Made by a program: the position numbers and the translations under genes
The notes under the pieces: model-generated
Databases searched by the model: none
Seen by the model: the letters and a program-made list of their open reading frames with translations, nothing else
Told to the model about the DNA's origin: nothing
From: Marivita sp.
GTDB lineage: Bacteria; Pseudomonadota; Alphaproteobacteria; Rhodobacterales; Rhodobacteraceae
Assembly (NCBI RefSeq): GCF_051251565.1
Contig: NZ_JBPOFB010000009.1
Coordinates: 40,108 to 104,107 of the forward strand
Reading direction: 5' to 3'
Length of the DNA stretch: 64,000 bases
Shown: piece by piece, positions 1-64,000 of the stretch
Numbering within the stretch: position 1 is the stretch's first letter
Layout of the letters: each line of letters starts with the position of its first letter

Positions 1-95
1 ACCAGAACTTCGGCGATACCGGACATGCCAATGCCACCAATGCCGACGAAATGAATGGCCCCGATATCAACGGGCAGTTTGGTGGCGGCGTTCAT
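1..95 (-). CDS. murC: UDP-N-acetylmuramate--L-alanine ligase MurC, first 31 codons only (gene runs off the left edge)
   Basis: Minus-strand translation from the ATG at 95-93 gives [31 protein letters not shown], the MurC N-terminal GxGGxG nucleotide-binding motif. There is an ATGA overlap with the murG stop. dcw context. Confidence 0.85.
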
Positions 96-1210
96 GCGTC
101 TTGTCCTTCCGGGGGCTGAGAGCTGTGACCGGCCAACACCTCGACCAGGTCGGCAAGGTCCTGCGCGGCTTCGGGTTTGGCCTGCGCAAGTGCGGCTTGT
201 GACATTCGCAAAGCAGCGGCTGGGTTTTGCAAAACCAGTGTGAGCTGTTGGGCAAGGCTGTCCACGGTCAGCTTGCTTTCGGGAATGCAGATCGCCGCGC
301 CCGCCTCGACAAGCCCGCGCGCGTTTGCGGTCTGGTGATCGCCAGTGGCGGCGGCGAAAGGCACAAGGATCGACGGGCGGCCAATGACGGAAATGTCTGC
401 CACGCTTGACGCGCCCGAGCGCGAGATCACAAGCTGCGCTTCGGTCATGCGGTTTGGCACATCATTGAAGAACGGCTGCACGTCCGCATTAACCCCCTGT
501 TCGGCATAGTAGCTGGCAACGCGGTCCCCATCTTCGTCACGGGCCTGATGGCTGACTCGCAGGTGTTGCAGCGTTTCCAGCGGCAGCGACGCAATCGCGG
601 GCGGTACCACGTCAGACAGGATGCGCGCGCCTTGCGACCCGCCGATCACCAAGATCGACATCGGGTAATCGCCGGGCGAAATATAAGCAGCCCCGGCACG
701 GTCCTTGATGGCCAATCGCACCGGATTGCCGACATGTATACCGTTCACACCCTCGGGAAGCGTGGTGGGCCATGTGCCGCACGCCACATGATCCACACGT
801 TTGGAGAAGATCGCATTCACGCGCCCCAGAACACCGTTCTGTTCGTGGATCATCCGCGGACGCCGCAACAGCCATGCCGCGCCAAGCGCCGGGATCGACG
901 GGTAGCCACCAAACCCGACCACCGCGTCCGGCCTGTCGCGCAACATCCGCCACGACATTGACAGCACGCCCCCCAACACCCGCACTGGCACCAGTGCCTT
1001 AGTCAAAAGACCGCCGCGCGCGAACGTGGCGCTGGCCACTTGTTCGATCTCGGTGGAATGGGGAAACCCGCCCGTGTAGCGCGCGCCGCGCGCATCGGTG
1101 GACAGTTTGACCCGCCAGCCCCGACGCAGCATGACCTCGGCCAAGGCTTGTGCCGGGAACATATGTCCTCCGGTGCCGCCTGCTGCGATGATCAAGTAAG
1201 GTTTGCGCAT
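92..1210 (-). CDS. murG: Undecaprenyldiphospho-muramoylpentapeptide beta-N-acetylglucosaminyltransferase MurG
   Basis: 372 aa ORF. N-terminus is [21 protein letters not shown], the MurG G-loop. Lies between ftsW and murC as in dcw clusters. Confidence 0.95.
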
Positions 1211-1299
1211 GTTTGCCCCGCGTCACGTTTGCTGGACAGAGACCTGCCCACGCGCTGTTTGTCAACAAACGGGCGCGCGAATGACCCAAGATGATGGCT

Positions 1300-2466
1300 C
1301 TATCGCAACCGTCCCCGCAAGATATCGCCGATTTCGCCCTGCGCGCGGGTCCGGGTGAAGGCCAAAAGCATCCCCACGGCAATGCCACCCGCAATCAGCG
1401 ACGATCCACCGTAGCTGACGAACGGCAAGGTCATGCCCTTGGCCGGCAGCAACCGCACCGCGACGCCCATGTTGATCATGGCCTGAACACCAAACATGCA
1501 TGCCAGCCCCGTACCAGCCAACCGGATAAACGGGTCCCGTTCGCGGATCAGGCGCAGCAGCGACCGCACCACGATGGTCGTATACAGCGCAATGATGATC
1601 AGAACGAGCACAAGGCCGTATTCTTCGGCGGCAACCGCGATGATGAAATCGGTATGCGCGTCTGGCAAAGACCATTTCACCTGTCCTTCGCCCACGCCAA
1701 CGCCCAGAAACCCACCTTCGCGGATCGCATTGGTGGCATAGCCAAGCTGCGTCGTGGGATCGACCTCGGGGCTCAGAAAGCCGTCGATACGGCGCGCGAA
1801 ATGTTCAGAGTTCTGGTAGGCGACCGTTCCCGCCAAGACGACCAAACCCGCCATCAGCATAAGCAAAAGCATCGGTGCCCCTGCCACGAAATACATCACA
1901 CCCCAACCGAACAGCACAAGACAGGCCTGTCCGAAATCCGGCTGCAACGCGAGCATCAGCACGATGCTAACCGTGAGCGCAAACGAGATGGTCTTGCCCG
2001 GAGGGCCGCCCAGATCCTGACTGGCTGCCAACAACCACGCCACCACAATCACGAATGTCGGCTTTAGAAATTCGGATGGCTGCAAGGACGCAAAACCCAA
2101 CGAGTACCAGCGCACAGCGCCTTTGCCAAAGTCGGTCCCAAAAAACGGAAGCAGTGCCAGGGCGATAAAAGCCGCAATGAACCCAAGCACGGCCAATCTG
2201 CGCACAACAATCGGGCCAAGCATCGACACAAAGATCATGACGCCCAACGCCATGCCTCCGAACACCGCTTGCCGCTGCACGTAGTGAAATGCTGCGAATC
2301 CGTTGCGCTCGGCCAAGGGCGGCGATGCGGCCAGACCCAACAGTATGCCAATGCCAAACAGGATCAGGATGCAGGACAACGACCATCTGTCGACTGTCTG
2401 CCACCACTTGGGCAACACAGGTTCACCCGCGCGCGTTGGGACCGCGCCATAGACCATCTCTGTCAT
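1300..2466 (-). CDS. ftsW: Peptidoglycan glycosyltransferase / cell division protein FtsW (SEDS family)
   Basis: 388 aa polytopic membrane ORF with SEDS motifs (DFGQA, LPAKGMTLPFVSYGGSS). Directly upstream of murG. Confidence 0.9.
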   Translation of the reverse strand: MTEMVYGAVPTRAGEPVLPKWWQTVDRWSLSCILILFGIGILLGLAASPPLAERNGFAAFHYVQRQAVFGGMALGVMIFVSMLGPIVVRRLAVLGFIAAFIALALLPFFGTDFGKGAVRWYSLGFASLQPSEFLKPTFVIVVAWLLAASQDLGGPPGKTISFALTVSIVLMLALQPDFGQACLVLFGWGVMYFVAGAPMLLLMLMAGLVVLAGTVAYQNSEHFARRIDGFLSPEVDPTTQLGYATNAIREGGFLGVGVGEGQVKWSLPDAHTDFIIAVAAEEYGLVLVLIIIALYTTIVVRSLLRLIRERDPFIRLAGTGLACMFGVQAMINMGVAVRLLPAKGMTLPFVSYGGSSLIAGGIAVGMLLAFTRTRAQGEIGDILRGRLR

Positions 2467-2609
2467 GGTTTCACCGCTACTACTGCCTCAATCGTCCGCG
2501 TTGTCGCGGATCTCTATGGGTATTCTAACCGATATGATTCGTCCGATCCAGAAGAATGAGTCGCCTGTCATGGCTTGCATGCAGCGCGCATCCGTGATGG
2601 GTGCGCAAA

Positions 2610-3791
2610 ATGCAGATAAACACCTTGATCCTCGGGGCCGGAGCGGCCGGACTGATGTGCGCGGCCAATGCCGGGCCCTCGACGCTTGTCATCGACCACG
2701 CGAAGGCACCGGGCGAAAAGATCCGCATTTCGGGCGGCGGGCGCTGCAACTTTACCAACATGCACACCGATCCGGGCCGGTTTCTGGGCGCAAACCCGCA
2801 TTTCCATAAATCCGCACTCAGCCGCTACACCCAATGGGATTTTCTTGACCTCGTGAACCGCCACAAGATCGCGTGGCACGAAAAGACCTTGGGGCAGCTA
2901 TTTTGCGACGACAAGGCCACCCAGATCGTCGAGATGCTACGCACAGAGTTGACCCGCGCGGGCGCACAGCTTTGGCTTCAGACGGCGCTGGCCGACCTGA
3001 CCCATGACGGCACCCGCTTCACCGCACATCTTGAGCGAGAGGGCAAACGCCACACGATCACCGCGCGCAACATCGTGCTGGCCACCGGGGGCAAGTCGAT
3101 CCCCAAGATGGGCGCGACCGGCCTTGCCTATGACATCGCGCGCCAGTTTGGCCATGCCGTCACCGACACCCGCCCTGCCCTTGTGCCGCTGACATTCTCG
3201 GATCAGCGCTTTGCCCCCATATCCGGCGTCGCCACGCCGGTTGTTGCGCAGGCCAATGGCACCGCTTTTGAAGAGGCCCTGCTGTTCACCCATCGCGGTC
3301 TCAGCGGGCCTGCGGTGCTGCAAATCTCAAGCTACTGGAGCGAGGGCGACACGATCAGCGTGAACCTGCTGCCTGCGCATGATCTGGCGGGCACGCTTCG
3401 AACCGCACGCCAGACACATGGCAAACGCAACGTGACCACGGCCCTGGCCGAGGTGCTGCCGGAACGGCTTGTCGATCACCTGTCCACCGATCTGCCACTG
3501 GGCGGAAACGTGGGTGACCTTTCGGACAAACGCATCGACGAGATCACGGACCGCTTGCGCGATTGGACGCTGACCCCCACCGGCAGCGAAGGATACCGCA
3601 CTGCCGAGGTGACGCTGGGCGGGATTTCCACCGACCGGATCGACAGCAAGACCATGATGTCACGCGATGCGCCCGGCCTCTATATGATCGGTGAAGCGGT
3701 GGATGTGACCGGGTGGCTGGGTGGCTATAATTTCCAATGGGCGTGGAGTTCAGGTGTCGCGGCAGGTCAGGCCATTGTTCAGACGACTTGA
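2610..3791 (+). CDS. NAD(P)/FAD-dependent oxidoreductase, HI0933/BaiN (YhiN) family
   Basis: LILGAGAAGLMCA dinucleotide-binding motif followed by RISGGGRCNFTN, characteristic of the HI0933-like flavoproteins. An alternative GTG start lies at 2601. Confidence 0.85.
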   Translation: MQINTLILGAGAAGLMCAANAGPSTLVIDHAKAPGEKIRISGGGRCNFTNMHTDPGRFLGANPHFHKSALSRYTQWDFLDLVNRHKIAWHEKTLGQLFCDDKATQIVEMLRTELTRAGAQLWLQTALADLTHDGTRFTAHLEREGKRHTITARNIVLATGGKSIPKMGATGLAYDIARQFGHAVTDTRPALVPLTFSDQRFAPISGVATPVVAQANGTAFEEALLFTHRGLSGPAVLQISSYWSEGDTISVNLLPAHDLAGTLRTARQTHGKRNVTTALAEVLPERLVDHLSTDLPLGGNVGDLSDKRIDEITDRLRDWTLTPTGSEGYRTAEVTLGGISTDRIDSKTMMSRDAPGLYMIGEAVDVTGWLGGYNFQWAWSSGVAAGQAIVQTT

Positions 3792-3823
3792 ATTTGTCAT
3801 GAACCTGTTACACATCTTTTGGC

Positions 3824-4486
3824 ATGTCAGACGCCTCTGCCCCCGTTCCCAAAGCGCCTCTCGTGCTTTTGCGCGGCCCTCTGCGCGACCTTTTGAACCG
3901 GGTCATGCAGGGGCATGGTGCCCCACGGGCGCAAGAGCGGATCTGGATCGATCCCCGCGCGCTTGGCCGGGTCTATACGCGGAACGCAGCACAAACCCCT
4001 GATTTCAAACGACGCCATTCCGGCATGGTGATCGGTGGCGATTGGGATCGTCAGACCGAACCGGTCGATCAATCGTGGAAAATTGCCGCCTGTCTGTCGC
4101 GGTTCAGGGATGGCGTGTCTTGGAAGGACACCGGCATCTATGACCGCATGGCCCAGATGATTGCGCAGCGCGGACTGTTTGACAGTTGCGCGACACATGC
4201 TGACATTATCGCGCGATACGAACAGATCGACGCGCTTTATTCCGATATTCTTGAAAATGGGTTCCGCGACCAAACCATCCGCGCATTTGGCACCGCGCGG
4301 CTGCCCGAAGGCGTGTTTGTCCATATCGACCGCCACGGCGATCCGATTTTCGGGGCGATCGGCAATCACCGCGTCGGCATTGCCCGCGCGCTTGGCCTGT
4401 CCCGCATCCCGGCGCAATTGGGGGTGATCCATTCAAAGGCCTTGGCGCACGGCGCGCTTGACCGGTTCCGGGGACACATCACATGA
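3824..4486 (+). CDS. Hypothetical protein with a putative ParB/Srx-fold C-terminal region (paralog 1 of a tandem pair)
   Basis: 220 aa ORF. Shares RRHSGMV..DWD, ..ARY.Q.D.Y and IPAQLGVIH blocks with the next ORF. The C-terminal VFVHIDRHGDPIFGAIGNHRVGIARALGLSRIP resembles the ParB/sulfiredoxin (D)GxHR..A....G...IP motif. Confidence 0.7.
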   Translation: MSDASAPVPKAPLVLLRGPLRDLLNRVMQGHGAPRAQERIWIDPRALGRVYTRNAAQTPDFKRRHSGMVIGGDWDRQTEPVDQSWKIAACLSRFRDGVSWKDTGIYDRMAQMIAQRGLFDSCATHADIIARYEQIDALYSDILENGFRDQTIRAFGTARLPEGVFVHIDRHGDPIFGAIGNHRVGIARALGLSRIPAQLGVIHSKALAHGALDRFRGHIT

Positions 4487-5175
4487 CCGATCTGCGAAAA
4501 GCATTGAACCTGGATGCCCCTGTCCGCGCGATAAAGGCGGGTGTGCCCGTCAAGACGCTGCGCAACATCTCAAATCGGCTTCGGTTCGGGGCAGATGCAC
4601 CACAAAGCGACGAACTCATCTGGGTGCGCGCGCGCGACGTCACCGATTGGTACAAACCCGACCCCGCAAACGGGGCACCGCGATTTCGGCGGCGTCATTC
4701 GGGCATGGTGGTTGACAGCGACTGGGACAAGTCCCGCAAACCCTTTGGCAGCCAGATCAAGCTCGATAGCATCCGCGATCATTTTGAACGAAATGTCCCG
4801 TGGCAGAAAACCGATCTGTTCCAATGGATGCTCAAGCAGATCGCCGAAAAGGGCCGGATCGACGGATGCCACACCCGCGAAGACCTGATCGCCCGGTATC
4901 AACAGCTTGACCAGATCTATGCCGAAGCCAAGCAAAGCGGCACCATGCGCCCGCATGGCAGCGTCAACCAGACACGAGGCGAACAGGGCGGCATCCTTGT
5001 TCATATCGCCCGCGATGGCACGCCCCTGCGGGATGGCGGCGGCATGCACCGCTTTGCAATCGCCTATATCCTCGACTTGCCCAAGGTGCCTGCACAGCTT
5101 GGTGTGATCCATGCCGACGCCGTGGCATCGGGCGTGTTACAAACCCTGCGCACTGGCCCTCAGCCCGAACGTTGA
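4483..5175 (+). CDS. Hypothetical protein with a putative ParB/Srx-fold C-terminal region (paralog 2)
   Basis: 230 aa ORF. Its start overlaps the stop of the previous ORF (ATGA at 4483-4486). Contains RRHSGMVVDSDWD, ILVHIARDGTPLRDGGGMHRFAIAYILDLPKVPAQLGVIH. Confidence 0.7.
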   Translation: MTDLRKALNLDAPVRAIKAGVPVKTLRNISNRLRFGADAPQSDELIWVRARDVTDWYKPDPANGAPRFRRRHSGMVVDSDWDKSRKPFGSQIKLDSIRDHFERNVPWQKTDLFQWMLKQIAEKGRIDGCHTREDLIARYQQLDQIYAEAKQSGTMRPHGSVNQTRGEQGGILVHIARDGTPLRDGGGMHRFAIAYILDLPKVPAQLGVIHADAVASGVLQTLRTGPQPER

Positions 5176-6579
5176 TCAGCGTGCAAGAACCGCTGTGACC
5201 TGTGCCGCGAAATCCTCGCCGCGTTTTTCAAAGCTGTCATATTGATCAAAACTCGCGGCAGCAGGGGCCAACAGAACCACGTCCCCCGGTTCGGCCTCGG
5301 ACACCGCCTGCGCAACAGCCACGTCCATTGTCCCGCAGGCCTCGGTGGTCACGCCGGTCAATTGCACCGCAAAGCCATCCGCCTCGCGGCCAATCACATA
5401 AGCCTTGCGCACGTTCTCGAACCCCGGTTTGAGCCCGTCCAGCCCACCATCTTTTTGCAACCCGCCACAGATCCAGCGGATGTTCTTGAACGCCAACAGC
5501 GCCTTGAGCGCGGAATCGACATTTGTAGCCTTGCTGTCATTCACGAAAGTCACACCGTTCCGTTCGGCCACGATCTGACTGCGATGCGGCAAACCCCCGA
5601 AAGTGCCCAACGCTGTTTCGATCTGGCGCGGGGCCAGACCCAGCCCGCGCACCGCCGCATAGGCAGCGCAGGCGTTCTGATGGTTATGCGCTCCCGGCAG
5701 GCCCTTGATGGACCGCAGGTCAATCGATGCCACCTGACGCCCCTTGCGCCATTCCGCCAGAAAGCCCTTTTTGGCAAAGACCGACCAGCCGGGACCGGAC
5801 AGTTTTTGACCCGAAGAGATACGGATCACCCGGTCATCGCCCGCCCCTTCGGCCAGTTGATTGGCAATGTATCGGCCTTCGTTTTCGTCCACACCAATCA
5901 CCGCGCGGTCCGGCCCACCTTCGGCAAAGAGACGACGCTTGGCAGCGAAATACCCACCAAAACCCGCGTGCCGATCAAGGTGATCAGGCGACAGGTTGGT
6001 GAATACCGCCACATCCGGTGTCAGCGCGCGCGCCAGATCGGTCTGGTAACTGGACAGTTCCAGCACCACCACATCGCCATCGCCCGGAGGGTCGATATCC
6101 AAGACGCCGCGCCCGATATTGCCCGCCAACTGGCTGTCCCGGCCCGACACCTCAAGTATGTGATGGATCAGCGCCGATGTGGTGGATTTGCCGTTCGATC
6201 CCGTCACCGCAATCACCCGTGGCGCGGTGTCGAAGTCATCCCATTCGCTGGTTGCCAAGGACCGGAAGAACAGGCCGATATCGTTGTCCACCGGCACGCC
6301 TGCATCCCATGCCTTGGCGATCACCGGATTGGGTGCAGGATAAAGATGCGGAATACCAGGGCTGACGATCAGGCTGGCAACGGCGTCAAACGCGCCGTCA
6401 CGCGACAGGTCGCGGATCTCGAACCCTTCGGCCTCAGCCGCCTCGCGCGCTTTGGGATTGTCGTCCCAGCACAGCGGAACCGCGCCACCTTCGCGCAGCG
6501 CGCGCGCCGCCGACAGGCCAGACCGGCCCAACCCCAACACAGCCACCTGATGGCCTTCAAAGCCCTGAACGGGGATCAT
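5176..6579 (-). CDS. murD: UDP-N-acetylmuramoylalanine--D-glutamate ligase MurD
   Basis: 467 aa ORF with [17 protein letters not shown] Rossmann N-terminus and [10 protein letters not shown] Mur-ligase P-loop. Confidence 0.95.
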
Positions 6580-6636
6580 CGCGCACCTCTTGTTTTCATA
6601 GACAATCGCTAGCGCATCTGCGCGCGACGCGAAAGG

Positions 6637-7938
6637 TCAGCCGTTGAGCTTGCGCAGACGTGCCGTAACCGACAATCCATGCGCCTCAAGGGATTCAGAC
6701 CGCGCCAGCGTTTCCGCCGCCGGCCCAATGGCGCGCAAGGCGTCGGGCGACATCTTGGCCAGTGTCGTGCGTTTGAGGAAATCCAGCACCGACAGCCCGG
6801 ACGAAAACCGCGCCGAGCGCGCCGTGGGCAATACGTGGTTCGGCCCCCCGACATAATCGCCGATGGCTTCGGGCGTCCATTGCCCAAGGAAAATAGCACC
6901 TGCATGGGTGATCTTGGCCGACAATGCGTCGGGATCATCCACACACAGTTCAAGATGTTCGGGCGCGATCCGGTCACACAGCGCTGCTGCCTCGTCCAGG
7001 TCCCGCACCGTGATTATCGCGCCAAAGTCACGCCAGCTTGCCCCGGCAATCGCCCTGCGCTCCAGCGTTTCCAGCCGCGTCTCCACCGCCTTGGCCACGG
7101 CCTGACCAAAGGCGGCATCCGTGGTGATAAGCAACGATTGCGCGGATTCGTCGTGTTCGGCCTGTGACATCAGATCAAGCGCGATCCAGTCGGGGTCATT
7201 GTCGCCATCCGCAATCACAAGGATCTCGGACGGCCCGGCGATCATGTCGATGCCAACCTTGCCGAACACCCGCCGCTTGGCCGCTGCCACAAATGCATTG
7301 CCCGGTCCGGTGATCTTGTCGACCGGTGCGATGGTGTCGGTGCCGTAGGCCAGTGCTGCAATCGCCTGCGCCCCGCCAATGCGGTACACCTCGTCCACGC
7401 CCGCGATGCGGCAGGCCATGAGAACGAGCGGGTTCATCACCCCGTCCGGCGTGGGCACGGTCACGGCCAACCGCCCGACCCCTGCCACCTTGGCCGGGAC
7501 AGCATTCATCAGGACAGAGGACGGATAGCTGGCCAAGCCGCCGGGCACATACAGCCCCGCGGCTGATACCGGCGTCCAGCGCCATCCAAGCGTGGCCCCG
7601 TGGTCATCGGTCCACATCTCGTCTGACGGCATCTGGCGCATGTGATAAGCGCGGATGCGGTCGGCGGCGGTTTCCAACGCGATGCGCTCGGCCTCCGGCA
7701 CCTTGGCGATCTCGGCGTCAATCTCGGCCTCGGAGACGCGCAACTGGGCGGCGGTCAGGTCAAGCCGGTCAAACCTGGCGGTCAGCTCAAGCACCGCCGC
7801 ATCGCCGCGCGCCCGCACATCGGCGATGATGCCTGCAACGATATGATCCACATCCGGGCTATCCTCGCGCTTGGCGTTAAGAATGGCCGCAAAGCGCGTA
7901 TCGAAGTCGGCATCGGTTGTGGACAGGAACTGTGGCAT
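6637..7938 (-). CDS. hisD: Histidinol dehydrogenase HisD
   Basis: The ORF contains IDMIAGPSEILVIAD and SQAEHD HisD signatures. The start was chosen at MPQFLST (ATG 7938-7936), preceded by GGAGG 5 nt upstream. The ORF-track start at 7995 is probably an upstream extension. Confidence 0.9.
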   Translation of the reverse strand: MPQFLSTTDADFDTRFAAILNAKREDSPDVDHIVAGIIADVRARGDAAVLELTARFDRLDLTAAQLRVSEAEIDAEIAKVPEAERIALETAADRIRAYHMRQMPSDEMWTDDHGATLGWRWTPVSAAGLYVPGGLASYPSSVLMNAVPAKVAGVGRLAVTVPTPDGVMNPLVLMACRIAGVDEVYRIGGAQAIAALAYGTDTIAPVDKITGPGNAFVAAAKRRVFGKVGIDMIAGPSEILVIADGDNDPDWIALDLMSQAEHDESAQSLLITTDAAFGQAVAKAVETRLETLERRAIAGASWRDFGAIITVRDLDEAAALCDRIAPEHLELCVDDPDALSAKITHAGAIFLGQWTPEAIGDYVGGPNHVLPTARSARFSSGLSVLDFLKRTTLAKMSPDALRAIGPAAETLARSESLEAHGLSVTARLRKLNG

Positions 7939-7991
7939 CAAAGCCTCCGGATCAAGTGTTGCCGGGTACTTAGACCGCGCAGCACGAACCC

Positions 7992-8510
7992 TCAAGCGCC
8001 GCGGGTCAGGTTGGCCCCATCCAGCGCCTTGATCATCAGGAAATCGTCGCGCCCCGCCCCATCAATCAGCACCGATCTGGGCCTGCGCCCAAACACATGA
8101 AATCCCAGCGCATGATAAAGCTTTTGTGCGCCTGTGTTGTCGACATCGACCACCAGTTCGGCCTGCTGCACGCCGGCGTCTGTCAAGTGCTGCAAAACGG
8201 CGCCCATCAGCGCGCGGCCATAGCCCTGCCCTTGGGCATCATGGCGCACGTATAGCGGACCAATGTCCGCCATGTGCCGCATCCGTTGCGGGGCACCGCG
8301 CCGGGCGGACACAAATCCAACGAGCCGTTTGGCATTGTCATACGCGCCAAGCGTCAGATTAACCTCCAGACCGCGCTCTACATCCTTGTTGGGGATTGCG
8401 CGGACCTCTTCGGCGCCAAACAGAAACGCGGAGGGAACGCGCATCAAGCCGTCGGCCCACAGCGCCCGGAACGCGGACAGGTCTTTGGGCGTCAGCCGCC
8501 GGATGATCAT
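7992..8510 (-). CDS. GNAT family N-acetyltransferase
   Basis: 172 aa ORF with the acetyl-CoA motif A region LYVRHDAQGQGYGRALM. Confidence 0.8.
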   Translation of the reverse strand: MIIRRLTPKDLSAFRALWADGLMRVPSAFLFGAEEVRAIPNKDVERGLEVNLTLGAYDNAKRLVGFVSARRGAPQRMRHMADIGPLYVRHDAQGQGYGRALMGAVLQHLTDAGVQQAELVVDVDNTGAQKLYHALGFHVFGRRPRSVLIDGAGRDDFLMIKALDGANLTRGA

Positions 8511-8986
8511 TCCGGGTGATCCGGCACCTTGCCCGACACAGCCGCATAAGGCTTGGTCACATCGCGCAGCGCCACTTCGAGTTCCGACACCTGCAACCGG
8601 ACCGCGCCGTCGCCTGCCAGCGTCAGAAGCACCGCGCCGCCATCGGCGTCCCCCTCTTCAAAGGTGACAGACAGCACCGACAAGATTGTGTCCGCATCTC
8701 CGGGTGTCACACCTTGGCTGGCAACCCGTAGCACGTTTTCAACCGCGAGCACGCATTGCACCCGCTCTGGTTTGCGCCCGCCCTGTTCAGCGACGGGAAT
8801 ATCTTCCCAGCGGAACCGATTAAGCAGGATACCAAACCGCTGCTTGCCCCGCTGCCATTGCATTTCGCTGGCCGGGAACACCGCGTCCTGACACAGCGCC
8901 GACAACACCTGTAGGTCATCGCTGTCTACAGCGATCAGACGAAGCGGCTTGGCCGCACCGTCTTCGAATGTGGCGTCCACGCTCAC
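8507..8986 (-). CDS. DUF2948-like conserved hypothetical protein
   Basis: 159 aa acidic ORF. It overlaps murA and the GNAT gene by 4 nt at each end. From memory, a protein of this size and style sits between murA and hisD in many alphaproteobacteria. Confidence 0.6.
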
Positions 8987-10254
8987 TGTTCTTTCACCCG
9001 TTCGATCTTGGCGCCCACGCTCGACAGCTTGCGCACAACGTGTTCATAGCCACGATCCAGGTGGTAGACGCGGCTGACAATGGTTTCGCCCTCGGCTGCA
9101 AGCCCCGCAAGGATCAACGACACCGACGCCCGCAGGTCCGTCGCCATCACCGGCGCGCCCCTAAGGCGATCGACACCTGTGACCGTCGCGGTCCCGCCGT
9201 GCACGTCGATCTTGGCCCCCATGCGGATCAGCTCAGGCGCGTGCATAAAGCGGTTCTCGAAGATTTTTTCCTCAAGAACACTGGTCCCCCCGGCGGTGCA
9301 CAAAAGCGCCATCATCTGCGCCTGCAAATCGGTCGGAAAGCCGGGAAACGGTTCAGTCGTGACATCCACCGCCGACACGCGCCCATTCTTGCGCGCGACC
9401 TTGAGGCCAGTTGGCGTTTCCTCCACCGAGATTCCCGCCGCATCCAGCTTTTCACAAAACGCCGCAAGCAGTTCTATCTTGCCACCAAGACATTCCACCT
9501 CTCCGCCGCAGATCGCGGGGGCCAGCATATAGGTGCCCAGTTCGATCCGGTCGGTGACCACGCGGTGTGTGGCCCCGCCCAAACGGTCCACACCCTGAAT
9601 GGTGATCTCTGACGTGCCTTCGCCCTCGATCTGTGCGCCCATTTTTTGCAAACAGCGGGCAAGGTCGACAATCTCGGGTTCGCGCGCAGCGTTCTTGAGA
9701 ACGGTTGTGCCCTTGGCCAAGGTCGCCGCCATCAGCGCGTTTTCGGTTGCTCCCACCGACACAAACGGAAAATCCACGATCCCGCCTTTCAGGCCGCCCG
9801 CAGGGGCCTTGGCGTGCACATACCCGTCCCGCAGGTTCAGCTCTGCGCCCATCGCCTCGAACGCCTTGAGGTGCAAATCCACCGGGCGCGCGCCAATCGC
9901 GCAGCCACCGGGCAGCGACACCTCGGCATGCCCGAACCGCGCAAGAAGCGGCCCCAGCACAAGGATCGACGCACGCATCTTGCGCACAATGTCATAATCC
10001 GCCCGCGTCGAGGTCAGATCATGGCTCGACATCGTCAAAACCTGCCCGTCCTGCAACGACTGCACTTCGGCACCGAGGGACTGCAACAGCGTGGTCATGG
10101 TGCGAATGTCGCTTAACCGTGGTGCATTGGTGAGCGTCAGTGGCTCTTCGCTCAGCAAAGTGGCTGGCATGAGTGTCAGGCAGGCGTTCTTTGCGCCCGC
10201 AATCGGAATTTGGCCGCTCAGCGGGCCGTTCCCCGTTACGATAATCTGGTCCAT
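8983..10254 (-). CDS. murA: UDP-N-acetylglucosamine 1-carboxyvinyltransferase MurA
   Basis: 423 aa ORF beginning [24 protein letters not shown]. Contains the active-site region [15 protein letters not shown]. Confidence 0.95.
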
Positions 10255-10259
10255 TGGTG

Positions 10260-10427
10260 CTAACTGCCCTCGCTCGTATTTTTGCTATCTTTCACCTCAT
10301 CTCGCGTCCCCGAGGACCGCGCGCGGGCCTGTGCCTTGCGCTTGGCCATATTCGCCTTGAGCGCGGTTTTGAGCCTGTCTTCCCGCGCCTGTGCCGTCGT
10401 TTTCCCGGATGAGGTTTTCTGCGTCAT
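10260..10427 (-). CDS. Small basic conserved hypothetical protein (55 aa, DUF4169-like), below the ORF-track length cutoff
   Basis: My own translation from ATG 10427-10425: [55 protein letters not shown], stop at 10262-10260. The RLK.ALKANM.KRKAQ pattern recalls small alphaproteobacterial DUF4169 proteins. Confidence 0.45.
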
Positions 10428-10526
10428 GACCACTTCCTATCCCAGAGGCTAAAAAGGGTCCAGATTGCGCTTGCACCGATTTCCGTTTGAGTCTAATCAC
10501 CCGCCACGTCGAGTACGACACCCGGC

Positions 10527-10601
10527 GCTGTGGTAGCTCAGTGGCAGAGCACACCCTTGGTAAGGGTGAGGTCGAGAGTTCAATCCTCTCTCACAGCACC
10601 A
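10527..10601 (+). tRNA. tRNA-Thr (anticodon GGT)
   Basis: A cloverleaf folds by eye. Acceptor GCTGTGG/TCACAGC (one G-U pair), D arm GCTC..GAGC, anticodon stem CACCC/GGGTG with loop TTGGTAA, T arm GAGAG-TTCAATC-CTCTC, encoded CCA. Confidence 0.9.
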
Positions 10602-10783
10602 TTTTTCAAAAAATCCATGTAAATTGAGGTATTTACACCCATCTCACGCAAGCACTTATGTGTTTGGTGCGCTAGCGTATTCGAGTTACAAACCCTGACG
10701 TCCGGGGCAACGCACCTATGGCATGCGATGCTGGATCGCCGGGCGGGTGATCTGAAAAAACACGGACATCCTGACGCTCTGCC

Positions 10784-13063
10784 TCAGCTTAAGCCGCGTA
10801 GATACTCCATGACCGCAGGGCGCACGGATTGTTCGCCCGCGTCCCGTGCGTCGTGGATGATCTTGTGCACCACGTCCAGATCACAGCGCCGCAGCAGGTG
10901 TTTGACCGGCCCAACAGAGGCAGGGCGCATGGACAGCGAGGTCAGACCAATCGCGGCAAGGCACAGCGCCTCGACGGGGCGGCCCGCGTCTTCGCCACAA
11001 AACGACAGGCGCGTGTTGGTCGCCGCACACCGCGTGATGATGTTTTCCAAAAAGGTCAGGAAGCTGATATTCAGCGTATCATAGCGGCGGCGGACCCGTT
11101 CGTTTTCCCGGTCCGCAGCAAAGAAGAACTGCTTGAGGTCATTGCCGCCAATCGACAGGAATTCGACCTCTTCGTAGAACTGGTTGCACGCATAGGCGAG
11201 CGACGGCGTCTCGAGCATTGCGCCGATTTCAAGCCGTTCCGGCACAGCGTGGCCCAGCTTTTTCTCACGGGCCAGCGCTTTGTCCACTTCGGCGCGGGCG
11301 GCGGTGTATTCTTCGTATTGCGCCACGAACGGGAACATGATCGACAATGGACGACCATTGGCAGCGCGCAAAAGGGCCTGCAACTGCATCCGCATCACTC
11401 CCGGTTTGTCGAGGCCCACACGGATCGCGCGCCAGCCCAGCGCCGGGTTCGGCTCATCCTGCGCCTTCATATAGGGCAACACCTTGTCCGACCCGATGTC
11501 CAGCGTCCGAAACACCACGCACTTGCCCTTGGCCGCATCCAGGACGCGGGCATAAAGCGATGCCAGCTCGTTGCGCTTGGGCATCTGGCTGCGCACCAGA
11601 AATTGCAGTTCGGTGCGGAAAAGGCCCACACCTTCGGCACCCGAATTTTCAAGTGACGGAAGATCGGCCATCAGACCGGCATTCATATCCAGACGGATCG
11701 TCTTGCCACATAGCGTGATGGCCGGTTTTTCCCGGATCGACGCGTAGCGTTCCTGCGCCTTGGCCTGCATCGCCATCTTATCGCGGAACGCACTGACCAC
11801 GGTGTCGTCGGGACGCAGGTGCACAATACCCTGATCGCCGTCCAACATGACATGATCGCCATTCAGAGCCTCGGCCTGAATGCGTTTCGCATTCACCACC
11901 AACGGGATTGCAAGCGCCCGCGCGACAATCGCCGCATGGCTGCCGACAGAGCCTTCCTCGAGCACGATCCCACGCAACTGACGTCCGTATTCGAGCAGCT
12001 CTCCGGGGCCAATGTTGCGCGCCACAAGGATCGGATTCTCGGGCAGCGCAGCCCCCGTCTGGGCCCCCTGCCCGGTCAGGATGCGCAACAGGCGGTTGGA
12101 CAGGTCATCAAGGTCTTGCAGCCGTTCGCGCAGATAGGCGTCATTGGCCTGCAACATCCGCGCACGGACGTCGGATTGTTCCTTTTCTACAGCGGCTTCG
12201 GCACTCAGGCCCCGGTCGATGTTTTCTTCCATCCGGCGCAACCATCCCTTGGAATTGGCAAACATCCGGTAGGCCTCAAGAACCTGTACCTGCTCGGTAT
12301 CGCCGCTCTCCCTCGTGGCCCCGGCAAGAAGCTGATCCACACTGACGCGCAGGTTTTCCACAGCTTCGTTCAGGCGAAGACTTTCGGTTTCGGGATCGTC
12401 GCCGACAAGGTTGGTCACGACGACACGCGGTTCGTGCAACCAGACATGGCCCTCGGCAGTGCCTTCCTGCGCGGTCGCGCCACGGATCAGGACAGGTTGT
12501 GTATGGCGCGCGCGCAAGGCGGCGCCTTCGCCGACAAACGCGCCCAGCTCGGTCATTTCGGCCAGCACCATGGCGACCACTTCAAGCGCGTAGATCTCAT
12601 CCGCGCTGAACTCCCGGGCGGTCTTGGATTGTACCACCAGCACGCCCAGCTTTTCGCCAAGTCGCTGGATCGGCACCCCGAGAAAGCTGGAATAAATCTC
12701 TTCGCCGGTTTCCGGCATATAGCGGAACCCGCGTGCAGACGGCGCATTGGCGGTGTTGATGATCTTGCCTGTGCGCGCCACCCGCCCCACAAGGCCCTCA
12801 CCCAGCTTCATCCGGGTCTGGTGCACGGATTCGGCGTTCAGGCCCTGCGTTGCGCACAGCTCAAGGGTTTCCTCGTCACGGAACAGGTAGATCGAGCACA
12901 CTTCGGTGCCCATAGAATCAGCCGTCAGATGGGTGATCTGATCCAGCCGTTCTTGGCCGGCGGCTTCGCTGGCCATTGTGTCACGCAACCGCCCAAGCAG
13001 CTTTCGGCTTTCGCTTTCGAATCTGTCTGGCATCTGCCCCACTGCCTTGTCGTTCCTAGACAA
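10784..13063 (-). CDS. ptsP: Phosphoenolpyruvate--protein phosphotransferase PtsP (EI-Ntr) with N-terminal GAF domain
   Basis: 759 aa ORF. GAF-like N-terminus, then PEP-utilising enzyme motifs (GSHAAIVARALAIP, GGNDLKQF). The start could alternatively be the internal MPDRFE. Confidence 0.9.
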   Translation of the reverse strand: MSRNDKAVGQMPDRFESESRKLLGRLRDTMASEAAGQERLDQITHLTADSMGTEVCSIYLFRDEETLELCATQGLNAESVHQTRMKLGEGLVGRVARTGKIINTANAPSARGFRYMPETGEEIYSSFLGVPIQRLGEKLGVLVVQSKTAREFSADEIYALEVVAMVLAEMTELGAFVGEGAALRARHTQPVLIRGATAQEGTAEGHVWLHEPRVVVTNLVGDDPETESLRLNEAVENLRVSVDQLLAGATRESGDTEQVQVLEAYRMFANSKGWLRRMEENIDRGLSAEAAVEKEQSDVRARMLQANDAYLRERLQDLDDLSNRLLRILTGQGAQTGAALPENPILVARNIGPGELLEYGRQLRGIVLEEGSVGSHAAIVARALAIPLVVNAKRIQAEALNGDHVMLDGDQGIVHLRPDDTVVSAFRDKMAMQAKAQERYASIREKPAITLCGKTIRLDMNAGLMADLPSLENSGAEGVGLFRTELQFLVRSQMPKRNELASLYARVLDAAKGKCVVFRTLDIGSDKVLPYMKAQDEPNPALGWRAIRVGLDKPGVMRMQLQALLRAANGRPLSIMFPFVAQYEEYTAARAEVDKALAREKKLGHAVPERLEIGAMLETPSLAYACNQFYEEVEFLSIGGNDLKQFFFAADRENERVRRRYDTLNISFLTFLENIITRCAATNTRLSFCGEDAGRPVEALCLAAIGLTSLSMRPASVGPVKHLLRRCDLDVVHKIIHDARDAGEQSVRPAVMEYLRGLS

Positions 13064-13250
13064 TTATAGGCCCAGCCGTCGGGCGGGGAAAGCCGCTAAT
13101 CGGGGGGAGGTCGAACACAGCACCATCCGCAGCGTGATAGGCAACATGGTGCCCGGTGCACCGAAAGGTGATCCAGACGTGATTGGCGCTGTGTCGGGAA
13201 TGGGCCGAAGGTGACACCACATTGATCATTCCGCTGCGAAAGGATCCGCC

Positions 13251-14639
13251 ATGACACGCCCCCGACCGTTCTGCCCTGACAGATTTCTGATGTCCTACGC
13301 GCTGGCGCTTGGCGTGCTTTTGACCAGCCCAAGCGCAGAGGCACAAACCACCGCGCCCCTGCCGGATCACGTGATTGAGGCCTTTGGCCAACCTCCGGCA
13401 CTCCCCAAAGGTGACTTCACCGACGCGGTGCAAGCTGCGGTGCAGGTGGCCTTTGTCGACAGTATTGCCACCTCAAGCTGGGGGCCTGATCAGGTCGTCG
13501 CCTTGGACGAGATCAGCGCATCCCAAGACCCGCGCATCGCTTGGATCATCAGCGACATGATGCGCTTTGTTCAGGGCGGCGCGTTAACAGCGGAACTGGC
13601 GCAAACCGCCGCCCAATTGCTGGCTATCGAGACACCGCACCGCAACCAGTGGGGCGTGATCACCGATCACCTGATGGCGTGGGACATCCCTGCACCACCG
13701 GGCTATCTGCCGATCAAACGCGCAATCTTTACCAAGGCTGTGCCGGGGTGGGACCGCATCTTTGTCGAGGGCGACATCGACTGGCGTTTTGTGTCCTGGG
13801 GCGGCGTTCTGATCGACGATCGCGCCTATGACACCACAGATGCGCGCTGCAATTGCATCCCCGCCGCCGACAATCCCGATGTGATCGCCGCCGAGGATGC
13901 AAAATGGCTGCGCGACACTGACATCGTGTTCGGAATCGAGATCAACGGCGAGGCACGGGCCTATCCACGGCGCATCATGGAGGTGCGCGAAATGATCAAT
14001 GACACCTTGGGCGGACGCGATCTTGGCATCCCGTACTGCACCCTGTGCGGGGCCGCGCAGGCCTATTTCACCGATCGCATGCCCGACGGCGTAGACCGCC
14101 CCGTCCTGCGCACCTCTGGGCTGCTGATCCGGTCCAACAAGGTCATGTATGATATCGAAACCTACTCCGTGTTCGACACGTTTCTAGGCCACGCTGTGAC
14201 CGGACCGCTGGCCGACAAGGGGATCAAACTGGAACAGGCCACGGTGATCACCACCGATTGGGGCACATGGCAACGGGACTACCCGCACACCACCGTTCTG
14301 ACCGAGGCGCTGGCGCTGGGGCGCAATTTCGACTTCCGCAATGGCCGTGACGCGGATGGGCCAATCTTTCCGGTGGGGGATGTCGACCCGCGCCTGCCTG
14401 TGCATGAAGATATCATTGGCGCAATCACCGCATCGGGCAAACCCATCGCCTTTCAACGCAGCGCGGCGGACCTTGCGCTGCAAAACGGCCAGGAGATCAC
14501 ATTCGAAAACCTGCGGCTTGAACTGGCCGCAGGCGGCGTCAAAGCGGTGACTGCCGACGGATCAGACGCGGGCAGCCATCAGGCCTTTTGGTTCGCGTGG
14601 TCGCAGTTTTACCCGAACACAGAGCTTTGGTCAGGATGA
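13251..14639 (+). CDS. Secreted DUF3179-domain protein
   Basis: 462 aa ORF with a signal-peptide-like N-terminus (ALALGVLLTSPSAEAQ). The YPRRIMEVREMINDTLGG...CTLCG pattern is remembered from DUF3179. Confidence 0.6.
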   Translation: MTRPRPFCPDRFLMSYALALGVLLTSPSAEAQTTAPLPDHVIEAFGQPPALPKGDFTDAVQAAVQVAFVDSIATSSWGPDQVVALDEISASQDPRIAWIISDMMRFVQGGALTAELAQTAAQLLAIETPHRNQWGVITDHLMAWDIPAPPGYLPIKRAIFTKAVPGWDRIFVEGDIDWRFVSWGGVLIDDRAYDTTDARCNCIPAADNPDVIAAEDAKWLRDTDIVFGIEINGEARAYPRRIMEVREMINDTLGGRDLGIPYCTLCGAAQAYFTDRMPDGVDRPVLRTSGLLIRSNKVMYDIETYSVFDTFLGHAVTGPLADKGIKLEQATVITTDWGTWQRDYPHTTVLTEALALGRNFDFRNGRDADGPIFPVGDVDPRLPVHEDIIGAITASGKPIAFQRSAADLALQNGQEITFENLRLELAAGGVKAVTADGSDAGSHQAFWFAWSQFYPNTELWSG

Positions 14640-14674
14640 TCAGACCAGACCACGCGACACAGCCAACACGCTGA

Positions 14675-15913
14675 TCAGGAGGCCTTTTCCAGCTCGAACG
14701 CGTCGTGCAGCGCCTGAACGGCAAGTTCCATGTACTTGCGATCAATCAGCACCGAGATTTTGATCTCGGACGTGGTGATCACCTTGATGTTGATGCCTTC
14801 CTTGGCCAGCACCTGGAACATCTTGGCAGCCACGCCCGTGTGACTGCGCATGCCGATCCCAACCACTGACACCTTGGCCACAGCGGTATCGGCCACGATA
14901 TCGTGGAAATTGATGTCCCCGCGCGCCTTGGCGTCGATCATCGCCTTTTCCGCGCGCGGCACCTGATTGGTCGGGCACGAGAACGTCATATCCGTGCGCC
15001 CCTCTTCCGAGATGTTCTGCACGATCATATCGACATTCACGCCCGCCTCGGACAGCGGTGTAAAGATTGCCGCCGCGATGCCGGGACGGTCGGCGACCGA
15101 CACCAGCGTCATCTTGGCCTCGTCGCGGGAATAGGCCACGCCTGCCACTACATTGCTTTCCATGATGTCCTCCTCGTCGCAGACCAATGTTCCTGCGTCG
15201 TCAGATTGTTCCTCGAAACTGCTCAGCACCCGCAGTTTCACCTTATAGCGCATTGCCAATTCGACAGAGCGGGTTTGCAGAACCTTTGCCCCCAACGATG
15301 CAAGCTCCAGCATTTCCTCGAACGCGATCCGGTCCAGTTTGCGGGCCTTGTCGCAGATGCGCGGGTCGGTGGTATAGACGCCGTCCACATCGGTATAGAT
15401 ATCACAGCGCTCGGCCCCGAAGGCGGCAGCAAACGCAACCGCCGTGGTGTCCGATCCACCGCGCCCCAGCGTGGTGATCCGGCCCTCGGGGCTGATCCCC
15501 TGGAACCCAGCGACCACGGCAACCCGCATGCCTTCGCCAAACTTGCGCGTGATGTTTTCCGGCGGGATGTCTTCGATCCGGGCCGATGAATGCGCCGAGG
15601 TGGTTTTCACCGGCACTTGCCAGCCCTGCCAGCTGCGGGCCGGCACGTCCATTTCCTGCAAGGTCAGGGCCATTAGGCCCGCAGTGACGTTTTCACCTGA
15701 AGACACCACGGCGTCGTATTCGCGCGCATCGAACAGCGGCGAGGTTTCCTCGACAAAGCCAACAAGCTTGTTCGTCTCACCAGACATGGCAGACACAATG
15801 ACAATCACGTCATAGCCTTTGGACACTTCGACGCCGACACGTTTGGCCGCGCGCTTGATCCGATCAAGCGTGGCAACAGACGTTCCGCCGAATTTCATCA
15901 CGAGAACGGGCAT
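14675..15913 (-). CDS. lysC: Aspartate kinase LysC
   Basis: MPVLVMKFGGTSVA start, with GGAGG 9 nt upstream of the ATG at 15913. Two C-terminal ACT-like regions. The ORF-track start at 15976 is likely an extension. Confidence 0.93.
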   Translation of the reverse strand: MPVLVMKFGGTSVATLDRIKRAAKRVGVEVSKGYDVIVIVSAMSGETNKLVGFVEETSPLFDAREYDAVVSSGENVTAGLMALTLQEMDVPARSWQGWQVPVKTTSAHSSARIEDIPPENITRKFGEGMRVAVVAGFQGISPEGRITTLGRGGSDTTAVAFAAAFGAERCDIYTDVDGVYTTDPRICDKARKLDRIAFEEMLELASLGAKVLQTRSVELAMRYKVKLRVLSSFEEQSDDAGTLVCDEEDIMESNVVAGVAYSRDEAKMTLVSVADRPGIAAAIFTPLSEAGVNVDMIVQNISEEGRTDMTFSCPTNQVPRAEKAMIDAKARGDINFHDIVADTAVAKVSVVGIGMRSHTGVAAKMFQVLAKEGINIKVITTSEIKISVLIDRKYMELAVQALHDAFELEKAS

Positions 15914-15999
15914 AGAAAAGGGGCCTCCCGGGTCAGACTCAGCGGGTGCTTTACGTTGGGTGGCGGTGTCGCGCAAGGGCGGAGCGTGTCGCGGGCACG

Positions 16000-16446
16000 C
16001 TATGTGCCCCGATAATCCACAGCCCGAAACCCGCCGCTGTTAAGATGGGTTTCCGCGCCGGGTACGACATCGGTGTTTTGCGCCGACACTGCCTGCCACC
16101 CACCGGCCATGCGGCGCAACACAAAACTCAGGATTGTCTGACGGTCGCCCGCATTGGTTCCGGCCGGGGCCATCTGACCCGTCAACCGGAACCGGCACTG
16201 CACAACGGCATGATCCGGGCCCAGCAGCCGGGTTGTGGTGACACCCGGTGTCAGAACCGTTTCCGCAAAAAATGATTTGAGCGCATAGTCATGCGCCTTG
16301 GCAATCGCCGCCCGATCCCGCCACCAAAGCCCAGTGACGTTCACGAAATCTGCATCTTCGGCAAAAAGCGCACCAATCTGGTGCCCATCCCGGCTGTGCC
16401 ACGCTGCGGCAAAGGCAGTTGGAAAATCCTCGGGGGCTGCGACCAT
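16000..16446 (-). CDS. SgcJ/EcaC-type NTF2-like (SnoaL/DUF4440) protein
   Basis: AWHSRDGHQIGALFAEDADFVNVTGLWWRDRAAI is typical of the SgcJ/EcaC family. The start was chosen at MVAAPED, where the ATG shares one base with the upstream SDR stop (TGATG). Confidence 0.7.
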   Translation of the reverse strand: MVAAPEDFPTAFAAAWHSRDGHQIGALFAEDADFVNVTGLWWRDRAAIAKAHDYALKSFFAETVLTPGVTTTRLLGPDHAVVQCRFRLTGQMAPAGTNAGDRQTILSFVLRRMAGGWQAVSAQNTDVVPGAETHLNSGGFRAVDYRGT

Positions 16447-17099
16447 CAAAACGGCATCGCGTCGCCGTTCCACATCTCGAAACACCCCGTGGTGTCCATC
16501 GACAGCGCGTCAAACCGCTGCAACAGCCCTGTAGAGGACTCGTCCGTGCCGATGGTAGCAGCGCTTGTGCCCATATCGGTGCGAACCCAGCCGGGGTGAT
16601 AAATACCCACCGGGATGCCTTCGGATCGAAGATCAACCGCAAGGTTGCGCCCAAGGTTCAGTGCCGCCGATTTGGACGCGCGGTAGATATAGCTTTGCCC
16701 TTTGGCCCGGGTGTTCGACCCCATTTGCGACGAGATGATCGCCAGCTTGGGTGCCGACGCACGCCTGAGATGCGGCAGAAACGCCATCGTCGTCAGGTAG
16801 ACACCCGTGACATTGGTGGCAAACGTATCGGCCCAAAGCTGCGGGTCGGTCAGCGCATCCGCCGCCATGCCCCTTTCAAGGTAGACGCCTGCATTGCAGA
16901 CCAAAAGATCAATGGGCGTGTCCGACAACCGCCCGGCAAGTGCCGCACAGCTTTGCGGGTCACGTACATCCAGCGGCAAAAGCGTGTCATGACCCGCCCC
17001 GCGCACAGTGCCCATGGCCGTGTCACCCCGGCCTTGAGCCGCCGTCAAAAGTGCCGCGCCAATTCCGCGATTGGCCCCGGTGATCAGAATATTCATCAA
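16446..17099 (-). CDS. Short-chain dehydrogenase/reductase (SDR)
   Basis: ILITGANRGIGAAL cofactor motif and YRASKSAAL catalytic Y-x3-K. Confidence 0.9.
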   Translation of the reverse strand: MMNILITGANRGIGAALLTAAQGRGDTAMGTVRGAGHDTLLPLDVRDPQSCAALAGRLSDTPIDLLVCNAGVYLERGMAADALTDPQLWADTFATNVTGVYLTTMAFLPHLRRASAPKLAIISSQMGSNTRAKGQSYIYRASKSAALNLGRNLAVDLRSEGIPVGIYHPGWVRTDMGTSAATIGTDESSTGLLQRFDALSMDTTGCFEMWNGDAMPF

Positions 17100-17530
17100 T
17101 TGGACTTTCGCGTCGGGGTAAAGGGCAACGGCGCGATCTTCACGCCATCCTCGACCAGCTTCTTGGCTTCGTCACCCCGCGTCTCGCCCCAGATGGGGCG
17201 CTGCGGCGCGTCGCCGGTGTGGATCGCACGGGCCTCATTGGCAAAATTGGTGCCAACGTAATCCGAATTCTTCTCAACGTATTTCTTGAACTCGGCCAAG
17301 GCCTGTTCCGCCGGGTTCGCCGGTTCCGACAGCTTGGGCTTGGCTGGCACCGGTGCCGCCTTTTCCGCCGTGCTCACCCTTGGGGCCATCATCGCCTTGC
17401 TGACCTTGGTTGATCCGCACACCGCGCAGCCGACCATGCCCGCCGCATGCAGCTTGTCAAAGGCCGATCCCGATTGGAACCAGCTGTCAAAGTGATGGTC
17501 ATTGGCGCATTTCAGGGTGAACTGGATCAT
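17096..17530 (-). CDS. DUF1178 family protein
   Basis: MIQFTLKCANDHHFDSWFQS N-terminus and a CxxC zinc-ribbon-like pattern, typical of DUF1178. Confidence 0.65.
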   Translation of the reverse strand: MIQFTLKCANDHHFDSWFQSGSAFDKLHAAGMVGCAVCGSTKVSKAMMAPRVSTAEKAAPVPAKPKLSEPANPAEQALAEFKKYVEKNSDYVGTNFANEARAIHTGDAPQRPIWGETRGDEAKKLVEDGVKIAPLPFTPTRKSN

Positions 17531-17605
17531 TGCGGTGCCTGTGAAAGGTCGTCTGTCGGATATCCTAGGGATAATTCGTTAGAAATAAACGTCCTTGTCC
17601 GGACA

Positions 17606-18820
17606 TCAAGCATCAAGCACCGCCAGGATCGCTTGCATCAACCCGTCGATATCGGTGTCTTGATGCAGCGCGCGTTGCCCCGCCTGCCCCAGTTGCACCT
17701 GCACATCCGGCGCGGACAAGGCATTCAACGCCTCGGCCAGGCCGCTCGCATCCGCTACCAAACGCGCCGCGCCCTGCTCCGCCAATCGGGCATATGCCGC
17801 GCGGAAATTGGCTATGTCTGCCCCGTGCAAAATGGCCGATCCAAAAGCCGCAGGCTCATAGGGTGTGTGCCCGCCGCGATCCGTCCATGACCCGGCCACA
17901 AAGGTCACACCCGCCAGCGCGTACCACAGATGCATCTCGCCCAGCGTGTCGGCCAGATAGACCTGCGCGCCTGCCGGATCGTCGCCGGAGCTGCGCCGCG
18001 CACAGGTGAACCCTGCCGCCGCGATCAGCTCTGCCACCGCGTCCGCCCGTTTGGGGTGCCGGGGTGCGAGGATCAGCTTTAGTCCCGGCCGCGTGGCCAA
18101 CGCGGCCCTATGTGCGGCCAAAACTGCAGCCTCGTCCCCATCATGGGTGGATGCCGCAAGCCATGTGTCGTGACGGGGAAACGCTCTGCTAAGGCCCACA
18201 TCCGGGGCGCCCTCAGGCGGCGAATACAGCGCCTTGAGGTCAACCACCGGCCCACGCGCCTCTGGAGCCAAACCCAGCGCCGCAAACCGCGTGGCCGATC
18301 CTGCATCCTGCGCTGACAGGAACCGCACCTGCGCCAACACGCGGCGTACCAAGACCGCAAACCGCGCCCAGCCCTTGGCCGATCGTTCGGTGAGCCGACC
18401 ACCCAGCACCAGAACCGGGCCAGGCGTGTTCAGAATGCGAACCGGCCAAAGATCAGCTTCCAGCGTGATATGCGCTGTGATCTGCCATCTGCGCATCACC
18501 CGCCGCGTCGGCCCCGGCAGGTCCACCGGTGCAAGCATGACCTGCGTTTGCGCCAGTCCCCAGCTTTGGCCCAGCGCCACCGCACTGTCGGTGTTCACCG
18601 TGATCAACATATGCCGCCCGTCTGCAATCAGCCGATCAATCACAGGCCGCGCCGAGGCAAGTTCGCCATTCGACGCCGCATGCAGCCAAATCCGTGCACC
18701 CCCAACCCGAGGAGCAATAATCCCCAACCGCGCCCTCACCGCCGCAACATCGCGCGCCACAGCACGCGACACGATCTCGCGCGCGGCAAGAAGCGTCATC
18801 AGGAAGCGGTATAAAAGCAC
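17606..18820 (-). CDS. waaA: 3-deoxy-D-manno-octulosonic acid (Kdo) transferase WaaA/KdtA-like
   Basis: 404 aa ORF. WLHAASNGELASARPVI resembles the WaaA N-terminal HA(A/S)S.GE motif. A glycosyltransferase gene is adjacent. Confidence 0.7.
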   Translation of the reverse strand: MLLYRFLMTLLAAREIVSRAVARDVAAVRARLGIIAPRVGGARIWLHAASNGELASARPVIDRLIADGRHMLITVNTDSAVALGQSWGLAQTQVMLAPVDLPGPTRRVMRRWQITAHITLEADLWPVRILNTPGPVLVLGGRLTERSAKGWARFAVLVRRVLAQVRFLSAQDAGSATRFAALGLAPEARGPVVDLKALYSPPEGAPDVGLSRAFPRHDTWLAASTHDGDEAAVLAAHRAALATRPGLKLILAPRHPKRADAVAELIAAAGFTCARRSSGDDPAGAQVYLADTLGEMHLWYALAGVTFVAGSWTDRGGHTPYEPAAFGSAILHGADIANFRAAYARLAEQGAARLVADASGLAEALNALSAPDVQVQLGQAGQRALHQDTDIDGLMQAILAVLDA

Positions 18821-18849
18821 AGGCTGTCCCGTCGGATCGCCGCGTCAGA

Positions 18850-20028
18850 TCAGGACGACGCGCGCGTTTTGGAAATGTAGTAGCTGCCCGGCGGAATGGT
18901 CAGCGTTCCCTGAATATGCCGCTCAAGAATCTTGAGCAGGATGTGGTTGTCAAACCGTTCCTCTGCAGCTTTGCGGGCGCGGATCGACATTGCCATCGGA
19001 TCGGGCACCGCAATCGCCGCGGCAATCGCCGCGCCAAATCCGGCCTCGTCATGTTCATCGACCAAAAACCCGGTGACGCCTTCGTCAATCGCTTCGGGGA
19101 TACCCGCATGCCGCGTGGACACGGTGATACAGCCGCAGGCCATTGCCTCCTGAATGGCGGTGGGCAGACCTTCGGTGTTGCCATCCCGCGCCGTGACCGA
19201 ATGCTGCAAAAAGAACTGCGTGCTCATCAACCGGTCGCGCACCGTATGATGCGGCTGTGCGCCATGAAACCGCAGCTTCTTGGAAATCCCAAGATCTTCG
19301 GCAAGGGCGCGTGTCGCCTCCATCAACGGGCCATCACCGATGAAATCCAGCCGCGCATCGGCAAGATCCCGCGTCGCCTCGGCAAAGGCGCGCAACGTGG
19401 TCATCGGGGCTTTTTTCTCAACAAAGCGCCCCACAGCCAGAAAGCTAAGCGGCACCTTGGCCTGCGGCGCAAACCGCCGGATATCCACACCGGACGGAAT
19501 AACGGTGCTGTTGGGATGCGAAATTCCGTGTTTGTCGAGGTTTTCCAAAAGAAAGCGCGACACCGAAAACACCCCCGCCAGACGCGGCATCATCTTGCGA
19601 TAGGCCGACCGCATCCGTTCCGTTCGGATCGCCTTGGACGCATCAGTGCCCCTGAAATAGGTAAAGATCGGAATGTCCAAAGCGTTGGCCAACGGTGCCA
19701 GCGCCAGCGCTTGCGTGCCAAACTCCGCAAGGATCACATCAACCCGCTCGTCGCGCAGAAACTTGATCAGCGCTTCCTTCGCCTCTCCGAACGGCAGGCG
19801 CGATGTGCCGTGCCGCATACGGTTGCGCAAAAGCCACCAGGGAGCCACCATGACATCGCGCCCCGAAAGGCCATCGCGCCGCACAAAATACGGCTTGCCA
19901 TAGGGGTTGTCCCCCCGAAACCGGCCACAAACCACAACTGTATTGCCACCGAACAGGTGTTCGATGTGGCGGTTGATGAAGGTCTCACCGCCAAGATGAT
20001 ATTCGCCAGTTGCAATGGCTACGCGCAT
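18850..20028 (-). CDS. Glycosyltransferase family 4 (GT-B, GT1 superfamily)
   Basis: 392 aa ORF with the C-terminal EGLPTAIQEAMACGCITVSTRHAGIPE E-x7-E motif. Confidence 0.85.
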   Translation of the reverse strand: MRVAIATGEYHLGGETFINRHIEHLFGGNTVVVCGRFRGDNPYGKPYFVRRDGLSGRDVMVAPWWLLRNRMRHGTSRLPFGEAKEALIKFLRDERVDVILAEFGTQALALAPLANALDIPIFTYFRGTDASKAIRTERMRSAYRKMMPRLAGVFSVSRFLLENLDKHGISHPNSTVIPSGVDIRRFAPQAKVPLSFLAVGRFVEKKAPMTTLRAFAEATRDLADARLDFIGDGPLMEATRALAEDLGISKKLRFHGAQPHHTVRDRLMSTQFFLQHSVTARDGNTEGLPTAIQEAMACGCITVSTRHAGIPEAIDEGVTGFLVDEHDEAGFGAAIAAAIAVPDPMAMSIRARKAAEERFDNHILLKILERHIQGTLTIPPGSYYISKTRASS

Positions 20029-20144
20029 GAAAACGGGGCCCGATAGTAAACCGACTTCCTAGGTAACAGCGCAATATGGCACCAGCAAGGCTGAACGGTC
20101 CCAACCCTGCCGCTTGGGCCATAGGCGGACGCACCAAAGCGCAC

Positions 20145-21458
20145 TCAGCCGAAAGAAAGCGCCGATTTCTGCACCGCAAAAACCGTGCCCATGATCGGTT
20201 TCGACATCTCGTTGCGCAACCGCGCCTGTTTCAGCAGCTTTGGCTTGGGAAAACCCACTTGGGCCAAAGTGGACAAAAGATACCCCTGCGCATGCTTGTA
20301 GCGGCCCGACTTGTGAAGCCGGAACCCCGACTGCACGGCCGGATCCTCCTCATCCTCGACCGTCACCAGCAACCAGCCTCCGGGCGACAACACGCTGTGA
20401 AAATTTGAAAATACGGTCTTCAACGCCCCGAAATACACCAGCACATCGGCACAGACGATCATGTCGAACCGACCTTCGGGATAGGTGCCGATCTCGGACA
20501 AATCCGTGCGTGCCAAAAAGTCATAGCCGCCTTTGGCCCGCGATTTCTCAAGCATCTTGACCGAGATATCAACGCCGATGATCTCTTTTGCGTACATGCG
20601 AAGAAACCCGGCACACAGCCCCGTTCCACACCCCGCATCAAGAACGCGGCGCTTTTTCGATTTGGGCAGGTCCATCTCTTGCAAGGCCGCAAAAATCAGG
20701 TCCGGCCCACGATTGCCCAGCAGTTCTAGTTTGTCATCATAAGATTCTGCAAAATTGTCAAAGATCTCGACCGCCATGCCGTGCTGATCCAAGTCCGACA
20801 CCGGCATCCCGTTTGCCGCCAAAAGGTAATTCAACTTGGCGCGCTGCGTCTTGGTCTTGCAACGTGTGCGCGCCATGTCCAGAAACCGCACAACCGCCGG
20901 TTTCGCGTCAAAATGCGAAAAGATCGTGGCAAGGTACAACAGGATTTCGAACCGGTCGCCATTGCGTTCGCAAAACGCCTCTGCCACTGCCTGAGCCTCA
21001 GGCAGATTGTCCCGATGGGTCAGGATCGCAAGCAGCCGGTTCAGCGTCTTTTCGTCATTCGGCGCAACCTCGTGGGCGCGGCGGCATAGGGTTTCCACCT
21101 CGTCCAGCGCCTCAAGGTCGGCCAGAATATGCGCCGTATCAAGCATCGCCGTCACCGAGCCCTCGCCTGCCTCCGTGATCTGCCCAAGGCCGTCCGCAAC
21201 ATTGGCCCACAGCGCATCCGCCGTTTGCGCCTGATCCAGTTTGCGCATCAACACCGACAGCACACAGGCATCCGGCAGTCCCATGCGCCCCTGTTCGACA
21301 ATTTGCAAAGACAACGCCAAAGCGTCTGACCGTTTGTCCGCCTCAAACAGCGCCAGCGCGCGAGACACATCTGGAGCAAGCAGAGCCATTGGTCGGCTGG
21401 GCGCGGATGCGGGTGACGTTTGCGACGATGTGCCAGTCAAATGCGGGGCTTTGGACAT
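20145..21458 (-). CDS. Class I SAM-dependent methyltransferase with N-terminal helical-repeat (TPR-like) region
   Basis: VLDAGCGTGLCAGFL is SAM motif I. The start was chosen at MSKAPHL (ATG 21458), with GGAG 9 nt upstream. The ORF-track start is 21494. Confidence 0.8.
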   Translation of the reverse strand: MSKAPHLTGTSSQTSPASAPSRPMALLAPDVSRALALFEADKRSDALALSLQIVEQGRMGLPDACVLSVLMRKLDQAQTADALWANVADGLGQITEAGEGSVTAMLDTAHILADLEALDEVETLCRRAHEVAPNDEKTLNRLLAILTHRDNLPEAQAVAEAFCERNGDRFEILLYLATIFSHFDAKPAVVRFLDMARTRCKTKTQRAKLNYLLAANGMPVSDLDQHGMAVEIFDNFAESYDDKLELLGNRGPDLIFAALQEMDLPKSKKRRVLDAGCGTGLCAGFLRMYAKEIIGVDISVKMLEKSRAKGGYDFLARTDLSEIGTYPEGRFDMIVCADVLVYFGALKTVFSNFHSVLSPGGWLLVTVEDEEDPAVQSGFRLHKSGRYKHAQGYLLSTLAQVGFPKPKLLKQARLRNEMSKPIMGTVFAVQKSALSFG

Positions 21459-21805
21459 AATGAGTGTCTCCAGGATCAAGAATACCCCGATCATGGCCCC
21501 TGCCCTGTTGCAAATCCAGATGTGATTGCCAAAGCGGTCAGACCGCGCAACTCAGTCCGTGCAACAAGATGCGCCCCACACCCCAACAGCACGCCCCAGC
21601 CATTCTGGCTGACAAAGATCGGGTTCTCCGACCTGCGTGCTGTTGATGCGTGAGCGGGCGGACGGGTACGCAATGGTCCGGTGCCGGATCATGAAGTGGC
21701 CCAAGACGCCCCGTCCGCTCATGCCCCGGGATCAGCCGGGAACATCCCTAGAATCCACCATTAACGTTAAAATAAAGTGAACCGAACGGACGATTTACAA
21801 GAAAT

Positions 21806-22555
21806 TCAGACCGATTTCACTGCGCGGCGCAATTCTTCGACCAGCAAAGTCTCAGACATACCGCTGTCCACCGCCAACCGCCGCAGCCCGAAATGCACAT
21901 GCGCCATTTCCTGATAGTAACTGGTATAGGCATAATTCGTCGCTGCGCCGGCAGCAGCACCCAGAATCGGCACCGTCTGCGCAGCCAGCTTTTGCCCAAG
22001 CACCGTGGCCAATCGCGGCGCGACGGATTTCAGGATACCATGCACCGCCGCACCGTTCAGCGTCACGCGCGTGCTCAGGAATGCCATGTTCGCCCCGTCA
22101 TCATCCGCCAGCGGCCCGGCGCTGGCAAAGACCGTCAGGCAATCTGTCAAAACATCCGGGTCGTTGGGATCAAACCCGTATTCCGCCGCGATACCCTGAA
22201 TGGCCCGCAACAGCACCGTTGTCGTGACAGGCAGTTCAGCCAGGGCTGTGGGCAACCCGCCCGCCCCGCCAACCGCCCCCATTGCGGTGGTCAGCGCCGT
22301 GTTGAGCCACCCTTTCTGGTCCGGCACCACCCCGCGCGATTGTTTCGCAGCGGTCAGCGCCACCCGAAGCGCGCGTTCGGTGGCACCTTCAAGGCCCATC
22401 TTCACAGCGTCGGGCAACCGCTCTAGCAGGTTCTCGGCCCGCCCACCGATCATGTTGAGCACTTGCAGCCCAACACCCCCGGCAGCCTTGTGACGACGGG
22501 CGAGTGTGGTGATCGCAGCTTGGGTGTCCAGCGGGACAAGATCGGTTCCGGTCAT
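21806..22555 (-). CDS. EcsC family protein
   Basis: 249 aa ORF whose size and Gly/Ala-rich helical pattern are consistent with the EcsC family. Recognition from memory only. Confidence 0.55.
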   Translation of the reverse strand: MTGTDLVPLDTQAAITTLARRHKAAGGVGLQVLNMIGGRAENLLERLPDAVKMGLEGATERALRVALTAAKQSRGVVPDQKGWLNTALTTAMGAVGGAGGLPTALAELPVTTTVLLRAIQGIAAEYGFDPNDPDVLTDCLTVFASAGPLADDDGANMAFLSTRVTLNGAAVHGILKSVAPRLATVLGQKLAAQTVPILGAAAGAATNYAYTSYYQEMAHVHFGLRRLAVDSGMSETLLVEELRRAVKSV

Positions 22556-22586
22556 GCCCTACAATTGGGGATGTTTGCCCCTGGGT

Positions 22587-23072
22587 TCAAGCGTCCCGTT
22601 CCACATGCCCGGTTAAGCCGTCCCATGCGCCCTGCTGCAATTCCAAACCCAGAACCCGGTCCGGGTTGGTGGGCGGCGGCATCTCGACCCCGTTCAGCTT
22701 GGTGAACCCGAACCGTTTGTAATAAGGCGCATCACCGACCAAAAGCACCCGCGCCCAACCTTCCGCGCTGGCCTGATCCAGACTGTCCCGGATCAACGCC
22801 CCGCCAAGGCCCTCGCCCTGAGCGGTGGGGTGAACGGCAACGGGACCAAGCAACAAGACCCTGTCCGCGCGAATCCGCACCGGCCAATACCGGATCGCAC
22901 CGCCCAGAATGCCCTGATCGCCGCGCGCCACCCGCGACAGCGACGCCACAGGCGGCACGCCATCCCGCAAACGGTAAGACGACAGCGCCTCGCGCCCCGG
23001 CGCGAAACACAAGTCATAGAGGCCTTCGACCTCCCACAAATCGTCTGTGGTTTCCGGGCTCAGGGTGAACAT
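22587..23072 (-). CDS. GNAT family N-acetyltransferase
   Basis: The C-terminal 161 aa of the 354-aa ORF begin MFTLSPETTDD and contain LLGPVAVHPTAQGEGLGGALI (motif A). The upstream 193 codons are antisense to the flavin reductase gene and look non-coding. Confidence 0.75.
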   Translation of the reverse strand: MFTLSPETTDDLWEVEGLYDLCFAPGREALSSYRLRDGVPPVASLSRVARGDQGILGGAIRYWPVRIRADRVLLLGPVAVHPTAQGEGLGGALIRDSLDQASAEGWARVLLVGDAPYYKRFGFTKLNGVEMPPPTNPDRVLGLELQQGAWDGLTGHVERDA

Positions 23073-23171
23073 GACACCGCTCTTCGTTGACGCGTGCACA
23101 CCCCCGTGCAATCCGCTGCGAAACCGCCTATCACGCAAGCCAGCAATCGGCAAACAGGGAGCTTTCCCCGC

Positions 23172-23777
23172 ATGTTCTACCGCCCAGAAGACGGCCACGG
23201 CCTGCCCCACAACCCGTTCAACGCCATCGTGACGCCGCGCCCAATCGGCTGGATCTCGACCCGCGGCAGCGACGGGCAGGACAACCTTGCCCCCTACTCG
23301 TTCTTCAACGCTGTGGCGTATGTGCCCCCGCAGGTGATGTTCGCCTCCACCTCGGCCAAGCCTGACCGGGGCGACACCAAGGACACGGTCGCGTTGATCC
23401 GCGACACCGGGGTCTTTGCAGTCAATATTGTCGAATATGCCATGCGCGATGCGATGAACCTGACCTCGGGCGCCTGGGACCGCGACGTGGACGAATTCGC
23501 CCATGCCGGGATCGACAAGGCCGAGTGCGACAGCATCAACTGCCCCCGCGTGGCAGGGGCCCCGGCCACGCTTGAGTGCAAGGTGACGCAGATCGTGCAA
23601 TTGCCCGGAGAAGCCAATTTCGCAGTCTTCGGCGAAGTCACCGGAGTGCACATGCGCGACGACTGCATCAAGGACGGCATGTTCGACGTGCTGAGCTTTA
23701 ACCCGCTGACTCGCATGGGCTACCGCGATTATTCGGTGGTCCGCGAAACATTCAGCCTCAACCGCCCCGGAGAATAG
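23172..23777 (+). CDS. Flavin reductase family protein
   Basis: MFYRPEDGHGLPHNPFNAIVTPRPIGWISTR...NLAPYSFFN is typical of flavin reductase-like FMN-binding domains. ATG at 23172. Confidence 0.85.
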   Translation: MFYRPEDGHGLPHNPFNAIVTPRPIGWISTRGSDGQDNLAPYSFFNAVAYVPPQVMFASTSAKPDRGDTKDTVALIRDTGVFAVNIVEYAMRDAMNLTSGAWDRDVDEFAHAGIDKAECDSINCPRVAGAPATLECKVTQIVQLPGEANFAVFGEVTGVHMRDDCIKDGMFDVLSFNPLTRMGYRDYSVVRETFSLNRPGE

Positions 23778-23818
23778 GTCAAACTTTGCATACCCGGGGC
23801 TCCGCCCATTCTCACCTC

Positions 23819-23839
23819 AAACCATCCCCCGGATGGTTT
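23819..23839 (+). terminator. Stem-loop downstream of the flavin reductase gene
   Basis: AAACCATCC-CCC-GGATGGTTT is a perfect 9-bp stem. The only U-run is the 3' arm's own TTT, so terminator function is uncertain. Confidence 0.35.
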
Positions 23840-23867
23840 GTGTGCCAGAGACACAACCGGTTCGAAT

Positions 23868-23885
23868 TGTTTCGCGCGCGAAACA
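23868..23885. promoter_or_regulatory. Perfect 18-nt palindrome, candidate operator upstream of the Lin0512-like pair
   Basis: TGTTTCGCGCGCGAAACA equals its own reverse complement. It lies about 40 nt upstream of the ATG at 23926. Confidence 0.35.
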
Positions 23886-23925
23886 TTGGGTCCGGTCCGG
23901 TCCTTTAACAAAAGGTTAACACGCT

Positions 23926-24276
23926 ATGGCCCTCAAACGTTTGCTGACCGAATTCGGCATGGGCAGTTCGCTGCGCAGGCAGGACTATACCGAGGCCGCC
24001 TCGCGCGCGGTCAAGGATGCGCTCTGGCACAATTCGATCAATCTGGCCGAGCTGTATGGCAAAGACAAATCCGACATGCAGATCACGGTCGAAGTGGGTG
24101 TGCAGAACCCCGACGCCCTCGACACCGCTGCCATCGCCGCGATCTTTCCCTACGGCCAAGTCACTGTGATCGCGCGCAAAGGTGGCCTCGACGTGCCGCG
24201 CAACGATGGCGGCAAGCCGACTGTGATCGCCAATGTCGCCATCTCGGTGGCGCTCGATCTGGAGGACGCGGCATGA
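23926..24276 (+). CDS. Lin0512-family small protein (paralog 1)
   Basis: 116 aa ORF with the N-terminus FGMGSSLRRQDYTEAASRAVKDALWHNSI. Paralogous to the next ORF. Confidence 0.6.
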   Translation: MALKRLLTEFGMGSSLRRQDYTEAASRAVKDALWHNSINLAELYGKDKSDMQITVEVGVQNPDALDTAAIAAIFPYGQVTVIARKGGLDVPRNDGGKPTVIANVAISVALDLEDAA

Positions 24277-24617
24277 GCGATCAGCGTTTCATTATTGAAA
24301 TGGGCATGGGCAATGACCAATACGGCATGGATTACACCAAGGCCGCCGCCCGTGCGATCGAAGACGCGATCCGCCATTCGTCGATCCCGCTGTTTGAGGC
24401 CACCGGCCTGCCCCATGATGCGATGCGCGTACAGGTGACGGTGGGTGTGGCGGAACCGGACAAGGTGGATTGCACCGAACTGGCCAAGCGCCTGCCGCGT
24501 GGTCGCGCCACGGTCACGGCCGTTGAAGGCGGGCTGAACGTCACCAACCCCGACAGCGGGTCCACCCTCGTGATCGCAACAGCCGCAGTCGAGGCGTTTT
24601 TGCCGCGTCAGGCCTAG
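24273..24617 (+). CDS. Lin0512-family small protein (paralog 2)
   Basis: MSDQRFIIEMGMGNDQYGMDYTKAAARAIEDAIRHSSI. ATGA overlap with the previous stop at 24273-24276. The ORF-track entry 23838-24617 is an upstream extension. Confidence 0.6.
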   Translation: MSDQRFIIEMGMGNDQYGMDYTKAAARAIEDAIRHSSIPLFEATGLPHDAMRVQVTVGVAEPDKVDCTELAKRLPRGRATVTAVEGGLNVTNPDSGSTLVIATAAVEAFLPRQA

Positions 24618-24678
24618 CACGTCTTGAACCAACAGGCCCGCGCTGCGAAACTGGCGCGGAACAACTACGGAGGCCGCA

Positions 24679-25566
24679 ATGGCACAGCGCAAACTCGGTG
24701 TGATTGGCGGATCAGGGTTGTATGCCGTGGACGGGTTGCACGATGCCACATGGCAACGTGTGGACACACCGTGGGGCACGCCGTCGGATGACCTCTTTTG
24801 TGGCACATTGGACGGGCTGGACCTCGTGTTCCTGCCCCGTCACGGGCGTGGCCATGTGCACAGCCCTTCGGACGTCCCCTACCGCGCCAATATCGACGCA
24901 CTGAAACGGCTGGGCGTCACAGATGTGATCAGTGTCAGCGCTTGTGGATCGTTCCGCGAAGACATGGCACCAGGCGATTTCGTCATCGTGGATCAGTTCA
25001 TCGACCGCACATTCGACCGCACCAAAAGCTTTTTCGGGTCGGGCTGCGTCGCGCATGTGTCGATGGCGCATCCGGTCTGCACCTCGCTTGGAGCCATGTG
25101 CGCCACAGCCGCCCGCGCAGCGGGTGTGACGGTGCACGAAGGCGGCACCTATCTGGCAATGGAAGGCCCGCAGTTTTCCACCTACGCGGAATCGGTGCTG
25201 TACCGCGATCAATGGGGCTGTTCGGTGATCGGCATGACCAATATGCCCGAGGCCAAGCTCGCCCGCGAGGCTGAACTGTGCTATGCCAGCGTGGCCATGG
25301 TGACCGATTACGACTGCTGGCACCCGGATCATGACGCGGTAGAAGTCTCTGATATCATTCGCGTTCTCACTGGAAATGCCGATGCCGCGCGCCGGATGAT
25401 CAAAGCTTTGCCGACACTTTTGTCGCCCGACAACACCCCTTGCCCACAAGGCTGCGACCGCGCGCTTGACCATGCGCTCATCACCGCACCGGATGCCCGC
25501 GATCCCGCATTGGTCAAAAAGCTGGACGCGGTGGCCGGGCGTGTGCTTTCTGGGAAGGCTGGTTAA
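24679..25566 (+). CDS. mtnP: S-methyl-5'-thioadenosine phosphorylase
   Basis: KLGVIGGSGLY N-terminus, FLPRHGRGH, and IGMTNMPEAKLAREAE PNP/MTAP family motifs. Confidence 0.9.
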   Translation: MAQRKLGVIGGSGLYAVDGLHDATWQRVDTPWGTPSDDLFCGTLDGLDLVFLPRHGRGHVHSPSDVPYRANIDALKRLGVTDVISVSACGSFREDMAPGDFVIVDQFIDRTFDRTKSFFGSGCVAHVSMAHPVCTSLGAMCATAARAAGVTVHEGGTYLAMEGPQFSTYAESVLYRDQWGCSVIGMTNMPEAKLAREAELCYASVAMVTDYDCWHPDHDAVEVSDIIRVLTGNADAARRMIKALPTLLSPDNTPCPQGCDRALDHALITAPDARDPALVKKLDAVAGRVLSGKAG

Positions 25567-25581
25567 ACTGGAACACCCCTC

Positions 25582-26205
25582 ATGAGCTTTGATCTTTGGC
25601 TGACCTTTGTCGCCGCCTCGACCCTGCTGTTGCTGATCCCCGGACCCACGGTGCTGCTGGTGCTGTCTTATGCGATAAGCCAGGGCAAGCGCGTCGCAAT
25701 CGCATCGGCCAGCGGCGTCGCATTTGGCGATTTCATCGCAATGAGCCTGTCACTTGCCGGGCTTGGCGCGCTGGTGCTGGCGTCGGCCACGCTGTTCACA
25801 GTTTTGAAATGGGTGGGGGCGCTGTATCTCGTTTGGCTCGGGATCAAGTTGCTGCGCTCCGCCCCAAGCTCTGCAATGCCGGTGACCGAAGGGGGCGTGC
25901 AGGCGCGGTCGGTCTTTCGCCACGCGGCATTGGTCACTGCACTGAACCCGAAATCCATCGCGTTCTTCATCGCCTTCGTGCCGCAATTCATCACACCAAG
26001 CGCGCCGCTGCTGCCGCAATTTGCCATCCTGATCTTGACCTTCGTGGCGCTCGCTGCGCTCAATGCCTTTGCTTATGCGCTGGCAGCCGACCGGCTGCGC
26101 GGCTGGATCGGAAGCGGCAGCGTGATCACAGGGCTCACCCGCGCTGGCGGGGCCACACTCATTGCCATGGGCGCGCTGACCGCCATGGCCCGTCGCACCC
26201 CCTGA
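25582..26205 (+). CDS. LysE family amino-acid/metabolite exporter
   Basis: 207 aa six-TM ORF with the LysE N-terminal signature [12 protein letters not shown]. Confidence 0.85.
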
Positions 26206-26212
26206 GGACATC

Positions 26213-26752
26213 ATGACCCCCACCAAGACCGTCAAGGACTACATCCGCACCATCGTCGACTTTCCACATGACGGCATCCTGTTCCGCGATGTGACCACGC
26301 TGTTTGCCGATCCGCGTGGGTTCCGCATGGCCATCGACCAATTGCTGCACCCCTATGCCGGTGTCCGCTTCGACAAGGTGGTCGGACTTGAGGCGCGCGG
26401 TTTCATCCTCGGCGGTGCGATTGCCCACCAACTGTCCGTGGGCTTTGTGCCCGTGCGCAAGAAAGGCAAGCTGCCCGGCGCGGTGATTTCCGAAGAATAT
26501 ACTCTCGAATATGGCGAAGCCGTGGTTGAGATTCACGACGACGCGATTCAGCCGGGCGAAAAGGTGCTGCTGGTCGACGACCTGCTCGCCACTGGCGGCA
26601 CGGCCGAGGCCGGACTTAAGCTGATCGAACGGTTGGGCGGCGAAGTGATCGGCTGCGCGTTTATCATCGACCTTCCCGATCTGGGCGGTCGCAAAAAGCT
26701 TGAGGCTTTGGGCATGGACGTGCATGCGCTTTGTGCGTTTGATGGGCTTTAG
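26213..26752 (+). CDS. apt: Adenine phosphoribosyltransferase
   Basis: 179 aa ORF with the PRPP-binding motif [13 protein letters not shown], preceded by [12 protein letters not shown]. Confidence 0.93.
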
Positions 26753-26892
26753 GGCTTCTTCTGTTTCCCAAAAGTGGGGGTTTGGGGCTGCGCGCCCCCA
26801 CGGTCAGCCAAAAGGCCAAGCCTTCGATCGAGGCATGGGCGCACTTCTTCAAAGAAATGCAGCCGTGTGTTCAAAAATCCGGCTTGCCGCGA

Positions 26893-27183
26893 TCAAACGT
26901 TGAACGCGTCAGCCCAATCGGGATGCTTGCGGCGTTGTGCGTTCACAAACGGGCACAGCGGCACGATCTTAAACCCTTCGGCGCGGGCATCCGCCACCAG
27001 CCGCGTCACCAGAGCAAGCCCGGCCCCGGTGCCGCGAAACACATCCGGCACGCCTGTGTGGTCAGCAATGACCAGCGTGGGCGACGTGACCGAATAGGTC
27101 AGTTCCGCTTCGGCCCCGTCCTGACGGATGACATACCGCCCCTTGGCACCATCCAGTTCACGCTGGATGTCAAACTCAGACAA
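26893..27183 (-). CDS. Small GNAT-like N-acetyltransferase (YjdJ type)
   Basis: 96 aa [21 protein letters not shown]...KIVPLCPFV matches the minimal GNAT family. Confidence 0.7.
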
Positions 27184-27802
27184 TGGTGGCTTCTGTCGCT
27201 ACGCGCAGCTCGTCTTCGGTGACGCCATCTGCGGTCTCGACGATCTTCAAACCACCTTCGACCACATCCAGAACCCCCAGATTGGTGATGATCCGGTCGA
27301 CAACCGCAGCACCAGTGAGCGGTAGCGTGCATTCCTTGAGAACCTTGCTGTCGCCATGTTTGTTCGTGTGGTCCATCACAACAACCACGCGGCCCACACC
27401 CGCGACCAAATCCATCGCGCCGCCCATGCCTTTGACCAGCTTTCCGGGGATCATCCAATTCGCCAGATCGCCCTTTTCGTCCACTTCCATCGCACCCAGG
27501 ATCGCCATTGCAATCTTGCCACCGCGGATCATGCCGAAGGATGTCGCGCTGTCAAAATAGGATGTGTGCGGCAGTTCGGTGATTGTCTGCTTGCCCGCAT
27601 TGATCAGGTCCGGGTCTTCGTCACCTTCATAGGGGAACGGCCCCATGCCGAGCATGCCGTTTTCGGACTGAAGCGTCACTGTCATGCCGTCGGGGATGTA
27701 GTTGGACACCAGCGTCGGGATGCCGATCCCAAGATTGACATACATGCCATCCTGAAGCTCTTGCGCGGCGCGTGCCGCCATCTGGTTGCGATCCCATGCC
27801 AT
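27176..27802 (-). CDS. scoB: 3-oxoacid CoA-transferase subunit B
   Basis: [30 protein letters not shown] and [10 protein letters not shown] motifs. The start was chosen at ATG 27802. The ORF-track start at 27832 adds 10 codons. Confidence 0.9.
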
Positions 27803-27846
27803 AGTCGTCTTCCCTTCGTTTGCCATGAACACCGCGAGTTGCGGCC

Positions 27847-28917
27847 TTATCCCTTGAAATCTGTAAATCCGACAGGCACGTCGATCAGGATCACCGTTCC
27901 AGCGGCCCCGCGCACCACATTGATCGTTCCGTCCAGCCCATCAAGCAAGGAGGATACCAGCCGCCCCCCGACAGACCCGGATGACGGGAACAGCGTCTTG
28001 CTTGGGATACCAGCCCCGTCATCGGAAATGGTCATCCGCAACCCGCCTGCCGCCAAACGGTTGACCCGCAATTCCAGATAGCCCTGATCCAGCCCGTCAA
28101 AGGCATGTTGAAAGGCGTTCGACACAAGTTCAAACGTGATCAGCGCCACCCGGATCGCCGTGTCAAGATTGACCTCCAGCGGTTCGACGAGTGACACGAA
28201 CCGCACGCCGGGGCGGCCTTCGTTATGGGCAATCGTGTGCGAAATGCGTGACAGAAGCGACCCAAGGTCGATGCCATCGCGGTTCCATTGCTCATCCGCA
28301 AGTTTCATTTCTTCGTAGACGAATTGCAGGCATTCGAGCCGCTTTGGCAGCAGGTCCAGCATCCTGAGCCGCTGCTTGGAATCCTCGGCAACAACCGGAG
28401 TGCCCGAACCGTTATGATCGACAAGAGAGTTGACGATCAGCCCAAGATCCTGCCCCACCCGCGAGCACACCGTATCAAGATGCAGGCGTGTCGCGTCTGA
28501 CGATCGATCCTTTTCGTCGTCGCGCAGTTCTTTCTGGATACCCAGATAATAGACCGGCTTGCCCAACCCGTCATTGATCGGCGCGATCAGCAGACGGTTC
28601 ATGAACGCTTCGCCGGTGGCGCGGTAATTGAGGATATCGACGCTCACATCCTCGCCAGCCTCGATGGCGTTGCGGATTTTCTGGATCGCCCTGGGATCGG
28701 TGTCTGCCCCCTGAAGAAACCGGCAATTGCGCCCGATGACGCGGGACCGCTGATAGCCGGTCGTCCGTTCAAACGCATCGTTGATATAGACGATCGGATT
28801 GCCTTCGGTGTTCGGATTGGTGATCACCATAGCCACACTCAGCCGGGAAAACCCGGCCAAGGCCTGGCTGTCGTCCAGGACAGAGGTCAGCTTTGGTTTT
28901 TCAACAGAACGTTCCAC
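27847..28917 (-). CDS. LOV (PAS) domain sensor histidine kinase-like protein
   Basis: 356 aa ORF. N-terminal LOV core with the diagnostic GRNCRFLQG (photoactive Cys at about residue 65). C-terminal HATPase_c boxes [11 protein letters not shown] (N), ISDDGAGIP (G1), GGRLVSSL (G2). Confidence 0.85.
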
Positions 28918-28940
28918 GGATGTTTGGTTCGTTTCTTGTG

Positions 28941-29645
28941 TCAGGCGGCCGGTCTTGGGCGCGTTGTACGCTGTTCAATGCGCTTTTCATGGGCGCCCTG
29001 AATGATGCGGGTCACGTAAATGCCTGGCAGGTGGATATGATCGGGATCAAGCATGCCGGGTTCAACAATCTCTTCGACCTCCAGAATGCAGACTTTGCCA
29101 CACATGGCGGCAGGCGGATTGAAATTGCGCGCCGTTTTGCGGAAGATCGCGTTCCCAGTCGTGTCGGCCTTCCACGCCTTCACGATGGACAGATCGGCAA
29201 AGATGCCTTTTTCCATGATGTAGGTTTCGCCGTCGAAATCTTTGTGGTCCTTGCCTTCGGCAATCACAGTGCCAACGCCGGTCTTGGTGTAGAATCCCGG
29301 AATGCCCGCACCACCGGCGCGCATCCGTTCGGCCAAGGTGCCTTGCGGATTGAACTCAAGCTCCAGCTCACCAGAGAGATATTGGCGCATAAATTCTGCG
29401 TTTTCGCCAACATACGAGCTGATCATCTTTTTGACCTGACGCGTCTGCAACAGGATGCCGATGCCGAAATCGTCCACGCCTGCATTGTTCGAGGCAAAGG
29501 TCAGATCCTTGACGCCGCTGTCGCGGATCGCGCTCAAAAGCAGCTCGGGAATACCACTAAGGCCAAAACCACCTGCGGCAATCAACATACCGTCGCTCAG
29601 AACGCCATCAAGCGCTTCGGCTGCCGATCCATAGACCTTTTTCAT
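28941..29645 (-). CDS. scoA: 3-oxoacid CoA-transferase subunit A
   Basis: MKKVYGSAAEALDGVLSDGMLIAAGGFGLSGIPE and the family-I CoA-transferase pattern. 234 aa. Confidence 0.9.
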   Translation of the reverse strand: MKKVYGSAAEALDGVLSDGMLIAAGGFGLSGIPELLLSAIRDSGVKDLTFASNNAGVDDFGIGILLQTRQVKKMISSYVGENAEFMRQYLSGELELEFNPQGTLAERMRAGGAGIPGFYTKTGVGTVIAEGKDHKDFDGETYIMEKGIFADLSIVKAWKADTTGNAIFRKTARNFNPPAAMCGKVCILEVEEIVEPGMLDPDHIHLPGIYVTRIIQGAHEKRIEQRTTRPRPAA

Positions 29646-29812
29646 CGCAAATCCCCCGTGTTCGACGCCTTGCCGTTTTGACCTTTCAAGCAGGCTAAGT
29701 CAACGGCACTGGCGTGCGTCTCAGGCTGTGTCAACTGCGCGCATCACCGTGGGGTTTGCCAGCGGTCCCGCGCCGCAAAAGCCACGCGGATCGCAGCGGG
29801 GGCCTAGGCTGA

Positions 29813-32434
29813 TCAGGCTTCTTTTGCAGCCGGTTTTTTCTTGGCGGCGGGCTTTTTGGTGGCGGTTTTCTTGGCCGGTGCTTTTTTGGCAGCTGCCTTT
29901 TTCGCGGGCGCCTTTTTCTTGGTGCCCTTTTTCGTCGCCTTTTCGGCGATCAGGGCGACGGCCATTTCCATCGTTACCGCGTCCGGTTCCACGTCCTTGG
30001 GCAGGGTTGCGTTGACCTTGTCCCATTTGACGTAGGGCCCGTAGCGCCCTTCCATCACCGAAATCATGCCGCCATCTTGCGGATGTTCACCGATCTCTTT
30101 CAACGCTTTGGCGGCAGCCCCGCGCCCGCGTCCCGGATTGGCGCGCTTTTCCGCAAGCAGTTCAACGGCGCGGTTCATGCCGATTTCGAACACCTCAAGG
30201 AATTCCTTGAGATTGACATAGGTCGGCTTTGCGTCGTCAGGAAGCTGATGCATGATGTAGGGGCCGAACCGGCCCAGATTTGCCTTCACCTCTCCCCCGT
30301 CGGGGTGCATGCCCACGGGGCGCGGCAGCGTCAGCAGCGTGACCGCTTTTTCCAGCGTCATATCGTCGGGTGACCAGCCGGGCAGGAAATCGCCCTTGGC
30401 CTTGGGCAAGCTGGCGCGTGGCGGTTTCTTGTTCTCGGGTGTCGGCTCTCCGCGCTGAACATAGGGGCCAAAGCGACCGGATTTCAGCCAGATCTCTTCG
30501 CCGGCATCTTCGCCCAGAACACGTTCGTCGCCTTCGGCGCCTTCGCCCGCGATGGGCCGCGTATAGGTGCATTCGGGGTAGTTGCCGCAGCCAACAAACC
30601 CGCCGGTGCGGGATGTCTTGAGGTGCAGTTGACCCAAGCCGCATTTTGGGCAGACACGCGGGTCGCTGCCATCGTCGCGCGGCGGATACAGCTGCGGCGC
30701 GAGAGCCGCGTCAAGCACATCGAGCACCTCGGTGATGCGCAGATCGGATGTCTCGGAAATCGCCGCTGAGAAATGCTGCCAGAACCGGGCCAGCACGTCT
30801 TTGTAATCACCTTCACCCGCGCTGACATGGTCAAGCTCATCTTCCAACGCGGCGGTGAAATCATACTCCACATAGCGTTTGAAAAAATTCAGAAGGAAGA
30901 TCGTGACAATCCGGCCCTTGTCCTCGGGGATCAGACGGTTCTGTTCCTTGCGGACATATTCGCGGTCCTGAATCGTGGTGATGATGCTGGCATAGGTCGA
31001 CGGGCGACCAATGCCCAATTCTTCCATCCGTTTGACCAGCGTCGCCTCGGTGTAGCGCGGTGGCGGCTGGGTGAAATGCTGGTCGGGTGTGATGGCCTTT
31101 TTGGCGGCCTTTTCGCCCTGCATGATCTGCGGTAGGCGCTTGTCGTCATCATCGACCACCGCATCGTCGCGGCCTTCTTCGTAGACACGCATAAACCCAT
31201 CGAAGAGAACAACCTGACCATTTGCGCGCAATACGACCTGCCCATCCGCGCTGCCCACATCGACGGTGGTGCGTTCCAGACGCGCCGATTCCATCTGGCA
31301 GGCCAGCGTGCGCTTCCAGATCAGATCATACAGCTTGCGCTGATCCGCTTCGCTGATCTTGAGGTTTGCGGCATCCTTGGACATATCCGTGGGCCGGATG
31401 CATTCGTGCGCTTCTTGCGCGTTCTTGGCCTTGTTCTTGTAGATGCGCGGGTTTGCCGGGACGTAATCGTCGCCGTAACGGTCCTTGATCGCGGCGCGCG
31501 CCTCTTGCACGGCTTCTGGGGCCATGTCGATGCCATCGGTCCGCATGTAGGTGATATGGCCCGCTTCGTACAAGCGCTGCGCCGCGTTCATCGTCTGGCG
31601 CGCGCCCATGCCGAATTTGCGGCTTGCCTCTTGCTGAAGTGTCGAGGTCATGAACGGTGCGGACGGGTTACGCGAGGCGGGTTTGGCCTCAACCGATTGC
31701 ACGGTCAGATCGCGGCTGGTGATGGCCTGAACCGCCAGTTCGGCCTGCGTGCCGTTCTCAAGATCATAGCGGTCAAGCTTTGTGCCCGCGAGAACCGTCA
31801 AACGCGCTTCGTATTCCTGACCGCGCGGCGTCGACAGCAGCGCCTTCACCGACCAGTATTCACGGGCGCGAAACGCTTCGATCTCCATTTCGCGTTCAAC
31901 GATCAGGCGCAAGCACACCGATTGCACCCGCCCCGCAGAGCGTGCCCCGGGCAGTTTGCGCCACAGCACAGGGGACAGGTTAAACCCCACAAGATAGTCC
32001 AGCGCCCGGCGCGCAAGATAAGCGTCGACCAGCGGCACGTCGATGTCCCGTGGATTGGCCATCGCTTCGGTCACGGCGGCCTTGGTGATGGCGTTGAAGG
32101 TGACGCGTTTGACGTCGGTGGTCTTCTTGATCGACCGCCGCTTGGTCAGCGCCTCTTTGAGGTGCCACGAGATCGCTTCGCCTTCGCGGTCAGGGTCGGT
32201 TGCGAGGATCAGCGCGTCATCGGTTTTAAGCGCTTCGGCGATGGCCGCGACATGTTTGCGCGAGTCCGCTCCGACCTCCCATTTCATGTCAAACCCGTTT
32301 TCGGTATCGACAGAACCATCCTTTGGCGGCAGGTCACGGACGTGTCCGTAAGACGCCAGAACAGTGTAGTCAGACCCCAGATATTTGTTGATTGTCTTGG
32401 CTTTTGCCGGGGATTCGACAACGACAACTGGCAT
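29813..32434 (-). CDS. topA: DNA topoisomerase I with Lys/Ala-rich C-terminal tail
   Basis: MPVVVVESPAKAKTINKYLG Toprim start (ATG 32434). Active-site region ITYMRTDG. C-terminal zinc-ribbon-like repeats, then KKGTKKKAPAKKAAAKKAPAKKTATKKPAAKKKPAAKEA. Confidence 0.93.
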   Translation of the reverse strand: MPVVVVESPAKAKTINKYLGSDYTVLASYGHVRDLPPKDGSVDTENGFDMKWEVGADSRKHVAAIAEALKTDDALILATDPDREGEAISWHLKEALTKRRSIKKTTDVKRVTFNAITKAAVTEAMANPRDIDVPLVDAYLARRALDYLVGFNLSPVLWRKLPGARSAGRVQSVCLRLIVEREMEIEAFRAREYWSVKALLSTPRGQEYEARLTVLAGTKLDRYDLENGTQAELAVQAITSRDLTVQSVEAKPASRNPSAPFMTSTLQQEASRKFGMGARQTMNAAQRLYEAGHITYMRTDGIDMAPEAVQEARAAIKDRYGDDYVPANPRIYKNKAKNAQEAHECIRPTDMSKDAANLKISEADQRKLYDLIWKRTLACQMESARLERTTVDVGSADGQVVLRANGQVVLFDGFMRVYEEGRDDAVVDDDDKRLPQIMQGEKAAKKAITPDQHFTQPPPRYTEATLVKRMEELGIGRPSTYASIITTIQDREYVRKEQNRLIPEDKGRIVTIFLLNFFKRYVEYDFTAALEDELDHVSAGEGDYKDVLARFWQHFSAAISETSDLRITEVLDVLDAALAPQLYPPRDDGSDPRVCPKCGLGQLHLKTSRTGGFVGCGNYPECTYTRPIAGEGAEGDERVLGEDAGEEIWLKSGRFGPYVQRGEPTPENKKPPRASLPKAKGDFLPGWSPDDMTLEKAVTLLTLPRPVGMHPDGGEVKANLGRFGPYIMHQLPDDAKPTYVNLKEFLEVFEIGMNRAVELLAEKRANPGRGRGAAAKALKEIGEHPQDGGMISVMEGRYGPYVKWDKVNATLPKDVEPDAVTMEMAVALIAEKATKKGTKKKAPAKKAAAKKAPAKKTATKKPAAKKKPAAKEA

Positions 32435-32644
32435 AAAAATAGGACCTTTCTCACCGCTCCAAGAGCATCTTGGGTGTACCGCATATGGCGGCGCTATAGG
32501 TGGGGTGCAAGCGGGAATTGTCAATCGCGGCACTTGTCCGCCTTGGTGTGGCCCCTGACTCAAGGAGGACAAGCCCGGCCCAAATGGGTGGCGCATTTCC
32601 CACAAAAGAAATGCTGAAATTGCCCTAATTTTTGCCCACGCCGT

Positions 32645-33781
32645 CTAACCGATGCGCGAAATCAACCCGCCGGGCTGGCGGTTGATGCGGCCGTCCAGTT
32701 CCAGATCCGTGAGCGCTGGGGACACGATGCGTGACGTCGCCCCAAGATCGCGGATGAGCTGGTCTTCACCGACCGGAGACGGCCCAAGACGGTCAAGGAT
32801 CTTTTGGTGCAGCTGTGCAATCTCGGCCAATGACCGTTCCGGCGCAGCAGGTTCCAGCGGCAATTCCGGGGTAGTCACTTGTGGCGCGGCCAGAGGGGCC
32901 AACGCCTCGATCACGTCATCTGCACTGCGGACAAGCCGCGCACCGTCGCGCAAAAGCATGTTGCACCCGGAGGCGCGCGCATCAAACGGGTGTCCGGGCA
33001 CGGCCATCACCTCGCGCCCTTGATCCAGTGCGGTTCGAGCCGTGATCAGCGACCCGGATTTCGCCGCCGCCTCGACCACGATAACCGCGCATGACAGCCC
33101 GGAAATGATGCGGTTGCGGGCCGGGAAATGCCGCGCCTGGGGTTGCAGGCCCATCGGTTGTTCGCTGATCCGCGCGCCGCCCTGTGCGACGATATCTTCA
33201 GCGAGTTTGGTGTTTTCCGCTGGATAAAGCACATCCACCCCGCCGCCCAGAACCGCGATGGTGCCGGTCTTCAACGCTGCGAGATGTGCGGCGGTATCAA
33301 CCCCGCGCGCCATGCCCGATGTTATGACAAAACCCGCCTCGCCCAGCCCAGCTGCCAGCGTCCGCGCCATGCGCCCCCCCAATGAGGACGCGTTACGCGC
33401 GCCAACCAGCGCGACCTGCCGCTTGGCAAGCACTGCCGTATCACCGACCGCCCAAAGCATTGGCGGGGGATCGTCCAGATCGGTCAGGCCTTGCGGGTAG
33501 ATGCCATCGCCGAGACACAGCAATCGTGCGCCCGCGGCCCGTGCCGCCTTGAGTTCTGCATGGATTACAGCCTCGGGGCACACCTGATAGGTGTCGACAC
33601 CAGCAGCGCGGGCTATGTCGGGCAGATGTTTCAACGCCTCAGCCGCGCTGCCATGATCGGCCATCAGCCGGTAAAACGTGCTGATCCCCACCCGACGCGA
33701 GCGCAAGAGGCGAAGCCAGTCAAACCTTTGGTCTTCCGTGGTGGGTGGGAGTAGGGGGTGAGTGGAAGAGTTGTGTCCCAA
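32645..33781 (-). CDS. dprA: DNA-processing protein DprA
   Basis: 378 aa ORF. VALVGARNASS...ITSGMARGVDTAAH...IAVLGGGVD...SEQP are the DprA Rossmann-fold motifs. Confidence 0.9.
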   Translation of the reverse strand: MGHNSSTHPLLPPTTEDQRFDWLRLLRSRRVGISTFYRLMADHGSAAEALKHLPDIARAAGVDTYQVCPEAVIHAELKAARAAGARLLCLGDGIYPQGLTDLDDPPPMLWAVGDTAVLAKRQVALVGARNASSLGGRMARTLAAGLGEAGFVITSGMARGVDTAAHLAALKTGTIAVLGGGVDVLYPAENTKLAEDIVAQGGARISEQPMGLQPQARHFPARNRIISGLSCAVIVVEAAAKSGSLITARTALDQGREVMAVPGHPFDARASGCNMLLRDGARLVRSADDVIEALAPLAAPQVTTPELPLEPAAPERSLAEIAQLHQKILDRLGPSPVGEDQLIRDLGATSRIVSPALTDLELDGRINRQPGGLISRIG

Positions 33782-33915
33782 TGTCAGCCTGCCTTCGCCG
33801 TCTTGCAGGGACAGGAATAGGGCGTCACTGGTTAATCAGTGATGAATCCCGACATTGGATTGGCGAGAAATAAAACACCTTCCCGCCAACCATCTGATTT
33901 AGATATATTCTTTTC

Positions 33916-35337
33916 TTAGGCTTGCGCGCCACCAACGGTCAGGCCACCGATCATGAGAGTCGGCTGACCGACGCCCACTGGCACCCATTGGCCCTGTTTG
34001 CCGCAATTCCCCATCCCCGGATCAAGCGCCATGTCGTTACCAAGGGCGCGAATCTGTTGCAGCGCGGTGGCGCCGTCCCCGATCAGGGTGGCCCCTTTGA
34101 CCGGCGCGCCAACTTTGCCGTTCTTCACCCTGTAGGCCTCAGTGCAGGAGAAAACGAATTTGCCATTGGTGATGTCAACCTGACCGCCGCCAAAGCCAAC
34201 GGCCCAGATGCCATCCTTGAGGTCGGCCACGATATCGCCGGGATCAGTATCGCCGCCCAGCATATAGGTGTTGGTCATGCGCGGCATCGGGATATGTGCA
34301 TAGGATTCGCGCCGACCATTCCCGGTGGGGGCCACGCCCATGAGACGCGCGTTCTGGCGGTCCTGCATATAGCCCACAAGCCTGCCATCCTCGATCAGCA
34401 CGTTCTTGCCCGACGGTGTGCCTTCATCGTCCACGGTGATCGATCCGCGCCGGTCCGGGATGGTGCCATCGTCAAGCACCGTCACGCCCTTGGCCGCGAC
34501 CTGCTGGCCCATCAGCCCGGCAAAGGCGGAAGATCCCTTGCGGTTGAAATCGCCCTCAAGCCCGTGCCCGACGGCTTCATGAAGCAAGATGCCCGGCCAG
34601 CCCGGGCCAAGCACGATGTCCATGGCGCCTGCGGGCGCGGGCACGGCATCGAGGTTTACCAGCGCAACACGTAGCGCCTCGCGCGCCTTGCCCTGCCAGT
34701 CGGACGGATCAAGCAATCCGTCAAGCATCACGCGCCCCCCGCCCCCGGCGGTGCCAGATTCACGGCGGCCATTTTCCTCGACGATCACGCTGACATTGAC
34801 GCGGGTCATCGGGCGTGTGTCGGACACAAGGCTGCCTTCAGGGCGCAGAATCGCCACCTCTTGCAAGGAGGCCGCGATTGTTGCGCTCACCTGAACGACA
34901 CGGGGGTCAAGCGCGCGGGCAAAGGCGTCGATCTCGCGCAGGGTGTCGACCTTGACCGGGAAACTGTGCCCGGCGATGGGATCGGCGTCGGTATACAGGC
35001 GCGTGTTGGTGCCCGCTGGTTTCTCGGCCAGAGTGCCCCCGCCCTCGCCCACGGCGAGCCGAGCTGTTTCTACCGCCCGCTTGATCGCCGATTCGGAGAT
35101 GTTGGTAGAATGGGCATAGCCCGCCACTTCGCCGCGCACCGCGCGCAACCCGAACCCTTCGGACGCATCATAGCTGGCCGTCTTGACCCGCCCGTCGTCG
35201 AACACAAGCACCTCTGACCGGCGACGTTCGAGAAACAATTCCCCGTCATCTGCCCCCGCTACAGCCTCTTTGAGAAGCGCAAGCGCCCGGTCGCGATCAA
35301 GATGTGTGTCGAATGGTTGAAAGGATGTATCGGCCAT
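33916..35337 (-). CDS. tldD: Metalloprotease TldD
   Basis: HEAVGHGLEGD metal-binding motif. The TldD/PmbA fold pattern runs throughout. The start was chosen at MADTSFQ (ATG 35337). Confidence 0.9.
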   Translation of the reverse strand: MADTSFQPFDTHLDRDRALALLKEAVAGADDGELFLERRRSEVLVFDDGRVKTASYDASEGFGLRAVRGEVAGYAHSTNISESAIKRAVETARLAVGEGGGTLAEKPAGTNTRLYTDADPIAGHSFPVKVDTLREIDAFARALDPRVVQVSATIAASLQEVAILRPEGSLVSDTRPMTRVNVSVIVEENGRRESGTAGGGGRVMLDGLLDPSDWQGKAREALRVALVNLDAVPAPAGAMDIVLGPGWPGILLHEAVGHGLEGDFNRKGSSAFAGLMGQQVAAKGVTVLDDGTIPDRRGSITVDDEGTPSGKNVLIEDGRLVGYMQDRQNARLMGVAPTGNGRRESYAHIPMPRMTNTYMLGGDTDPGDIVADLKDGIWAVGFGGGQVDITNGKFVFSCTEAYRVKNGKVGAPVKGATLIGDGATALQQIRALGNDMALDPGMGNCGKQGQWVPVGVGQPTLMIGGLTVGGAQA

Positions 35338-35524
35338 GAAACCCCCAGAGGTGAATTTGATATAGATCAAGGAAAGCGCGTTTTTGCCGCAAGCAACCTT
35401 CTTTAACTGATGTGAAGAATATGGTTTTAACCGCTCCTAAGACAACTGGAGGTATGGTGCGGGTTCAGCTCGCACCGCAGTTCCTGGAAAACTTGACCAT
35501 ACACGCAACCGATCAGGGTAAGAC

Positions 35525-36403
35525 ATGCAACTCAAAACTTTGCTCTTGGGTCTGGCCACCACCTTCGCCGCAGCGCCGGCGTTTGCCCAGCAAACGCTAG
35601 AGACAATTGGCGCTCCGGTGGACAGAGGCACAGGCTTTCAACCCGCGGCAACCGAATTGGCGCGCGACCTTCAATGGCTTGACGGGATGATCCTTATCAT
35701 CATCACCGCCATCGTGCTGTTTGTGACCGCCCTGATGGCCTACTGCATCGTGCGCTACAACCGCCGCGCGAATCCGACGCCATCCAGCTTTACCCACAAC
35801 ACACCTATCGAGATTCTATGGACCGTGGGTCCGATCCTCGTATTGGTCTTCATCGGCGCGTTCTCGCTGCCGATACTGTTCAAACAGCAGGAAATCCCCG
35901 AAGCCGACCTGACCATCAAGGTGACCGGCTACCAGTGGTACTGGGGCTATGAATATGTAGGCGAAGACCTCGCCTTTGACGGCTACATGATCGGGTCGCC
36001 CTTCACCGGTGGCGACAACCGCATGACTGCCGAAGTTGAAACGCAGCTGGTTGAAGCCGGCTATCGCAAAGAAGACTTCCTTTTGGCGACAGACACTGCG
36101 GTTGTTGTCCCGGTCGGCAAAACGGTCGTGATGCAGGTCACCGGCGCCGATGTGATCCATTCATGGACCATTCCGGCCTTCGGTGTGAAGCAGGACGCGA
36201 TCCCCGGTCGTCTGGCTGAACTGTGGTTCAACGCCGAAAAAGAAGGCGTCTATTTCGGTCAGTGTTCCGAGCTGTGTGGCATTGCGCATGCCTACATGCC
36301 GATCACGGTCAAAGTGGTCAGCGAAGCGTCCTATGACGCATGGTTGGCAGCCTCTAAGGAAGCGGGCGAATACGTCGATGTCCGCACCGTCCTGACCAAC
36401 TGA
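35525..36403 (+). CDS. ctaC: Cytochrome c oxidase (aa3) subunit II
   Basis: Signal peptide, two TM helices, and the CuA centre DVIHSW...[13 protein letters not shown]. Confidence 0.95.
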
Positions 36404-36477
36404 TACGACAGCGCGCATGCGGAGTGCTGCATGCGCGCCCCTTACGGCCATCCTGACCCAACAGTGTTGAGACCATC

Positions 36478-37419
36478 ATGACCGATACAAGCATCAACAC
36501 CCAAATGCGCAGTGCCGAGAACGAAGCGCAGTTCAGCGACTTCTTCGCCCTGCTGAAGCCGCGCGTCATGACGCTTGTTGTGTTCACAGCGTTTGTGGGC
36601 CTGCTGGCCGCACCCACGGGCATACACCCGTTCATCGGATTTTGCGCGATCCTGTTCATCGCGATCGGTGGTGGGGCGTCCGGCGCGCTCAACATGTGGT
36701 GGGATGCCGATATCGACGCCGTGATGAAGCGCACCCAGCGCCGCCCGATCCCTGCGGGCAAGGTCACGAGCGACGAAGCACTGGCCATCGGGCTGGCTTT
36801 GTCGGCATTTTCAGTCGTGTTTCTGGGGCTTGCGACCAACTGGGTCGCCGCTGGTCTTTTGGCCTTTACCATCTTCTTTTATGTCGTGATTTACACGATG
36901 TGGCTCAAGCGGTGGACACCACAAAACATCGTCATCGGTGGCGCGGCAGGTGCCTTTCCTCCAATGATCGGGTGGGCTGCGGCCACCGGCGGTGTGAGCG
37001 TTGAATCCGTGCTGATGTTCTGCCTGACCTTCATGTGGACGCCGCCGCATTTCTGGGCGCTGGCACTGTTCATGCGCAAGGACTACGACAATGCCGACGT
37101 GCCGATGCTGACCGTGACCCACGGGCGCCGCGCGACGCGCAATCACATTCTGGTCTACACCATCCTGCTTGCCATTCTGGCTGTTGCCGCCGGCTTCACG
37201 TCGATTGGTGGCCCGATCTACATCGTCACTGCGGTCGTGCTGAATATTCTTTTCCTGCGCGGTGCGATTCAAATCTGGCGCCGGGACGAAGACATGTCCG
37301 AGGAAGACAACTTCCTTGCGGAGCGCAAATTCTTCAAACTGTCCCTGCTTTATCTTTTCGCCCATTTCGGCGCGATCCTGATTGAAGCAGGTCTGGACAA
37401 GGCCGGGGTATGGGCATGA
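36478..37419 (+). CDS. ctaB: Heme o synthase (protoheme IX farnesyltransferase)
   Basis: 313 aa polytopic ORF with UbiA-family motifs NMWWDADIDAVMKRTQRRP. Confidence 0.93.
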   Translation: MTDTSINTQMRSAENEAQFSDFFALLKPRVMTLVVFTAFVGLLAAPTGIHPFIGFCAILFIAIGGGASGALNMWWDADIDAVMKRTQRRPIPAGKVTSDEALAIGLALSAFSVVFLGLATNWVAAGLLAFTIFFYVVIYTMWLKRWTPQNIVIGGAAGAFPPMIGWAAATGGVSVESVLMFCLTFMWTPPHFWALALFMRKDYDNADVPMLTVTHGRRATRNHILVYTILLAILAVAAGFTSIGGPIYIVTAVVLNILFLRGAIQIWRRDEDMSEEDNFLAERKFFKLSLLYLFAHFGAILIEAGLDKAGVWA

Positions 37420-37580
37420 GCCTGTCGAAACAACACGAACTGCACGAACGTCGCTTCGGTCGCAATCTTGGGGTCGGGCTTTTGCTTGCCGCACTTATTG
37501 CCATCGTGTTTGGATTGACGGTCGTCAAAGTAACCAATGACAATTTCACAACTCCTTCAGCTGAAACGGTGTCACAATGA
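37416..37580 (+). CDS. Small single-TM protein (54 aa) coupled between ctaB and ctaG
   Basis: My own translation: MSLSKQHELHERRFGRNLGVGLLLAALIAIVFGLTVVKVTNDNFTTPSAETVSQ. ATGA overlaps at both ends (37416-37419 with ctaB, 37577-37580 with ctaG). Confidence 0.55.
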   Translation: MSLSKQHELHERRFGRNLGVGLLLAALIAIVFGLTVVKVTNDNFTTPSAETVSQ

Positions 37581-38164
37581 AAACACTCGATCCCAAGAAG
37601 AAGACCGCCCTTCAGGGCTTTGCAGTTGTTGTGTTCATGGGTGGGCTCGCATGGGCATCCGTTCCTTTGTATGATTGGTTCTGCCGCGTAACGGGCTTTG
37701 GTGGCACCACAAACGTCGCCGAAGCGGGCAGCGTCGAGATCATCGACCGGACCATCAAGATCCGCTTTGACGCTTCGCTCGAACGCGGCATGCCGTGGGA
37801 ATTCAAGCCCAAGCAGCTTGAGGTCGAACTGCGCCTCGGCGAAGAAGGCATGGCCTTTTACGAAGCGTATAACCCGACCGACCGTCCGGTTGCAGGCACC
37901 GCCAGCTACAACGTGGCACCTTACGGCGCGGGGCTTTATTTCTCCAAGATCGCCTGCTTCTGTTTTGAAGAGCAGATCCTGATGCCCGGTGAGCGGGTCG
38001 AGATGCCGGTCAACTTTTTCGTTGATCCAGACATCCTGAACGACTCGGACGCCAAATTCGCAAAACACATTACCCTGTCCTACACGTTCCACGAGATAGA
38101 GCTGTCTGAAGAGATGCAGGCCATGCTTGACGCGGAACTGACCGACAACGGTACATTGAACTAA
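37577..38164 (+). CDS. ctaG: Cytochrome c oxidase assembly protein CtaG (Cox11)
   Basis: 195 aa ORF. PLYDWFCRVTGFGGTT and KIACFCFEEQ are Cox11 copper-binding motifs. Confidence 0.93.
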   Translation: MKTLDPKKKTALQGFAVVVFMGGLAWASVPLYDWFCRVTGFGGTTNVAEAGSVEIIDRTIKIRFDASLERGMPWEFKPKQLEVELRLGEEGMAFYEAYNPTDRPVAGTASYNVAPYGAGLYFSKIACFCFEEQILMPGERVEMPVNFFVDPDILNDSDAKFAKHITLSYTFHEIELSEEMQAMLDAELTDNGTLN

Positions 38165-38186
38165 CGCCTAGCTTTGAGGGACCAAA

Positions 38187-38987
38187 ATGGCGCACGCAAA
38201 AGATCATGACTACCACATCCTGAACCCCTCCATCTGGCCGTTCGCCGGCTCTGTGGCTGGGTTCATCATGCTGTTCGGGGCCGTGCTTTGGATGCACGAC
38301 AGCGGACCGTGGATGTTCCTCATCGGCTTTGTTGGCGTTCTGTACGTCATGTTCGGCTGGTGGGCCGATGTCATCGCCGAGAGCCAGGTTGGCGACCACA
38401 CCCCCGTGGTGCGGATCGGCCTCAAGTATGGCTTTATCCTGTTCATCATGTCCGAAGTCATGTTCTTCGCGGCGTGGTTCTGGAGTTTCTTCAAGCACGC
38501 AATGTATCCGATGGGTCCGCTCAGCCCGGCGGTTGACGGTGTCTGGCCGCCTGTTGGGATCGAAACATTCGACCCCTGGCACCTGCCACTGATCAACACG
38601 CTGATCCTGCTTTGCTCGGGCGCGGCGGCGACATGGGCGCACCACGCGCTGGTGCATGAAGACAACCGCGAAGACATGAAGTGGGGGCTGATCATTGCCA
38701 TCGCTCTGGGTGTGATCTTTACCGGGATGCAGGCGTATGAATACACGCATGCCGGCTTTGGCTTTGCCGGGAACATCTATGGTGCCAACTTCTTCATGGC
38801 GACGGGCTTCCACGGCGTGCATGTGATCATTGGCACGATCTTTCTGTTTGTCTGTTACCTGCGCCTGCGCCGGGGTCACTTTACGCAGGAAAAGCACATC
38901 GGCTTTGAGGCCGCTGCGTGGTACTGGCACTTCGTTGATGTCGTTTGGCTGTTCCTGTTCGCCTCCATCTACGTCTGGGGCCAGTAA
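38187..38987 (+). CDS. ctaE: Cytochrome c oxidase subunit III
   Basis: 266 aa seven-[18 protein letters not shown] is the C-terminal signature. Confidence 0.95.
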
Positions 38988-39041
38988 CATCCCCAAACGC
39001 GGCGTTCCGGCTTGATCGGGACCAGCCAACAAGGATAAAGC

Positions 39042-39066
39042 AAGGCGCGCCGGATCGGCGCGCTTT
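39042..39066 (+). terminator. Rho-independent terminator/attenuator after ctaE
   Basis: GCGCGCCG-GAT-CGGCGCGC is a perfect 8-bp GC stem (39045-39063), followed by TTTGTCACTTT. Confidence 0.5.
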
Positions 39067-39087
39067 GTCACTTTCAGGAGTCGCCCT

Positions 39088-39771
39088 TTGACCCGTATCG
39101 CCCCGCCCCTGCTGTTCGGCCTTATCGGCACCGCCATCCTTGTGTGGCTTGGCATGTGGCAGATGCAGCGGCTGGACTGGAAGCAAGACATCCTGACCCA
39201 GATCGAAAGCCGCATCGGAGGCGACCCGCTGCCCCTGCCCGCCCCCGGTCAGGCCAATCCCGACGCGGACCGCTATCAACCCGTCCAACTGAATGGGACA
39301 GTTGAACCAGAGGAACTCTATGTTCTGGTGTCGCAAAAACGCATTGGCGCGGGCTACCGCGTGATTTCTGCGTTCGAGACGGCAGATGGCCGCCGTGTCT
39401 TGCTGGATCGCGGGTTCATACGCGTGGATGCGCGCGACACCCCCCGCGACAGCGGCGCAAGTGAGGTGATCGGTAACCTGCACTGGCCGGATGATCGCAC
39501 GTCCTCGACCCCGGACAATGACACCGCTGACAACACATGGTTTGCGCGCGACGTGGACCAGATGGCAGAGATGCTGAACACCGAACCGCTCTTGGTGATT
39601 GCCCGCAACATATTGCCCGGCGATCCCGGCGTGACGCCCCTGCCGGTGGACACCGGCGGCATTCCGAACGATCACCTGCAATATGCACTCACCTGGTTTT
39701 CGCTCGCCGCGGTGTGGCTGATCGGAACACTCGCGCTGGTATGGCGCTTGCGACAGACGAAGGAAGGCTAA
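39088..39771 (+). CDS. SURF1 family cytochrome oxidase biogenesis protein
   Basis: 227 aa ORF. LGMWQMQRLDWK N-terminal motif and C-terminal HLQYALTWFSLA. TTG start 7 nt after AGGAG. Confidence 0.88.
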   Translation: MTRIAPPLLFGLIGTAILVWLGMWQMQRLDWKQDILTQIESRIGGDPLPLPAPGQANPDADRYQPVQLNGTVEPEELYVLVSQKRIGAGYRVISAFETADGRRVLLDRGFIRVDARDTPRDSGASEVIGNLHWPDDRTSSTPDNDTADNTWFARDVDQMAEMLNTEPLLVIARNILPGDPGVTPLPVDTGGIPNDHLQYALTWFSLAAVWLIGTLALVWRLRQTKEG

Positions 39772-39777
39772 AGCCTG

Positions 39778-41166
39778 ATGCAGTATATCTCGACCCGTGG
39801 CAAAGCGCCGGCGCTTGGATTTGAAGACACGATGCTGTCGGGCCTTGCCCGTGACGGTGGGCTGTATGTGCCTGAAACGATCCCGACGCTCAGCACCGAC
39901 GACATCCGCGCGATGCACGGCCTGTCTTATGAAGAGATCGCGTTCCGCGTGATGCGCCCTTTCGTCGGTGATGCGTTTACCGACGAAGTTTTCGCCGACC
40001 TGATCGCCAAGGCCTATGCCGGGTTCGGCCACGACGCGCGCGCGCCTTTGGTGCAGCTGGGATCAGGCCATTTCCTGCTGGAGCTGTTCCACGGGCCGAC
40101 GCTGGCGTTCAAGGATTTCGCCATGCAGCTGATTGGCCAGATGTTCCAAGAGGCCCTGACCCGCAGCGGCAAGCGTGTGACTATCGTTGGGGCCACGTCG
40201 GGCGACACCGGCTCTGCCGCGATTGAGGCGTTCCGGGGTCTGGATGCTGTGGATGTGTTCATCCTGTATCCACATGGCCGCGTGTCCGACGTGCAGCGCC
40301 GCCAGATGACAACACCGACGGAATCCAATGTGCATGCCCTGGCACTTGAAGGTGACTTTGACGATTGCCAAGCCCGGCTGAAGGACATGTTCAATCATTT
40401 CGAATTCCGCGATGCAGTGCGTCTTGCAGGGGTCAATTCGATCAACTGGGGCCGGGTGCTGGCGCAGGTGGTCTATTACTTCTCGTCTGCCGTGTCGCTT
40501 GGCGCGCCGGACCGCAAAGTTAGCTTTACTGTGCCCACCGGCAATTTCGGCGACATCTTTGCGGGCTACATCGCCAAGCGCATGGGCCTGCCGATCGACC
40601 GTCTGGTGGTCGCCACAAATCACAACGACATCCTGCACCGCTGCCTAAGCACGGGCGGGTATGTCACCGACAGCGTGATGCCTTCGATCAGCCCGTCGAT
40701 GGACATTCAGGTCAGTTCCAATTTTGAGCGCGCGCTGTTTGATGCCTATGGCCGCGATGGCAATGCTGTCAGTCAATTGATGGATGAGCTCAAGGCTGGT
40801 GGTTTCCATGTCAGCCAAGGCGCGATGCAGGTGTTGCGCGACCAGTTCGACAGTGGACGCGTTTCCGAGAACGAAACGCTGGCGATGATCGCCCATGCCA
40901 ACGCGCATATGGGTGAATTGCTGTGCCCACATTCTGCCATTGGCGTGGCCGTGGCCGAAGCTCAGCTTGACCCGAACGTGCCCATGATCACGCTGGCGAC
41001 GGCACACCCAGCCAAATTCCCCGACGCCGTGGAAAAAGCCAGTGGCATCCGCCCGCCCCTTCCCGACCGCATGGCAGATTTGTTTGACCGTGACGAACGG
41101 CTGACCCGCGTACCAAACGACCTCGACCAGCTTGAAACCCTTATCCAAGATCGGATCGCCTCTTGA
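39778..41166 (+). CDS. thrC: Threonine synthase
   Basis: 462 aa ORF. MQYISTRG start and the PLP-lysine region HGPTLAFKDFAMQ. Confidence 0.95.
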   Translation: MQYISTRGKAPALGFEDTMLSGLARDGGLYVPETIPTLSTDDIRAMHGLSYEEIAFRVMRPFVGDAFTDEVFADLIAKAYAGFGHDARAPLVQLGSGHFLLELFHGPTLAFKDFAMQLIGQMFQEALTRSGKRVTIVGATSGDTGSAAIEAFRGLDAVDVFILYPHGRVSDVQRRQMTTPTESNVHALALEGDFDDCQARLKDMFNHFEFRDAVRLAGVNSINWGRVLAQVVYYFSSAVSLGAPDRKVSFTVPTGNFGDIFAGYIAKRMGLPIDRLVVATNHNDILHRCLSTGGYVTDSVMPSISPSMDIQVSSNFERALFDAYGRDGNAVSQLMDELKAGGFHVSQGAMQVLRDQFDSGRVSENETLAMIAHANAHMGELLCPHSAIGVAVAEAQLDPNVPMITLATAHPAKFPDAVEKASGIRPPLPDRMADLFDRDERLTRVPNDLDQLETLIQDRIAS

Positions 41167-42425
41167 CCGTCCAGACCACCACATTTCCCAACGGCTTCCG
41201 CGTCGTGACCGAGCATATGCCCGGCCTCGAAAGCGCGGCTATCGGCATCTGGGTCACCGCAGGTGGACGTCACGAACGCCCCGAGCAGAACGGCATCGCG
41301 CATTTTCTGGAACATATGGCCTTCAAAGGCACCGAGACCCGCAGCGCCTTGCAGATCGCCGAAGCCATCGAAGATGTGGGCGGCTATATCAACGCCTATA
41401 CCTCGCGCGAGGTGACCGCCTATTACGCCCGCGTTCTGCGCAATGATGTGGGTCTGGCCTTGGACGTGGTGGCCGACATCCTGCGCAATCCGGTGTTTGA
41501 CCCCAAAGAGATCGAAGTCGAACGCCATGTGATCCTGCAAGAAATCGGTCAGGCGGCAGACACGCCCGACGACATCATTTTTGACTGGTTGCAGGAACGC
41601 GCCTATCCAGATCAGGCATTGGGGCGCACGATCCTTGGGGAAACCGACCGCGTGTCGGGTTTTTCGAAAGACGATCTGGCCATGTTTGTGTCCGAACACT
41701 ACGGGCCCGATCAGATGATCCTGTCCGCCGCCGGTGCCGTCGATCATGACGCGATTGTCGCACAGGCCGAGCAATTGTTCGGCGATATGGTCGGTCGACC
41801 GTTCCTGACTGCGGATGCTGCCACCTTCCACGGGGGCGAAAGCCGCCGCGAAAAGGACCTGGAGCAGGCGCATCTCGCGCTGGCGTTCGAATCCCCCGGC
41901 TACCGCGATCCGAATTTCTACGCGGCACAGGTCTATTCCACCGCGTTGGGTGGCGGCATGTCGAGCCGACTGTTTCAGGAAATCCGCGAAAAGCGCGGGC
42001 TGTGCTACACGATCTTTGCCCAGACCGGTGCCTATTCCGACACGGGCATGACCACGATCTATGCAGGCACCAGCGGCGACGAGATCAGGGATCTTACCAA
42101 CCTGACAATCGACGAGATGAAGCGCGCGGCGGAGGATATGTCCCCCGCCGAGGTGGCCCGGGCGCGGGCACAGATGAAGGCCGGTTTGCTGATGGGACTG
42201 GAAAGCCCGTCCTCGCGCACCGAACGGCTGGCTCGGATGATCCAGATATGGGGCGAGGTTCCAAGCCTCGAAGACACGATCTCGCGCATCGACAGCGTGA
42301 CCACCGGTGACGTGCGCGCCTTTGGCGAACACCTTGTGCAGCAGGCCCCTGCGGCAATGGCGCTTTACGGCCCGGTAAGCGCGGCCCCCGATCTGGCTGC
42401 CCTGTCCCAACGCCGCGTGGCCTGA
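41163..42425 (+). CDS. M16 family (pitrilysin / MPP-like) zinc peptidase
   Basis: GIAHFLEHMAFKGT is the inverted HxxEH zinc motif. 420 aa. The TTG start overlaps the thrC stop. Confidence 0.9.
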   Translation: MTVQTTTFPNGFRVVTEHMPGLESAAIGIWVTAGGRHERPEQNGIAHFLEHMAFKGTETRSALQIAEAIEDVGGYINAYTSREVTAYYARVLRNDVGLALDVVADILRNPVFDPKEIEVERHVILQEIGQAADTPDDIIFDWLQERAYPDQALGRTILGETDRVSGFSKDDLAMFVSEHYGPDQMILSAAGAVDHDAIVAQAEQLFGDMVGRPFLTADAATFHGGESRREKDLEQAHLALAFESPGYRDPNFYAAQVYSTALGGGMSSRLFQEIREKRGLCYTIFAQTGAYSDTGMTTIYAGTSGDEIRDLTNLTIDEMKRAAEDMSPAEVARARAQMKAGLLMGLESPSSRTERLARMIQIWGEVPSLEDTISRIDSVTTGDVRAFGEHLVQQAPAAMALYGPVSAAPDLAALSQRRVA

Positions 42426-43009
42426 TGCTCAGCCTGCGGCGCAAGCTTCGGCTCGACACCGAGCGCATGGTCCTGCGACCGCCGATGCACAGCGACTTCA
42501 ATCCGTGGAGCGCGTTGCGCAATGACAGCGAAGAGTTCCTTGCAAAATGGGAACCCAGCTGGGCCGAGGACCATCTGAGCCGCCGCGCGTTTACCAACCG
42601 CGTCTACTGGGCCAACCGCGCCATCGGCAACGGATCGGCGGTGCCCCTTTTCCTGCTGAGGCGCAGCGACAACATGCTGCTGGGGGCGATCACACTGGAT
42701 AATATCCGGCGCGGCCCTGCGCAGGCGGGCACGCTTGGCTATTGGATCGGCGAACCCTTTGCGCGGCGCGGCTACATGCGCGAGGCGATCGACGCTGTGG
42801 TGCATTACGCGTTTGACCGTCTGGACCTGAGCCGTATCGAAGCTGCGTGTTTGCCCGAGAACAAAGCCTCGCGCGGGCTTTTGGAAAAGGCCGGGTTCAA
42901 ATATGAAGGCGTGGCACAAAGCTATCTTCAGATTGACGGGCGCTGGCGGACCCATGTTCTATATGCGTCACTGCGGCTGGACCGCCGGGGACGCACCGAC
43001 GCGGGTTGA
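42425..43009 (+). CDS. GNAT family N-acetyltransferase (RimJ/RimL-like)
   Basis: 194 aa ORF. GYWIGEPFARRGYMREAIDAVVHYAF and ENKASRGLLEKAGFKYEG are typical of the RimJ-like subfamily. Confidence 0.85.
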   Translation: MLSLRRKLRLDTERMVLRPPMHSDFNPWSALRNDSEEFLAKWEPSWAEDHLSRRAFTNRVYWANRAIGNGSAVPLFLLRRSDNMLLGAITLDNIRRGPAQAGTLGYWIGEPFARRGYMREAIDAVVHYAFDRLDLSRIEAACLPENKASRGLLEKAGFKYEGVAQSYLQIDGRWRTHVLYASLRLDRRGRTDAG

Positions 43010-43121
43010 GAAGAGACTTTTCGCAAGGTTTTGGTGACGCGGATTGGACCGCGCGGCGCCGACTCAACTGTGACTAGACTGAATCCCGCCTTGCGCTATC
43101 TTTGTTGGAGGAGGTGTCGAG

Positions 43122-43958
43122 ATGCGGTTGAAAACACTCTGGATGGCGTTGGCCGTCACACTCATGGGCACCGCCGCGATGGCGCAGGACACGCGCCGTT
43201 CCAGCCATTGCCTTGCCATTGCGGATGCCACCCCCGGTATGGCCTATATCCAAAAGGCCTCCTGGACCGCTCCCGTCGCGCAGTATTCCGTGCGCATCAA
43301 CTATGTGTCCCACGCCACTTTCCTGTTGCAGACCCCCGGTGGCCTGAACGTCGCAACGGATTTCACGGGCTTTCTGGGCAACACCCGGATGATCCCTGAC
43401 GTGGTCACCATGAACCACGCACATGAAACCCACTGGACCGCCAATCCCGACCCGGCCATTCCCCATGTCCTGCCCGGATGGGGGCCGTTCGGCGAAGGAA
43501 TCGATCACCACCTTGAAGTGGGCGAAATGCTGATACGCAATGTGTCGACCGACATCAGGTCTGCCTTTGGCGGGACCGAAGACAATGGCAATTCGATCTT
43601 TATCTTCGAGGTCGAGGGCCTTTGTATTGGGCATCTGGGGCACCTGCATCACGAACCCAATGATCAGCAATACGCGGCCATTGGGCGGCTTGATGTGGTG
43701 ATGGTGCCGGTGGATGGCGGCTATACCCTGCCCCGCGAAATGATGGTTCGGATTGTGGACCGGTTGCGGTCCAGTGTGGTGATCCCGATGCATTGGTTTT
43801 CGGGCTACGCGCTTGACCTGTTTCTTGAAGAGGTCGAGGACAGCTTTGTCATAGATCGCCGGGACAGTTCGTCGATCGAGTTGTCGTTGCGCGATCTTCC
43901 GTCCCGTCCTACGGTGGTGGTCCTGCGCCCGGAATGGCTGCGGGACGCTCAGAACTGA
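43122..43958 (+). CDS. Secreted MBL-fold metallo-hydrolase
   Basis: Signal peptide (LAVTLMGTAAMAQ), the MNHAHETHW histidine motif, and a later HLGHLHH. Confidence 0.65.
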   Translation: MRLKTLWMALAVTLMGTAAMAQDTRRSSHCLAIADATPGMAYIQKASWTAPVAQYSVRINYVSHATFLLQTPGGLNVATDFTGFLGNTRMIPDVVTMNHAHETHWTANPDPAIPHVLPGWGPFGEGIDHHLEVGEMLIRNVSTDIRSAFGGTEDNGNSIFIFEVEGLCIGHLGHLHHEPNDQQYAAIGRLDVVMVPVDGGYTLPREMMVRIVDRLRSSVVIPMHWFSGYALDLFLEEVEDSFVIDRRDSSSIELSLRDLPSRPTVVVLRPEWLRDAQN

Positions 43959-43978
43959 CCTATTCGGAGACACCCCAA

Positions 43979-45400
43979 ATGCCACGCGATTCTGCGGATA
44001 GCGGATTTATCGATGCCCTGTCGCAACATTTTCCGGGCGATATGTTCGCCCGCGCCGAGCAATCCTATCTCGAAGAACCGCGCGGGCGCTGGCAGGGCGC
44101 GCGGGGCTATGTTGCCCGGCCGCGCAACACTGCGGAAGTGTCGGCACTGGTCAAGGCCTGCGGTGAAGCAGGCGTTGGCATTGTGCCCTACGGCGGTGGC
44201 ACCGGGTTGGTCGGCGGGCAGATCGCGCCCGAGGGCGAGGCCGAAACCCCGTTGATCCTGTCGCTGGAGCGCATGACGCAGATCCGCGCGGTCTATCCGC
44301 AGGAAAACGTGTTGATCGCCGATGCAGGTGTGATCCTTGCCAATATTCAGACCGCCGCCGTGGCTGTGGACCGGTTGTTCCCGCTTTCGCTGGCATCAGA
44401 AGGATCGGCGCGGATCGGTGGGTTGCTGGGCACCAATGCGGGCGGTGTGAATGTCCTGCGCTATGGAAATACGCGCGATCTATGTCTGGGGCTTGAGGTG
44501 GTGATGCCGGATGGATCGATCTGGAACGGGCTGAAACGACTGCGCAAGGACAACACCGGATACGATCTGCGCCACCTGATGATTGGGTCAGAAGGCACGC
44601 TTGGCGTGATTACGGCGGCGTCGCTCAAACTGTTTCCGCGTCCAGCCAGCCTTGGCACTGCGGTGTTTGTCATCCGCGACGCGGAAGCCGCGCTAGAGCT
44701 TTTGTCGATGGCCAAGTCGCAGCTTGGCGAAAGCATCAGTGCATTCGAGTTGATGCACCGCACCGGGTTGGACTTTCTGTCCAAGACCTTGCCCGAGATT
44801 CGCAAACCGTTTGGCGACCATCATCCCGAATGGATGATCCTTATGGATATCGGCCTGCCCAAGGGCCTTGATCCCCAAGACGCGCTTGAGACACTGTTTG
44901 TGTCGGCCGAGGCGGAGGGCATCGTGACGGATGCGGTTATCGCCCAATCCGACGGGCAGCGCGCTGATTTCTGGTCAGTGCGCGAACACATCCCCGAGGC
45001 CAACCGCCGGATCGGCGCGGTATCAAGCCATGATGTGTCTGTACCCTTGGGCGAATTGCCCCATTTCATCGCCCGAGTACGGCAGGCGATTGCACAGGTC
45101 GGAGAGTTTCGGATCAACTGCTTTGGTCATGTCGGGGACGGCAACCTGCATTTCAACGTGTTCCCGCCTGACGGCAAATCGCGTGACCTGTTCCTTGACG
45201 AAACCAAGCAGATCAAACGTCTGGTGCATGACATCGCCTCCGAACTGGGCGGCACGTTCAGCGCGGAACACGGCGTGGGCCGCGCCAAGAAGGCCGATCT
45301 TGCGCGTTACGGCGATCCCACCAAGCTGGCCACGATGCGGGCGATCAAGGACGCGCTTGATCCCAAGGGCATCATGAATCCCGGTGCGGTTCTATCGTGA
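43979..45400 (+). CDS. FAD-binding oxidoreductase (GlcD / D-2-hydroxyacid dehydrogenase family)
   Basis: PCMH-type FAD domain (IVPYGGGTGLVGGQ) and C-terminal SAEHGVGRAK. The start was chosen at MPRDSADS (ATG 43979). Confidence 0.85.
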   Translation: MPRDSADSGFIDALSQHFPGDMFARAEQSYLEEPRGRWQGARGYVARPRNTAEVSALVKACGEAGVGIVPYGGGTGLVGGQIAPEGEAETPLILSLERMTQIRAVYPQENVLIADAGVILANIQTAAVAVDRLFPLSLASEGSARIGGLLGTNAGGVNVLRYGNTRDLCLGLEVVMPDGSIWNGLKRLRKDNTGYDLRHLMIGSEGTLGVITAASLKLFPRPASLGTAVFVIRDAEAALELLSMAKSQLGESISAFELMHRTGLDFLSKTLPEIRKPFGDHHPEWMILMDIGLPKGLDPQDALETLFVSAEAEGIVTDAVIAQSDGQRADFWSVREHIPEANRRIGAVSSHDVSVPLGELPHFIARVRQAIAQVGEFRINCFGHVGDGNLHFNVFPPDGKSRDLFLDETKQIKRLVHDIASELGGTFSAEHGVGRAKKADLARYGDPTKLATMRAIKDALDPKGIMNPGAVLS

Positions 45401-46201
45401 TGCCACACGGAACACGCACCCATCGGTGACAAGCTGTGGCGGCGTCAGGCACAAGCCTTTCGCCGTCTGGAACGCTTGCAGCACTTTCGGAACATAGGCG
45501 CGGGTCTCGGCATAGTCGGGCACGCCGTTGTTGCGCACGACTGCGTTTTCGCCCGCGTTATATCCGGCAAGGACGAGGATCACGTCATTGTCGAACTTCT
45601 CCATCAGGAAATCGAGGAAGGCGACACCGCCCTTGATATTCTGTGCAGGCGCAAAACTGTCGGACACGCCGAACCGTTCTGCGGTGGCTGGCATAAGCTG
45701 CATCAACCCCTGCGCCCCAACCGAGCTTTGGGCATCGACGCGCCCTGCTGATTCAATCGCAATCACCGCGAGGGCCAAGGCGGGCGACACGCGCGTGCCC
45801 ACTGTGTGCAAAAGGATGTCTTTGCCGTGGCGTTCCGCAATAGTCTGGAGGTCTTGCAGACGCGGGGCGGCAACCCCCTGCCCCGAAGGTGGGTTCGACA
45901 GTCGCACCAGCGCTGGTTCCAAACGCCCCGGCCCCTTGGCCTCGATGGATGGGGAGACGTCACTCCAGAACCACGCCAATGTGTCACCCGCAGGCGCGCG
46001 CGGCTGTCCTTTAGCGGTGGGTGCAGCGACAGCGGCCGCGGAGGCCTGTGGTGCGATCTGAACGGTGATCCGTTTCTGTGCCCCTGACGAGGGTGGTTTG
46101 ACCCGCTTGGCCGAGAACTCTGGAAAGGGTGGCGGTTCGGCCCAAGCCGTCCCCATGCCAAGGGACACGGCCAAAAATGCCGCGACGATAAACCGTTTCA
46201 T
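45392..46201 (-). CDS. Lytic transglycosylase (SLT domain) protein
   Basis: Signal peptide from MKRFIVAAFLAVSLG (ATG 46201). Catalytic region AIESAG...GAQGLMQLMP...AGYNAGENAV. Confidence 0.85.
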   Translation of the reverse strand: MKRFIVAAFLAVSLGMGTAWAEPPPFPEFSAKRVKPPSSGAQKRITVQIAPQASAAAVAAPTAKGQPRAPAGDTLAWFWSDVSPSIEAKGPGRLEPALVRLSNPPSGQGVAAPRLQDLQTIAERHGKDILLHTVGTRVSPALALAVIAIESAGRVDAQSSVGAQGLMQLMPATAERFGVSDSFAPAQNIKGGVAFLDFLMEKFDNDVILVLAGYNAGENAVVRNNGVPDYAETRAYVPKVLQAFQTAKGLCLTPPQLVTDGCVFRVASR

Positions 46202-46559
46202 ATGCAGGCTCCTGCTCGATGCCCGTTTTTCTTTTGCCCGAGTATTACACAATTTTGCCGTCAAGGCCATTTCGTTTCGAATACGATATCAATCGGTTCC
46301 GGGTCTTGCCGTAAATCCCCGTCAAAAACATCAAATGTGGTGAATTTTGAAAATTTTTAACAATTAAAAACAATGGCTTGATCTTTAAATATTTACTATT
46401 TTAAGCGGCTACAAAAACGGACCAATGCCGTCAAACTGCTGCCCCAATCCGACGACTATAAGGGGCCATCCAAGACGGGATGGGGCGAATGAGAGAGCGC
46501 TCAACACAAAGTCTCGAGCTTGGCCAACGTGAGCAAAACCTAGGACTATGGAGATCAAC

Positions 46560-46748
46560 ATGATCAATTTCATCAAAAACTTCCGCAACGACGAAGACGG
46601 CGCAGTAACAGTTGACTGGGTTGTTCTGACAGCCGCAGTTGTGGGTCTGGCCATCGCAGCCTACGGCGCGATCCAGGGCAACACCGACACCGTTCTGACC
46701 GCAACTGGCGCCGCAGTTCTCAACGCGCAAGACTACCTCGGCGAATAA
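46560..46748 (+). CDS. flp: Flp family type IVb prepilin
   Basis: MINFIKNFRNDEDG/AVTVDWVVLTAAVVGLAIAAY. The Flp leader and hydrophobic stem carry a variant processing motif (G/xxxxDW instead of G/xxxxEY). GGAG lies 6 nt upstream of the ATG at 46560. Confidence 0.85.
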   Translation: MINFIKNFRNDEDGAVTVDWVVLTAAVVGLAIAAYGAIQGNTDTVLTATGAAVLNAQDYLGE

Positions 46749-46781
46749 TCGTAATTTACGGTTAATCAGCCTTACGAGTTT

Positions 46782-46819
46782 GGGGAAGGTGCGCGTCTGC
46801 GCGCCTTCCCTGTTTTTAT
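46782..46819 (+). terminator. Rho-independent terminator after flp
   Basis: GGGGAAGGTGCGCG-TCTG-CGCGCCTTCCC stem (one small bulge), followed by TGTTTTTATT. Confidence 0.7.
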
Positions 46820-47198
46820 TGGTGCATGAGTTTTAAAAATGCTCGGATTTTGCAGAACGCGTGTTGAGCATTAAACCAGCTTGATAACGGTGGACTGGCT
46901 TTTTGTGACAGCAGCGGCCATAGGGTTAGCAGTTGGTGGAGTGTCCAGATTGCAAAATCGCGGCGCGCCACTGTCTTTGACCACTGGCGGACAGATACCC
47001 CACACCGCTGACGTTGCGCGCTCGTAACAGCCCCGCCTCTACCCAAATCCAGCGTCTCGATGACACTTAGGGCACGCGGAACTCCACAGTTTCGTCACAA
47101 AGCGCCCAACACGCAGACACAATGGTCCGCTATATCCGACAATTGAACCATGTTTCAGCACACGTTTGGTGCATCATGAATACATGCAAGGAGGCAAA

Positions 47199-48056
47199 AT
47201 GCGCATCGTCTTTGGACTCGTCCTTATCGCTGGTCTGGCTTTGGCCGGATTTGCGGTTTACATGGCACAAAACTATATTGGCGCGTATCAAACCGCGCTT
47301 GAGCAGGAACGTAACAAGGTCACTGAAAGCGTACCAGTTCAACAGATCTACGTCGCCACACGGGCGATCGACTATGGTGAAGTGATCGCTGCCGAAGACA
47401 TCGCCTTGATGCCTTGGCCCAAGCAAACCCTGCCCGAAAACTTCTATGATGAGGCCAAACCGCTGAACGCCGAGGGCGACGCGATGCGTGTTGCCCTGCG
47501 CCCGATCGAAAAGCACGAGGCGATCATGGAATCCAAGGTCAGCGATCCGGGCGCGGATGCCGGCCTCACATCGCGGCTTGAGCGCGGCCAGCGCGCCTTT
47601 GCGATCAAAGTGGATGTCGCGTCAGGTGTGTCGGGCTTTCTTCGGCCCAGCGACCGGGTGGATGTCTACTGGACCGGGCGCGTCAGAAGCAACGACTCCA
47701 ACGCCCCTGTGGGTGAAGTGACCAAGCTGATCGAAACAGGTGTCCGGTTGATTGCCATTGACCAAACATCCCAAACAGAATCCGCAGCAACGACCATCGC
47801 ACGCACCGTGACCGTGGCCGCCAGCCCGCAGCAGGTAGCCTCGTTGGCACAGGCACAATCCACCGGACGGCTGTCGTTGTCGCTGATGGGGCGCAACGAC
47901 GACACTGTTGCCGACGTCATCGAAGTCGACCAACGGTCCCTTTTGGGACTGGTCGAGCAAGAAATTGTCAACGAACCCCGCGCTGCTGAAGTTTGTACCA
48001 TTCGTACCCGGCGGGGTGGGGAATTGGTTGAAATGCCCATCCCTTGTACGAACTGA
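47199..48056 (+). CDS. cpaB: Flp pilus assembly protein CpaB (RcpC)
   Basis: N-terminal TM helix MRIVFGLVLIAGLALAGFAV preceded by AAGGAGG. SAF/RcpC-like body. Position is between flp and the secretin gene. Confidence 0.85.
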   Translation: MRIVFGLVLIAGLALAGFAVYMAQNYIGAYQTALEQERNKVTESVPVQQIYVATRAIDYGEVIAAEDIALMPWPKQTLPENFYDEAKPLNAEGDAMRVALRPIEKHEAIMESKVSDPGADAGLTSRLERGQRAFAIKVDVASGVSGFLRPSDRVDVYWTGRVRSNDSNAPVGEVTKLIETGVRLIAIDQTSQTESAATTIARTVTVAASPQQVASLAQAQSTGRLSLSLMGRNDDTVADVIEVDQRSLLGLVEQEIVNEPRAAEVCTIRTRRGGELVEMPIPCTN

Positions 48057-48250
48057 CGAGGGCACTACCGCATTTGGACAAGTGCCGCCTTAAGGCACAG
48101 GATATGGCGCAGCATTATGTTGCGCCTTATCCACATCAAACACACCTCTGAAATCATTGATTCTTGCAATAAAACACAACTTGACGCAGGTTAATCGCAA
48201 TATCGGGCAAAAAGACCCAATCCTGAGGCGTGATCGGAAAGGCAGGTCAC

Positions 48251-49672
48251 ATGTACACGAGCAGTTCCTTCAAGGCCGCCCTGTTGGGCGCGGTCCTTGC
48301 CATTACTCCAGTGGCGCATGCAGCATTTGCTGAAACACTCCGCGTCATTCGAACAAATACAGAATCAACCCTGAACGTTCCGATGAACCGTGCGGTGGTG
48401 GTTGAAAGCGAAGTTCCGTTTGCAGAGCTGAGCATCGCCAACCCCTCCATTGCGGATATCTCATCGCTTTCAGAGCGCACGATTTATGTCCTCGGGAAAA
48501 CCCCGGGCACAACGACGCTGACCATCCTTGACGGGAATGGGCAGTTGATCACGAATGTGGACGTCACGGTCGCACCGGATTTGACCGAATTCAAAGAACG
48601 TCTTCGTCAGATTCTACCAGACGAAAAAATCGAAGTGCGCACGGCCAATGACGGGATCGTTCTTTCGGGAACGGTGTCGAGCACCATTCGCATGCAGCGC
48701 GCCCTTGACCTTGCATCGCGCTACGCACCCGAACGCGTATCGAACCTGATGTCGGTTGGTGGTGTTCAGCAGGTGATGCTGAAAGTCCGTTTTGCAGAGA
48801 TGCAGCGGTCTGTCTCCAAATCCCTCCAATCATCGCTTGCGACGGGCGGATCGGTTCTTGACGGCGACCTGGGTCTCGAACTTGGCACCGGCAATGCGGG
48901 CCCGTCGGCTGCGCTGGACAGCGTCGCAGACAAACTGCGATCGTCTGCGGATGCACAAAACGCGGTCCTGTTCGGCTTTAATGCCGGTGGTCTGGAAATC
49001 GGCATCCTTTTGGAAGCGTTGGAATCCAAAGGCGTTGTGCGCACCCTGGCAGAACCCAACCTGACATCCTTGTCGGGACAGGAAGCCAAGTTTCTGGCCG
49101 GTGGCGAATATCCCGTCCCCGTCGCCCAAGACAACGGTGCCATCGCAGTTGAATTCAAGCCCTTTGGCGTCGAGCTGAACTTCATCCCGCGTGTTCTGGA
49201 CGGCGATCTGATCAACCTCGAACTGGAAGCGGCCGTATCGTCAATTGACCCGGACAGCGGTGTCGACATTGGTGCCATTCGCATCGACGGCTTCCGCCGC
49301 CGCGAAACCCAGACCACGGTTGAGCTTCGGGACGGCGAAAGCTTTGCCATCGCCGGTCTGCTTCAGGACGATTTCCGTGACCTGAACGATCAGGTGCCAT
49401 GGCTTGGTGATATCCCAGTTCTCGGCGCGTTGTTCCGCAGTGCGGAATACCGGCGCGAACAATCCGAGCTGGTGATCATCATCACGCCGCATCTTGTCAC
49501 TCCGACACGCGGTGAAGCGCTTGCTTTGCCCACCGACCGTGTACGTCCCCCGACCGAAAAAGACCTGTTCCTCTTTGGACGCGTCGCCAGCGACTCGCGC
49601 AATTTGCGTGGCGCGGCTGGCGAAGTGGCCAAGCAGGACTTTAGCGGGTCCTACGGCTATGTGATGGATTGA
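48251..49672 (+). CDS. cpaC: Tad/Cpa pilus secretin CpaC (RcpA)
   Basis: Signal peptide. C-terminal secretin core: LAEPNLTSLSGQEAKFLAGGEYPVP...VPWLGDIPVLGALFRS...ELVIIITPHLV. Confidence 0.92.
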   Translation: MYTSSSFKAALLGAVLAITPVAHAAFAETLRVIRTNTESTLNVPMNRAVVVESEVPFAELSIANPSIADISSLSERTIYVLGKTPGTTTLTILDGNGQLITNVDVTVAPDLTEFKERLRQILPDEKIEVRTANDGIVLSGTVSSTIRMQRALDLASRYAPERVSNLMSVGGVQQVMLKVRFAEMQRSVSKSLQSSLATGGSVLDGDLGLELGTGNAGPSAALDSVADKLRSSADAQNAVLFGFNAGGLEIGILLEALESKGVVRTLAEPNLTSLSGQEAKFLAGGEYPVPVAQDNGAIAVEFKPFGVELNFIPRVLDGDLINLELEAAVSSIDPDSGVDIGAIRIDGFRRRETQTTVELRDGESFAIAGLLQDDFRDLNDQVPWLGDIPVLGALFRSAEYRREQSELVIIITPHLVTPTRGEALALPTDRVRPPTEKDLFLFGRVASDSRNLRGAAGEVAKQDFSGSYGYVMD

Positions 49673-49676
49673 AGCG

Positions 49677-50351
49677 ATGGCAGTTCAAAAAAATCTCCGT
49701 ATTCCCGCAGCCTTGACCGGCCTTGCCCTGCTTGCCGCCTGTGCAACCAGCGATCCGGTCTACAGCGCCTTCAATCGTGAAGCAGGTGCCTTGGTCGATC
49801 CCGGAAACTTTGGGGTTGCCACCATGAACAACGTGCAGATCATGAATGGCGAAAAGCGCTATACCTATGATTTATCGCAACGATTTGCCAGCGAAGTCAT
49901 GACCACGGTCAACTTTGCCTTCAACAGTGCCGTTCTCGACACCGGGGCAAAAGACACGTTGCGTGAACAGGCGAACTGGATCCGGCAATTTCCCGAAATC
50001 CACTTCCGCGTGTACGGGCACACCGACGCTGTTGGCAGCGAAGGCTACAACAAACGGCTTGGCCTGAACCGCGCACATGCGGTTGTGAACTTCCTTGCGT
50101 CGCAAGGTATCAGCAAGGACCGGCTTGAGGCGGTTGTCTCATTTGGGGAAACCCAGCCACTGATCGTGACCGAAGGCCGCGAACGCCGCAACCGGCGGAC
50201 CGTGACCGAGGTTTCGGGCTTTGTTGGGTCGCATCCTTCTGTCTTGGAAGGCAAATATGCCGAAATCATTTACCGCGAGTACGTGAACAGTGCCACACCC
50301 ACAATCGGGATCAGCGGCATTGAAGGCGGCGAATTCTCGACCTCTGAATAA
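49677..50351 (+). CDS. OmpA-family lipoprotein in the CpaD position
   Basis: Lipobox LALLAAC. OmpA C-terminal domain motifs: FAFNSAVL...VYGHTDAVGSEGYNKRLGLNRA...NRR. Confidence 0.85.
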   Translation: MAVQKNLRIPAALTGLALLAACATSDPVYSAFNREAGALVDPGNFGVATMNNVQIMNGEKRYTYDLSQRFASEVMTTVNFAFNSAVLDTGAKDTLREQANWIRQFPEIHFRVYGHTDAVGSEGYNKRLGLNRAHAVVNFLASQGISKDRLEAVVSFGETQPLIVTEGRERRNRRTVTEVSGFVGSHPSVLEGKYAEIIYREYVNSATPTIGISGIEGGEFSTSE

Positions 50352-50352
50352 A

Positions 50353-50378
50353 GGCACGGCCCCGCAAGGGGCCATGCC
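50353..50378 (+). other. Intra-operon GC-rich stem-loop with GNRA tetraloop
   Basis: GGCACGGCCCC-GCAA-GGGGCCATGCC is an 11-bp stem with one mismatch. It starts 2 nt after the OmpA-like stop and has no U-tract. Confidence 0.4.
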
Positions 50379-50535
50379 ACCGGCCTGAAATACCGTACAA
50401 TTTCGGTAATTCGGCCCCAATGTTGCCAAGTTTTCCGCCGAACTTCGGACCGTAGCAGTCCTTCCCGAGCGACTCGGGATTGGCCTTCACGATGCAGGCA
50501 AAACGCCGCTCGTGGATGTCGTGAAGTTAGAGGAA

Positions 50536-51786
50536 ATGAGGCACATGACGAGTATCCTTCCCAGCCCCCCGCAGCCGGCACCGCTTGTCGCGTGCACAAT
50601 CAGTCGGGATGTTCAGGAATTCGACCTCCTGATCGAAGACATGGAAGCTGTTCTGGGTGAAGCCTGGGGCGACCTTGGTTTTGACGAAGCCATGCACTTC
50701 TTTTCACAAGAAGAAGGCGAAGACCTTGAGTTCGTCGCTTTGGCCATCGACGCCGAGGATGAACCGAATGTGGATCACCTCTCCTCAATCATTGCTGCCG
50801 CAAAAGCGCGCGCGATCAAGGTTGTGTTGATTGCCCATGACGTGACGCCCTCGGCGTTGCATCATCTGCTGCGACAGGGCGCGGATGAATTTGTCCCCTA
50901 CCCGCTTCCCGAAGGCGAACTGGCCGCAGCCATCGACCGGATGCGCACGCCCGAAGCCCCCCGCGTGGTTGCTGGAAAGGAGGGCAAAAGTGTCAAGCTG
51001 TCCTCTGATGGGGACGGTGTGATCATCGCGGTGCAGGGCATGGCAGGCGGGTGCGGGGCCAGCACCTTTGCCACCAACTTGGCCTGGGAACTGGCGACTG
51101 TCACCAAAGAAAAGCCGCCTCGCGTGTGCATCATGGATCTTGGTCTGCAATTTGGTGCGGTGTCGACATATCTTGACGTGCAGCGCCGCGAAGCCGTGCT
51201 TGAACTGCTGTCAGACATCGATTCGATGGACGATGACACGTTTGGGCAAGCGCTCGTCACATTCGAAGAAAAGCTGCATGTCTTTACATCGCCAGCCGAT
51301 TTGCCGCCGCTCGACATTATTGGACAAACCGAAGTGCAGGCGCTTCTGGACACGGCATCGCGCCACTTTGACTTTGTGGTCGTGGATATGCCGCCCAGCC
51401 TCGTGCAGTGGTCTGAAACGGTGCTCTATGCCGCGCAGGTCTATTTCGGCGTGATCGAGCTCGACATGCGATCGGCACAGAACACGTTCCGGCTCAAACG
51501 GGCCTTGCAGGCCGAAGACCTGCCGTTCGAAAAGATCCGCTTTGTCCTGAACCGCGCCCCGAAATTCACCGACCTTCAGGGCAAAAGCCGCCTCAAGCGG
51601 ATGCAAGAAAGCCTTGATATCTCGATTGATCTGAATTTGCCCGATGGGGGCCGCGCCGTTGGCGAGGCCGGTGACCACGGTCAGCCCTTGGGCTTGCAAC
51701 AACCGAAAAACCCGCTTCGCAAGGAAATCGCCAAACTGGCGCAGTCGCTTTACGAAGTCGGCCGCTCTGATGCTGAAGCCGCCTGA
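50536..51786 (+). CDS. cpaE: Pilus assembly ATPase-like protein CpaE/TadZ (receiver-like N-domain plus MinD/ParA-like domain)
   Basis: IIAVQGMAGGCGASTFATNLAWELA is a deviant Walker A in a ParA/MinD-like fold, with VVVDMP as Walker B. The start is uncertain: candidates at 50512 (GTG), 50536 and 50545. Confidence 0.85.
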   Translation: MRHMTSILPSPPQPAPLVACTISRDVQEFDLLIEDMEAVLGEAWGDLGFDEAMHFFSQEEGEDLEFVALAIDAEDEPNVDHLSSIIAAAKARAIKVVLIAHDVTPSALHHLLRQGADEFVPYPLPEGELAAAIDRMRTPEAPRVVAGKEGKSVKLSSDGDGVIIAVQGMAGGCGASTFATNLAWELATVTKEKPPRVCIMDLGLQFGAVSTYLDVQRREAVLELLSDIDSMDDDTFGQALVTFEEKLHVFTSPADLPPLDIIGQTEVQALLDTASRHFDFVVVDMPPSLVQWSETVLYAAQVYFGVIELDMRSAQNTFRLKRALQAEDLPFEKIRFVLNRAPKFTDLQGKSRLKRMQESLDISIDLNLPDGGRAVGEAGDHGQPLGLQQPKNPLRKEIAKLAQSLYEVGRSDAEAA

Positions 51787-51797
51787 GGAGACCCGAT

Positions 51798-53240
51798 ATG
51801 TTTTCGCGTTACAAAAAGACGGCTGACGAACCGGTTGCGATCCCCAAGGCAGCCGCCCCCAAGGCGGCACCAGCAGCAAATTCGCCCGGCCCAGCCAAAG
51901 CTCTGCGCAGAGTTTTGCCGCCCAAAGCCGCGGTGGCGGAATCGGCGGATCGTGACAAGAAACGCAAGGAACGGCTCAGCGATATCAAGCTTGATCTGCA
52001 CCGCGCGTTGCTGGACAACCTCAACCTTGCCGCATTGGACAAGGCCACCGAGGGCGAGCTTAAGGAAGAGATCAACGCGATCATCACCGAGAGCCTTCAG
52101 GAAAAGGGAATGGTGCTCAACCGCGAAGAGCGCTCGGCCCTGAACCAGGAACTGTATGACGAGGTCAAGGGTCTTGGTCCGCTGGAAACCCTGCTAAAGG
52201 ACGAAACGGTCAGCGATATTCTTGTCAACGGCCCACATCAGATTTTTGTGGAACGCGAAGGCAAGCTGCAACTCAGCGATGTGACCTTCAAGGACGAACG
52301 CCACCTGATGCGGATCATCGACAAGATCGTGTCCGCTGTTGGGCGACGGGTCGATGAATCCAATCCGTATGTGGACGCCCGTTTGATGGACGGATCGCGT
52401 TTCAACGCGATGGTGCCACCGATTGCGGTAGATGGCTCTCTTGTCTCTATTCGTAAGTTCAAAACCGACAAGCTCAGCATCGACGATCTGGTTAATTTTG
52501 GCGCTTTCACCGAAGAAATGGCTGTTTATCTTCAGGCCGCCGTGGCGACCCGCCTGAACATCATCGTGTCTGGTGGTACGGGTTCGGGTAAGACGACGAC
52601 GTTGAACGCGCTGTCGTCCTTCATCGACGACAGCGAACGCATCCTGACCATTGAGGACACTGCGGAACTTCAGTTGCAGCAGTCCCATGTGGGCCGAATG
52701 GAAAGCCGACCCGCCAACGTTGAAGGCAAAGGCGCAGTCAGCCCGCGCGATTGTCTGAAGAACGCTTTGCGCATGCGCCCTGACCGGATCATCGTCGGGG
52801 AAACCCGTGGCGAGGAAGTCATCGACATGTTGCAGGCCATGAACACCGGCCACGACGGATCGATGACCACGATCCACGCCAACTCCGCCCGCGATGGTGT
52901 CAGCCGTCTGGAAAACATGATTGCGATGGCCGGGATCGAGATGCCGCTCAAGGCGATGCGCAGCCAGATTTCATCGGCTGTGAACCTGATCGTGCAGGCG
53001 TCACGTCTGCAAGACGGTTCTCGCCGCATGACGTCGATCACGGAAATCACCGGCATGGAAGGGGATGTCATCTCGATGCAAGAGATCTTCCGCTTTCAAC
53101 GCGTCGGCCTGACCCCGGAAAACAAGATCATCGGCCATTTCACCGCAACCGGTGTCCGTTCGAACTTTGCAGAACGCTTCAAGATGTGGGGCTACGACCT
53201 GCCCCCGTCGATTTATGAACCCTTCAACGGGAACCACTGA
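51798..53240 (+). CDS. cpaF: Tad secretion ATPase CpaF/TadA
   Basis: [16 protein letters not shown] Walker [11 protein letters not shown] Asp box, [12 protein letters not shown] Walker B, and [15 protein letters not shown] His box. Confidence 0.95.
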
Positions 53241-53242
53241 TT

Positions 53243-54211
53243 ATGACACTTAGCGCAGAACCCATTGTCTACGGCCTGATCTTCATTGCCGTCCTTGTGT
53301 TGGTCGAGGGCGTCTATCTTGTCGCGTTTGGCAAATCCATCAGCCTGAACAAACGCGTCAACCGCCGCCTTGAAATGCTCGACAAGGGGTCAAAGCGCGA
53401 CGAAGTGTTGGCCAAGCTCCGCAAGGAAATGGACCAGCACATGGCCTCGCGGGGGTTGCCGCTTTATTCGATCCTTGCAGACCGTGCCCAGAAGGCCGCG
53501 ATTGCCTTTACTCCCAAGCAGCTCATTCTTGTGATGATCGCTGTCAGCTTTGCAGCCTTTGTCGGCCTGTCGGTCGGTACAGAAGCCGGGCTTGCCGTAC
53601 GGATCGTGATGGGCATCGGGATGGGCGTGGGAGGGGTGTTTTTCTGGATTTCGTCCAAGGCCAACAAACGTCTTTCCTTGATCGAAGAACAATTGCCGGA
53701 TGCGGTGGAACTCATGGTGCGGTCATTGCGCGTGGGTCACCCGTTTTCGTCTGCGATTTCGATCGTATCAAAGGAAATCAAGGATCCTCTGGCAACCGAG
53801 TTCGGGATTATTGCCGACGAGTCCAGCTATGGCCGCGATATTGGTGACGCGCTTAAGGCAATGGCCGAACGTCTGGACATGCAGGATTTGCGGTTTCTCG
53901 CAGTGGCCGTGTCGATCCAGCAGCAGTCCGGGGGCAACCTTGCCGAAATCCTCGAGGGCCTGGCAAAGGTGATCCGTGCGCGGTTCCGTCTGTTCCGCCG
54001 TGTGAAAGCCATCACCGCAGAAGCCCAGTGGTCCGGCAAATTCTTGTCCGCCTTCCCGATTGGCGCGCTGATCGTCATTCAGTTGACCGATCCGAATTAC
54101 TACGACGAGGTTTTGGACCACCCATGGTTCATACCCGCCTGTTTCGTGGTTGGATCGTTTCTGGTCGTCAACCTTCTGGTGATGCGCACCCTTGTGAATA
54201 TCAAAGTCTGA
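53243..54211 (+). CDS. tadB: Type II secretion system F-family protein TadB
   Basis: 322 aa inner-membrane ORF with a T2SSF-like central domain, immediately after cpaF. Confidence 0.88.
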   Translation: MTLSAEPIVYGLIFIAVLVLVEGVYLVAFGKSISLNKRVNRRLEMLDKGSKRDEVLAKLRKEMDQHMASRGLPLYSILADRAQKAAIAFTPKQLILVMIAVSFAAFVGLSVGTEAGLAVRIVMGIGMGVGGVFFWISSKANKRLSLIEEQLPDAVELMVRSLRVGHPFSSAISIVSKEIKDPLATEFGIIADESSYGRDIGDALKAMAERLDMQDLRFLAVAVSIQQQSGGNLAEILEGLAKVIRARFRLFRRVKAITAEAQWSGKFLSAFPIGALIVIQLTDPNYYDEVLDHPWFIPACFVVGSFLVVNLLVMRTLVNIKV

Positions 54212-54221
54212 GGACCGGAAT

Positions 54222-55196
54222 ATGCAAGCTTTCAACCAATTCGCCTACACTCTTCTGGGCCCCGCCGGACCGATGATCATCATCGCGTCGCTGGGGTTGT
54301 TGCTGCTTGTGCTGGCGATCCCGATGTTCTTTCTGTCCCGGTCCAACCCGATGGACCGCCTGAACACTCAGGCCGGGCGCAATGCGCTTGACGCGCAAAC
54401 GCGCGCCGTGTTGCGCGACAAAAGGAAGAACGAAAAGCTTAATAAATACGCGCAATTCCTTGAACCGCAGGACGCAAAAGAACTGTCCGAAGTGCGGATG
54501 AAACTGTTGCGTGCCGGATACCGCACCAAGGACGCGGTTCAGGTCTACTACTTCGCGCAGTTCGCCCTGGGCATTGGTGGCCTGATCATCGGTGTGGCGT
54601 ATTTCATGCTTGTGATGGACCCATCCCAGGCAACCACCCAGCAAACGGTCATGTATACGCTTGGGCCGGGCGCTGCGGGTTATTACTTCCCGAAATACTG
54701 GATCACCAAGCGGGTCCAAACGCGGCAGGAAGAGATCGAAACCGGCTTTCCTGACAGTCTTGACATGATGCTTGTCTGCGTCGAAGCGGGGCAGTCCATG
54801 GACCAGTCCATTGTGCGCGTGGGCACCGAACTACGCGCCTCCTACCCCTCCCTTGCCGAGGAATTCGAACTGGTCAGCCACGAAATGAAGGCCGGCAAGG
54901 ACAAATCGGCTGTTCTGAATGACATGGGTGAACGCTGCGGGGTGCAGGACGTGATGTCCTTTGTCACCGTTCTCAACCAAAGCCAAAGCTTCGGCACCCC
55001 GATTTCTGACGCGCTTCGGGTTTATGCGGCAGAAATGCGTGACAAGCGGGTCATGCGGGCCGAAGAAAAGGCAAACAAGTTGCCAACCAAAATGACTTTG
55101 ACCACAATGATGTTCACCGTGCCGCCGCTGCTGATCATTCTTGTGGGTCCATCGGTTCTTGGCATTCAGAAACTGGGTGAAATGGGGGGGCCGTAA
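54222..55196 (+). CDS. tadC: Type II secretion system F-family protein TadC
   Basis: 324 aa ORF. FPDSLDMMLVCVEAGQS and RAEEKANKLPTKMT are typical of TadC. Confidence 0.88.
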   Translation: MQAFNQFAYTLLGPAGPMIIIASLGLLLLVLAIPMFFLSRSNPMDRLNTQAGRNALDAQTRAVLRDKRKNEKLNKYAQFLEPQDAKELSEVRMKLLRAGYRTKDAVQVYYFAQFALGIGGLIIGVAYFMLVMDPSQATTQQTVMYTLGPGAAGYYFPKYWITKRVQTRQEEIETGFPDSLDMMLVCVEAGQSMDQSIVRVGTELRASYPSLAEEFELVSHEMKAGKDKSAVLNDMGERCGVQDVMSFVTVLNQSQSFGTPISDALRVYAAEMRDKRVMRAEEKANKLPTKMTLTTMMFTVPPLLIILVGPSVLGIQKLGEMGGP

Positions 55197-55200
55197 CCCG

Positions 55201-55761
55201 ATGAAGCTTGGCCGCACCTTGGCCGTCGTGATCGCATTCGGAGTGACCGCCTGTGGACCGGGCGGTTTTTCCACGTCCGACGGTTCTGTTTTTGCCCCCA
55301 GCGTGGACCCAAGAGGTGCCGCTGTTGATCAATTGACGGTCGGCCACAGGCTGATGGCTGCGGGCGAACATGAACTCGCGCTCAGCTCATTTCAGCTTGC
55401 AGCGGCGGAACAGGGCCTGACCCCCGAAGTGATCACATCGCTAGGCTCTGCCAACCTCGCGCTTGGCCGCCTGAACCAGGCAGAAGACCTTTTGCGCCGC
55501 GCCATCAAAGACGATCCAGACAGCCCGGATGCTTGGAACAATCTTGGCGTTGTGTTGATCGAACAGGGCAAAACCCCCGAGGCCGCACAGACTTTTCAAC
55601 GGGCCTTCGCGCTCGACAATGGCGAAAGTGTTGCAATTCGGGATAATCTGCGCTTGGCTCTCGCAAAAATGGAAAATTCGCAGTATGATGCGACAATAGA
55701 ACAAGAATATAAACTTGTGCGGCGCGGCAGCGGTAGCTTCTTAATCCGTCCGACACAGTGA
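55201..55761 (+). CDS. TPR-repeat lipoprotein (TadD-like)
   Basis: MKLGRTLAVVIAFGVTACG lipobox. TPR repeats (AWNNLGVVLIEQGKTPEAAQTFQRAFALD). Confidence 0.8.
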   Translation: MKLGRTLAVVIAFGVTACGPGGFSTSDGSVFAPSVDPRGAAVDQLTVGHRLMAAGEHELALSSFQLAAAEQGLTPEVITSLGSANLALGRLNQAEDLLRRAIKDDPDSPDAWNNLGVVLIEQGKTPEAAQTFQRAFALDNGESVAIRDNLRLALAKMENSQYDATIEQEYKLVRRGSGSFLIRPTQ

Positions 55762-55788
55762 TGAGGCAGAGCAGTAGAGGACGCAAAA

Positions 55789-56649
55789 ATGCGCCATCCC
55801 TTTATCGTAACCCTGTGTGTAACAGGGGCGTTTGCACTTGCTGGGTGCGACCAACGTATTGATACCGAAGCTGTCGATCGGGAGTTTCAGGGCGTAAACG
55901 CCATTGATGGAACCAACCTGAACGAGGTGATGCTGACAGTATCGGACCCCAACGAGTCCGTATCCTATTTCCAAAGGGCCAGCAACGCCGCGCCCGAGCG
56001 TATGGACCTGCTCCGCAGCCTGGCCATTTCGCTTATTCGTGCCAGACGCAACACCGAAGGTGTGGCCGCATGGGCACGGGTGGTCGCGCATGAAGAGGCG
56101 ACCGACGATGACCGCGTCGAACTGGCAGATGCGCTGATCCGCAACAATGAATGGGACCGCGCTGAAACCGTTCTTAATGCGATCAATCCCACGCATGAAA
56201 CGTTCAAGCGCTATCGCCTTGAAGCGATGATCGCTGACAGCAATAAACAGTGGGACAAGGCCGACAGTTTCTATGAAATCGCCGTTGGCCTGACGACCAC
56301 CCCGGCATCGGTCCTGAACAACTGGGGCTTTTCCAAACTGACCCGTGGTGATTTTCCGGGGGCTGAACGCCTGTTCACTCAGGCGATCCAGAATGACAAC
56401 GACCTGTTCACCGCAAAGAACAACCTCGTGCTCGCGCGCGGGGCGCAGGGCAATTATGTTCTGCCCGTGGTGCCGATGACGCAGGTGGAACGCGCAGAGC
56501 TGCTGCATTCCATGGGGCTGGCAGCGGTCAAGCGCGGCGATGTCATCACCGGTCGCGGCTTGATGCGCGAAGCAATCGAAACCCATCCGCAGCATTTTGA
56601 GGCCGCTTCACGGAGCCTGAAGGCGCTTGAATCCTCGGTAGTGAACTGA
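55789..56649 (+). CDS. Second TPR-repeat lipoprotein
   Basis: Lipobox FALAGC. TPR-like repeats (NNWGFSKLTRGDFPGAERLFTQAIQND). Confidence 0.75.
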   Translation: MRHPFIVTLCVTGAFALAGCDQRIDTEAVDREFQGVNAIDGTNLNEVMLTVSDPNESVSYFQRASNAAPERMDLLRSLAISLIRARRNTEGVAAWARVVAHEEATDDDRVELADALIRNNEWDRAETVLNAINPTHETFKRYRLEAMIADSNKQWDKADSFYEIAVGLTTTPASVLNNWGFSKLTRGDFPGAERLFTQAIQNDNDLFTAKNNLVLARGAQGNYVLPVVPMTQVERAELLHSMGLAAVKRGDVITGRGLMREAIETHPQHFEAASRSLKALESSVVN

Positions 56650-56657
56650 GCCGCCCG

Positions 56658-57149
56658 ATGGATGTCTCGGCGTTTTCGGCATTGGTGTTTCTGCCTTTCG
56701 TGCTGCCTGTCTGCGTCTATGTCGCGTTTTCGGATATGCGCGACATGCGCATTCCGAACCAGATGGTCGTGCTTTTGTTCGGCATCTACGCGGTGGTCGG
56801 CCTGATCGCCCTGCCCTTTGATGCATATCTCTGGCGCTACCTGCACCTAGTCGTTGTGCTGGTCGCAGGCATTGCGTTGAATGCAGGCGGGATCATGGGC
56901 GCAGGCGATGCCAAATTCGCCGCCGCCGCCGCCCCCTTTATCCATGTGGGGGATATGCGGTTCCTGATGGCGCTGTTTGCCGCCAACATTCTGGCTGCGT
57001 TTGTGGCGCATCGCATCGGCAAACACACAGCTCTGCGCAAGATCGCTCCGCATTGGGCAAGCTGGACAAACCCCAAATTCCCCATGGGACTGACCCTTGG
57101 CGGGACATTGGCCATCTACCTTGCCTTGGGGGCGTGGTTTGGCAGGTGA
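56658..57149 (+). CDS. cpaA: A24-family prepilin peptidase CpaA/TadV
   Basis: 163 aa polytopic ORF with two catalytic Asp contexts, FSDMRDMRIPN and GAGDAKF. Confidence 0.85.
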   Translation: MDVSAFSALVFLPFVLPVCVYVAFSDMRDMRIPNQMVVLLFGIYAVVGLIALPFDAYLWRYLHLVVVLVAGIALNAGGIMGAGDAKFAAAAAPFIHVGDMRFLMALFAANILAAFVAHRIGKHTALRKIAPHWASWTNPKFPMGLTLGGTLAIYLALGAWFGR

Positions 57150-57244
57150 CTGCCAACAACCGGTCCCGCCCTAGCCCTTCTGTTGCCACATTGGCCTGCG
57201 AGGGTCAGCCTAACATACTTGGCTGAATCACTCCGGGGCTTCCG

Positions 57245-58549
57245 ATGAACATGCAAACAAGCGCTGTCATGGCGCCTCCTCCGCCCAAGCGATTGGAAGA
57301 CATGCGGCTTCAGCCGGTGATGATGCGCGACATCATCCTCAAGACGATCTTCCGCAAGAACGTCTCAACGGCAACCGCAATTGCTCAGTCTGTATGCCTG
57401 CCTGTGCCCATCACCCAAGAGCTGATCGACTACGCGCGCGGTCAGTTGCTGCTTGAGGCCACAGGCACCCTGAACGCGAATAACGGGTCAGAGATGGGCT
57501 ATCAGCTCACCGATGCGGGCAAGGCCCGTGCGCTGGATGCGTTGGCGCAATCCGAGTACTATGGTGCGATGCCGGTCCCGCTTGAGGTCTATTCCGAACA
57601 GATCAAACGGCAGTCGATCCGCAACATCCACATCTCGCGGCAACAGCTGACCGATGCGATGGGGCACCTTATTTTGCCGCCTGCCCTTCTGGGCGATCTT
57701 GGTCCTGCCGTTGGCGCGGGACGCTCGATCCTGATGTACGGCCCTCCGGGCAACGGGAAATCGTCGATCTCTAACGGCATCCGCGACGCGATGGGGGACA
57801 AGATTTATATCCCCCACGCCATCGAATACGCTGGTCAGGTGATCACCGTCTATGATCCCATTGTGCACAGCGCTGCCGAAACCGCGTCAAGCGCAAGCGG
57901 CCTGCGCCTGACCAACCGCTTTGACACCCGCTACGTTCTGTGCGCGCGCCCCACCGTCATCACCGGTGGTGAATTGTCTCTTGATATGCTCGACCTTGTC
58001 TATAACCCGACAGCGCGCACCTATCAGGCGCCGCTACAACTCAAATCCACCGGCGGCATCTTTATCGTCGACGACCTTGGTCGTCAGGCCGAACCGCCGC
58101 AAAAGCTGGTCAACCGCTGGATTGTTCCGCTGGAGGAATCCCGCGATATCCTTGCGTTGCAGTCAGGCGAAAAATTCGAAGTGCCGTTTGACACGCTGGT
58201 TATTTTCTCGACCAACTTCCACCCGAACGAGATCTTTGACCAGGCCGCCCTGCGCCGGATCTTTTTCAAGATCAAAATCGACGGGCCAGATCAGCAGAAC
58301 TTTCTCAAGATTTTCTCAATGGTGGCCAAGAAGAAGAAAATGCAGCTCTGTGAAACATCGCTGATCCACCTTCTCAAGACCAAGTATCCGACCATCGGCA
58401 ACATCTACGCCAACTACCAACCGGTCTTCCTGATCGACCAGATGATCGCGGTCTGCGACTTTGAAGGGTGGCCCTATAAGATGACCCCCGAACTGGTGGA
58501 CCGTGCCTGGGCGAACATGTTCGTGAAGGACGAAAAGATTGTGAAATAA
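57245..58549 (+). CDS. AAA+ ATPase of unknown function with N-terminal winged-helix-like region
   Basis: 434 aa ORF. Walker A ILMYGPPGNGKSS, Walker B IFIVDDLG, sensor-1-like VIFSTN, and ALRRI (Arg finger/sensor 2 candidate). Same strand as the tad genes, 95 nt after cpaA. Confidence 0.8.
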   Translation: MNMQTSAVMAPPPPKRLEDMRLQPVMMRDIILKTIFRKNVSTATAIAQSVCLPVPITQELIDYARGQLLLEATGTLNANNGSEMGYQLTDAGKARALDALAQSEYYGAMPVPLEVYSEQIKRQSIRNIHISRQQLTDAMGHLILPPALLGDLGPAVGAGRSILMYGPPGNGKSSISNGIRDAMGDKIYIPHAIEYAGQVITVYDPIVHSAAETASSASGLRLTNRFDTRYVLCARPTVITGGELSLDMLDLVYNPTARTYQAPLQLKSTGGIFIVDDLGRQAEPPQKLVNRWIVPLEESRDILALQSGEKFEVPFDTLVIFSTNFHPNEIFDQAALRRIFFKIKIDGPDQQNFLKIFSMVAKKKKMQLCETSLIHLLKTKYPTIGNIYANYQPVFLIDQMIAVCDFEGWPYKMTPELVDRAWANMFVKDEKIVK

Positions 58550-58718
58550 GCGTGACGAGGCGGAGTCGGCCCCACGAAAACTGTGGACCCGTCAACGCAT
58601 CCGGCACCTTGCGGCTACACCGCGTTCCCCATCACGGGCAACAGCGTCCAGTCTTGGGCAAAAAACCAAGATTTGCCCTTGACGGCACGCGCCCCCCTTC
58701 GTACTCACGCGACGGTCC

Positions 58719-58795
<77 letters not shown>

Positions 58796-58984
58796 TTAAT
58801 CCTTTGGATATCTGCACATTTTGCGCGAAACAGCACTGTGTGCTCCCGGGCTCGCATAGCCAACACAATACCATCCAGAGTTCCCAGCCATGCATAAATC
58901 GGGCTAAAGCGCGTACCCCTACGGCTTTGCCCGCGCGGTTGCGAAATCACCCCAGACAACCCCGCGATCAATCAACGACCCAGA

Positions 58985-59008
58985 GTGTGCCTGACGCCTC
59001 AGGCACAC
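58985..59008 (-). terminator. Perfect 10-bp hairpin 3 nt downstream of the fusion-gene stop
   Basis: GTGTGCCTGA-CGCC-TCAGGCACAC. There is no clear U-tract on either strand. Confidence 0.45.
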
Positions 59009-59011
59009 GAA

Positions 59012-62000
59012 CTAAAGCCGGGCCAATTGCTCGATTTTTTGTGCGTCTTCGGTAGTTGGGGCGACAACCACGATGGCTTGCACGTCACGCCGCAACATCA
59101 AAGCCTTCGCACGCGCTTCTAAATCCACCGCACATAAGGCCTGCGCATGCCCCTTACCGTCCAGCGCGTCTTGAGCACACAACAACACCGCATTCAGACC
59201 GGACAGTCGCAATTGATCCCATTGAGCCCGCGCGCGCGACAGCGCCTGTTCACCGCCCGTGTGAACATGGATCGGAATGCGGCCCATGTTCACCAATATC
59301 CGCTCAAGATATTCTGAGAGATGCCGTTTCGAAATGTCACCGCCGCCCAGCAAAGGCGCAAAGTTGATTTCGTTGATCGCTGCCCCTGTGGCATGCCAGG
59401 GCTGCGTGATATCCGTACTGATAAGATCCACACCAGCAACGTCCAAGCCAAACAGGTTTGCCACGGCAATTGCCAAACGCGTGTTCTCTGGGTGAATTGT
59501 GTCCGTGACGTCTTCGTCCACCCCGCCCCAAGCGGTCGTCTCGATCCTGCGCAGCGGCACGAAGTTTCCTGCCATGGGAACAGCGTCAGGGCTTAGACCC
59601 GCATTCTTCAAACTGATCTGTGCCAGATCATCCACAGGTCTGATCCCAGAACGCTTCCAGGGTGGCGCGGCCTCTTGAACGGCACATTCCGCATCAACCA
59701 ATGCTGTGACGGTTGAAACACCATTGGCATACACTCCGATTGGAAGGCGTTGGACAGCGTATAACAGCGCGCCACGGACCACGAACAATCGATGGCAGGT
59801 CCCCGCGATCTGCCGTTCGACGATGACCGCCTTACCGGGCGAACATTCATGCGCGCGCTGAAACGCAGAATTCAGCTCTGCTGCGCCCACATCGACACTC
59901 ACGCCTTCCCCGCGCTCAAGATCCGCTGGTTTGACAACGACCGGATAGCCAAACCGCTCAGAGACATCCTGCGCCGCCTCGGGTGTGGACACTTGGACGT
60001 GATCCGGCGCAGGCAACCCGGCCTCGCGCAAAAGCGCCGCCGACACCAGTTTGTTCTTGGACCATGTCGCGCCAAACGCGCTGTCCTGATCCGTGGTGCT
60101 GCGATGAATACGGCACCCGTGCGCGCCAAGACCCAACTGGTACACGCCATTGGGCAACGGGAAATACGGAATACCCAAATCATACGCGGCGCGCAGCACT
60201 TGAAATGTCGATTTACCCTTCGCAGTCGCGTCCGAAAAAGGCGTCACAACCTCGTTTGTAATCGCTTGGAAAAACTGTGCCCGTTCAGTTGGGGCCTCAG
60301 GTCGTTTGCCCCGCACCCAAAGCGCAACCTTGAATGCCACCTTGAACACCTTATCTACCAAATCGCCGGAAACCAGCGTCGCGCGCGGCATGAGAAAAGC
60401 AACCTCCAAGGTATCCTGAGTACCTGGCGCGCGCTTAAACCCGACAATCTCGAAACGATCAAAGATTGGTACACGCAGGGTTTGCAAAAAACATACCGTC
60501 AGATCAAGCACCGACGAAAACCATGCATAAGCCTCATTCTGCGACCGGTTGCGCGCCTCTTGGGCCGTCAGCGGTGCCAGATCGGCGTCAAGGCACGCGA
60601 TCCACGCCACAAGGTCCTCTGCCTTGACATCGGTGGGAAGCTTAAAGCTGACCGACCGGATAGGTTTGGCTTTTTGCGGTTCAGCGGTCTTGGGTTTGGC
60701 TGGCGAGGGGGCCTTTTGCTCAAGTCGGTCCCATTTTTTGCGAAAGACCTCCGCAAAGGCACTACGCGGCAATTTTCCTTGTTCATTGATTGGAAGCCGT
60801 TCGACGAATTCGACATCATATAAGGCATGTTTTCCAATCTGGTCACGGACTGACTGCACTAATTCTTTTGCGTCAAGCCGCGCACTGGCCGCAACAACAA
60901 CCAACGCCACTGGTAGATCCTGAAGTTGTTTGTGAGGCAATGGCCTTACTGCCACATCAAGGACACCTGATACCTGCCGGAGACACTTTTCTACTTCTGC
61001 TGGGAACAGATTTACACCGCTGACAATCATCATATCATCAGCGCGCCCAAGATGAGCCAATTGCCCATCTGGCATAAAATACCCGACGTCGCCCGGATAA
61101 TACCAGCCATCCCGAAATGCTTTGGCCGTTGCTTCAGGGTCGCCATGATAGCCGTCAATTTGCGTATCTGTCTTAATGCGGATCAAACCCTGCTTCCCGC
61201 TTGGAACAAGGTTTCCAAAGTCATCAACAATTTCTACATCTACATCATCGCAAATATGCCCAACACTTTTCAGATTTTGAAAGACATCTTTAGGACGCGC
61301 AATACTAACAATGCTACTTTCGTTGCTACCGTAAATGATATGAACTTGTGGCGTCAGGCATGATGCAGCTCTCTTTCTTAGATCAGCTGAGATTGTGGCT
61401 GAGCTTAAAAATAGAATGTGCAATTTTGAAAATATGGGAGTATCATGACTTGAAGTTTGGGAAATTATTTTCTCTGCATGATATGGCGTAGCATATATGA
61501 TGTTTACCTTTTCCTCTTCTACTTTCTGGCACAGTTTTTCGATACTTACCCTTGAGGTATGAATTGCATCACAAAACAGAATAGCCTTTAGATTTATTCT
61601 TTTTCCCGCGAGGAAATGAATTCCAATCATTGAATGAATTGTATATCTTTCATTTCCACTTCTTTGGAAATGTTGTCGTGCAGTGCGGCGCATTTCTGTT
61701 TCATGCGTACATGGAATAATTTTTGGCTGTCCCGTCGATCCTGAGCCATTTGCGAAAATCCAAGGTTGCGCCGGGTCGACGCTGGCCGGACGCAAAACAC
61801 CATCGGATTGGGCGGCCTGCGCAAGCGAATACGATATGTCGTATATTTCGGCCAAAGCATCTGCCCCAGAATATTCATCCCCCGAAAGCACCTTTGCGCA
61901 TCCTGTCATTTGGAAAATTCGGTCACGTTGGGCCTCTGGCATGGACCGCGGCACGCTGATGACGGTTCCACCAACATGCGCGATGGCCAGTGTTGCGATC

Positions 62001-62194
62001 CAATGGTCTACAGGATCGTCCAGCCGGATTGCCACAACATCGCCCAGCAACACGCCTGCCTTGTCCAAACCCGCCGAAACGGTCGCCACACGACGCCCCA
62101 ATTCCGCGTAAGTCAGGTCACCTGTTGCCGCGTAGATCGCGGTTGCATCGGGCCGAAGATCAACTTGATCACACAAGATTTGGGTAATGTTCAT
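59012..62194 (-). CDS. Fusion protein: ANL-superfamily adenylate-forming domain, Pro/Lys/Ala linker, then a cyanophycin-synthetase-like N domain and ATP-grasp (G) domain
   Basis: 1060 aa ORF with GGAG 6 nt upstream of the ATG. ANL motifs: ANGSGSTGQPK, IIYGSNE, YYPGDVG, GRADDMMIVSGVNLFPAEVE, GKLPR. The C-terminal half is collinear with CphA1: LGIPYFPL..YQLGLGAHGCRIHRSTTD, GYPVVVKPADLERGEGVSV, IVERQIAGTCHRLFVV, VDEDVTDTIHPEN, GLDVAGVDLISTDI, INEINFAPL. Confidence 0.85.
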   Translation of the reverse strand: MNITQILCDQVDLRPDATAIYAATGDLTYAELGRRVATVSAGLDKAGVLLGDVVAIRLDDPVDHWIATLAIAHVGGTVISVPRSMPEAQRDRIFQMTGCAKVLSGDEYSGADALAEIYDISYSLAQAAQSDGVLRPASVDPAQPWIFANGSGSTGQPKIIPCTHETEMRRTARQHFQRSGNERYTIHSMIGIHFLAGKRINLKAILFCDAIHTSRVSIEKLCQKVEEEKVNIIYATPYHAEKIISQTSSHDTPIFSKLHILFLSSATISADLRKRAASCLTPQVHIIYGSNESSIVSIARPKDVFQNLKSVGHICDDVDVEIVDDFGNLVPSGKQGLIRIKTDTQIDGYHGDPEATAKAFRDGWYYPGDVGYFMPDGQLAHLGRADDMMIVSGVNLFPAEVEKCLRQVSGVLDVAVRPLPHKQLQDLPVALVVVAASARLDAKELVQSVRDQIGKHALYDVEFVERLPINEQGKLPRSAFAEVFRKKWDRLEQKAPSPAKPKTAEPQKAKPIRSVSFKLPTDVKAEDLVAWIACLDADLAPLTAQEARNRSQNEAYAWFSSVLDLTVCFLQTLRVPIFDRFEIVGFKRAPGTQDTLEVAFLMPRATLVSGDLVDKVFKVAFKVALWVRGKRPEAPTERAQFFQAITNEVVTPFSDATAKGKSTFQVLRAAYDLGIPYFPLPNGVYQLGLGAHGCRIHRSTTDQDSAFGATWSKNKLVSAALLREAGLPAPDHVQVSTPEAAQDVSERFGYPVVVKPADLERGEGVSVDVGAAELNSAFQRAHECSPGKAVIVERQIAGTCHRLFVVRGALLYAVQRLPIGVYANGVSTVTALVDAECAVQEAAPPWKRSGIRPVDDLAQISLKNAGLSPDAVPMAGNFVPLRRIETTAWGGVDEDVTDTIHPENTRLAIAVANLFGLDVAGVDLISTDITQPWHATGAAINEINFAPLLGGGDISKRHLSEYLERILVNMGRIPIHVHTGGEQALSRARAQWDQLRLSGLNAVLLCAQDALDGKGHAQALCAVDLEARAKALMLRRDVQAIVVVAPTTEDAQKIEQLARL

Positions 62195-62429
62195 CTGTCA
62201 CTCCATAATGAACTTGGCATACGCGCCATCCGCTGCGTCTTGCCCGAAACAGGTGCGCTGAATTGGAACATGAATTTTGTGCCGGCGCAGGTCAGCAAAA
62301 TCACCGGAGACAAGACCGGCGCAAGCCTCTCGGTTCTTTGGGAAACGAAAGAGAATACCCAGCGCATTTGCGTGTAAAAATTACCGAAAGAGAGCGTGTG
62401 ATGCTTGACCAGCCACCGACACAGGTCAC

Positions 62430-62472
62430 GTAACGCGTTACCGAATTAGTTTAATCCGACCAAAACGGTAAC
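62430..62472. promoter_or_regulatory. Candidate operator cluster upstream of paaA (GTAAC/GTTAC half-sites)
   Basis: Perfect 12-nt palindrome GTAACGCGTTAC (62430-62441). Its GTTACCG arm is repeated inverted as CGGTAAC at 62466-62472. It lies about 70-110 nt upstream of the paaA ATG. Confidence 0.35.
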
Positions 62473-62542
62473 ACTATCCTTGCCCGACTCGCAGCAATCG
62501 CATAGGGTTTCAGCATCAGAACTTCACACAGGCGGTCAAGCC

Positions 62543-63520
62543 ATGTACGCACAGATGATCACCTCAGAAGCAACGGTCGAAGACCCCGACAAGCTGGCCG
62601 CGTTTCAGGGCCGGATTGACGCCGGAGACAAGATTGAACCCAAGGACTGGATGCCCGAAGGGTACCGCAAGACCTTGATCCGCCAGATCGGTCAACACGC
62701 CCATTCCGAAATCGTTGGTCAATTGCCCGAAGGCAACTGGGTCACCCGCGCGCCGACGCTTGAGCGCAAGGCGATCCTGCTCGCCAAGGTTCAGGACGAG
62801 GCGGGGCATGGGCTTTACCTGTACGGCGCCGCCGAAACGCTGGGGGTCAGCCGGGATGAGTTGACCGAGATGCTGCTGGATGGACGCATGAAATACAGCT
62901 CTATCTTCAATTATCCGACGCTGACATGGGCCGATATGGGCGCGGTGGGCTGGCTGGTCGACGGGGCCGCGATCATGAACCAGGTGCCGCTGCAACGCAC
63001 CAGCTACGGCCCCTATTCCCGCGCGATGATCCGCATCTGCAAGGAAGAGTCGTTCCACCAACGGCAGGGCTATCACATCATGATGAAGATGGCACAAGGC
63101 ACGCCCGCGCAAAAGAAGATGGCTCAGGATGCGCTCAACCGTTTCTGGTATCCGTCGCTCATGATGTTCGGCCCGTCAGACAAGGATTCGGTCCATTCCG
63201 CGCAGTCGATGCGCTGGAAGATCAAGATGAACACCAATGACGAGCTGCGCCAGAAATTCGTCGATCAGACCGTTCCGCAAGCGGAATATCTTGGGCTGAC
63301 CGTGCCAGACAAGACGCTACGCTGGAACGAGGCAAAAGGCAGTTATGATTTCGCCGAACCTGATTGGGCCGAATTCTTCGACGTGATCCAAGGCAATGGC
63401 CCTTGCAACACCGAACGCCTCGCCGCGCGCAACAAAGCGTGGGACGATGGCGCATGGGTGCGCGAGGGGCTGATGGCCCATGCCGCGAAGAAACGCGCGG
63501 CGAAAGTGGCGGCGGAATAA
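62543..63520 (+). CDS. paaA: 1,2-phenylacetyl-CoA epoxidase subunit A
   Basis: MYAQMITSE start. Di-iron ferritin-like motifs ([27 protein letters not shown]). The ORF-track TTG start at 62480 is probably an extension. Confidence 0.92.
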
Positions 63521-63548
63521 TTGTGCATCTGTCGGAAAGGCTTGCGTC

Positions 63549-63833
63549 ATGAAACACGAATGGCCCCTCTGGGAAGTTTTCATCCGCGGTCAGCACGGGC
63601 TGAACCATCGTCACGTGGGCAGCCTGCACGCCCCCGATGCCGAGATGGCGCTCAAGAACGCCCGTGATGTCTACACCCGCCGCAACGAAGGTGTGTCGAT
63701 CTGGGTGGTTGAGGCCGCGCATATCACTGCGTCTTCGCCATCTGACAAAGGCCCGCTATACGAGCCGTCCGAAAGCAAGGTCTACCGCCACCCCACCTTC
63801 TTCGACATCCCCGACGAGGCGGGGCATATGTGA
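63549..63833 (+). CDS. paaB: 1,2-phenylacetyl-CoA epoxidase subunit B
   Basis: MKHEWPLWEVFIRGQHGLNHRHVGSLHAPDAEMALKNARDVYTRR is the highly conserved PaaB sequence. 94 aa. Confidence 0.92.
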   Translation: MKHEWPLWEVFIRGQHGLNHRHVGSLHAPDAEMALKNARDVYTRRNEGVSIWVVEAAHITASSPSDKGPLYEPSESKVYRHPTFFDIPDEAGHM

Positions 63834-64000
63834 TGGCGGATCAACTCTTCGACTACCTGTTGCGGCTGGGCGACAACACTCTGGTCCTCGGCCACCGCGT
63901 CAGCGAATGGTGCGGTCACGCCCCCGTTCTGGAAGAGGACATCGCGCTGGCCAACACCGCGCTGGACCTGATCGGCCAGACGCAGATGTGGCTTGGCCTT
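63833..64000 (+). CDS. paaC: 1,2-phenylacetyl-CoA epoxidase subunit C, N-terminal 56 codons (runs off the right edge)
   Basis: My own translation from the ATG at 63833 (TGATG overlap with paaB): MADQLFDYLLRLGDNTLVLGHRVSEWCGHAPVLEEDIALANTALDLIGQ, typical PaaC. Confidence 0.85.
   Translation, partial: MADQLFDYLLRLGDNTLVLGHRVSEWCGHAPVLEEDIALANTALDLIGQTQMWLGL

Follow-up and report, generated by a model that had tools for sequence, protein, structure and literature searches.

The ligase gene and its domains

Positions 59012-62194 of the window, by which we mean the whole 64,000-nucleotide stretch of Marivita sp. DNA analysed here (NZ_JBPOFB010000009.1:40108-104107), hold a single open reading frame on the minus strand, which encodes 1060 amino acids and is called the ligase gene in the following. 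It begins with ATG, has a GGAG ribosome-binding site 6 nt 5' of this codon, and its start faces that of paaA (PaaA start at 62480, plus strand). A sigma-70 promoter scan of the intergenic region between the two genes (62195..62479) gave no convincing match. The immediate neighbours in the window are Tad pilus genes, a gene for a P-loop protein and paaA/paaB; the ligase gene adjoins the paa (phenylacetate) operon.

62195..62479, no strand: intergenic region common to the ligase gene and divergent paaA, with the ligase ribosome-binding site
60725..62194, minus: ANL (adenylate-forming) domain, residues 1-490 (Pfam, invariant motifs, Foldseek)
61200..61800, minus: AT-rich divergent segment in the ANL domain, about residues 131-330 (A3 to past A5, including the A4 pocket helix)
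60662..60724, minus: flexible Pro/Lys/Ala-rich linker, residues 491-511 (low pLDDT)
60239..60661, minus: N-like domain, residues 512-652 (position of the CphA N domain, fold-level match)
59348..60238, minus: ATP-grasp G domain of the cyanophycin synthetase type, residues 653-949 (profile and PDB matches)
59012..59347, minus: vestigial M (Mur-ligase-like) stub, residues 950-1060 and stop codon (profile alignment and model)
Residues 148-158: motif A3, ANGSGSTGQPK
Residues 286-292: motif A5, IIYGSNE
Residues 365-371: motif A7, YYPGDVG
Residues 383-402: motif A8, GRADDMMIVSGVNLFPAEVE
Residues 473-474: motif A10, GK
Residues 494-511: linker, KAPSPAKPKTAEPQKAKP

The ligase gene is real, intact and maintained, since two further assemblies contain exactly the same DNA and its pN/pS is 0.23 in comparison with a 99% relative. 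Together with dozens of fused homologues, these observations rule out an assembly or frameshift artefact joining two genes, a possibility that a preliminary description of the sequence had raised against itself.

The ANL domain is complete, with a large N-terminal and a small C-terminal subdomain and with motifs A3, A5, A7, A8 and the A10 lysine (K474) intact. The motifs and the linker that had been pointed out in the preliminary description were all recovered, about one residue from the positions given there, and the two Pfam families expected for this half were both matched: AMP-binding (PF00501, residues 10-350, E 7e-37) and AMP-binding_C (PF13193, residues 400-474, E 4e-10). Across 27 fused homologues, residues S151, G152, T154, G155, E292, D369, R384 and K474 do not vary; the ordered motifs and the two-subdomain fold place this half in the ANL superfamily. 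Within the superfamily, Foldseek returned MenE, McbA and feruloyl-CoA synthetase (TM 0.7-0.88 on target), so that an ANL amide synthetase, McbA, and CoA ligases are both among the top fold matches, while the best NCBIfam and PDB matches by sequence are CoA ligases (PRK06187, FadD3, feruloyl-CoA synthetase). We know of no sequence signature that separates ANL amide-bond synthetases of the McbA, CfaL or CysC type from CoA ligases.

In adenylation domains of nonribosomal peptide synthetases (NRPS), Asp235 of motif A4 binds the alpha-amino group of the amino-acid substrate. Alignment of 14 family sequences with 10 NRPS adenylation domains placed Asp in this column in five of the latter (P0045, P0063, P0040, P0041, P0043) and in none of the 14 family sequences, which carry L, V, S, Y, Q, A, T or P; the ANL head probably activates an acid other than a standard alpha-amino acid. 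The AT-rich segment, with a GC content of 0.37-0.40 versus 0.59 for the window, includes this pocket, and residues 201-300 share an identity of 0.20-0.30 with relatives, which reach 0.45 among themselves. Purifying selection nevertheless acts on the segment, which shows eight synonymous versus three non-synonymous differences from the 99% relative.

In the full-length AlphaFold model (pTM 0.54), the linker contains the only stretch with pLDDT <50 (491-509), and the ANL half is not confidently packed against the C-terminal half; both length and sequence of the linker vary among homologues. The disordered linker leads straight into the N-like domain in the predicted structure. A Pfam search of the protein gave no carrier (PCP) domain match, PF00550 included, and in residues 485-660 of the 27 fused homologues we found no column with at least 60% Ser. 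The claim that carrier and condensation domains are missing holds, and an NRPS adenylation module was rejected as identity of this half (no carrier domain, no conserved Ser, no Asp235 equivalent).

A C-terminal half related to cyanophycin synthetases

At the level of the predicted fold, the C-terminal half is organised like cyanophycin synthetase 2 (CphA2), with N-like domain, G domain and M stub. Its model is of high quality (pLDDT 92.7, pTM 0.90), and in the Foldseek comparison with CphA1 that the preliminary description had proposed, the alignments of the 550 residues with CphA1 and CphA2 span 541-579 columns (TMq 0.60-0.65), versus only about 280 columns for plain ATP-grasp enzymes. The strongest sequence evidence lies in the G domain: the NCBIfam cyanophycin synthetase model PRK14016 matches residues 653-948 with its positions 152-448 of 871 (E 9e-62), residues 159-457 of CphA1 (7wac) match 655-949 in a single-sequence search (E 1e-39), the CphA2 structures 8fxh and 7ta5 match at 1e-35, and a family profile finds TeCphA1 at E 1e-69. 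By these scores, the similarity to CphA is far beyond chance, as the preliminary description had expected of this half. Pfam reported RimK, CPSase_L_D2 and Dala_Dala_lig_C, and the residues defining the ATP-grasp superfamily (K755, R802, D923, E942, N944) are present in all of 87 sequences, namely the 27 fused homologues and 60 further family members. An identity as CphA1 was rejected, as PRK14016 gave 209 bits (cut-off 877) and TIGR02068 192 bits (cut-off 850), with only model positions 152-448 matched.

The preliminary description had read residues 660-950 or so as the end of an N domain followed by the G domain. The likeness to CphA was borne out, but by the boundaries of TeCphA1 (N 1-161, G 162-487; PMC9427784) the block 653-949 is essentially G, and a C-terminal half made up of these parts only is not what we found: at the fold or profile level, the flanks 512-652 and 950-1060 correspond to the N domain of CphA and to the beginning of its M domain. 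The N-like domain has no Pfam match, and the HxxEH part of the CphA N-domain metallopeptidase motif, Cx19HxxEH (PMC9262961), is absent from 60 family members. The M stub is predicted as a beta-alpha-beta unit (pLDDT about 90), and the alignment of the family profile extends into strand 1 of the M domain in CphA1, where the family consensus GRIPvevfvGGeaA aligns with GRIPILSVTGTNGKTT of CphA1. The M domain of CphA1 is Mur-ligase-like, has an ATP P-loop and attaches Arg. In the family, GG-x-x-A stands where CphA1 has TGTNGKT; the P-loop is gone, and a GxxGK[ST] motif is absent from 60 members. The earlier statement that a Mur-ligase domain is lacking is hence correct for a functional one but overlooks the vestige, whose presence indicates a CphA2-like N-G-M' layout for the whole C-terminal half.

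The likeness to CphA2 (7ta5, 8fxh/8fxi) covers the N domain without HxxEH (by fold only for our N-like domain), Glid and G-omega inserts in a G domain of the ATP-grasp type, an M domain that is cut short and inactive, the module size (about 550-640 amino acids), a fold alignment of 541-574 columns (7ta5: 541, TMq 0.63), and the retained catalytic Arg308/309, Mg ligands and GxST motif. CphA2 itself polymerises beta-Asp-Arg and is found together with genes of cyanophycin metabolism. Unlike CphA2, the protein carries an N-terminally fused ANL domain, the family reaches beyond cyanobacteria, and the G domain alone shows sequence similarity, with about 22% identity in the fold alignment. Residues 653-949 are matched best, in sequence as in fold, by CphA1 (7wac, 7lg5, 7lgm, 7lgn), which likewise combines two distinct ATP-dependent ligase sites and an N domain on one chain. 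Its second site, however, is a C-terminal acyl-phosphate Mur-ligase domain, whereas ours is an N-terminal acyl-adenylate ANL domain; furthermore, all that is left of the M domain is a stub of about 110 residues lacking the P-loop, the N-like domain lacks the Cx19HxxEH primer-generating site, and the Asp- and Arg-recognition residues are replaced.

Catalytic residues are kept throughout (TeCphA1 = ligase: K261=K755, R309=R802, R323=R816, R390=R882, D431=D923, E450=E942, N452=N944), and none of the ATP-grasp residues Lys, Arg, Asp, Glu and Asn varies among the 27 fused and 60 further sequences. Since the ANL motifs are invariant as well, both halves look catalytically competent. The positions that read the substrate, which are known from complexes and mutants of CphA1 and CphA2, differ: Asn394/393 reads the incoming Asp or beta-Asp-Arg, and Glu215/Asp212 the Arg of the chain end (PMC9427784, PMC10273328). 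Asn394 of TeCphA1 (N393 in CphA2, where N393A is inactive; PMC10273328) is Glu in all 87 sequences (E885 here), and E215 of CphA1 (D212 of CphA2) is Arg or Lys in 64 of 87 and Thr710 in the window protein. P165 is replaced by Lys in 80 of 87 (K661) and H267 by Arg in 85 of 87 (R761). The GxST motif, which in CphA2 contacts the second-to-last chain unit (PMC10273328), is kept, with S662 in 87 and K661 in 80 of the 87 sequences. We thus rejected substrate reading of the CphA1/CphA2 type (both the N394/393 and the E215/D212 equivalents are replaced), and as these residues differ from those of cyanophycin synthetases, the product is probably peptide-like but not cyanophycin.

Distribution of the family

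The C-terminal half alone represents a large, unnamed stand-alone family, and the genome loci are mostly proteobacterial. We surveyed 98 loci with a gene for this half. It is fused to an ANL domain at 40 of them and has a separate ANL gene nearby at 15, while 43 show no family-type ANL, many of these on short contigs. At least four loci without it (L013, L014, L089, L091) are flanked by 8 kb or more on either side. Split pairs occur with the genes 20 nt apart (L090), overlapping in reverse order (L019) and in Thauera (L009). Outside the family, the same ANL clade is found as double-ANL proteins, and some clusters contain two to three divergent ATP-grasp paralogues with one or two ANLs (L010, L093, L003, L006).

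In a neighbour-joining tree, fused and unfused forms intermingle, a pattern pointing towards repeated fusion and fission of the ANL domain and the C-terminal half. Judged by this tree and by the 40 fused and 15 nearby-ANL loci, the two parts are functionally linked. Since at least four well-flanked loci, and 43 of the 98 in all, show no such ANL, the ATP-grasp module can probably work without a linked one, and the reaction of the ANL may be a dispensable or peripheral step. The term 'orphan' used in the preliminary description therefore suits the neighbourhood in the window, but not the architecture, which recurs in fused or adjacent form. Searches of NCBIfam and the literature gave no family-specific model, source name or paper for the fused enzyme, and we found no characterised member with a known product, in line with the earlier claim.

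Possible reactions and products

The fused enzyme is an uncharacterised protein in which an ANL ligase is joined to a stripped-down cyanophycin synthetase relative; its domain make-up, intact catalytic residues, lack of a carrier, replaced specificity residues and recurrent fusion or adjacency are direct observations. What, then, could such an enzyme make? With moderate confidence, we propose a carrier-free amide ligase of two chemistries, whose product is an acylated or branched peptide, oligomer or polymer rather than cyanophycin. One polypeptide would hold two independent ATP-dependent ligase sites. The ANL head would convert a free carboxylic acid to an acyl-adenylate and may pass the acyl group directly to an amine; the CphA2-type head, with its N-like domain, G domain and dead M stub, would activate a peptide-like chain by phosphorylating its C-terminal carboxylate and couple it to an incoming amino acid through the amino group of the latter. 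The flexible linker would tether the heads so that both could act on the same molecule, and the ANL head would supply the second amide bond, the task of the lost Mur-ligase domain in CphA1. Based on the residues at the substrate-contact positions, the incoming unit may be positive and the growing or donor chain negative, opposite to cyanophycin. The carrier-independent, non-cyanophycin amide or pseudo-peptide synthetase suggested in the preliminary description is thus reasonable and is strengthened by the replaced contact residues, though still a matter of prediction.

Several points speak against the two-headed ligase. All its chemistry is read from homologous positions, CoA rather than an amine could be the acceptor of the ANL head (the nearest solved relatives by sequence are acyl-CoA synthetases), and the window protein has Thr instead of Arg or Lys at the E215 equivalent and an atypically divergent ANL pocket. 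In addition, AlphaFold did not pack the halves confidently, at least four well-flanked loci are without a family-type ANL, and a comparison across family loci yielded no conserved neighbour that would indicate a pathway.

Acylation is paired with an ATP-grasp step in two published systems, which serve as precedents. Ngg (TIGR03103) combines N-acylation with a CphA/GshF-type ATP-grasp peptide ligase in one polypeptide: it N-acetylates glutamine and forms a peptide bond, its Pseudomonas aeruginosa homologue PA3460 is annotated as a GNAT-family acetyltransferase, and NAGGN costs one acetyl-CoA (PMC8070244). The ATP-grasp part of the model (265-511) matches residues 682-932 (E 1.5e-34). The acylating part of our protein, in contrast, is an ANL domain that activates a free acid with ATP; identity with Ngg was rejected, as only the ATP-grasp part matched (119 bits, cut-off 569) and no GNAT Pfam match was obtained. 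A carrier-free first amide followed by an ATP-grasp step is also the order of DdaG/DdaF in dapdiamide biosynthesis, a further precedent for this logic. In cystargolide biosynthesis, the ANL amide synthetase CysC makes the first amide and the ATP-grasp enzyme CysD then extends the C-terminus, again without a carrier (PMC11427300). Both pairs differ from our enzyme in being separate proteins with a small ATP-grasp of the L-amino-acid-ligase type and no CphA-type N-G-M'; the likeness drawn here is one of route.

These precedents would also suit a synthetase of short N-acyl peptides that does not polymerise, a possible though doubtful alternative, in which the ANL head N-acylates one amino acid and the ATP-grasp adds one more, giving e.g. 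an N-acyl dipeptide as compatible solute, signal or antibiotic precursor. The order of acylating and ATP-grasp parts agrees with the Ngg model (ATP-grasp at 265-511 of 547), the published function of Ngg (PMC8070244) and the sequence of CysC and CysD reactions (PMC11427300) fit, and the clusters with several ATP-grasps and ANLs (L010, L093, L003, L006) resemble stepwise assembly with one ligase per bond. Simple dipeptide ligases, however, lack both the full CphA-type N-like domain and the M stub kept here; the conserved GxST motif, chain-contacting in CphA2, suggests a donor of more than one residue, and by bit score the family is nearer to CphA (209) than to Ngg (119).

We consider it improbable that the fusion merely ensures co-expression of two unrelated activities, an ordinary acyl-CoA synthetase of catabolism or lipid metabolism and a separate CphA-like enzyme. 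The CoA ligases PRK06187, FadD3 and feruloyl-CoA synthetase as best matches of the ANL half, the adjoining paa operon and the many C-terminal-half genes without a nearby ANL would agree with it, but the paa neighbourhood is conserved at no other locus of the family, and the repeated fusion or adjacency of the same ANL clade across lineages would be unexpected for unrelated functions. The double-ANL proteins of this clade also argue against it; in our judgement, such an architecture is atypical of housekeeping CoA ligases. Very improbable in our view is a modifier of proteins or cell-surface polymers, adding C-terminal residues like RimK or LysX and an acyl cap through its ANL head. LysX, ArgX, RimK-family enzymes and PsnB are among the lower-ranked fold matches, and envelope genes lie at several loci: the Tad pilus locus beside the gene in the window, an exopolysaccharide cluster at L089, ESPR autotransporters at L003 and L010, bactofilin and an M23 peptidase at L001 and a FemAB-like gene at L005. 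Such neighbours recur at no more than a few loci, though, no carrier or target protein gene was found conserved beside the family, and the similarity to CphA far exceeds that to RimK or LysX.

A more far-reaching and tentative idea, which we rate as rather unlikely, is that the enzyme and its split-gene relatives make a branched poly-amino-acid, an 'inverse cyanophycin'. The G domain would extend a backbone of a cationic amino acid, which might be a diamino acid (e.g. Lys, Orn, Dab or Dap) and would be recognised by invariant Glu885, and the ANL head would acylate each side-chain amine with an adenylated acid; Lys661, Arg761 and the Arg or Lys replacing Glu215 would read an anionic chain end. 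The ANL domain would then stand in functionally for the Mur-ligase domain that was lost, the roles of donor and acceptor being exchanged. If true, this would represent a new class of bacterial storage or surface polyamide, and the enzyme would be the first known polymerase alternating acyl-phosphate and acyl-adenylate chemistry on one chain.

One intact gene for an ANL and cyanophycin synthetase-like fusion

The ligase is encoded by a single open reading frame of 1060 codons, which begins with ATG and has a GGAG 6 nt upstream of its start codon. All motifs listed in the preliminary description are present, each within about one residue of its assigned position, and profile searches of both halves agree: Pfam finds AMP-binding at residues 10-350 (E 7e-37) and AMP-binding_C at 400-474, and the NCBIfam cyanophycin synthetase models align residues 653-948 with model positions 152-448 (E 9e-62), at a quarter of the family cut-off score. 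In residues 715-930, Pfam detects generic ATP-grasp families only, and these weakly. The best sequence matches are acyl-CoA synthetases for residues 13-478 and the solved structures of the cyanophycin synthetases CphA1 and CphA2 for residues 653-949 (E 1e-39 to 1e-35). Judged by these motifs and matches, the predicted fusion of an ANL domain with a CphA-like C-half (residues 512-1060) is correct, far beyond chance. The ligase is thus a member of both the ANL and the ATP-grasp superfamilies.

An assembly artefact or a frameshift joining two genes was ruled out, since the DNA of the gene is 100% identical in two further public assemblies, which also share its paa neighbours, and 40 fused homologues exist. 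Comparison with a relative of 99% identity gave 15 synonymous and 11 non-synonymous differences (pN/pS 0.23), and the gene is thus under selection. Within the window of 0.59 GC, the GC content falls to 0.37-0.40 at 61200-61800 (minus-strand codons ~131-330), which is also the part of the protein most divergent from its homologues. Changes relative to the 99% relative are mostly synonymous there (8 synonymous versus 3 non-synonymous) and every motif is intact, which rules out a decaying ANL half; the stretch may be a substrate-pocket segment of the ANL domain that was recombined or re-specified. A milder GC dip occurs at the same place in loci L086, L005 and L001. The whole gene has a GC content of 0.53, below that of the window, and a horizontal origin is therefore possible; flanking repeats or a plasmid match were not found for it, so that insertion by a mobile element is unsupported.

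The 632-aa protein P0242 falls into the same 90% cluster as the ligase. It stems from a gene-caller error at locus L175 (Logan SRR34144900 contig), whose DNA is identical to window 58712-62580, and begins at ligase residue 429. The gene caller apparently broke the frame at the AT-rich segment, and database copies of the family may therefore be under-called as unfused.

The surroundings of the gene in the window are as follows.

Ligase gene and its neighbours in the window
47166-57149, plus strand: complete-looking Tad/Flp pilus locus (ORFs by eye and Pfam)
57245-58549, plus strand: P-loop protein of 434 aa with Walker-A GPPGNGKS, directly after the Tad locus
59012..62194, minus strand: ligase gene
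62480-63833, plus strand: paaA and paaB (phenylacetate catabolism), divergent, 285 nt from the ligase start codon

The ligase gene is thus convergent with the P-loop gene and divergent from paaA. In the Tad locus, CpaB-, CpaC-, CpaD-, CpaE-, TadB- and TadC-like ORFs were recognised by eye from the translations, and Pfam matched a T2SSE ATPase (CpaF-like), a TPR protein and an A24 prepilin peptidase. The P-loop protein has no Pfam family above threshold and resembles the NCBIfam models of the IteA anti-phage ATPase and CdvC only weakly. In no other family locus was the paa neighbourhood seen, and a paralogue of either ligase half was not found elsewhere in the 64 kb.

Anatomy and active sites of the two halves

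A full-length AlphaFold2 model built on 27 fused homologues has a mean pLDDT of 87 and is unconfident only in the Pro/Lys/Ala linker (491-509), with the placement of the two halves relative to each other undefined (pTM 0.54). A second model, of residues 511-1060 and built on 60 family members, reached pLDDT 92.7 and pTM 0.90. Foldseek aligned it with CphA1 structures over 564-579 columns (TM on query 0.59-0.65) and with CphA2 (7ta5) over 541 columns (0.63), compared to ~280 columns and a TM of ~0.3 for the ordinary ATP-grasp fold of D-Ala-D-Ala ligases. In the predicted fold, residues 512-652 and 950-1060 thus match parts of CphA beyond the ATP-grasp core.

The family profile likewise aligns with TeCphA1 beyond the end of its G domain (residue 487, PMC9427784) into the first M-domain strand. 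Here, the family sequence "GRIPvevfvGGeaA" pairs with CphA1 "GRIPILSVTGTNGKTT", so that the strand is kept and the Mur-ligase ATP P-loop is lost. Neither GxxGK[ST] near the C-terminus nor the HxxEH motif of the CphA1 N-domain peptidase site (PMC9262961) occurs in any of 60 family members, and Pfam has no match in residues 512-680 and 950-1060. Hence, the C-half is made up like CphA2, in which the N domain is non-catalytic, the G domain active and the M domain truncated and inactive (PMC10273328). The earlier statement that a Mur-ligase domain is missing holds for a functional one; a vestige remains at the C-terminus.

To compare active sites, we mapped contact residues defined by structures and mutants of TeCphA1 (PMC9427784) and StCphA2 (PMC10273328) onto 27 fused and 60 further members (n = 87), in alignments ungapped around the mapped positions.

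G-domain contact residues in the family (TeCphA1 residue; ligase residue; role; state)
K261; K755; ATP-grasp Lys; kept in 87/87
R309; R802; acyl-phosphate and oxyanion; kept in 87/87
D431, E450, N452; D923, E942, N944; D431 and E450 Mg ligands, N452 conserved beside them; kept in 87/87
R390; R882; equivalent to CphA2 R389; kept in 87/87
S166; S662; part of GxST; kept in 87/87
R323; R816; contacts incoming substrate; kept in 86/87
N394 (CphA2 N393); Glu885; reads incoming Asp carboxylate; replaced by Glu in 87/87
E215 (CphA2 D212); Thr710; salt bridge to Arg side chain of chain end; Arg or Lys in 64/87
P165; Lys661; in crevice holding Arg of second-to-last unit; replaced by Lys in 80/87
H267; Arg761; P-loop His stabilising acyl-phosphate; replaced by Arg in 85/87

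In CphA2, R389 lies in the putative beta-Asp-Arg site and its exchange in R389A leaves ~50% activity, while the N393A variant is inactive (PMC10273328). The kept residues and the conserved replacements indicate that the G-domain machinery is intact and the substrate-touching positions are still under selection. At the latter, charges are reversed compared to cyanophycin synthetases, from which we infer an incoming unit with a positive group and a donor chain with a negative one. We hypothesise that the product differs from cyanophycin, which is testable. A true cyanophycin synthetase (CphA1) was ruled out by scores below the curated cut-offs, the lack of an active M domain and the different specificity residues.

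For the ANL half, Pfam gave no thiolation or condensation match in the ligase, and the family has no conserved serine between the two halves, in line with the earlier remark that carrier and condensation domains are missing. A carrier domain hidden in residues 491-660 was ruled out by the disordered linker in the model together with these two results. Asp235 in the A4 region of NRPS A domains binds the alpha-amino group of the substrate. When 14 family sequences were aligned with ten NRPS A domains, five of them showing Asp235, this column was never Asp in the family; having neither carrier domain nor Asp235, the ligase was ruled out as an NRPS module. Conserved instead in the A4 helix is F/Y194-x3-K198-x-R200, a pattern that may hint at an anionic substrate but is too weak for a substrate prediction. 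Members of this ANL clade are further found as tandem double-ANL proteins and with an N-terminal SnoaL/DUF4440-like domain, in both cases lacking the ATP-grasp part (P0028, which lies in L092, P0029, P0030 and P0031).

Fused, split and stand-alone family members

A search with the full protein retrieved 26 more full-length fusions (32-53% identity, alignment A2) and one of 99% identity, and the C-half alone retrieved at least 848 proteins at E < 1e-10, mostly of 550-640 aa and named "hypothetical protein" or "ATP-binding protein". Source names of the fused relatives are no more than generic: "AMP-binding protein" for WP_109671133 of Roseicyclus mahoneyensis and, in JGI data, "cyanophycin synthetase" or "D-alanine-D-alanine ligase-like ATP-grasp enzyme". 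A curated family model, source name or paper for the architecture was not found in NCBIfam, protein names or the literature, in which "CphA3" denotes a beta-lactamase. Scanning genomes and metagenomes with HMMs of both halves yielded 98 loci with a C-half gene.

Locus classes and arrangements
Fused ANL and C-half: 40/98 loci
Family-type ANL as separate gene in view: 15/98 loci
C-half with no ANL visible, often on a short contig: 43/98 loci
L090: ANL followed after 20 nt by the C-half
L019: C-half followed by an overlapping ANL
L009, Thauera aminoaromatica S2: ANL and C-half with two other genes between them, followed by a second divergent C-half
L010: three C-half paralogues with a single ANL
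L093: two ANLs and two C-half genes
Marine sub-clade, order ANL - SDR - C-half: L102 2466-6603, L105 1182-5319, L106, L100, L096, L104, L165, L169
Divergent second C-half paralogue: L003 4645-6429, L006 13807-15726, L009 12044-13828, L098 2760-4721, L107 1764-3467, L134 5441-7672, and others

In the marine and aquatic sub-clade, a divergent ANL (497 aa), a short-chain dehydrogenase (SDR, 255 aa) and the CphA-like module (617 aa) follow each other in fixed order. In about 12 loci, a second, much more divergent CphA-like paralogue (~35% identity over the ATP-grasp core) adjoins the main one and points to a variant of the system with two ligases. The neighbour-joining tree of the C-halves does not separate fused from unfused forms, which are mixed throughout; ANL and C-half have thus been fused and separated repeatedly, a classic signature of two proteins working together. 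The preliminary description was broadly right in its reading and needs three corrections: the ligase retains a vestigial M domain, its layout resembles that of CphA2, and the architecture is widely spread and not unique.

Neighbour clustering over 22 and then 100 loci revealed no general partner gene. In agreement with the earlier observation that no partner lies adjacent, the ligase gene stands alone in the window and no neighbour is conserved across the family. Lineage-restricted neighbours are the SDR between ANL and C-half (8 loci), an isochorismatase-aldehyde dehydrogenase fusion (2 loci) and SapC (2 loci); TctC is in our judgement likely a chance neighbour. The isochorismatase-aldehyde dehydrogenase fusion lies beside ANL and CphA-like genes at L090 4665-9791 and L093 8001-17917, and L093 also has a sulfate-activation set nearby (APS kinase, a PAPS_reduct-family gene and a GTP_EFTU-family GTPase).

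Possible chemistry and its meaning

ANL enzymes adenylate a carboxylate; the acyl group then passes to a thiol or, with amide-bond synthetases such as McbA, CfaL and CysC, straight to an amine. In ATP-grasp ligases, the carboxylate is phosphorylated before the amine attacks, and the G domain of CphA acts in this way at the C-terminus of the growing chain. The lack of a carrier, the repeated fusion or adjacency and the loss of the M domain, which makes the second amide bond in CphA1, suggest that the ANL head would make the second amide bond here, in the very product extended by the G module. We lean slightly towards such a carrier-free ligase, in which both heads act on one product. Against this cooperation stand the many family members with no ANL in view and the nearest solved relatives of the ANL half, which are CoA ligases; moreover, the ligase itself is atypical at two points, Thr710 and the divergent ANL pocket segment.

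How might two cooperating heads divide the work? The G module could extend the chain by a cationic amino acid, the ANL head would then acylate this residue, and repetition would yield a branched oligomer or polymer as a mirror image of cyanophycin. This iterative course would account for the basic chain-end pocket, and the retained N-like domain and M stub as well as the still conserved position contacting the second-to-last chain unit speak for it; all the same, we regard it as quite unlikely. Alternatively, the ANL head may N-acylate an amino acid once, followed by addition of one more by the G module, the same logic as in Ngg (PMC8070244) and CysC/CysD (PMC11427300). The several paralogous ligases in some clusters favour this one-shot course or a stepwise oligopeptide, as does the fused acylating and ATP-grasp precedent Ngg, which makes a dipeptide; we consider the one-shot course possible, if somewhat unlikely.

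Among template-free amino-acid polymerases, cyanophycin synthetases are understood best, and they are of industrial interest. Like them, the ligase has two ligase sites and an N domain on one chain; with CphA2 it has the domain layout in common, whereas substrate residues and taxonomic range differ. Acylation is paired with ATP-grasp extension in CysC/CysD, DdaG/DdaF and Ngg as well. New is a large, unnamed sister family on a CphA2-like scaffold, whose substrate-reading residues are replaced in a conserved way and whose gene, in over half of the loci studied, is joined to that of an adenylate-forming ligase or lies next to it. The ligase is of soluble type and single-chain, and relatives exist in the named strains Roseicyclus mahoneyensis (fused) and Thauera aminoaromatica S2 (split pair). 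Should both heads cooperate, one protein would unite the two main chemistries of ATP activation, and the family would open a new route to peptides or polyamides that needs no ribosome, carrier protein or template; candidate products are a polymer, an oligomer or an N-acyl peptide. Family members are common in bacteria of fresh water and the sea, and the product could therefore play a part in nitrogen storage, osmoprotection or surface chemistry.

Follow-up and report, generated by a model that had tools for sequence, protein, structure and literature searches.

Natural swaps of Acore subdomains have been described in the NRPS adenylation (A) domains of the microcystin, Ahp-cyclodepsipeptide and hormaomycin pathways, and natural A-domain recombination was found to favour the neighbourhood of conserved core motifs and to target Acore subdomains (Baunach et al. 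2021, PMC8097286). The evidence for those swaps was phylogenetic, namely a segment with greater affinity to another module than to the orthologous one, whereas the evidence for the AT-rich segment described here was compositional and the tree test was negative or uninformative. The putative exchange unit resembled the NRPS cases because it lay inside the N-terminal core, was bounded near core motifs and covered the pocket, while the C-terminal subdomain and the neighbouring domains appeared untouched. Unlike the NRPS enzymes, the protein had no carrier (PF00550) or condensation (PF00668) domain.

An engineered flavodoxin-like subdomain swap of about 130 aa was reportedly made in GrsA-PheA by Kries, Niquille & Hilvert in 2015. 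The present segment was likewise an uninterrupted alpha/beta subdomain lying between A3/A4 and A5/A6; it carried the predicted specificity residues and could be transplantable, but it was natural rather than a laboratory construct and had 174 aa. Mosaic alleles of pbp2x and penA in Streptococcus and Neisseria have known donors in close species, and their blocks differ by 5-20% at the DNA level. Similarly, the present gene had a divergent block in a conserved gene, with candidate crossovers in conserved stretches and the ligand-binding part affected. However, this block was saturated at synonymous sites with respect to every known relative, and no donor was found among the sequences searched.

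The segment belonged to a fusion gene on the minus strand of the window, the whole 64-kb stretch of DNA that was analysed. The gene and its protein were organised as follows:

59012..62194, minus strand, fusion gene of 1060 aa, from the ORF list
61727..62194, minus strand, N-terminal flank of the adenylation domain, aa 1-156, G+C ~0.57, CAI 0.57
61205..61726, minus strand, AT-rich patch, aa 157-330 (174 residues), G+C 37.0%, from segmentation and codon statistics
60725..61204, minus strand, C-terminal flank of the adenylation domain, aa 331-490, with motifs A6-A10, CAI 0.51, 72% identity with the homolog P0055
59348..60238, minus strand, ATP-grasp (G-domain-like) region, aa 653-949, from NCBIfam and PDB cyanophycin synthetase matches
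aa 1-490 of the protein, ANL adenylation domain, from Pfam and Foldseek
aa 491-509, disordered linker
aa about 510-1060, cyanophycin-synthetase-like half, similar to the N and G (ATP-grasp) domains of that enzyme

The N-terminal half was a member of the ANL superfamily by its Pfam domains, core motifs and fold. Matches to PF00501 (AMP-binding, aa 10-350, E = 7e-37) and PF13193 (AMP-binding_C, aa 400-474, E = 4e-10) both exceeded the Pfam cut-off. The AlphaFold model of the fusion protein had a mean pLDDT of 87.4, and Foldseek matched it to MenE, McbA, CBAL and TeCphA1; the match to MenE (5x8f) had a target TM-score of 0.88 and an rmsd of 2.9 A over about 485 columns. Thus, the protein was like the stand-alone ANL enzymes (4-chlorobenzoate-CoA ligase, MenE, feruloyl-CoA synthetase and McbA) in fold (TM-score <=0.88) and motifs, but shared only 20-25% identity with them and was fused to the cyanophycin-synthetase-like N+G half; its acceptor may be CoA, an amine or a polymer. 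The cyanophycin synthetase profile aligned with the protein only over positions 152-448 of 871, with 209 bits against a cut-off of 877, and the Mur-ligase-like M domain of CphA1 was absent. Therefore, the protein was not a cyanophycin synthetase, although it was G-domain-like. Our literature search for a family of adenylation/ATP-grasp fusions found no characterised member.

Three core motifs, whose labels A3, A5 and A6 follow established ANL/NRPS nomenclature, located the patch within the adenylation domain:

61721..61747, minus strand, core motif A3, GSGSTGQPK, aa 150-158, with the upstream composition breakpoint at or just past it
61319..61333, minus strand, A5-like motif YGSNE, aa 288-292, within the patch, with E292 invariant in the family
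61139..61189, minus strand, core motif A6, GLIRIKTDTQIDGYHGD, aa 336-352, with the downstream breakpoint inside or just before it

The preliminary description had placed the AT-rich patch between A3 and A6. Indeed, the patch began at A3 and stopped just short of A6, and the breakpoint intervals included both motifs. Further core motifs were YYPGD at aa 365-369 (A7), GRADD at aa 383-387 (A8) and GK at aa 473-474 (the A10 Lys). The core residues of A3, A5, A7, A8 and A10 were invariant across 27 family members, including S151, G152, T154 and G155 of A3.

Two-breakpoint maximum-likelihood segmentation of the fusion gene delimited the patch at 61205-61724 (aa 157-330), with 2-unit support intervals of 61140-61229 and 61665-61732. 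The G+C content was 0.367 within the patch versus 0.560 in the rest of the gene, and the log-likelihood gain was 32. In 26 other long ORFs of the window the gain was <=5.4, and none of them had a comparable internal dip. The patch was also the lowest 530-nt stretch of the window in G+C (0.372, with a mean of 0.594, an sd of 0.037 and a next lowest value of 0.472). It had previously been outlined by hand counts as 61200-61730, where G+C was 37.3%, and those counts were exact for 61381-61440 (22/60), 61441-61500 (20/60) and 59581-59640 (32/60); the interval 61741-61800 was G+C-richer than the patch as stated, although at 36/60 (60%) rather than about 58%. The open reading frame ran through the patch without a break, and Ile, Lys, Ser and Asn made up 31.6% of aa 155-331 versus 16.0% elsewhere in the protein, both in agreement with that account.

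The discontinuity was located at synonymous sites. The patch had a GC3 of 0.26 and the adenylation-domain flanks one of 0.51 (Fisher p = 7e-8); for aa 491-1060 the value was 0.61, and the median of all other ORFs in the window was 0.70. Hence GC3 was far from uniform across the gene; uniform GC3 had been named in advance as a result that would refute a mosaic. The fusion gene as a whole, with a GC3 of 0.52, was also atypical for the host. Where the residue was identical to that of P0055, GC3 was still 0.23 in the patch versus 0.47 in the flanks (p = 4e-4), so that amino-acid content did not explain the dip. The codons AGA, AGG, ATA, CTA and TTA accounted for 14/43 (33%) in the patch, whereas their share was 13/182 (7%) outside it in the same gene and only 2.6% in host genes, and CAI was 0.38 in the patch, 0.51-0.61 in the rest of the gene and 0.69 in the host. 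Under a regression said to come from Lawrence & Ochman in 1997, the GC1/GC2/GC3 values of 47.1/37.4/26.4 in the patch were close to the 48.2/36.1/26.4 expected at equilibrium in a genome of 34.7% G+C. The regression was checked on the window, where the host GC3 of 0.70 implied 60.5% G+C and the window had 59.5%. The flanks were themselves off equilibrium, with GC1 of 66 and GC2 of 43 (typical of a ~62% G+C genome) and GC3 of 51. The patch resembled horizontally acquired DNA both in G+C, GC3 and codon usage and in its codon-position equilibrium, and the compositional case for its foreign low-G+C origin was strong and independent of amino-acid content.

An AT-rich segment shared with high-G+C homologs had been proposed as a further sign against transfer, but eight such genes had no such segment, with a patch-minus-flank G+C difference of -0.04 to +0.02 versus -0.17 here. 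The strong dip was found only in this lineage among the 17 family genes with DNA. P0055, P0002, P0003, P0006, P0007, P0008 and P0009 had a weak dip (-0.03 to -0.09), and in three of them (P0006, P0007 and P0009) the 522-nt stretch with the lowest G+C of the whole gene began at codon 157-180. Since most of the closer relatives had this weak dip, part of the effect was intrinsic to the family. The GC3 drop in the patch was -0.25 here versus 0 to -0.12 in the relatives.

The known relatives were either 99% identical, with the same mosaic, or <=57% identical. The closest of the latter, P0055, was recovered by exhaustive search after a full-length word-index search had missed it, and it was 57% identical overall and 44% identical in the patch. 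The clade of the fusion gene, P0055 and P0002 had 100% bootstrap support in both the patch tree and the flank tree, and no partition supported a branching order inside it. Thus, there was no phylogenetic incongruence for the fusion gene, and the best patch-only match was again the closest relative, P0055. P0055 and P0002 were 45% identical to each other in the patch versus 53% and 61% in the flanks, and all three clade members were about equally distant in the patch from the rest of the family (25-29% identity). The low patch identity of all three indicated that the segment was fast-evolving throughout the clade. In three-point relative-rate comparisons with out-groups, the patch branch was 0.41 for the fusion gene versus 0.60 for P0055, and therefore gave no simple long-branch signal. 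Third-position identity to the relatives was 0.25-0.46 throughout, and nucleotide identity between the fusion gene and the P0055-type homolog was 0.53-0.69. With third positions saturated in this way, breakpoints could not be mapped against the relatives at the nucleotide level.

When the patch alone was compared exhaustively with 1.84 billion representatives by phmmer, the best non-self hit was P0055. No patch match was found by tblastn in plasmids or phages; a scan of JGI metagenomes with the patch gave one 28% relative only, and a scan of genome contigs gave distant family members only. If there was a donor, it must be a low-G+C member, so far unsampled, of the clade formed by the fusion gene, P0055 and P0002. 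Of the possible mobility signatures at the borders, namely att repeats, an integrase or IS, none was found, and no att-like repeats of significance bordered either the fusion gene or the patch. Such signatures are not expected for a homologous-recombination tract. One further feature was located beside the gene:

58719..58795, plus strand, tRNA-Met gene, 216 nt downstream of the stop codon of the fusion gene

This adjacency was consistent with the whole gene being an acquired islet.

According to the AlphaFold model, the patch encoded a (beta-alpha)5 subdomain, from E158-163 through E319-323, with pLDDT mostly of 80-93. The pocket residues of CBAL are F184, H207, V208, V209, F249, A280, I303, G305, M310 and N311, and we checked the identities of these residues against the printed alignment. 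In a sequence alignment, all ten corresponding residues (10/10) fell inside the patch, at aa 170-295. As in a subdomain swap, the patch thus formed a discrete block of Acore that took in the pocket residues and had its borders close to core motifs. At the predicted pocket positions, 8/12 differed from P0055 and 8/12 differed from P0002, which was no more than suggestive of a changed substrate specificity. The family-invariant residues of the patch (L272, E292, G312, V323 and D324) were all retained. Compared with P0001, a relative of 98-99% identity, the patch had six synonymous and three non-synonymous differences and a pN/pS of 0.14. The segment was intact and, judging from these substitutions, under purifying selection; the retained invariant residues, the low pN/pS and the confident structure model all indicate that it is functional.

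On balance, we favour an intragenic recombination mosaic as the best explanation of the fusion gene, with composition only as its basis. A tract of about 520 bp, from A3 to just before A6, would have been replaced by homologous (gene-conversion-type) recombination. The incoming copy would have been the same segment from a relative in the same narrow gene clade, and it would have spent a long time in a genome of about 35% G+C. The crossovers would have occurred at or adjoining conserved motifs. Outside the tract, the protein would have retained its ATP-binding motifs, its mobile C-terminal subdomain and its cyanophycin-synthetase-like ATP-grasp half. Since the replaced (beta-alpha)5 subdomain holds essentially all of the acyl/substrate pocket residues, the exchange probably changed the acid that is adenylated. 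A more specific scenario, which we propose tentatively, is that a 174-residue A3-A6 unit from a ~35% G+C source was grafted into a Roseobacter-group ANL/cyanophycin-synthetase-like fusion, possibly re-tuning the pocket and leaving catalysis intact. The imported-subdomain mosaic of the preliminary description was partly supported, by composition, GC3 and codon usage, but neither an incongruent tree nor a donor accompanied it. We infer recombination as the origin, as well as the direction and timing of a transfer and any change in specificity; either the patch or the flanks may be the imported part, the flanks being themselves off compositional equilibrium.

Divergence in situ, without any transfer, appeared unlikely. 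It would require AT-biased mutation and weak codon selection acting on the fastest-evolving and most AT-rich segment of the family, the A3-A6 segment having these properties because pocket diversification relaxes or redirects constraint. This would agree with the single clade supported by patch and flanks alike, with the faster divergence of the patch and the different predicted pocket positions in each of the three clade members, and with the weak dips in seven relatives and the missing donor. Moreover, 6/14 of the synonymous differences from P0001 fell in the patch (p = 0.01), which could mean a locally higher mutation rate. However, the GC3 drop was far larger here than in the relatives and was present at conserved residues, and all three codon positions looked equilibrated to about 35% G+C, whereas recent local drift would shift GC3 first. 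The flanks of the same gene had moved in the opposite direction: lineage-specific amino-acid changes were G+C-ward in the flanks (12 up, 5 down) and A+T-ward in the patch (11 up, 17 down; p = 0.065), and in P0055 and P0002 the direction was alike in both gene parts. This lineage also had 32 changes of its own in the patch and 29 in the flanks, versus 49 and 86 in the two relatives combined (p = 0.04); both tests were only marginally significant. The pN/pS of 0.14 indicated that the segment is not relaxed now, and we know of no mechanism that would deplete synonymous sites of G+C in just one sharply delimited 520-bp part of a gene when the genome has 60% G+C. If the patch nevertheless arose in situ, it would be an unusual, sharply localised synonymous AT-enrichment without a standard explanation. 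Still less likely was a replacement of opposite polarity, where the patch is the remnant of a low-G+C gene, and aa 1-156 and about aa 331 onward were overwritten from a higher-G+C relative. The closest relatives were indeed low in G+C throughout (0.46 for the P0055 gene, in a genome of 0.61, and 0.49 for P0002), and the flanks of the fusion gene were short-branched, with 46% and 56% identity to the high-G+C out-group versus 38-39% and 49-50% for the P0055 and P0002 flanks, while the patch was equal in all three. Nevertheless, the flanks grouped with P0055 and P0002 at 100% bootstrap, and a common G+C-driven amino-acid composition can account for their short branches. In addition, the patch had a lower G+C (0.37) than any part of P0055 or P0002, and a single short tract would not suffice, because this replacement calls for two conversion tracts or a very long one.

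It was very improbable that a role of the nucleic acid itself kept the patch AT-rich, whether as antisense transcript, xenogeneic silencer site, slow-translation zone or promoter of the ATP-grasp half within the gene. Silencers such as MucR are known to target AT-rich DNA in alphaproteobacteria of high G+C content, and rare codons were dense in the patch. However, promoter-like sites in the patch region were not enriched (5 versus 2.9 +/- 2.0 in shuffles), Rfam gave no match there, the feature was absent from the relatives, and a rare-codon zone of 174 codons far exceeds known pause clusters. Finally, a chimeric contig assembled from the homologs of two organisms was effectively refuted. The assembly of the window was probably metagenome-derived or draft, and a second homolog of the P0055 type was present in the same samples, but these two homologs had no long identical words in common. 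Furthermore, a 4015-nt contig from a different study had identical patch junctions at an even depth of 42 and a divergence of 1%, and this recurrence in an independent assembly excluded a chimera. The flanks were present in macroalgal and seawater runs (X1-X4, X9, X10 and X12). In the runs X1-X3, 96-100% of the sampled words from both patch and flanks were present, and a contig of X9 extended 27 nt across the lower patch boundary. Sequencing runs were also screened for strains combining these flanks with another patch: in X9, X10 and X12 the flanks were covered at 98-100% identity and no contig covered 61232-61846, with a depth of ~4x and other gaps present; at this depth, no contig of these three runs was seen to run on into unlike sequence at the patch. 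In X5, an apparent 873-nt joint at 61160/62034 resembled an allele with an in-frame deletion, but it was really a co-occurring P0055-type gene of which only the conserved ends aligned.

The fusion gene represented an uncharacterised adenylation/ATP-grasp family of marine bacteria whose pocket subdomain diversifies fast. If the patch is an exchanged subdomain, as we favour, its borders, which lie at K158 of A3 and some six residues short of A6, would mark natural points of cutting and re-joining outside NRPS enzymes, and would provide a ready design rule whenever the specificity of a stand-alone ANL enzyme is to be engineered. The swap would then have been detected from composition alone with its donors unsampled, and the segment would be an exchange unit validated by nature, the borders of which are precisely visible. 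The A3-A6 segment would also have an independent history in other family members: the flank tree grouped P0003 with P0006 (83% support) and P0004 with P0010 (80%), versus P0006 with P0008 (97%) and P0004 with P0011 (89%) in the patch tree.

A break in base composition was found inside the fusion gene, which lay as follows:

58719-58795, plus strand: tRNA-Met gene, 216 nt downstream of the fusion gene
59012-62194, minus strand: fusion gene, an open reading frame of 1060 codons

Two-breakpoint likelihood segmentation of the gene placed a low-G+C block (the patch) at 61205-61724, aa 157-330, with a log-likelihood gain of 32 and breakpoint support intervals of 61140-61229 and 61665-61732. Its G+C was 0.367 versus 0.560 outside it within the gene, and the line counts in the preliminary description proved exact or nearly so when repeated. 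The block was the lowest-G+C 530-nt window of the 64 kb (0.372; mean 0.594, sd 0.037; runner-up 0.472), and the same segmentation of 26 other long ORFs gave gains of at most 5.4. Therefore, the block was real and far beyond chance. The second-lowest spot (0.47, approximately 46113-46640) was intergenic, upstream of a tad/cpa-type pilus cluster (47169-58549).

In searches of Pfam, NCBIfam and PDB, aa 10-474 of the protein matched an ANL adenylation domain and aa 653-949 resembled the ATP-grasp region of cyanophycin synthetase, with a linker between the two. A Mur-ligase domain was not found, nor were the carrier and condensation domains of an NRPS. An AlphaFold model built from 27 family sequences had a mean pLDDT of 87.4, with disorder confined to aa 491-509. 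Its N-terminal half superposed on MenE, McbA and 4-chlorobenzoate-CoA ligase (CBAL) with a TM-score of up to 0.88, and its C-terminal half on the N and G domains of TeCphA1. The family, which appears to be uncharacterised, is an ANL adenylation domain joined by a disordered linker to a half resembling the N and G domains of cyanophycin synthetase, with neither an M domain nor a carrier domain.

The patch started at K158 of core motif A3 (GSGSTGQPK, aa 150-158), contained an A5-like YGSNE (aa 288-292) and ended six residues ahead of A6 (aa 336-352). The model showed the patch as a (beta-alpha)5 unit, predicted with confidence like that of the remaining protein. Ten residues that we take to form the aryl pocket of CBAL (F184, H207, V208, V209, F249, A280, I303, G305, M310 and N311) agreed in identity with the printed sequence, and in the HMMER alignment all of them fell within the patch (aa 170-295), which bore out the proposal that it was the substrate-pocket subdomain. 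All family-invariant residues of the patch were kept (L272, E292, G312, V323, D324), as were the near-invariant ones.

About 27 full-length family members were found, at 33-53% identity. The closest relative was P0055 (57% identity), a stand-alone adenylation domain of 495 aa whose C-terminus coincided with the start of the disordered linker of the fusion protein:

Locus L088, 5001-6488: P0055 gene in a Marivita MAG, between trkA and an ntrX-like gene

This gene also looked horizontally acquired because it was an insertion of 0.46 G+C in a 0.61 G+C genome, and it co-occurred with the fusion gene in the same algal metagenomes.

The signal of the patch was at the nucleotide level, beyond amino-acid composition alone. 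GC3 dropped to 0.17-0.37 along codons 160-330. A uniform GC3, which the preliminary description had named as refuting a mosaic, was not seen: the average was 0.26 in the patch and 0.51 in its flanks within the adenylation domain (patch versus flanks, Fisher p = 7e-8); the mean for aa 491-1060 was 0.61 and the median of the window's other ORFs 0.70. At residues identical to P0055, GC3 was still 0.23 in the patch versus 0.47 (p = 4e-4). The codons AGA, AGG, ATA, CTA and TTA accounted for 14/43 of the Arg, Ile and Leu codons in the patch and 13/182 in the remainder of the gene; their share among host genes was 2.6%. With the window's genes as reference, the patch had a CAI of 0.38. Values in other parts of the fusion gene were 0.51-0.61, and host genes scored 0.69 (minimum 0.61). 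Thus, the whole fusion gene looked somewhat foreign and the patch far more so.

Codon-position expectations were obtained with Lawrence-Ochman/Muto-Osawa regression coefficients; they reproduced the host, where a GC3 of 0.70 implied 60.5% G+C and the window had 59.5%. GC1/GC2/GC3 of the patch were 47.1/37.4/26.4, and a gene equilibrated to a genome of 34.7% G+C would be expected to have 48.2/36.1/26.4. In recent local drift GC3 shifts first, and GC1 and GC2 lag. The patch was equilibrated at all three positions, which argued that it had long resided in a genome of low G+C.

Among the 17 family genes for which DNA was obtained, the strong dip was confined to this lineage (G+C difference -0.17, GC3 difference -0.25). 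High-G+C homologs with the same AT-rich segment, which the preliminary description had named as counter-evidence, were not seen: eight genes from 0.50-0.73 G+C backgrounds had patch-minus-flank differences of -0.04 to +0.02. Most closer marine relatives had a weak dip (-0.03 to -0.09, mainly at codon positions 1 and 2), so a minor share of the effect was intrinsic to the family.

In neighbor-joining trees this gene, P0055 and a second relative, P0002, were grouped at 100% bootstrap in flanks and patch alike, and no order within the trio was supported in any partition. The trio shared specific motifs in the patch, so this grouping was more than compositional attraction. An exhaustive patch-only phmmer search of 1.84 billion cluster representatives had P0055 as the best non-self match (44%), followed by other family members at no more than 35%; plasmids, phages and JGI metagenomes added nothing. 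By these trees and searches, the patch did not come from another ANL family or from a remote branch of this one. Judging from the sampled sequences, any putative donor must have belonged to the same small clade, as a low-G+C member not yet sampled. Elsewhere in the family, patch and flank trees were in supported conflict (P0003/P0006/P0008 and P0004/P0010/P0011), which suggested that the A3-A6 segment can have its own history.

The best explanation, which we favor at somewhat better than even confidence, would be that the A3-A6 subdomain was exchanged, in an event of the gene-conversion type, with that of a low-G+C relative from the same clade. Divergence in situ, accelerated and AT-biased in a subdomain that evolves fast, was considered unlikely. 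Identity was lower in the patch (43% to P0055, 38% to P0002) than in the N flank (57% and 53%) and C flank (72% and 63%), and in the patch the trio members were equally remote from the remaining family (25-29%). Given this and their differing predicted pocket residues, the subdomain diversified fast across the whole clade. Two tests pointed to something extra in this lineage. Its own amino-acid changes were in excess in the patch, with 32 there and 29 in the flanks; the two relatives together had 49 and 86 (p = 0.04). The flank changes of this lineage tended towards G+C (12 up, 5 down) and its patch changes towards A+T (11 up, 17 down; p = 0.065), while in P0055 and P0002 the direction was uniform across the gene. 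The opposite polarity, in which the flanks were the part overwritten, seemed a little less probable again. The flanks (60725-61204 and 61727-62194) had GC1 66 and GC2 43, typical of a genome of about 62% G+C, and a GC3 of only 51; this disequilibrium was the reverse of what amelioration ordinarily does to a low-G+C import.

A functional DNA or RNA element in the patch was very improbable, since the region had no promoter enrichment and no Rfam match. An assembly artefact was scarcely credible: P0001, from a 99%-identical strain in an independent algal metagenome, lay on an independent 4015-nt contig with the same junctions and even depth, and patch and flanks were both present in several seawater runs, which excluded a chimera. 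The putative exchange need not be as recent as the preliminary description had it: the patch was fixed in strains about 1% apart. Its 6 synonymous and 3 non-synonymous differences from P0001 (pN/pS 0.14), together with the invariant residues kept, marked it as functional. The synonymous differences between the two strains clustered in the patch (6/14, expected 2, p = 0.01), and 4/6 of them were G/C in the window and A/T in P0001.

It has been reported that Acore subdomain swaps dominate NRPS diversification and cluster near conserved core motifs (PMC8097286). The proposed A3-A6 exchange would mirror these swaps, although the evidence here was compositional, not phylogenetic. A natural adenylation-subdomain mosaic in a non-NRPS enzyme family was partly supported: the low-G+C donor of the preliminary description agreed with G+C, GC3 and codon usage but found no counterpart in a separate tree affinity. 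A change of specificity is plausible because the predicted pocket residues differ.

The fusion gene lay between the tRNA-Met gene and the paa operon, with no att repeats found bordering it. It may be a one-gene islet, compositionally atypical and without an att-like repeat. As the gene as a whole looked acquired, the mosaic may have formed before it reached this host. Metagenome contigs broke at the tRNA-Met gene and in paaA.

The gene was solitary in this window. Among fusion-family loci (L085-L087, L091-L093), a FemAB_like (PF04339) gene adjoined the family gene in Roseicyclus (P0008), P0006 and P0007, and SapC and alpha/beta-hydrolase genes also did so in P0008 and P0006. Family architecture varied: P0057 (1633 aa) carried a tandem pair of adenylation domains ahead of its ATP-grasp half, and P0056 (1153 aa) an N-terminal extension and two adenylation domains. 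Seven members with flanks about 50% identical (P0004, P0007, P0010, P0011, P0012, P0014 and P0017) had a near-identical predicted pocket signature, R-H/D-F/Y-Y-A/S-Y/F/H-V/I/L-G-L/V/F-G-H/N-T, and the trio had three different ones.
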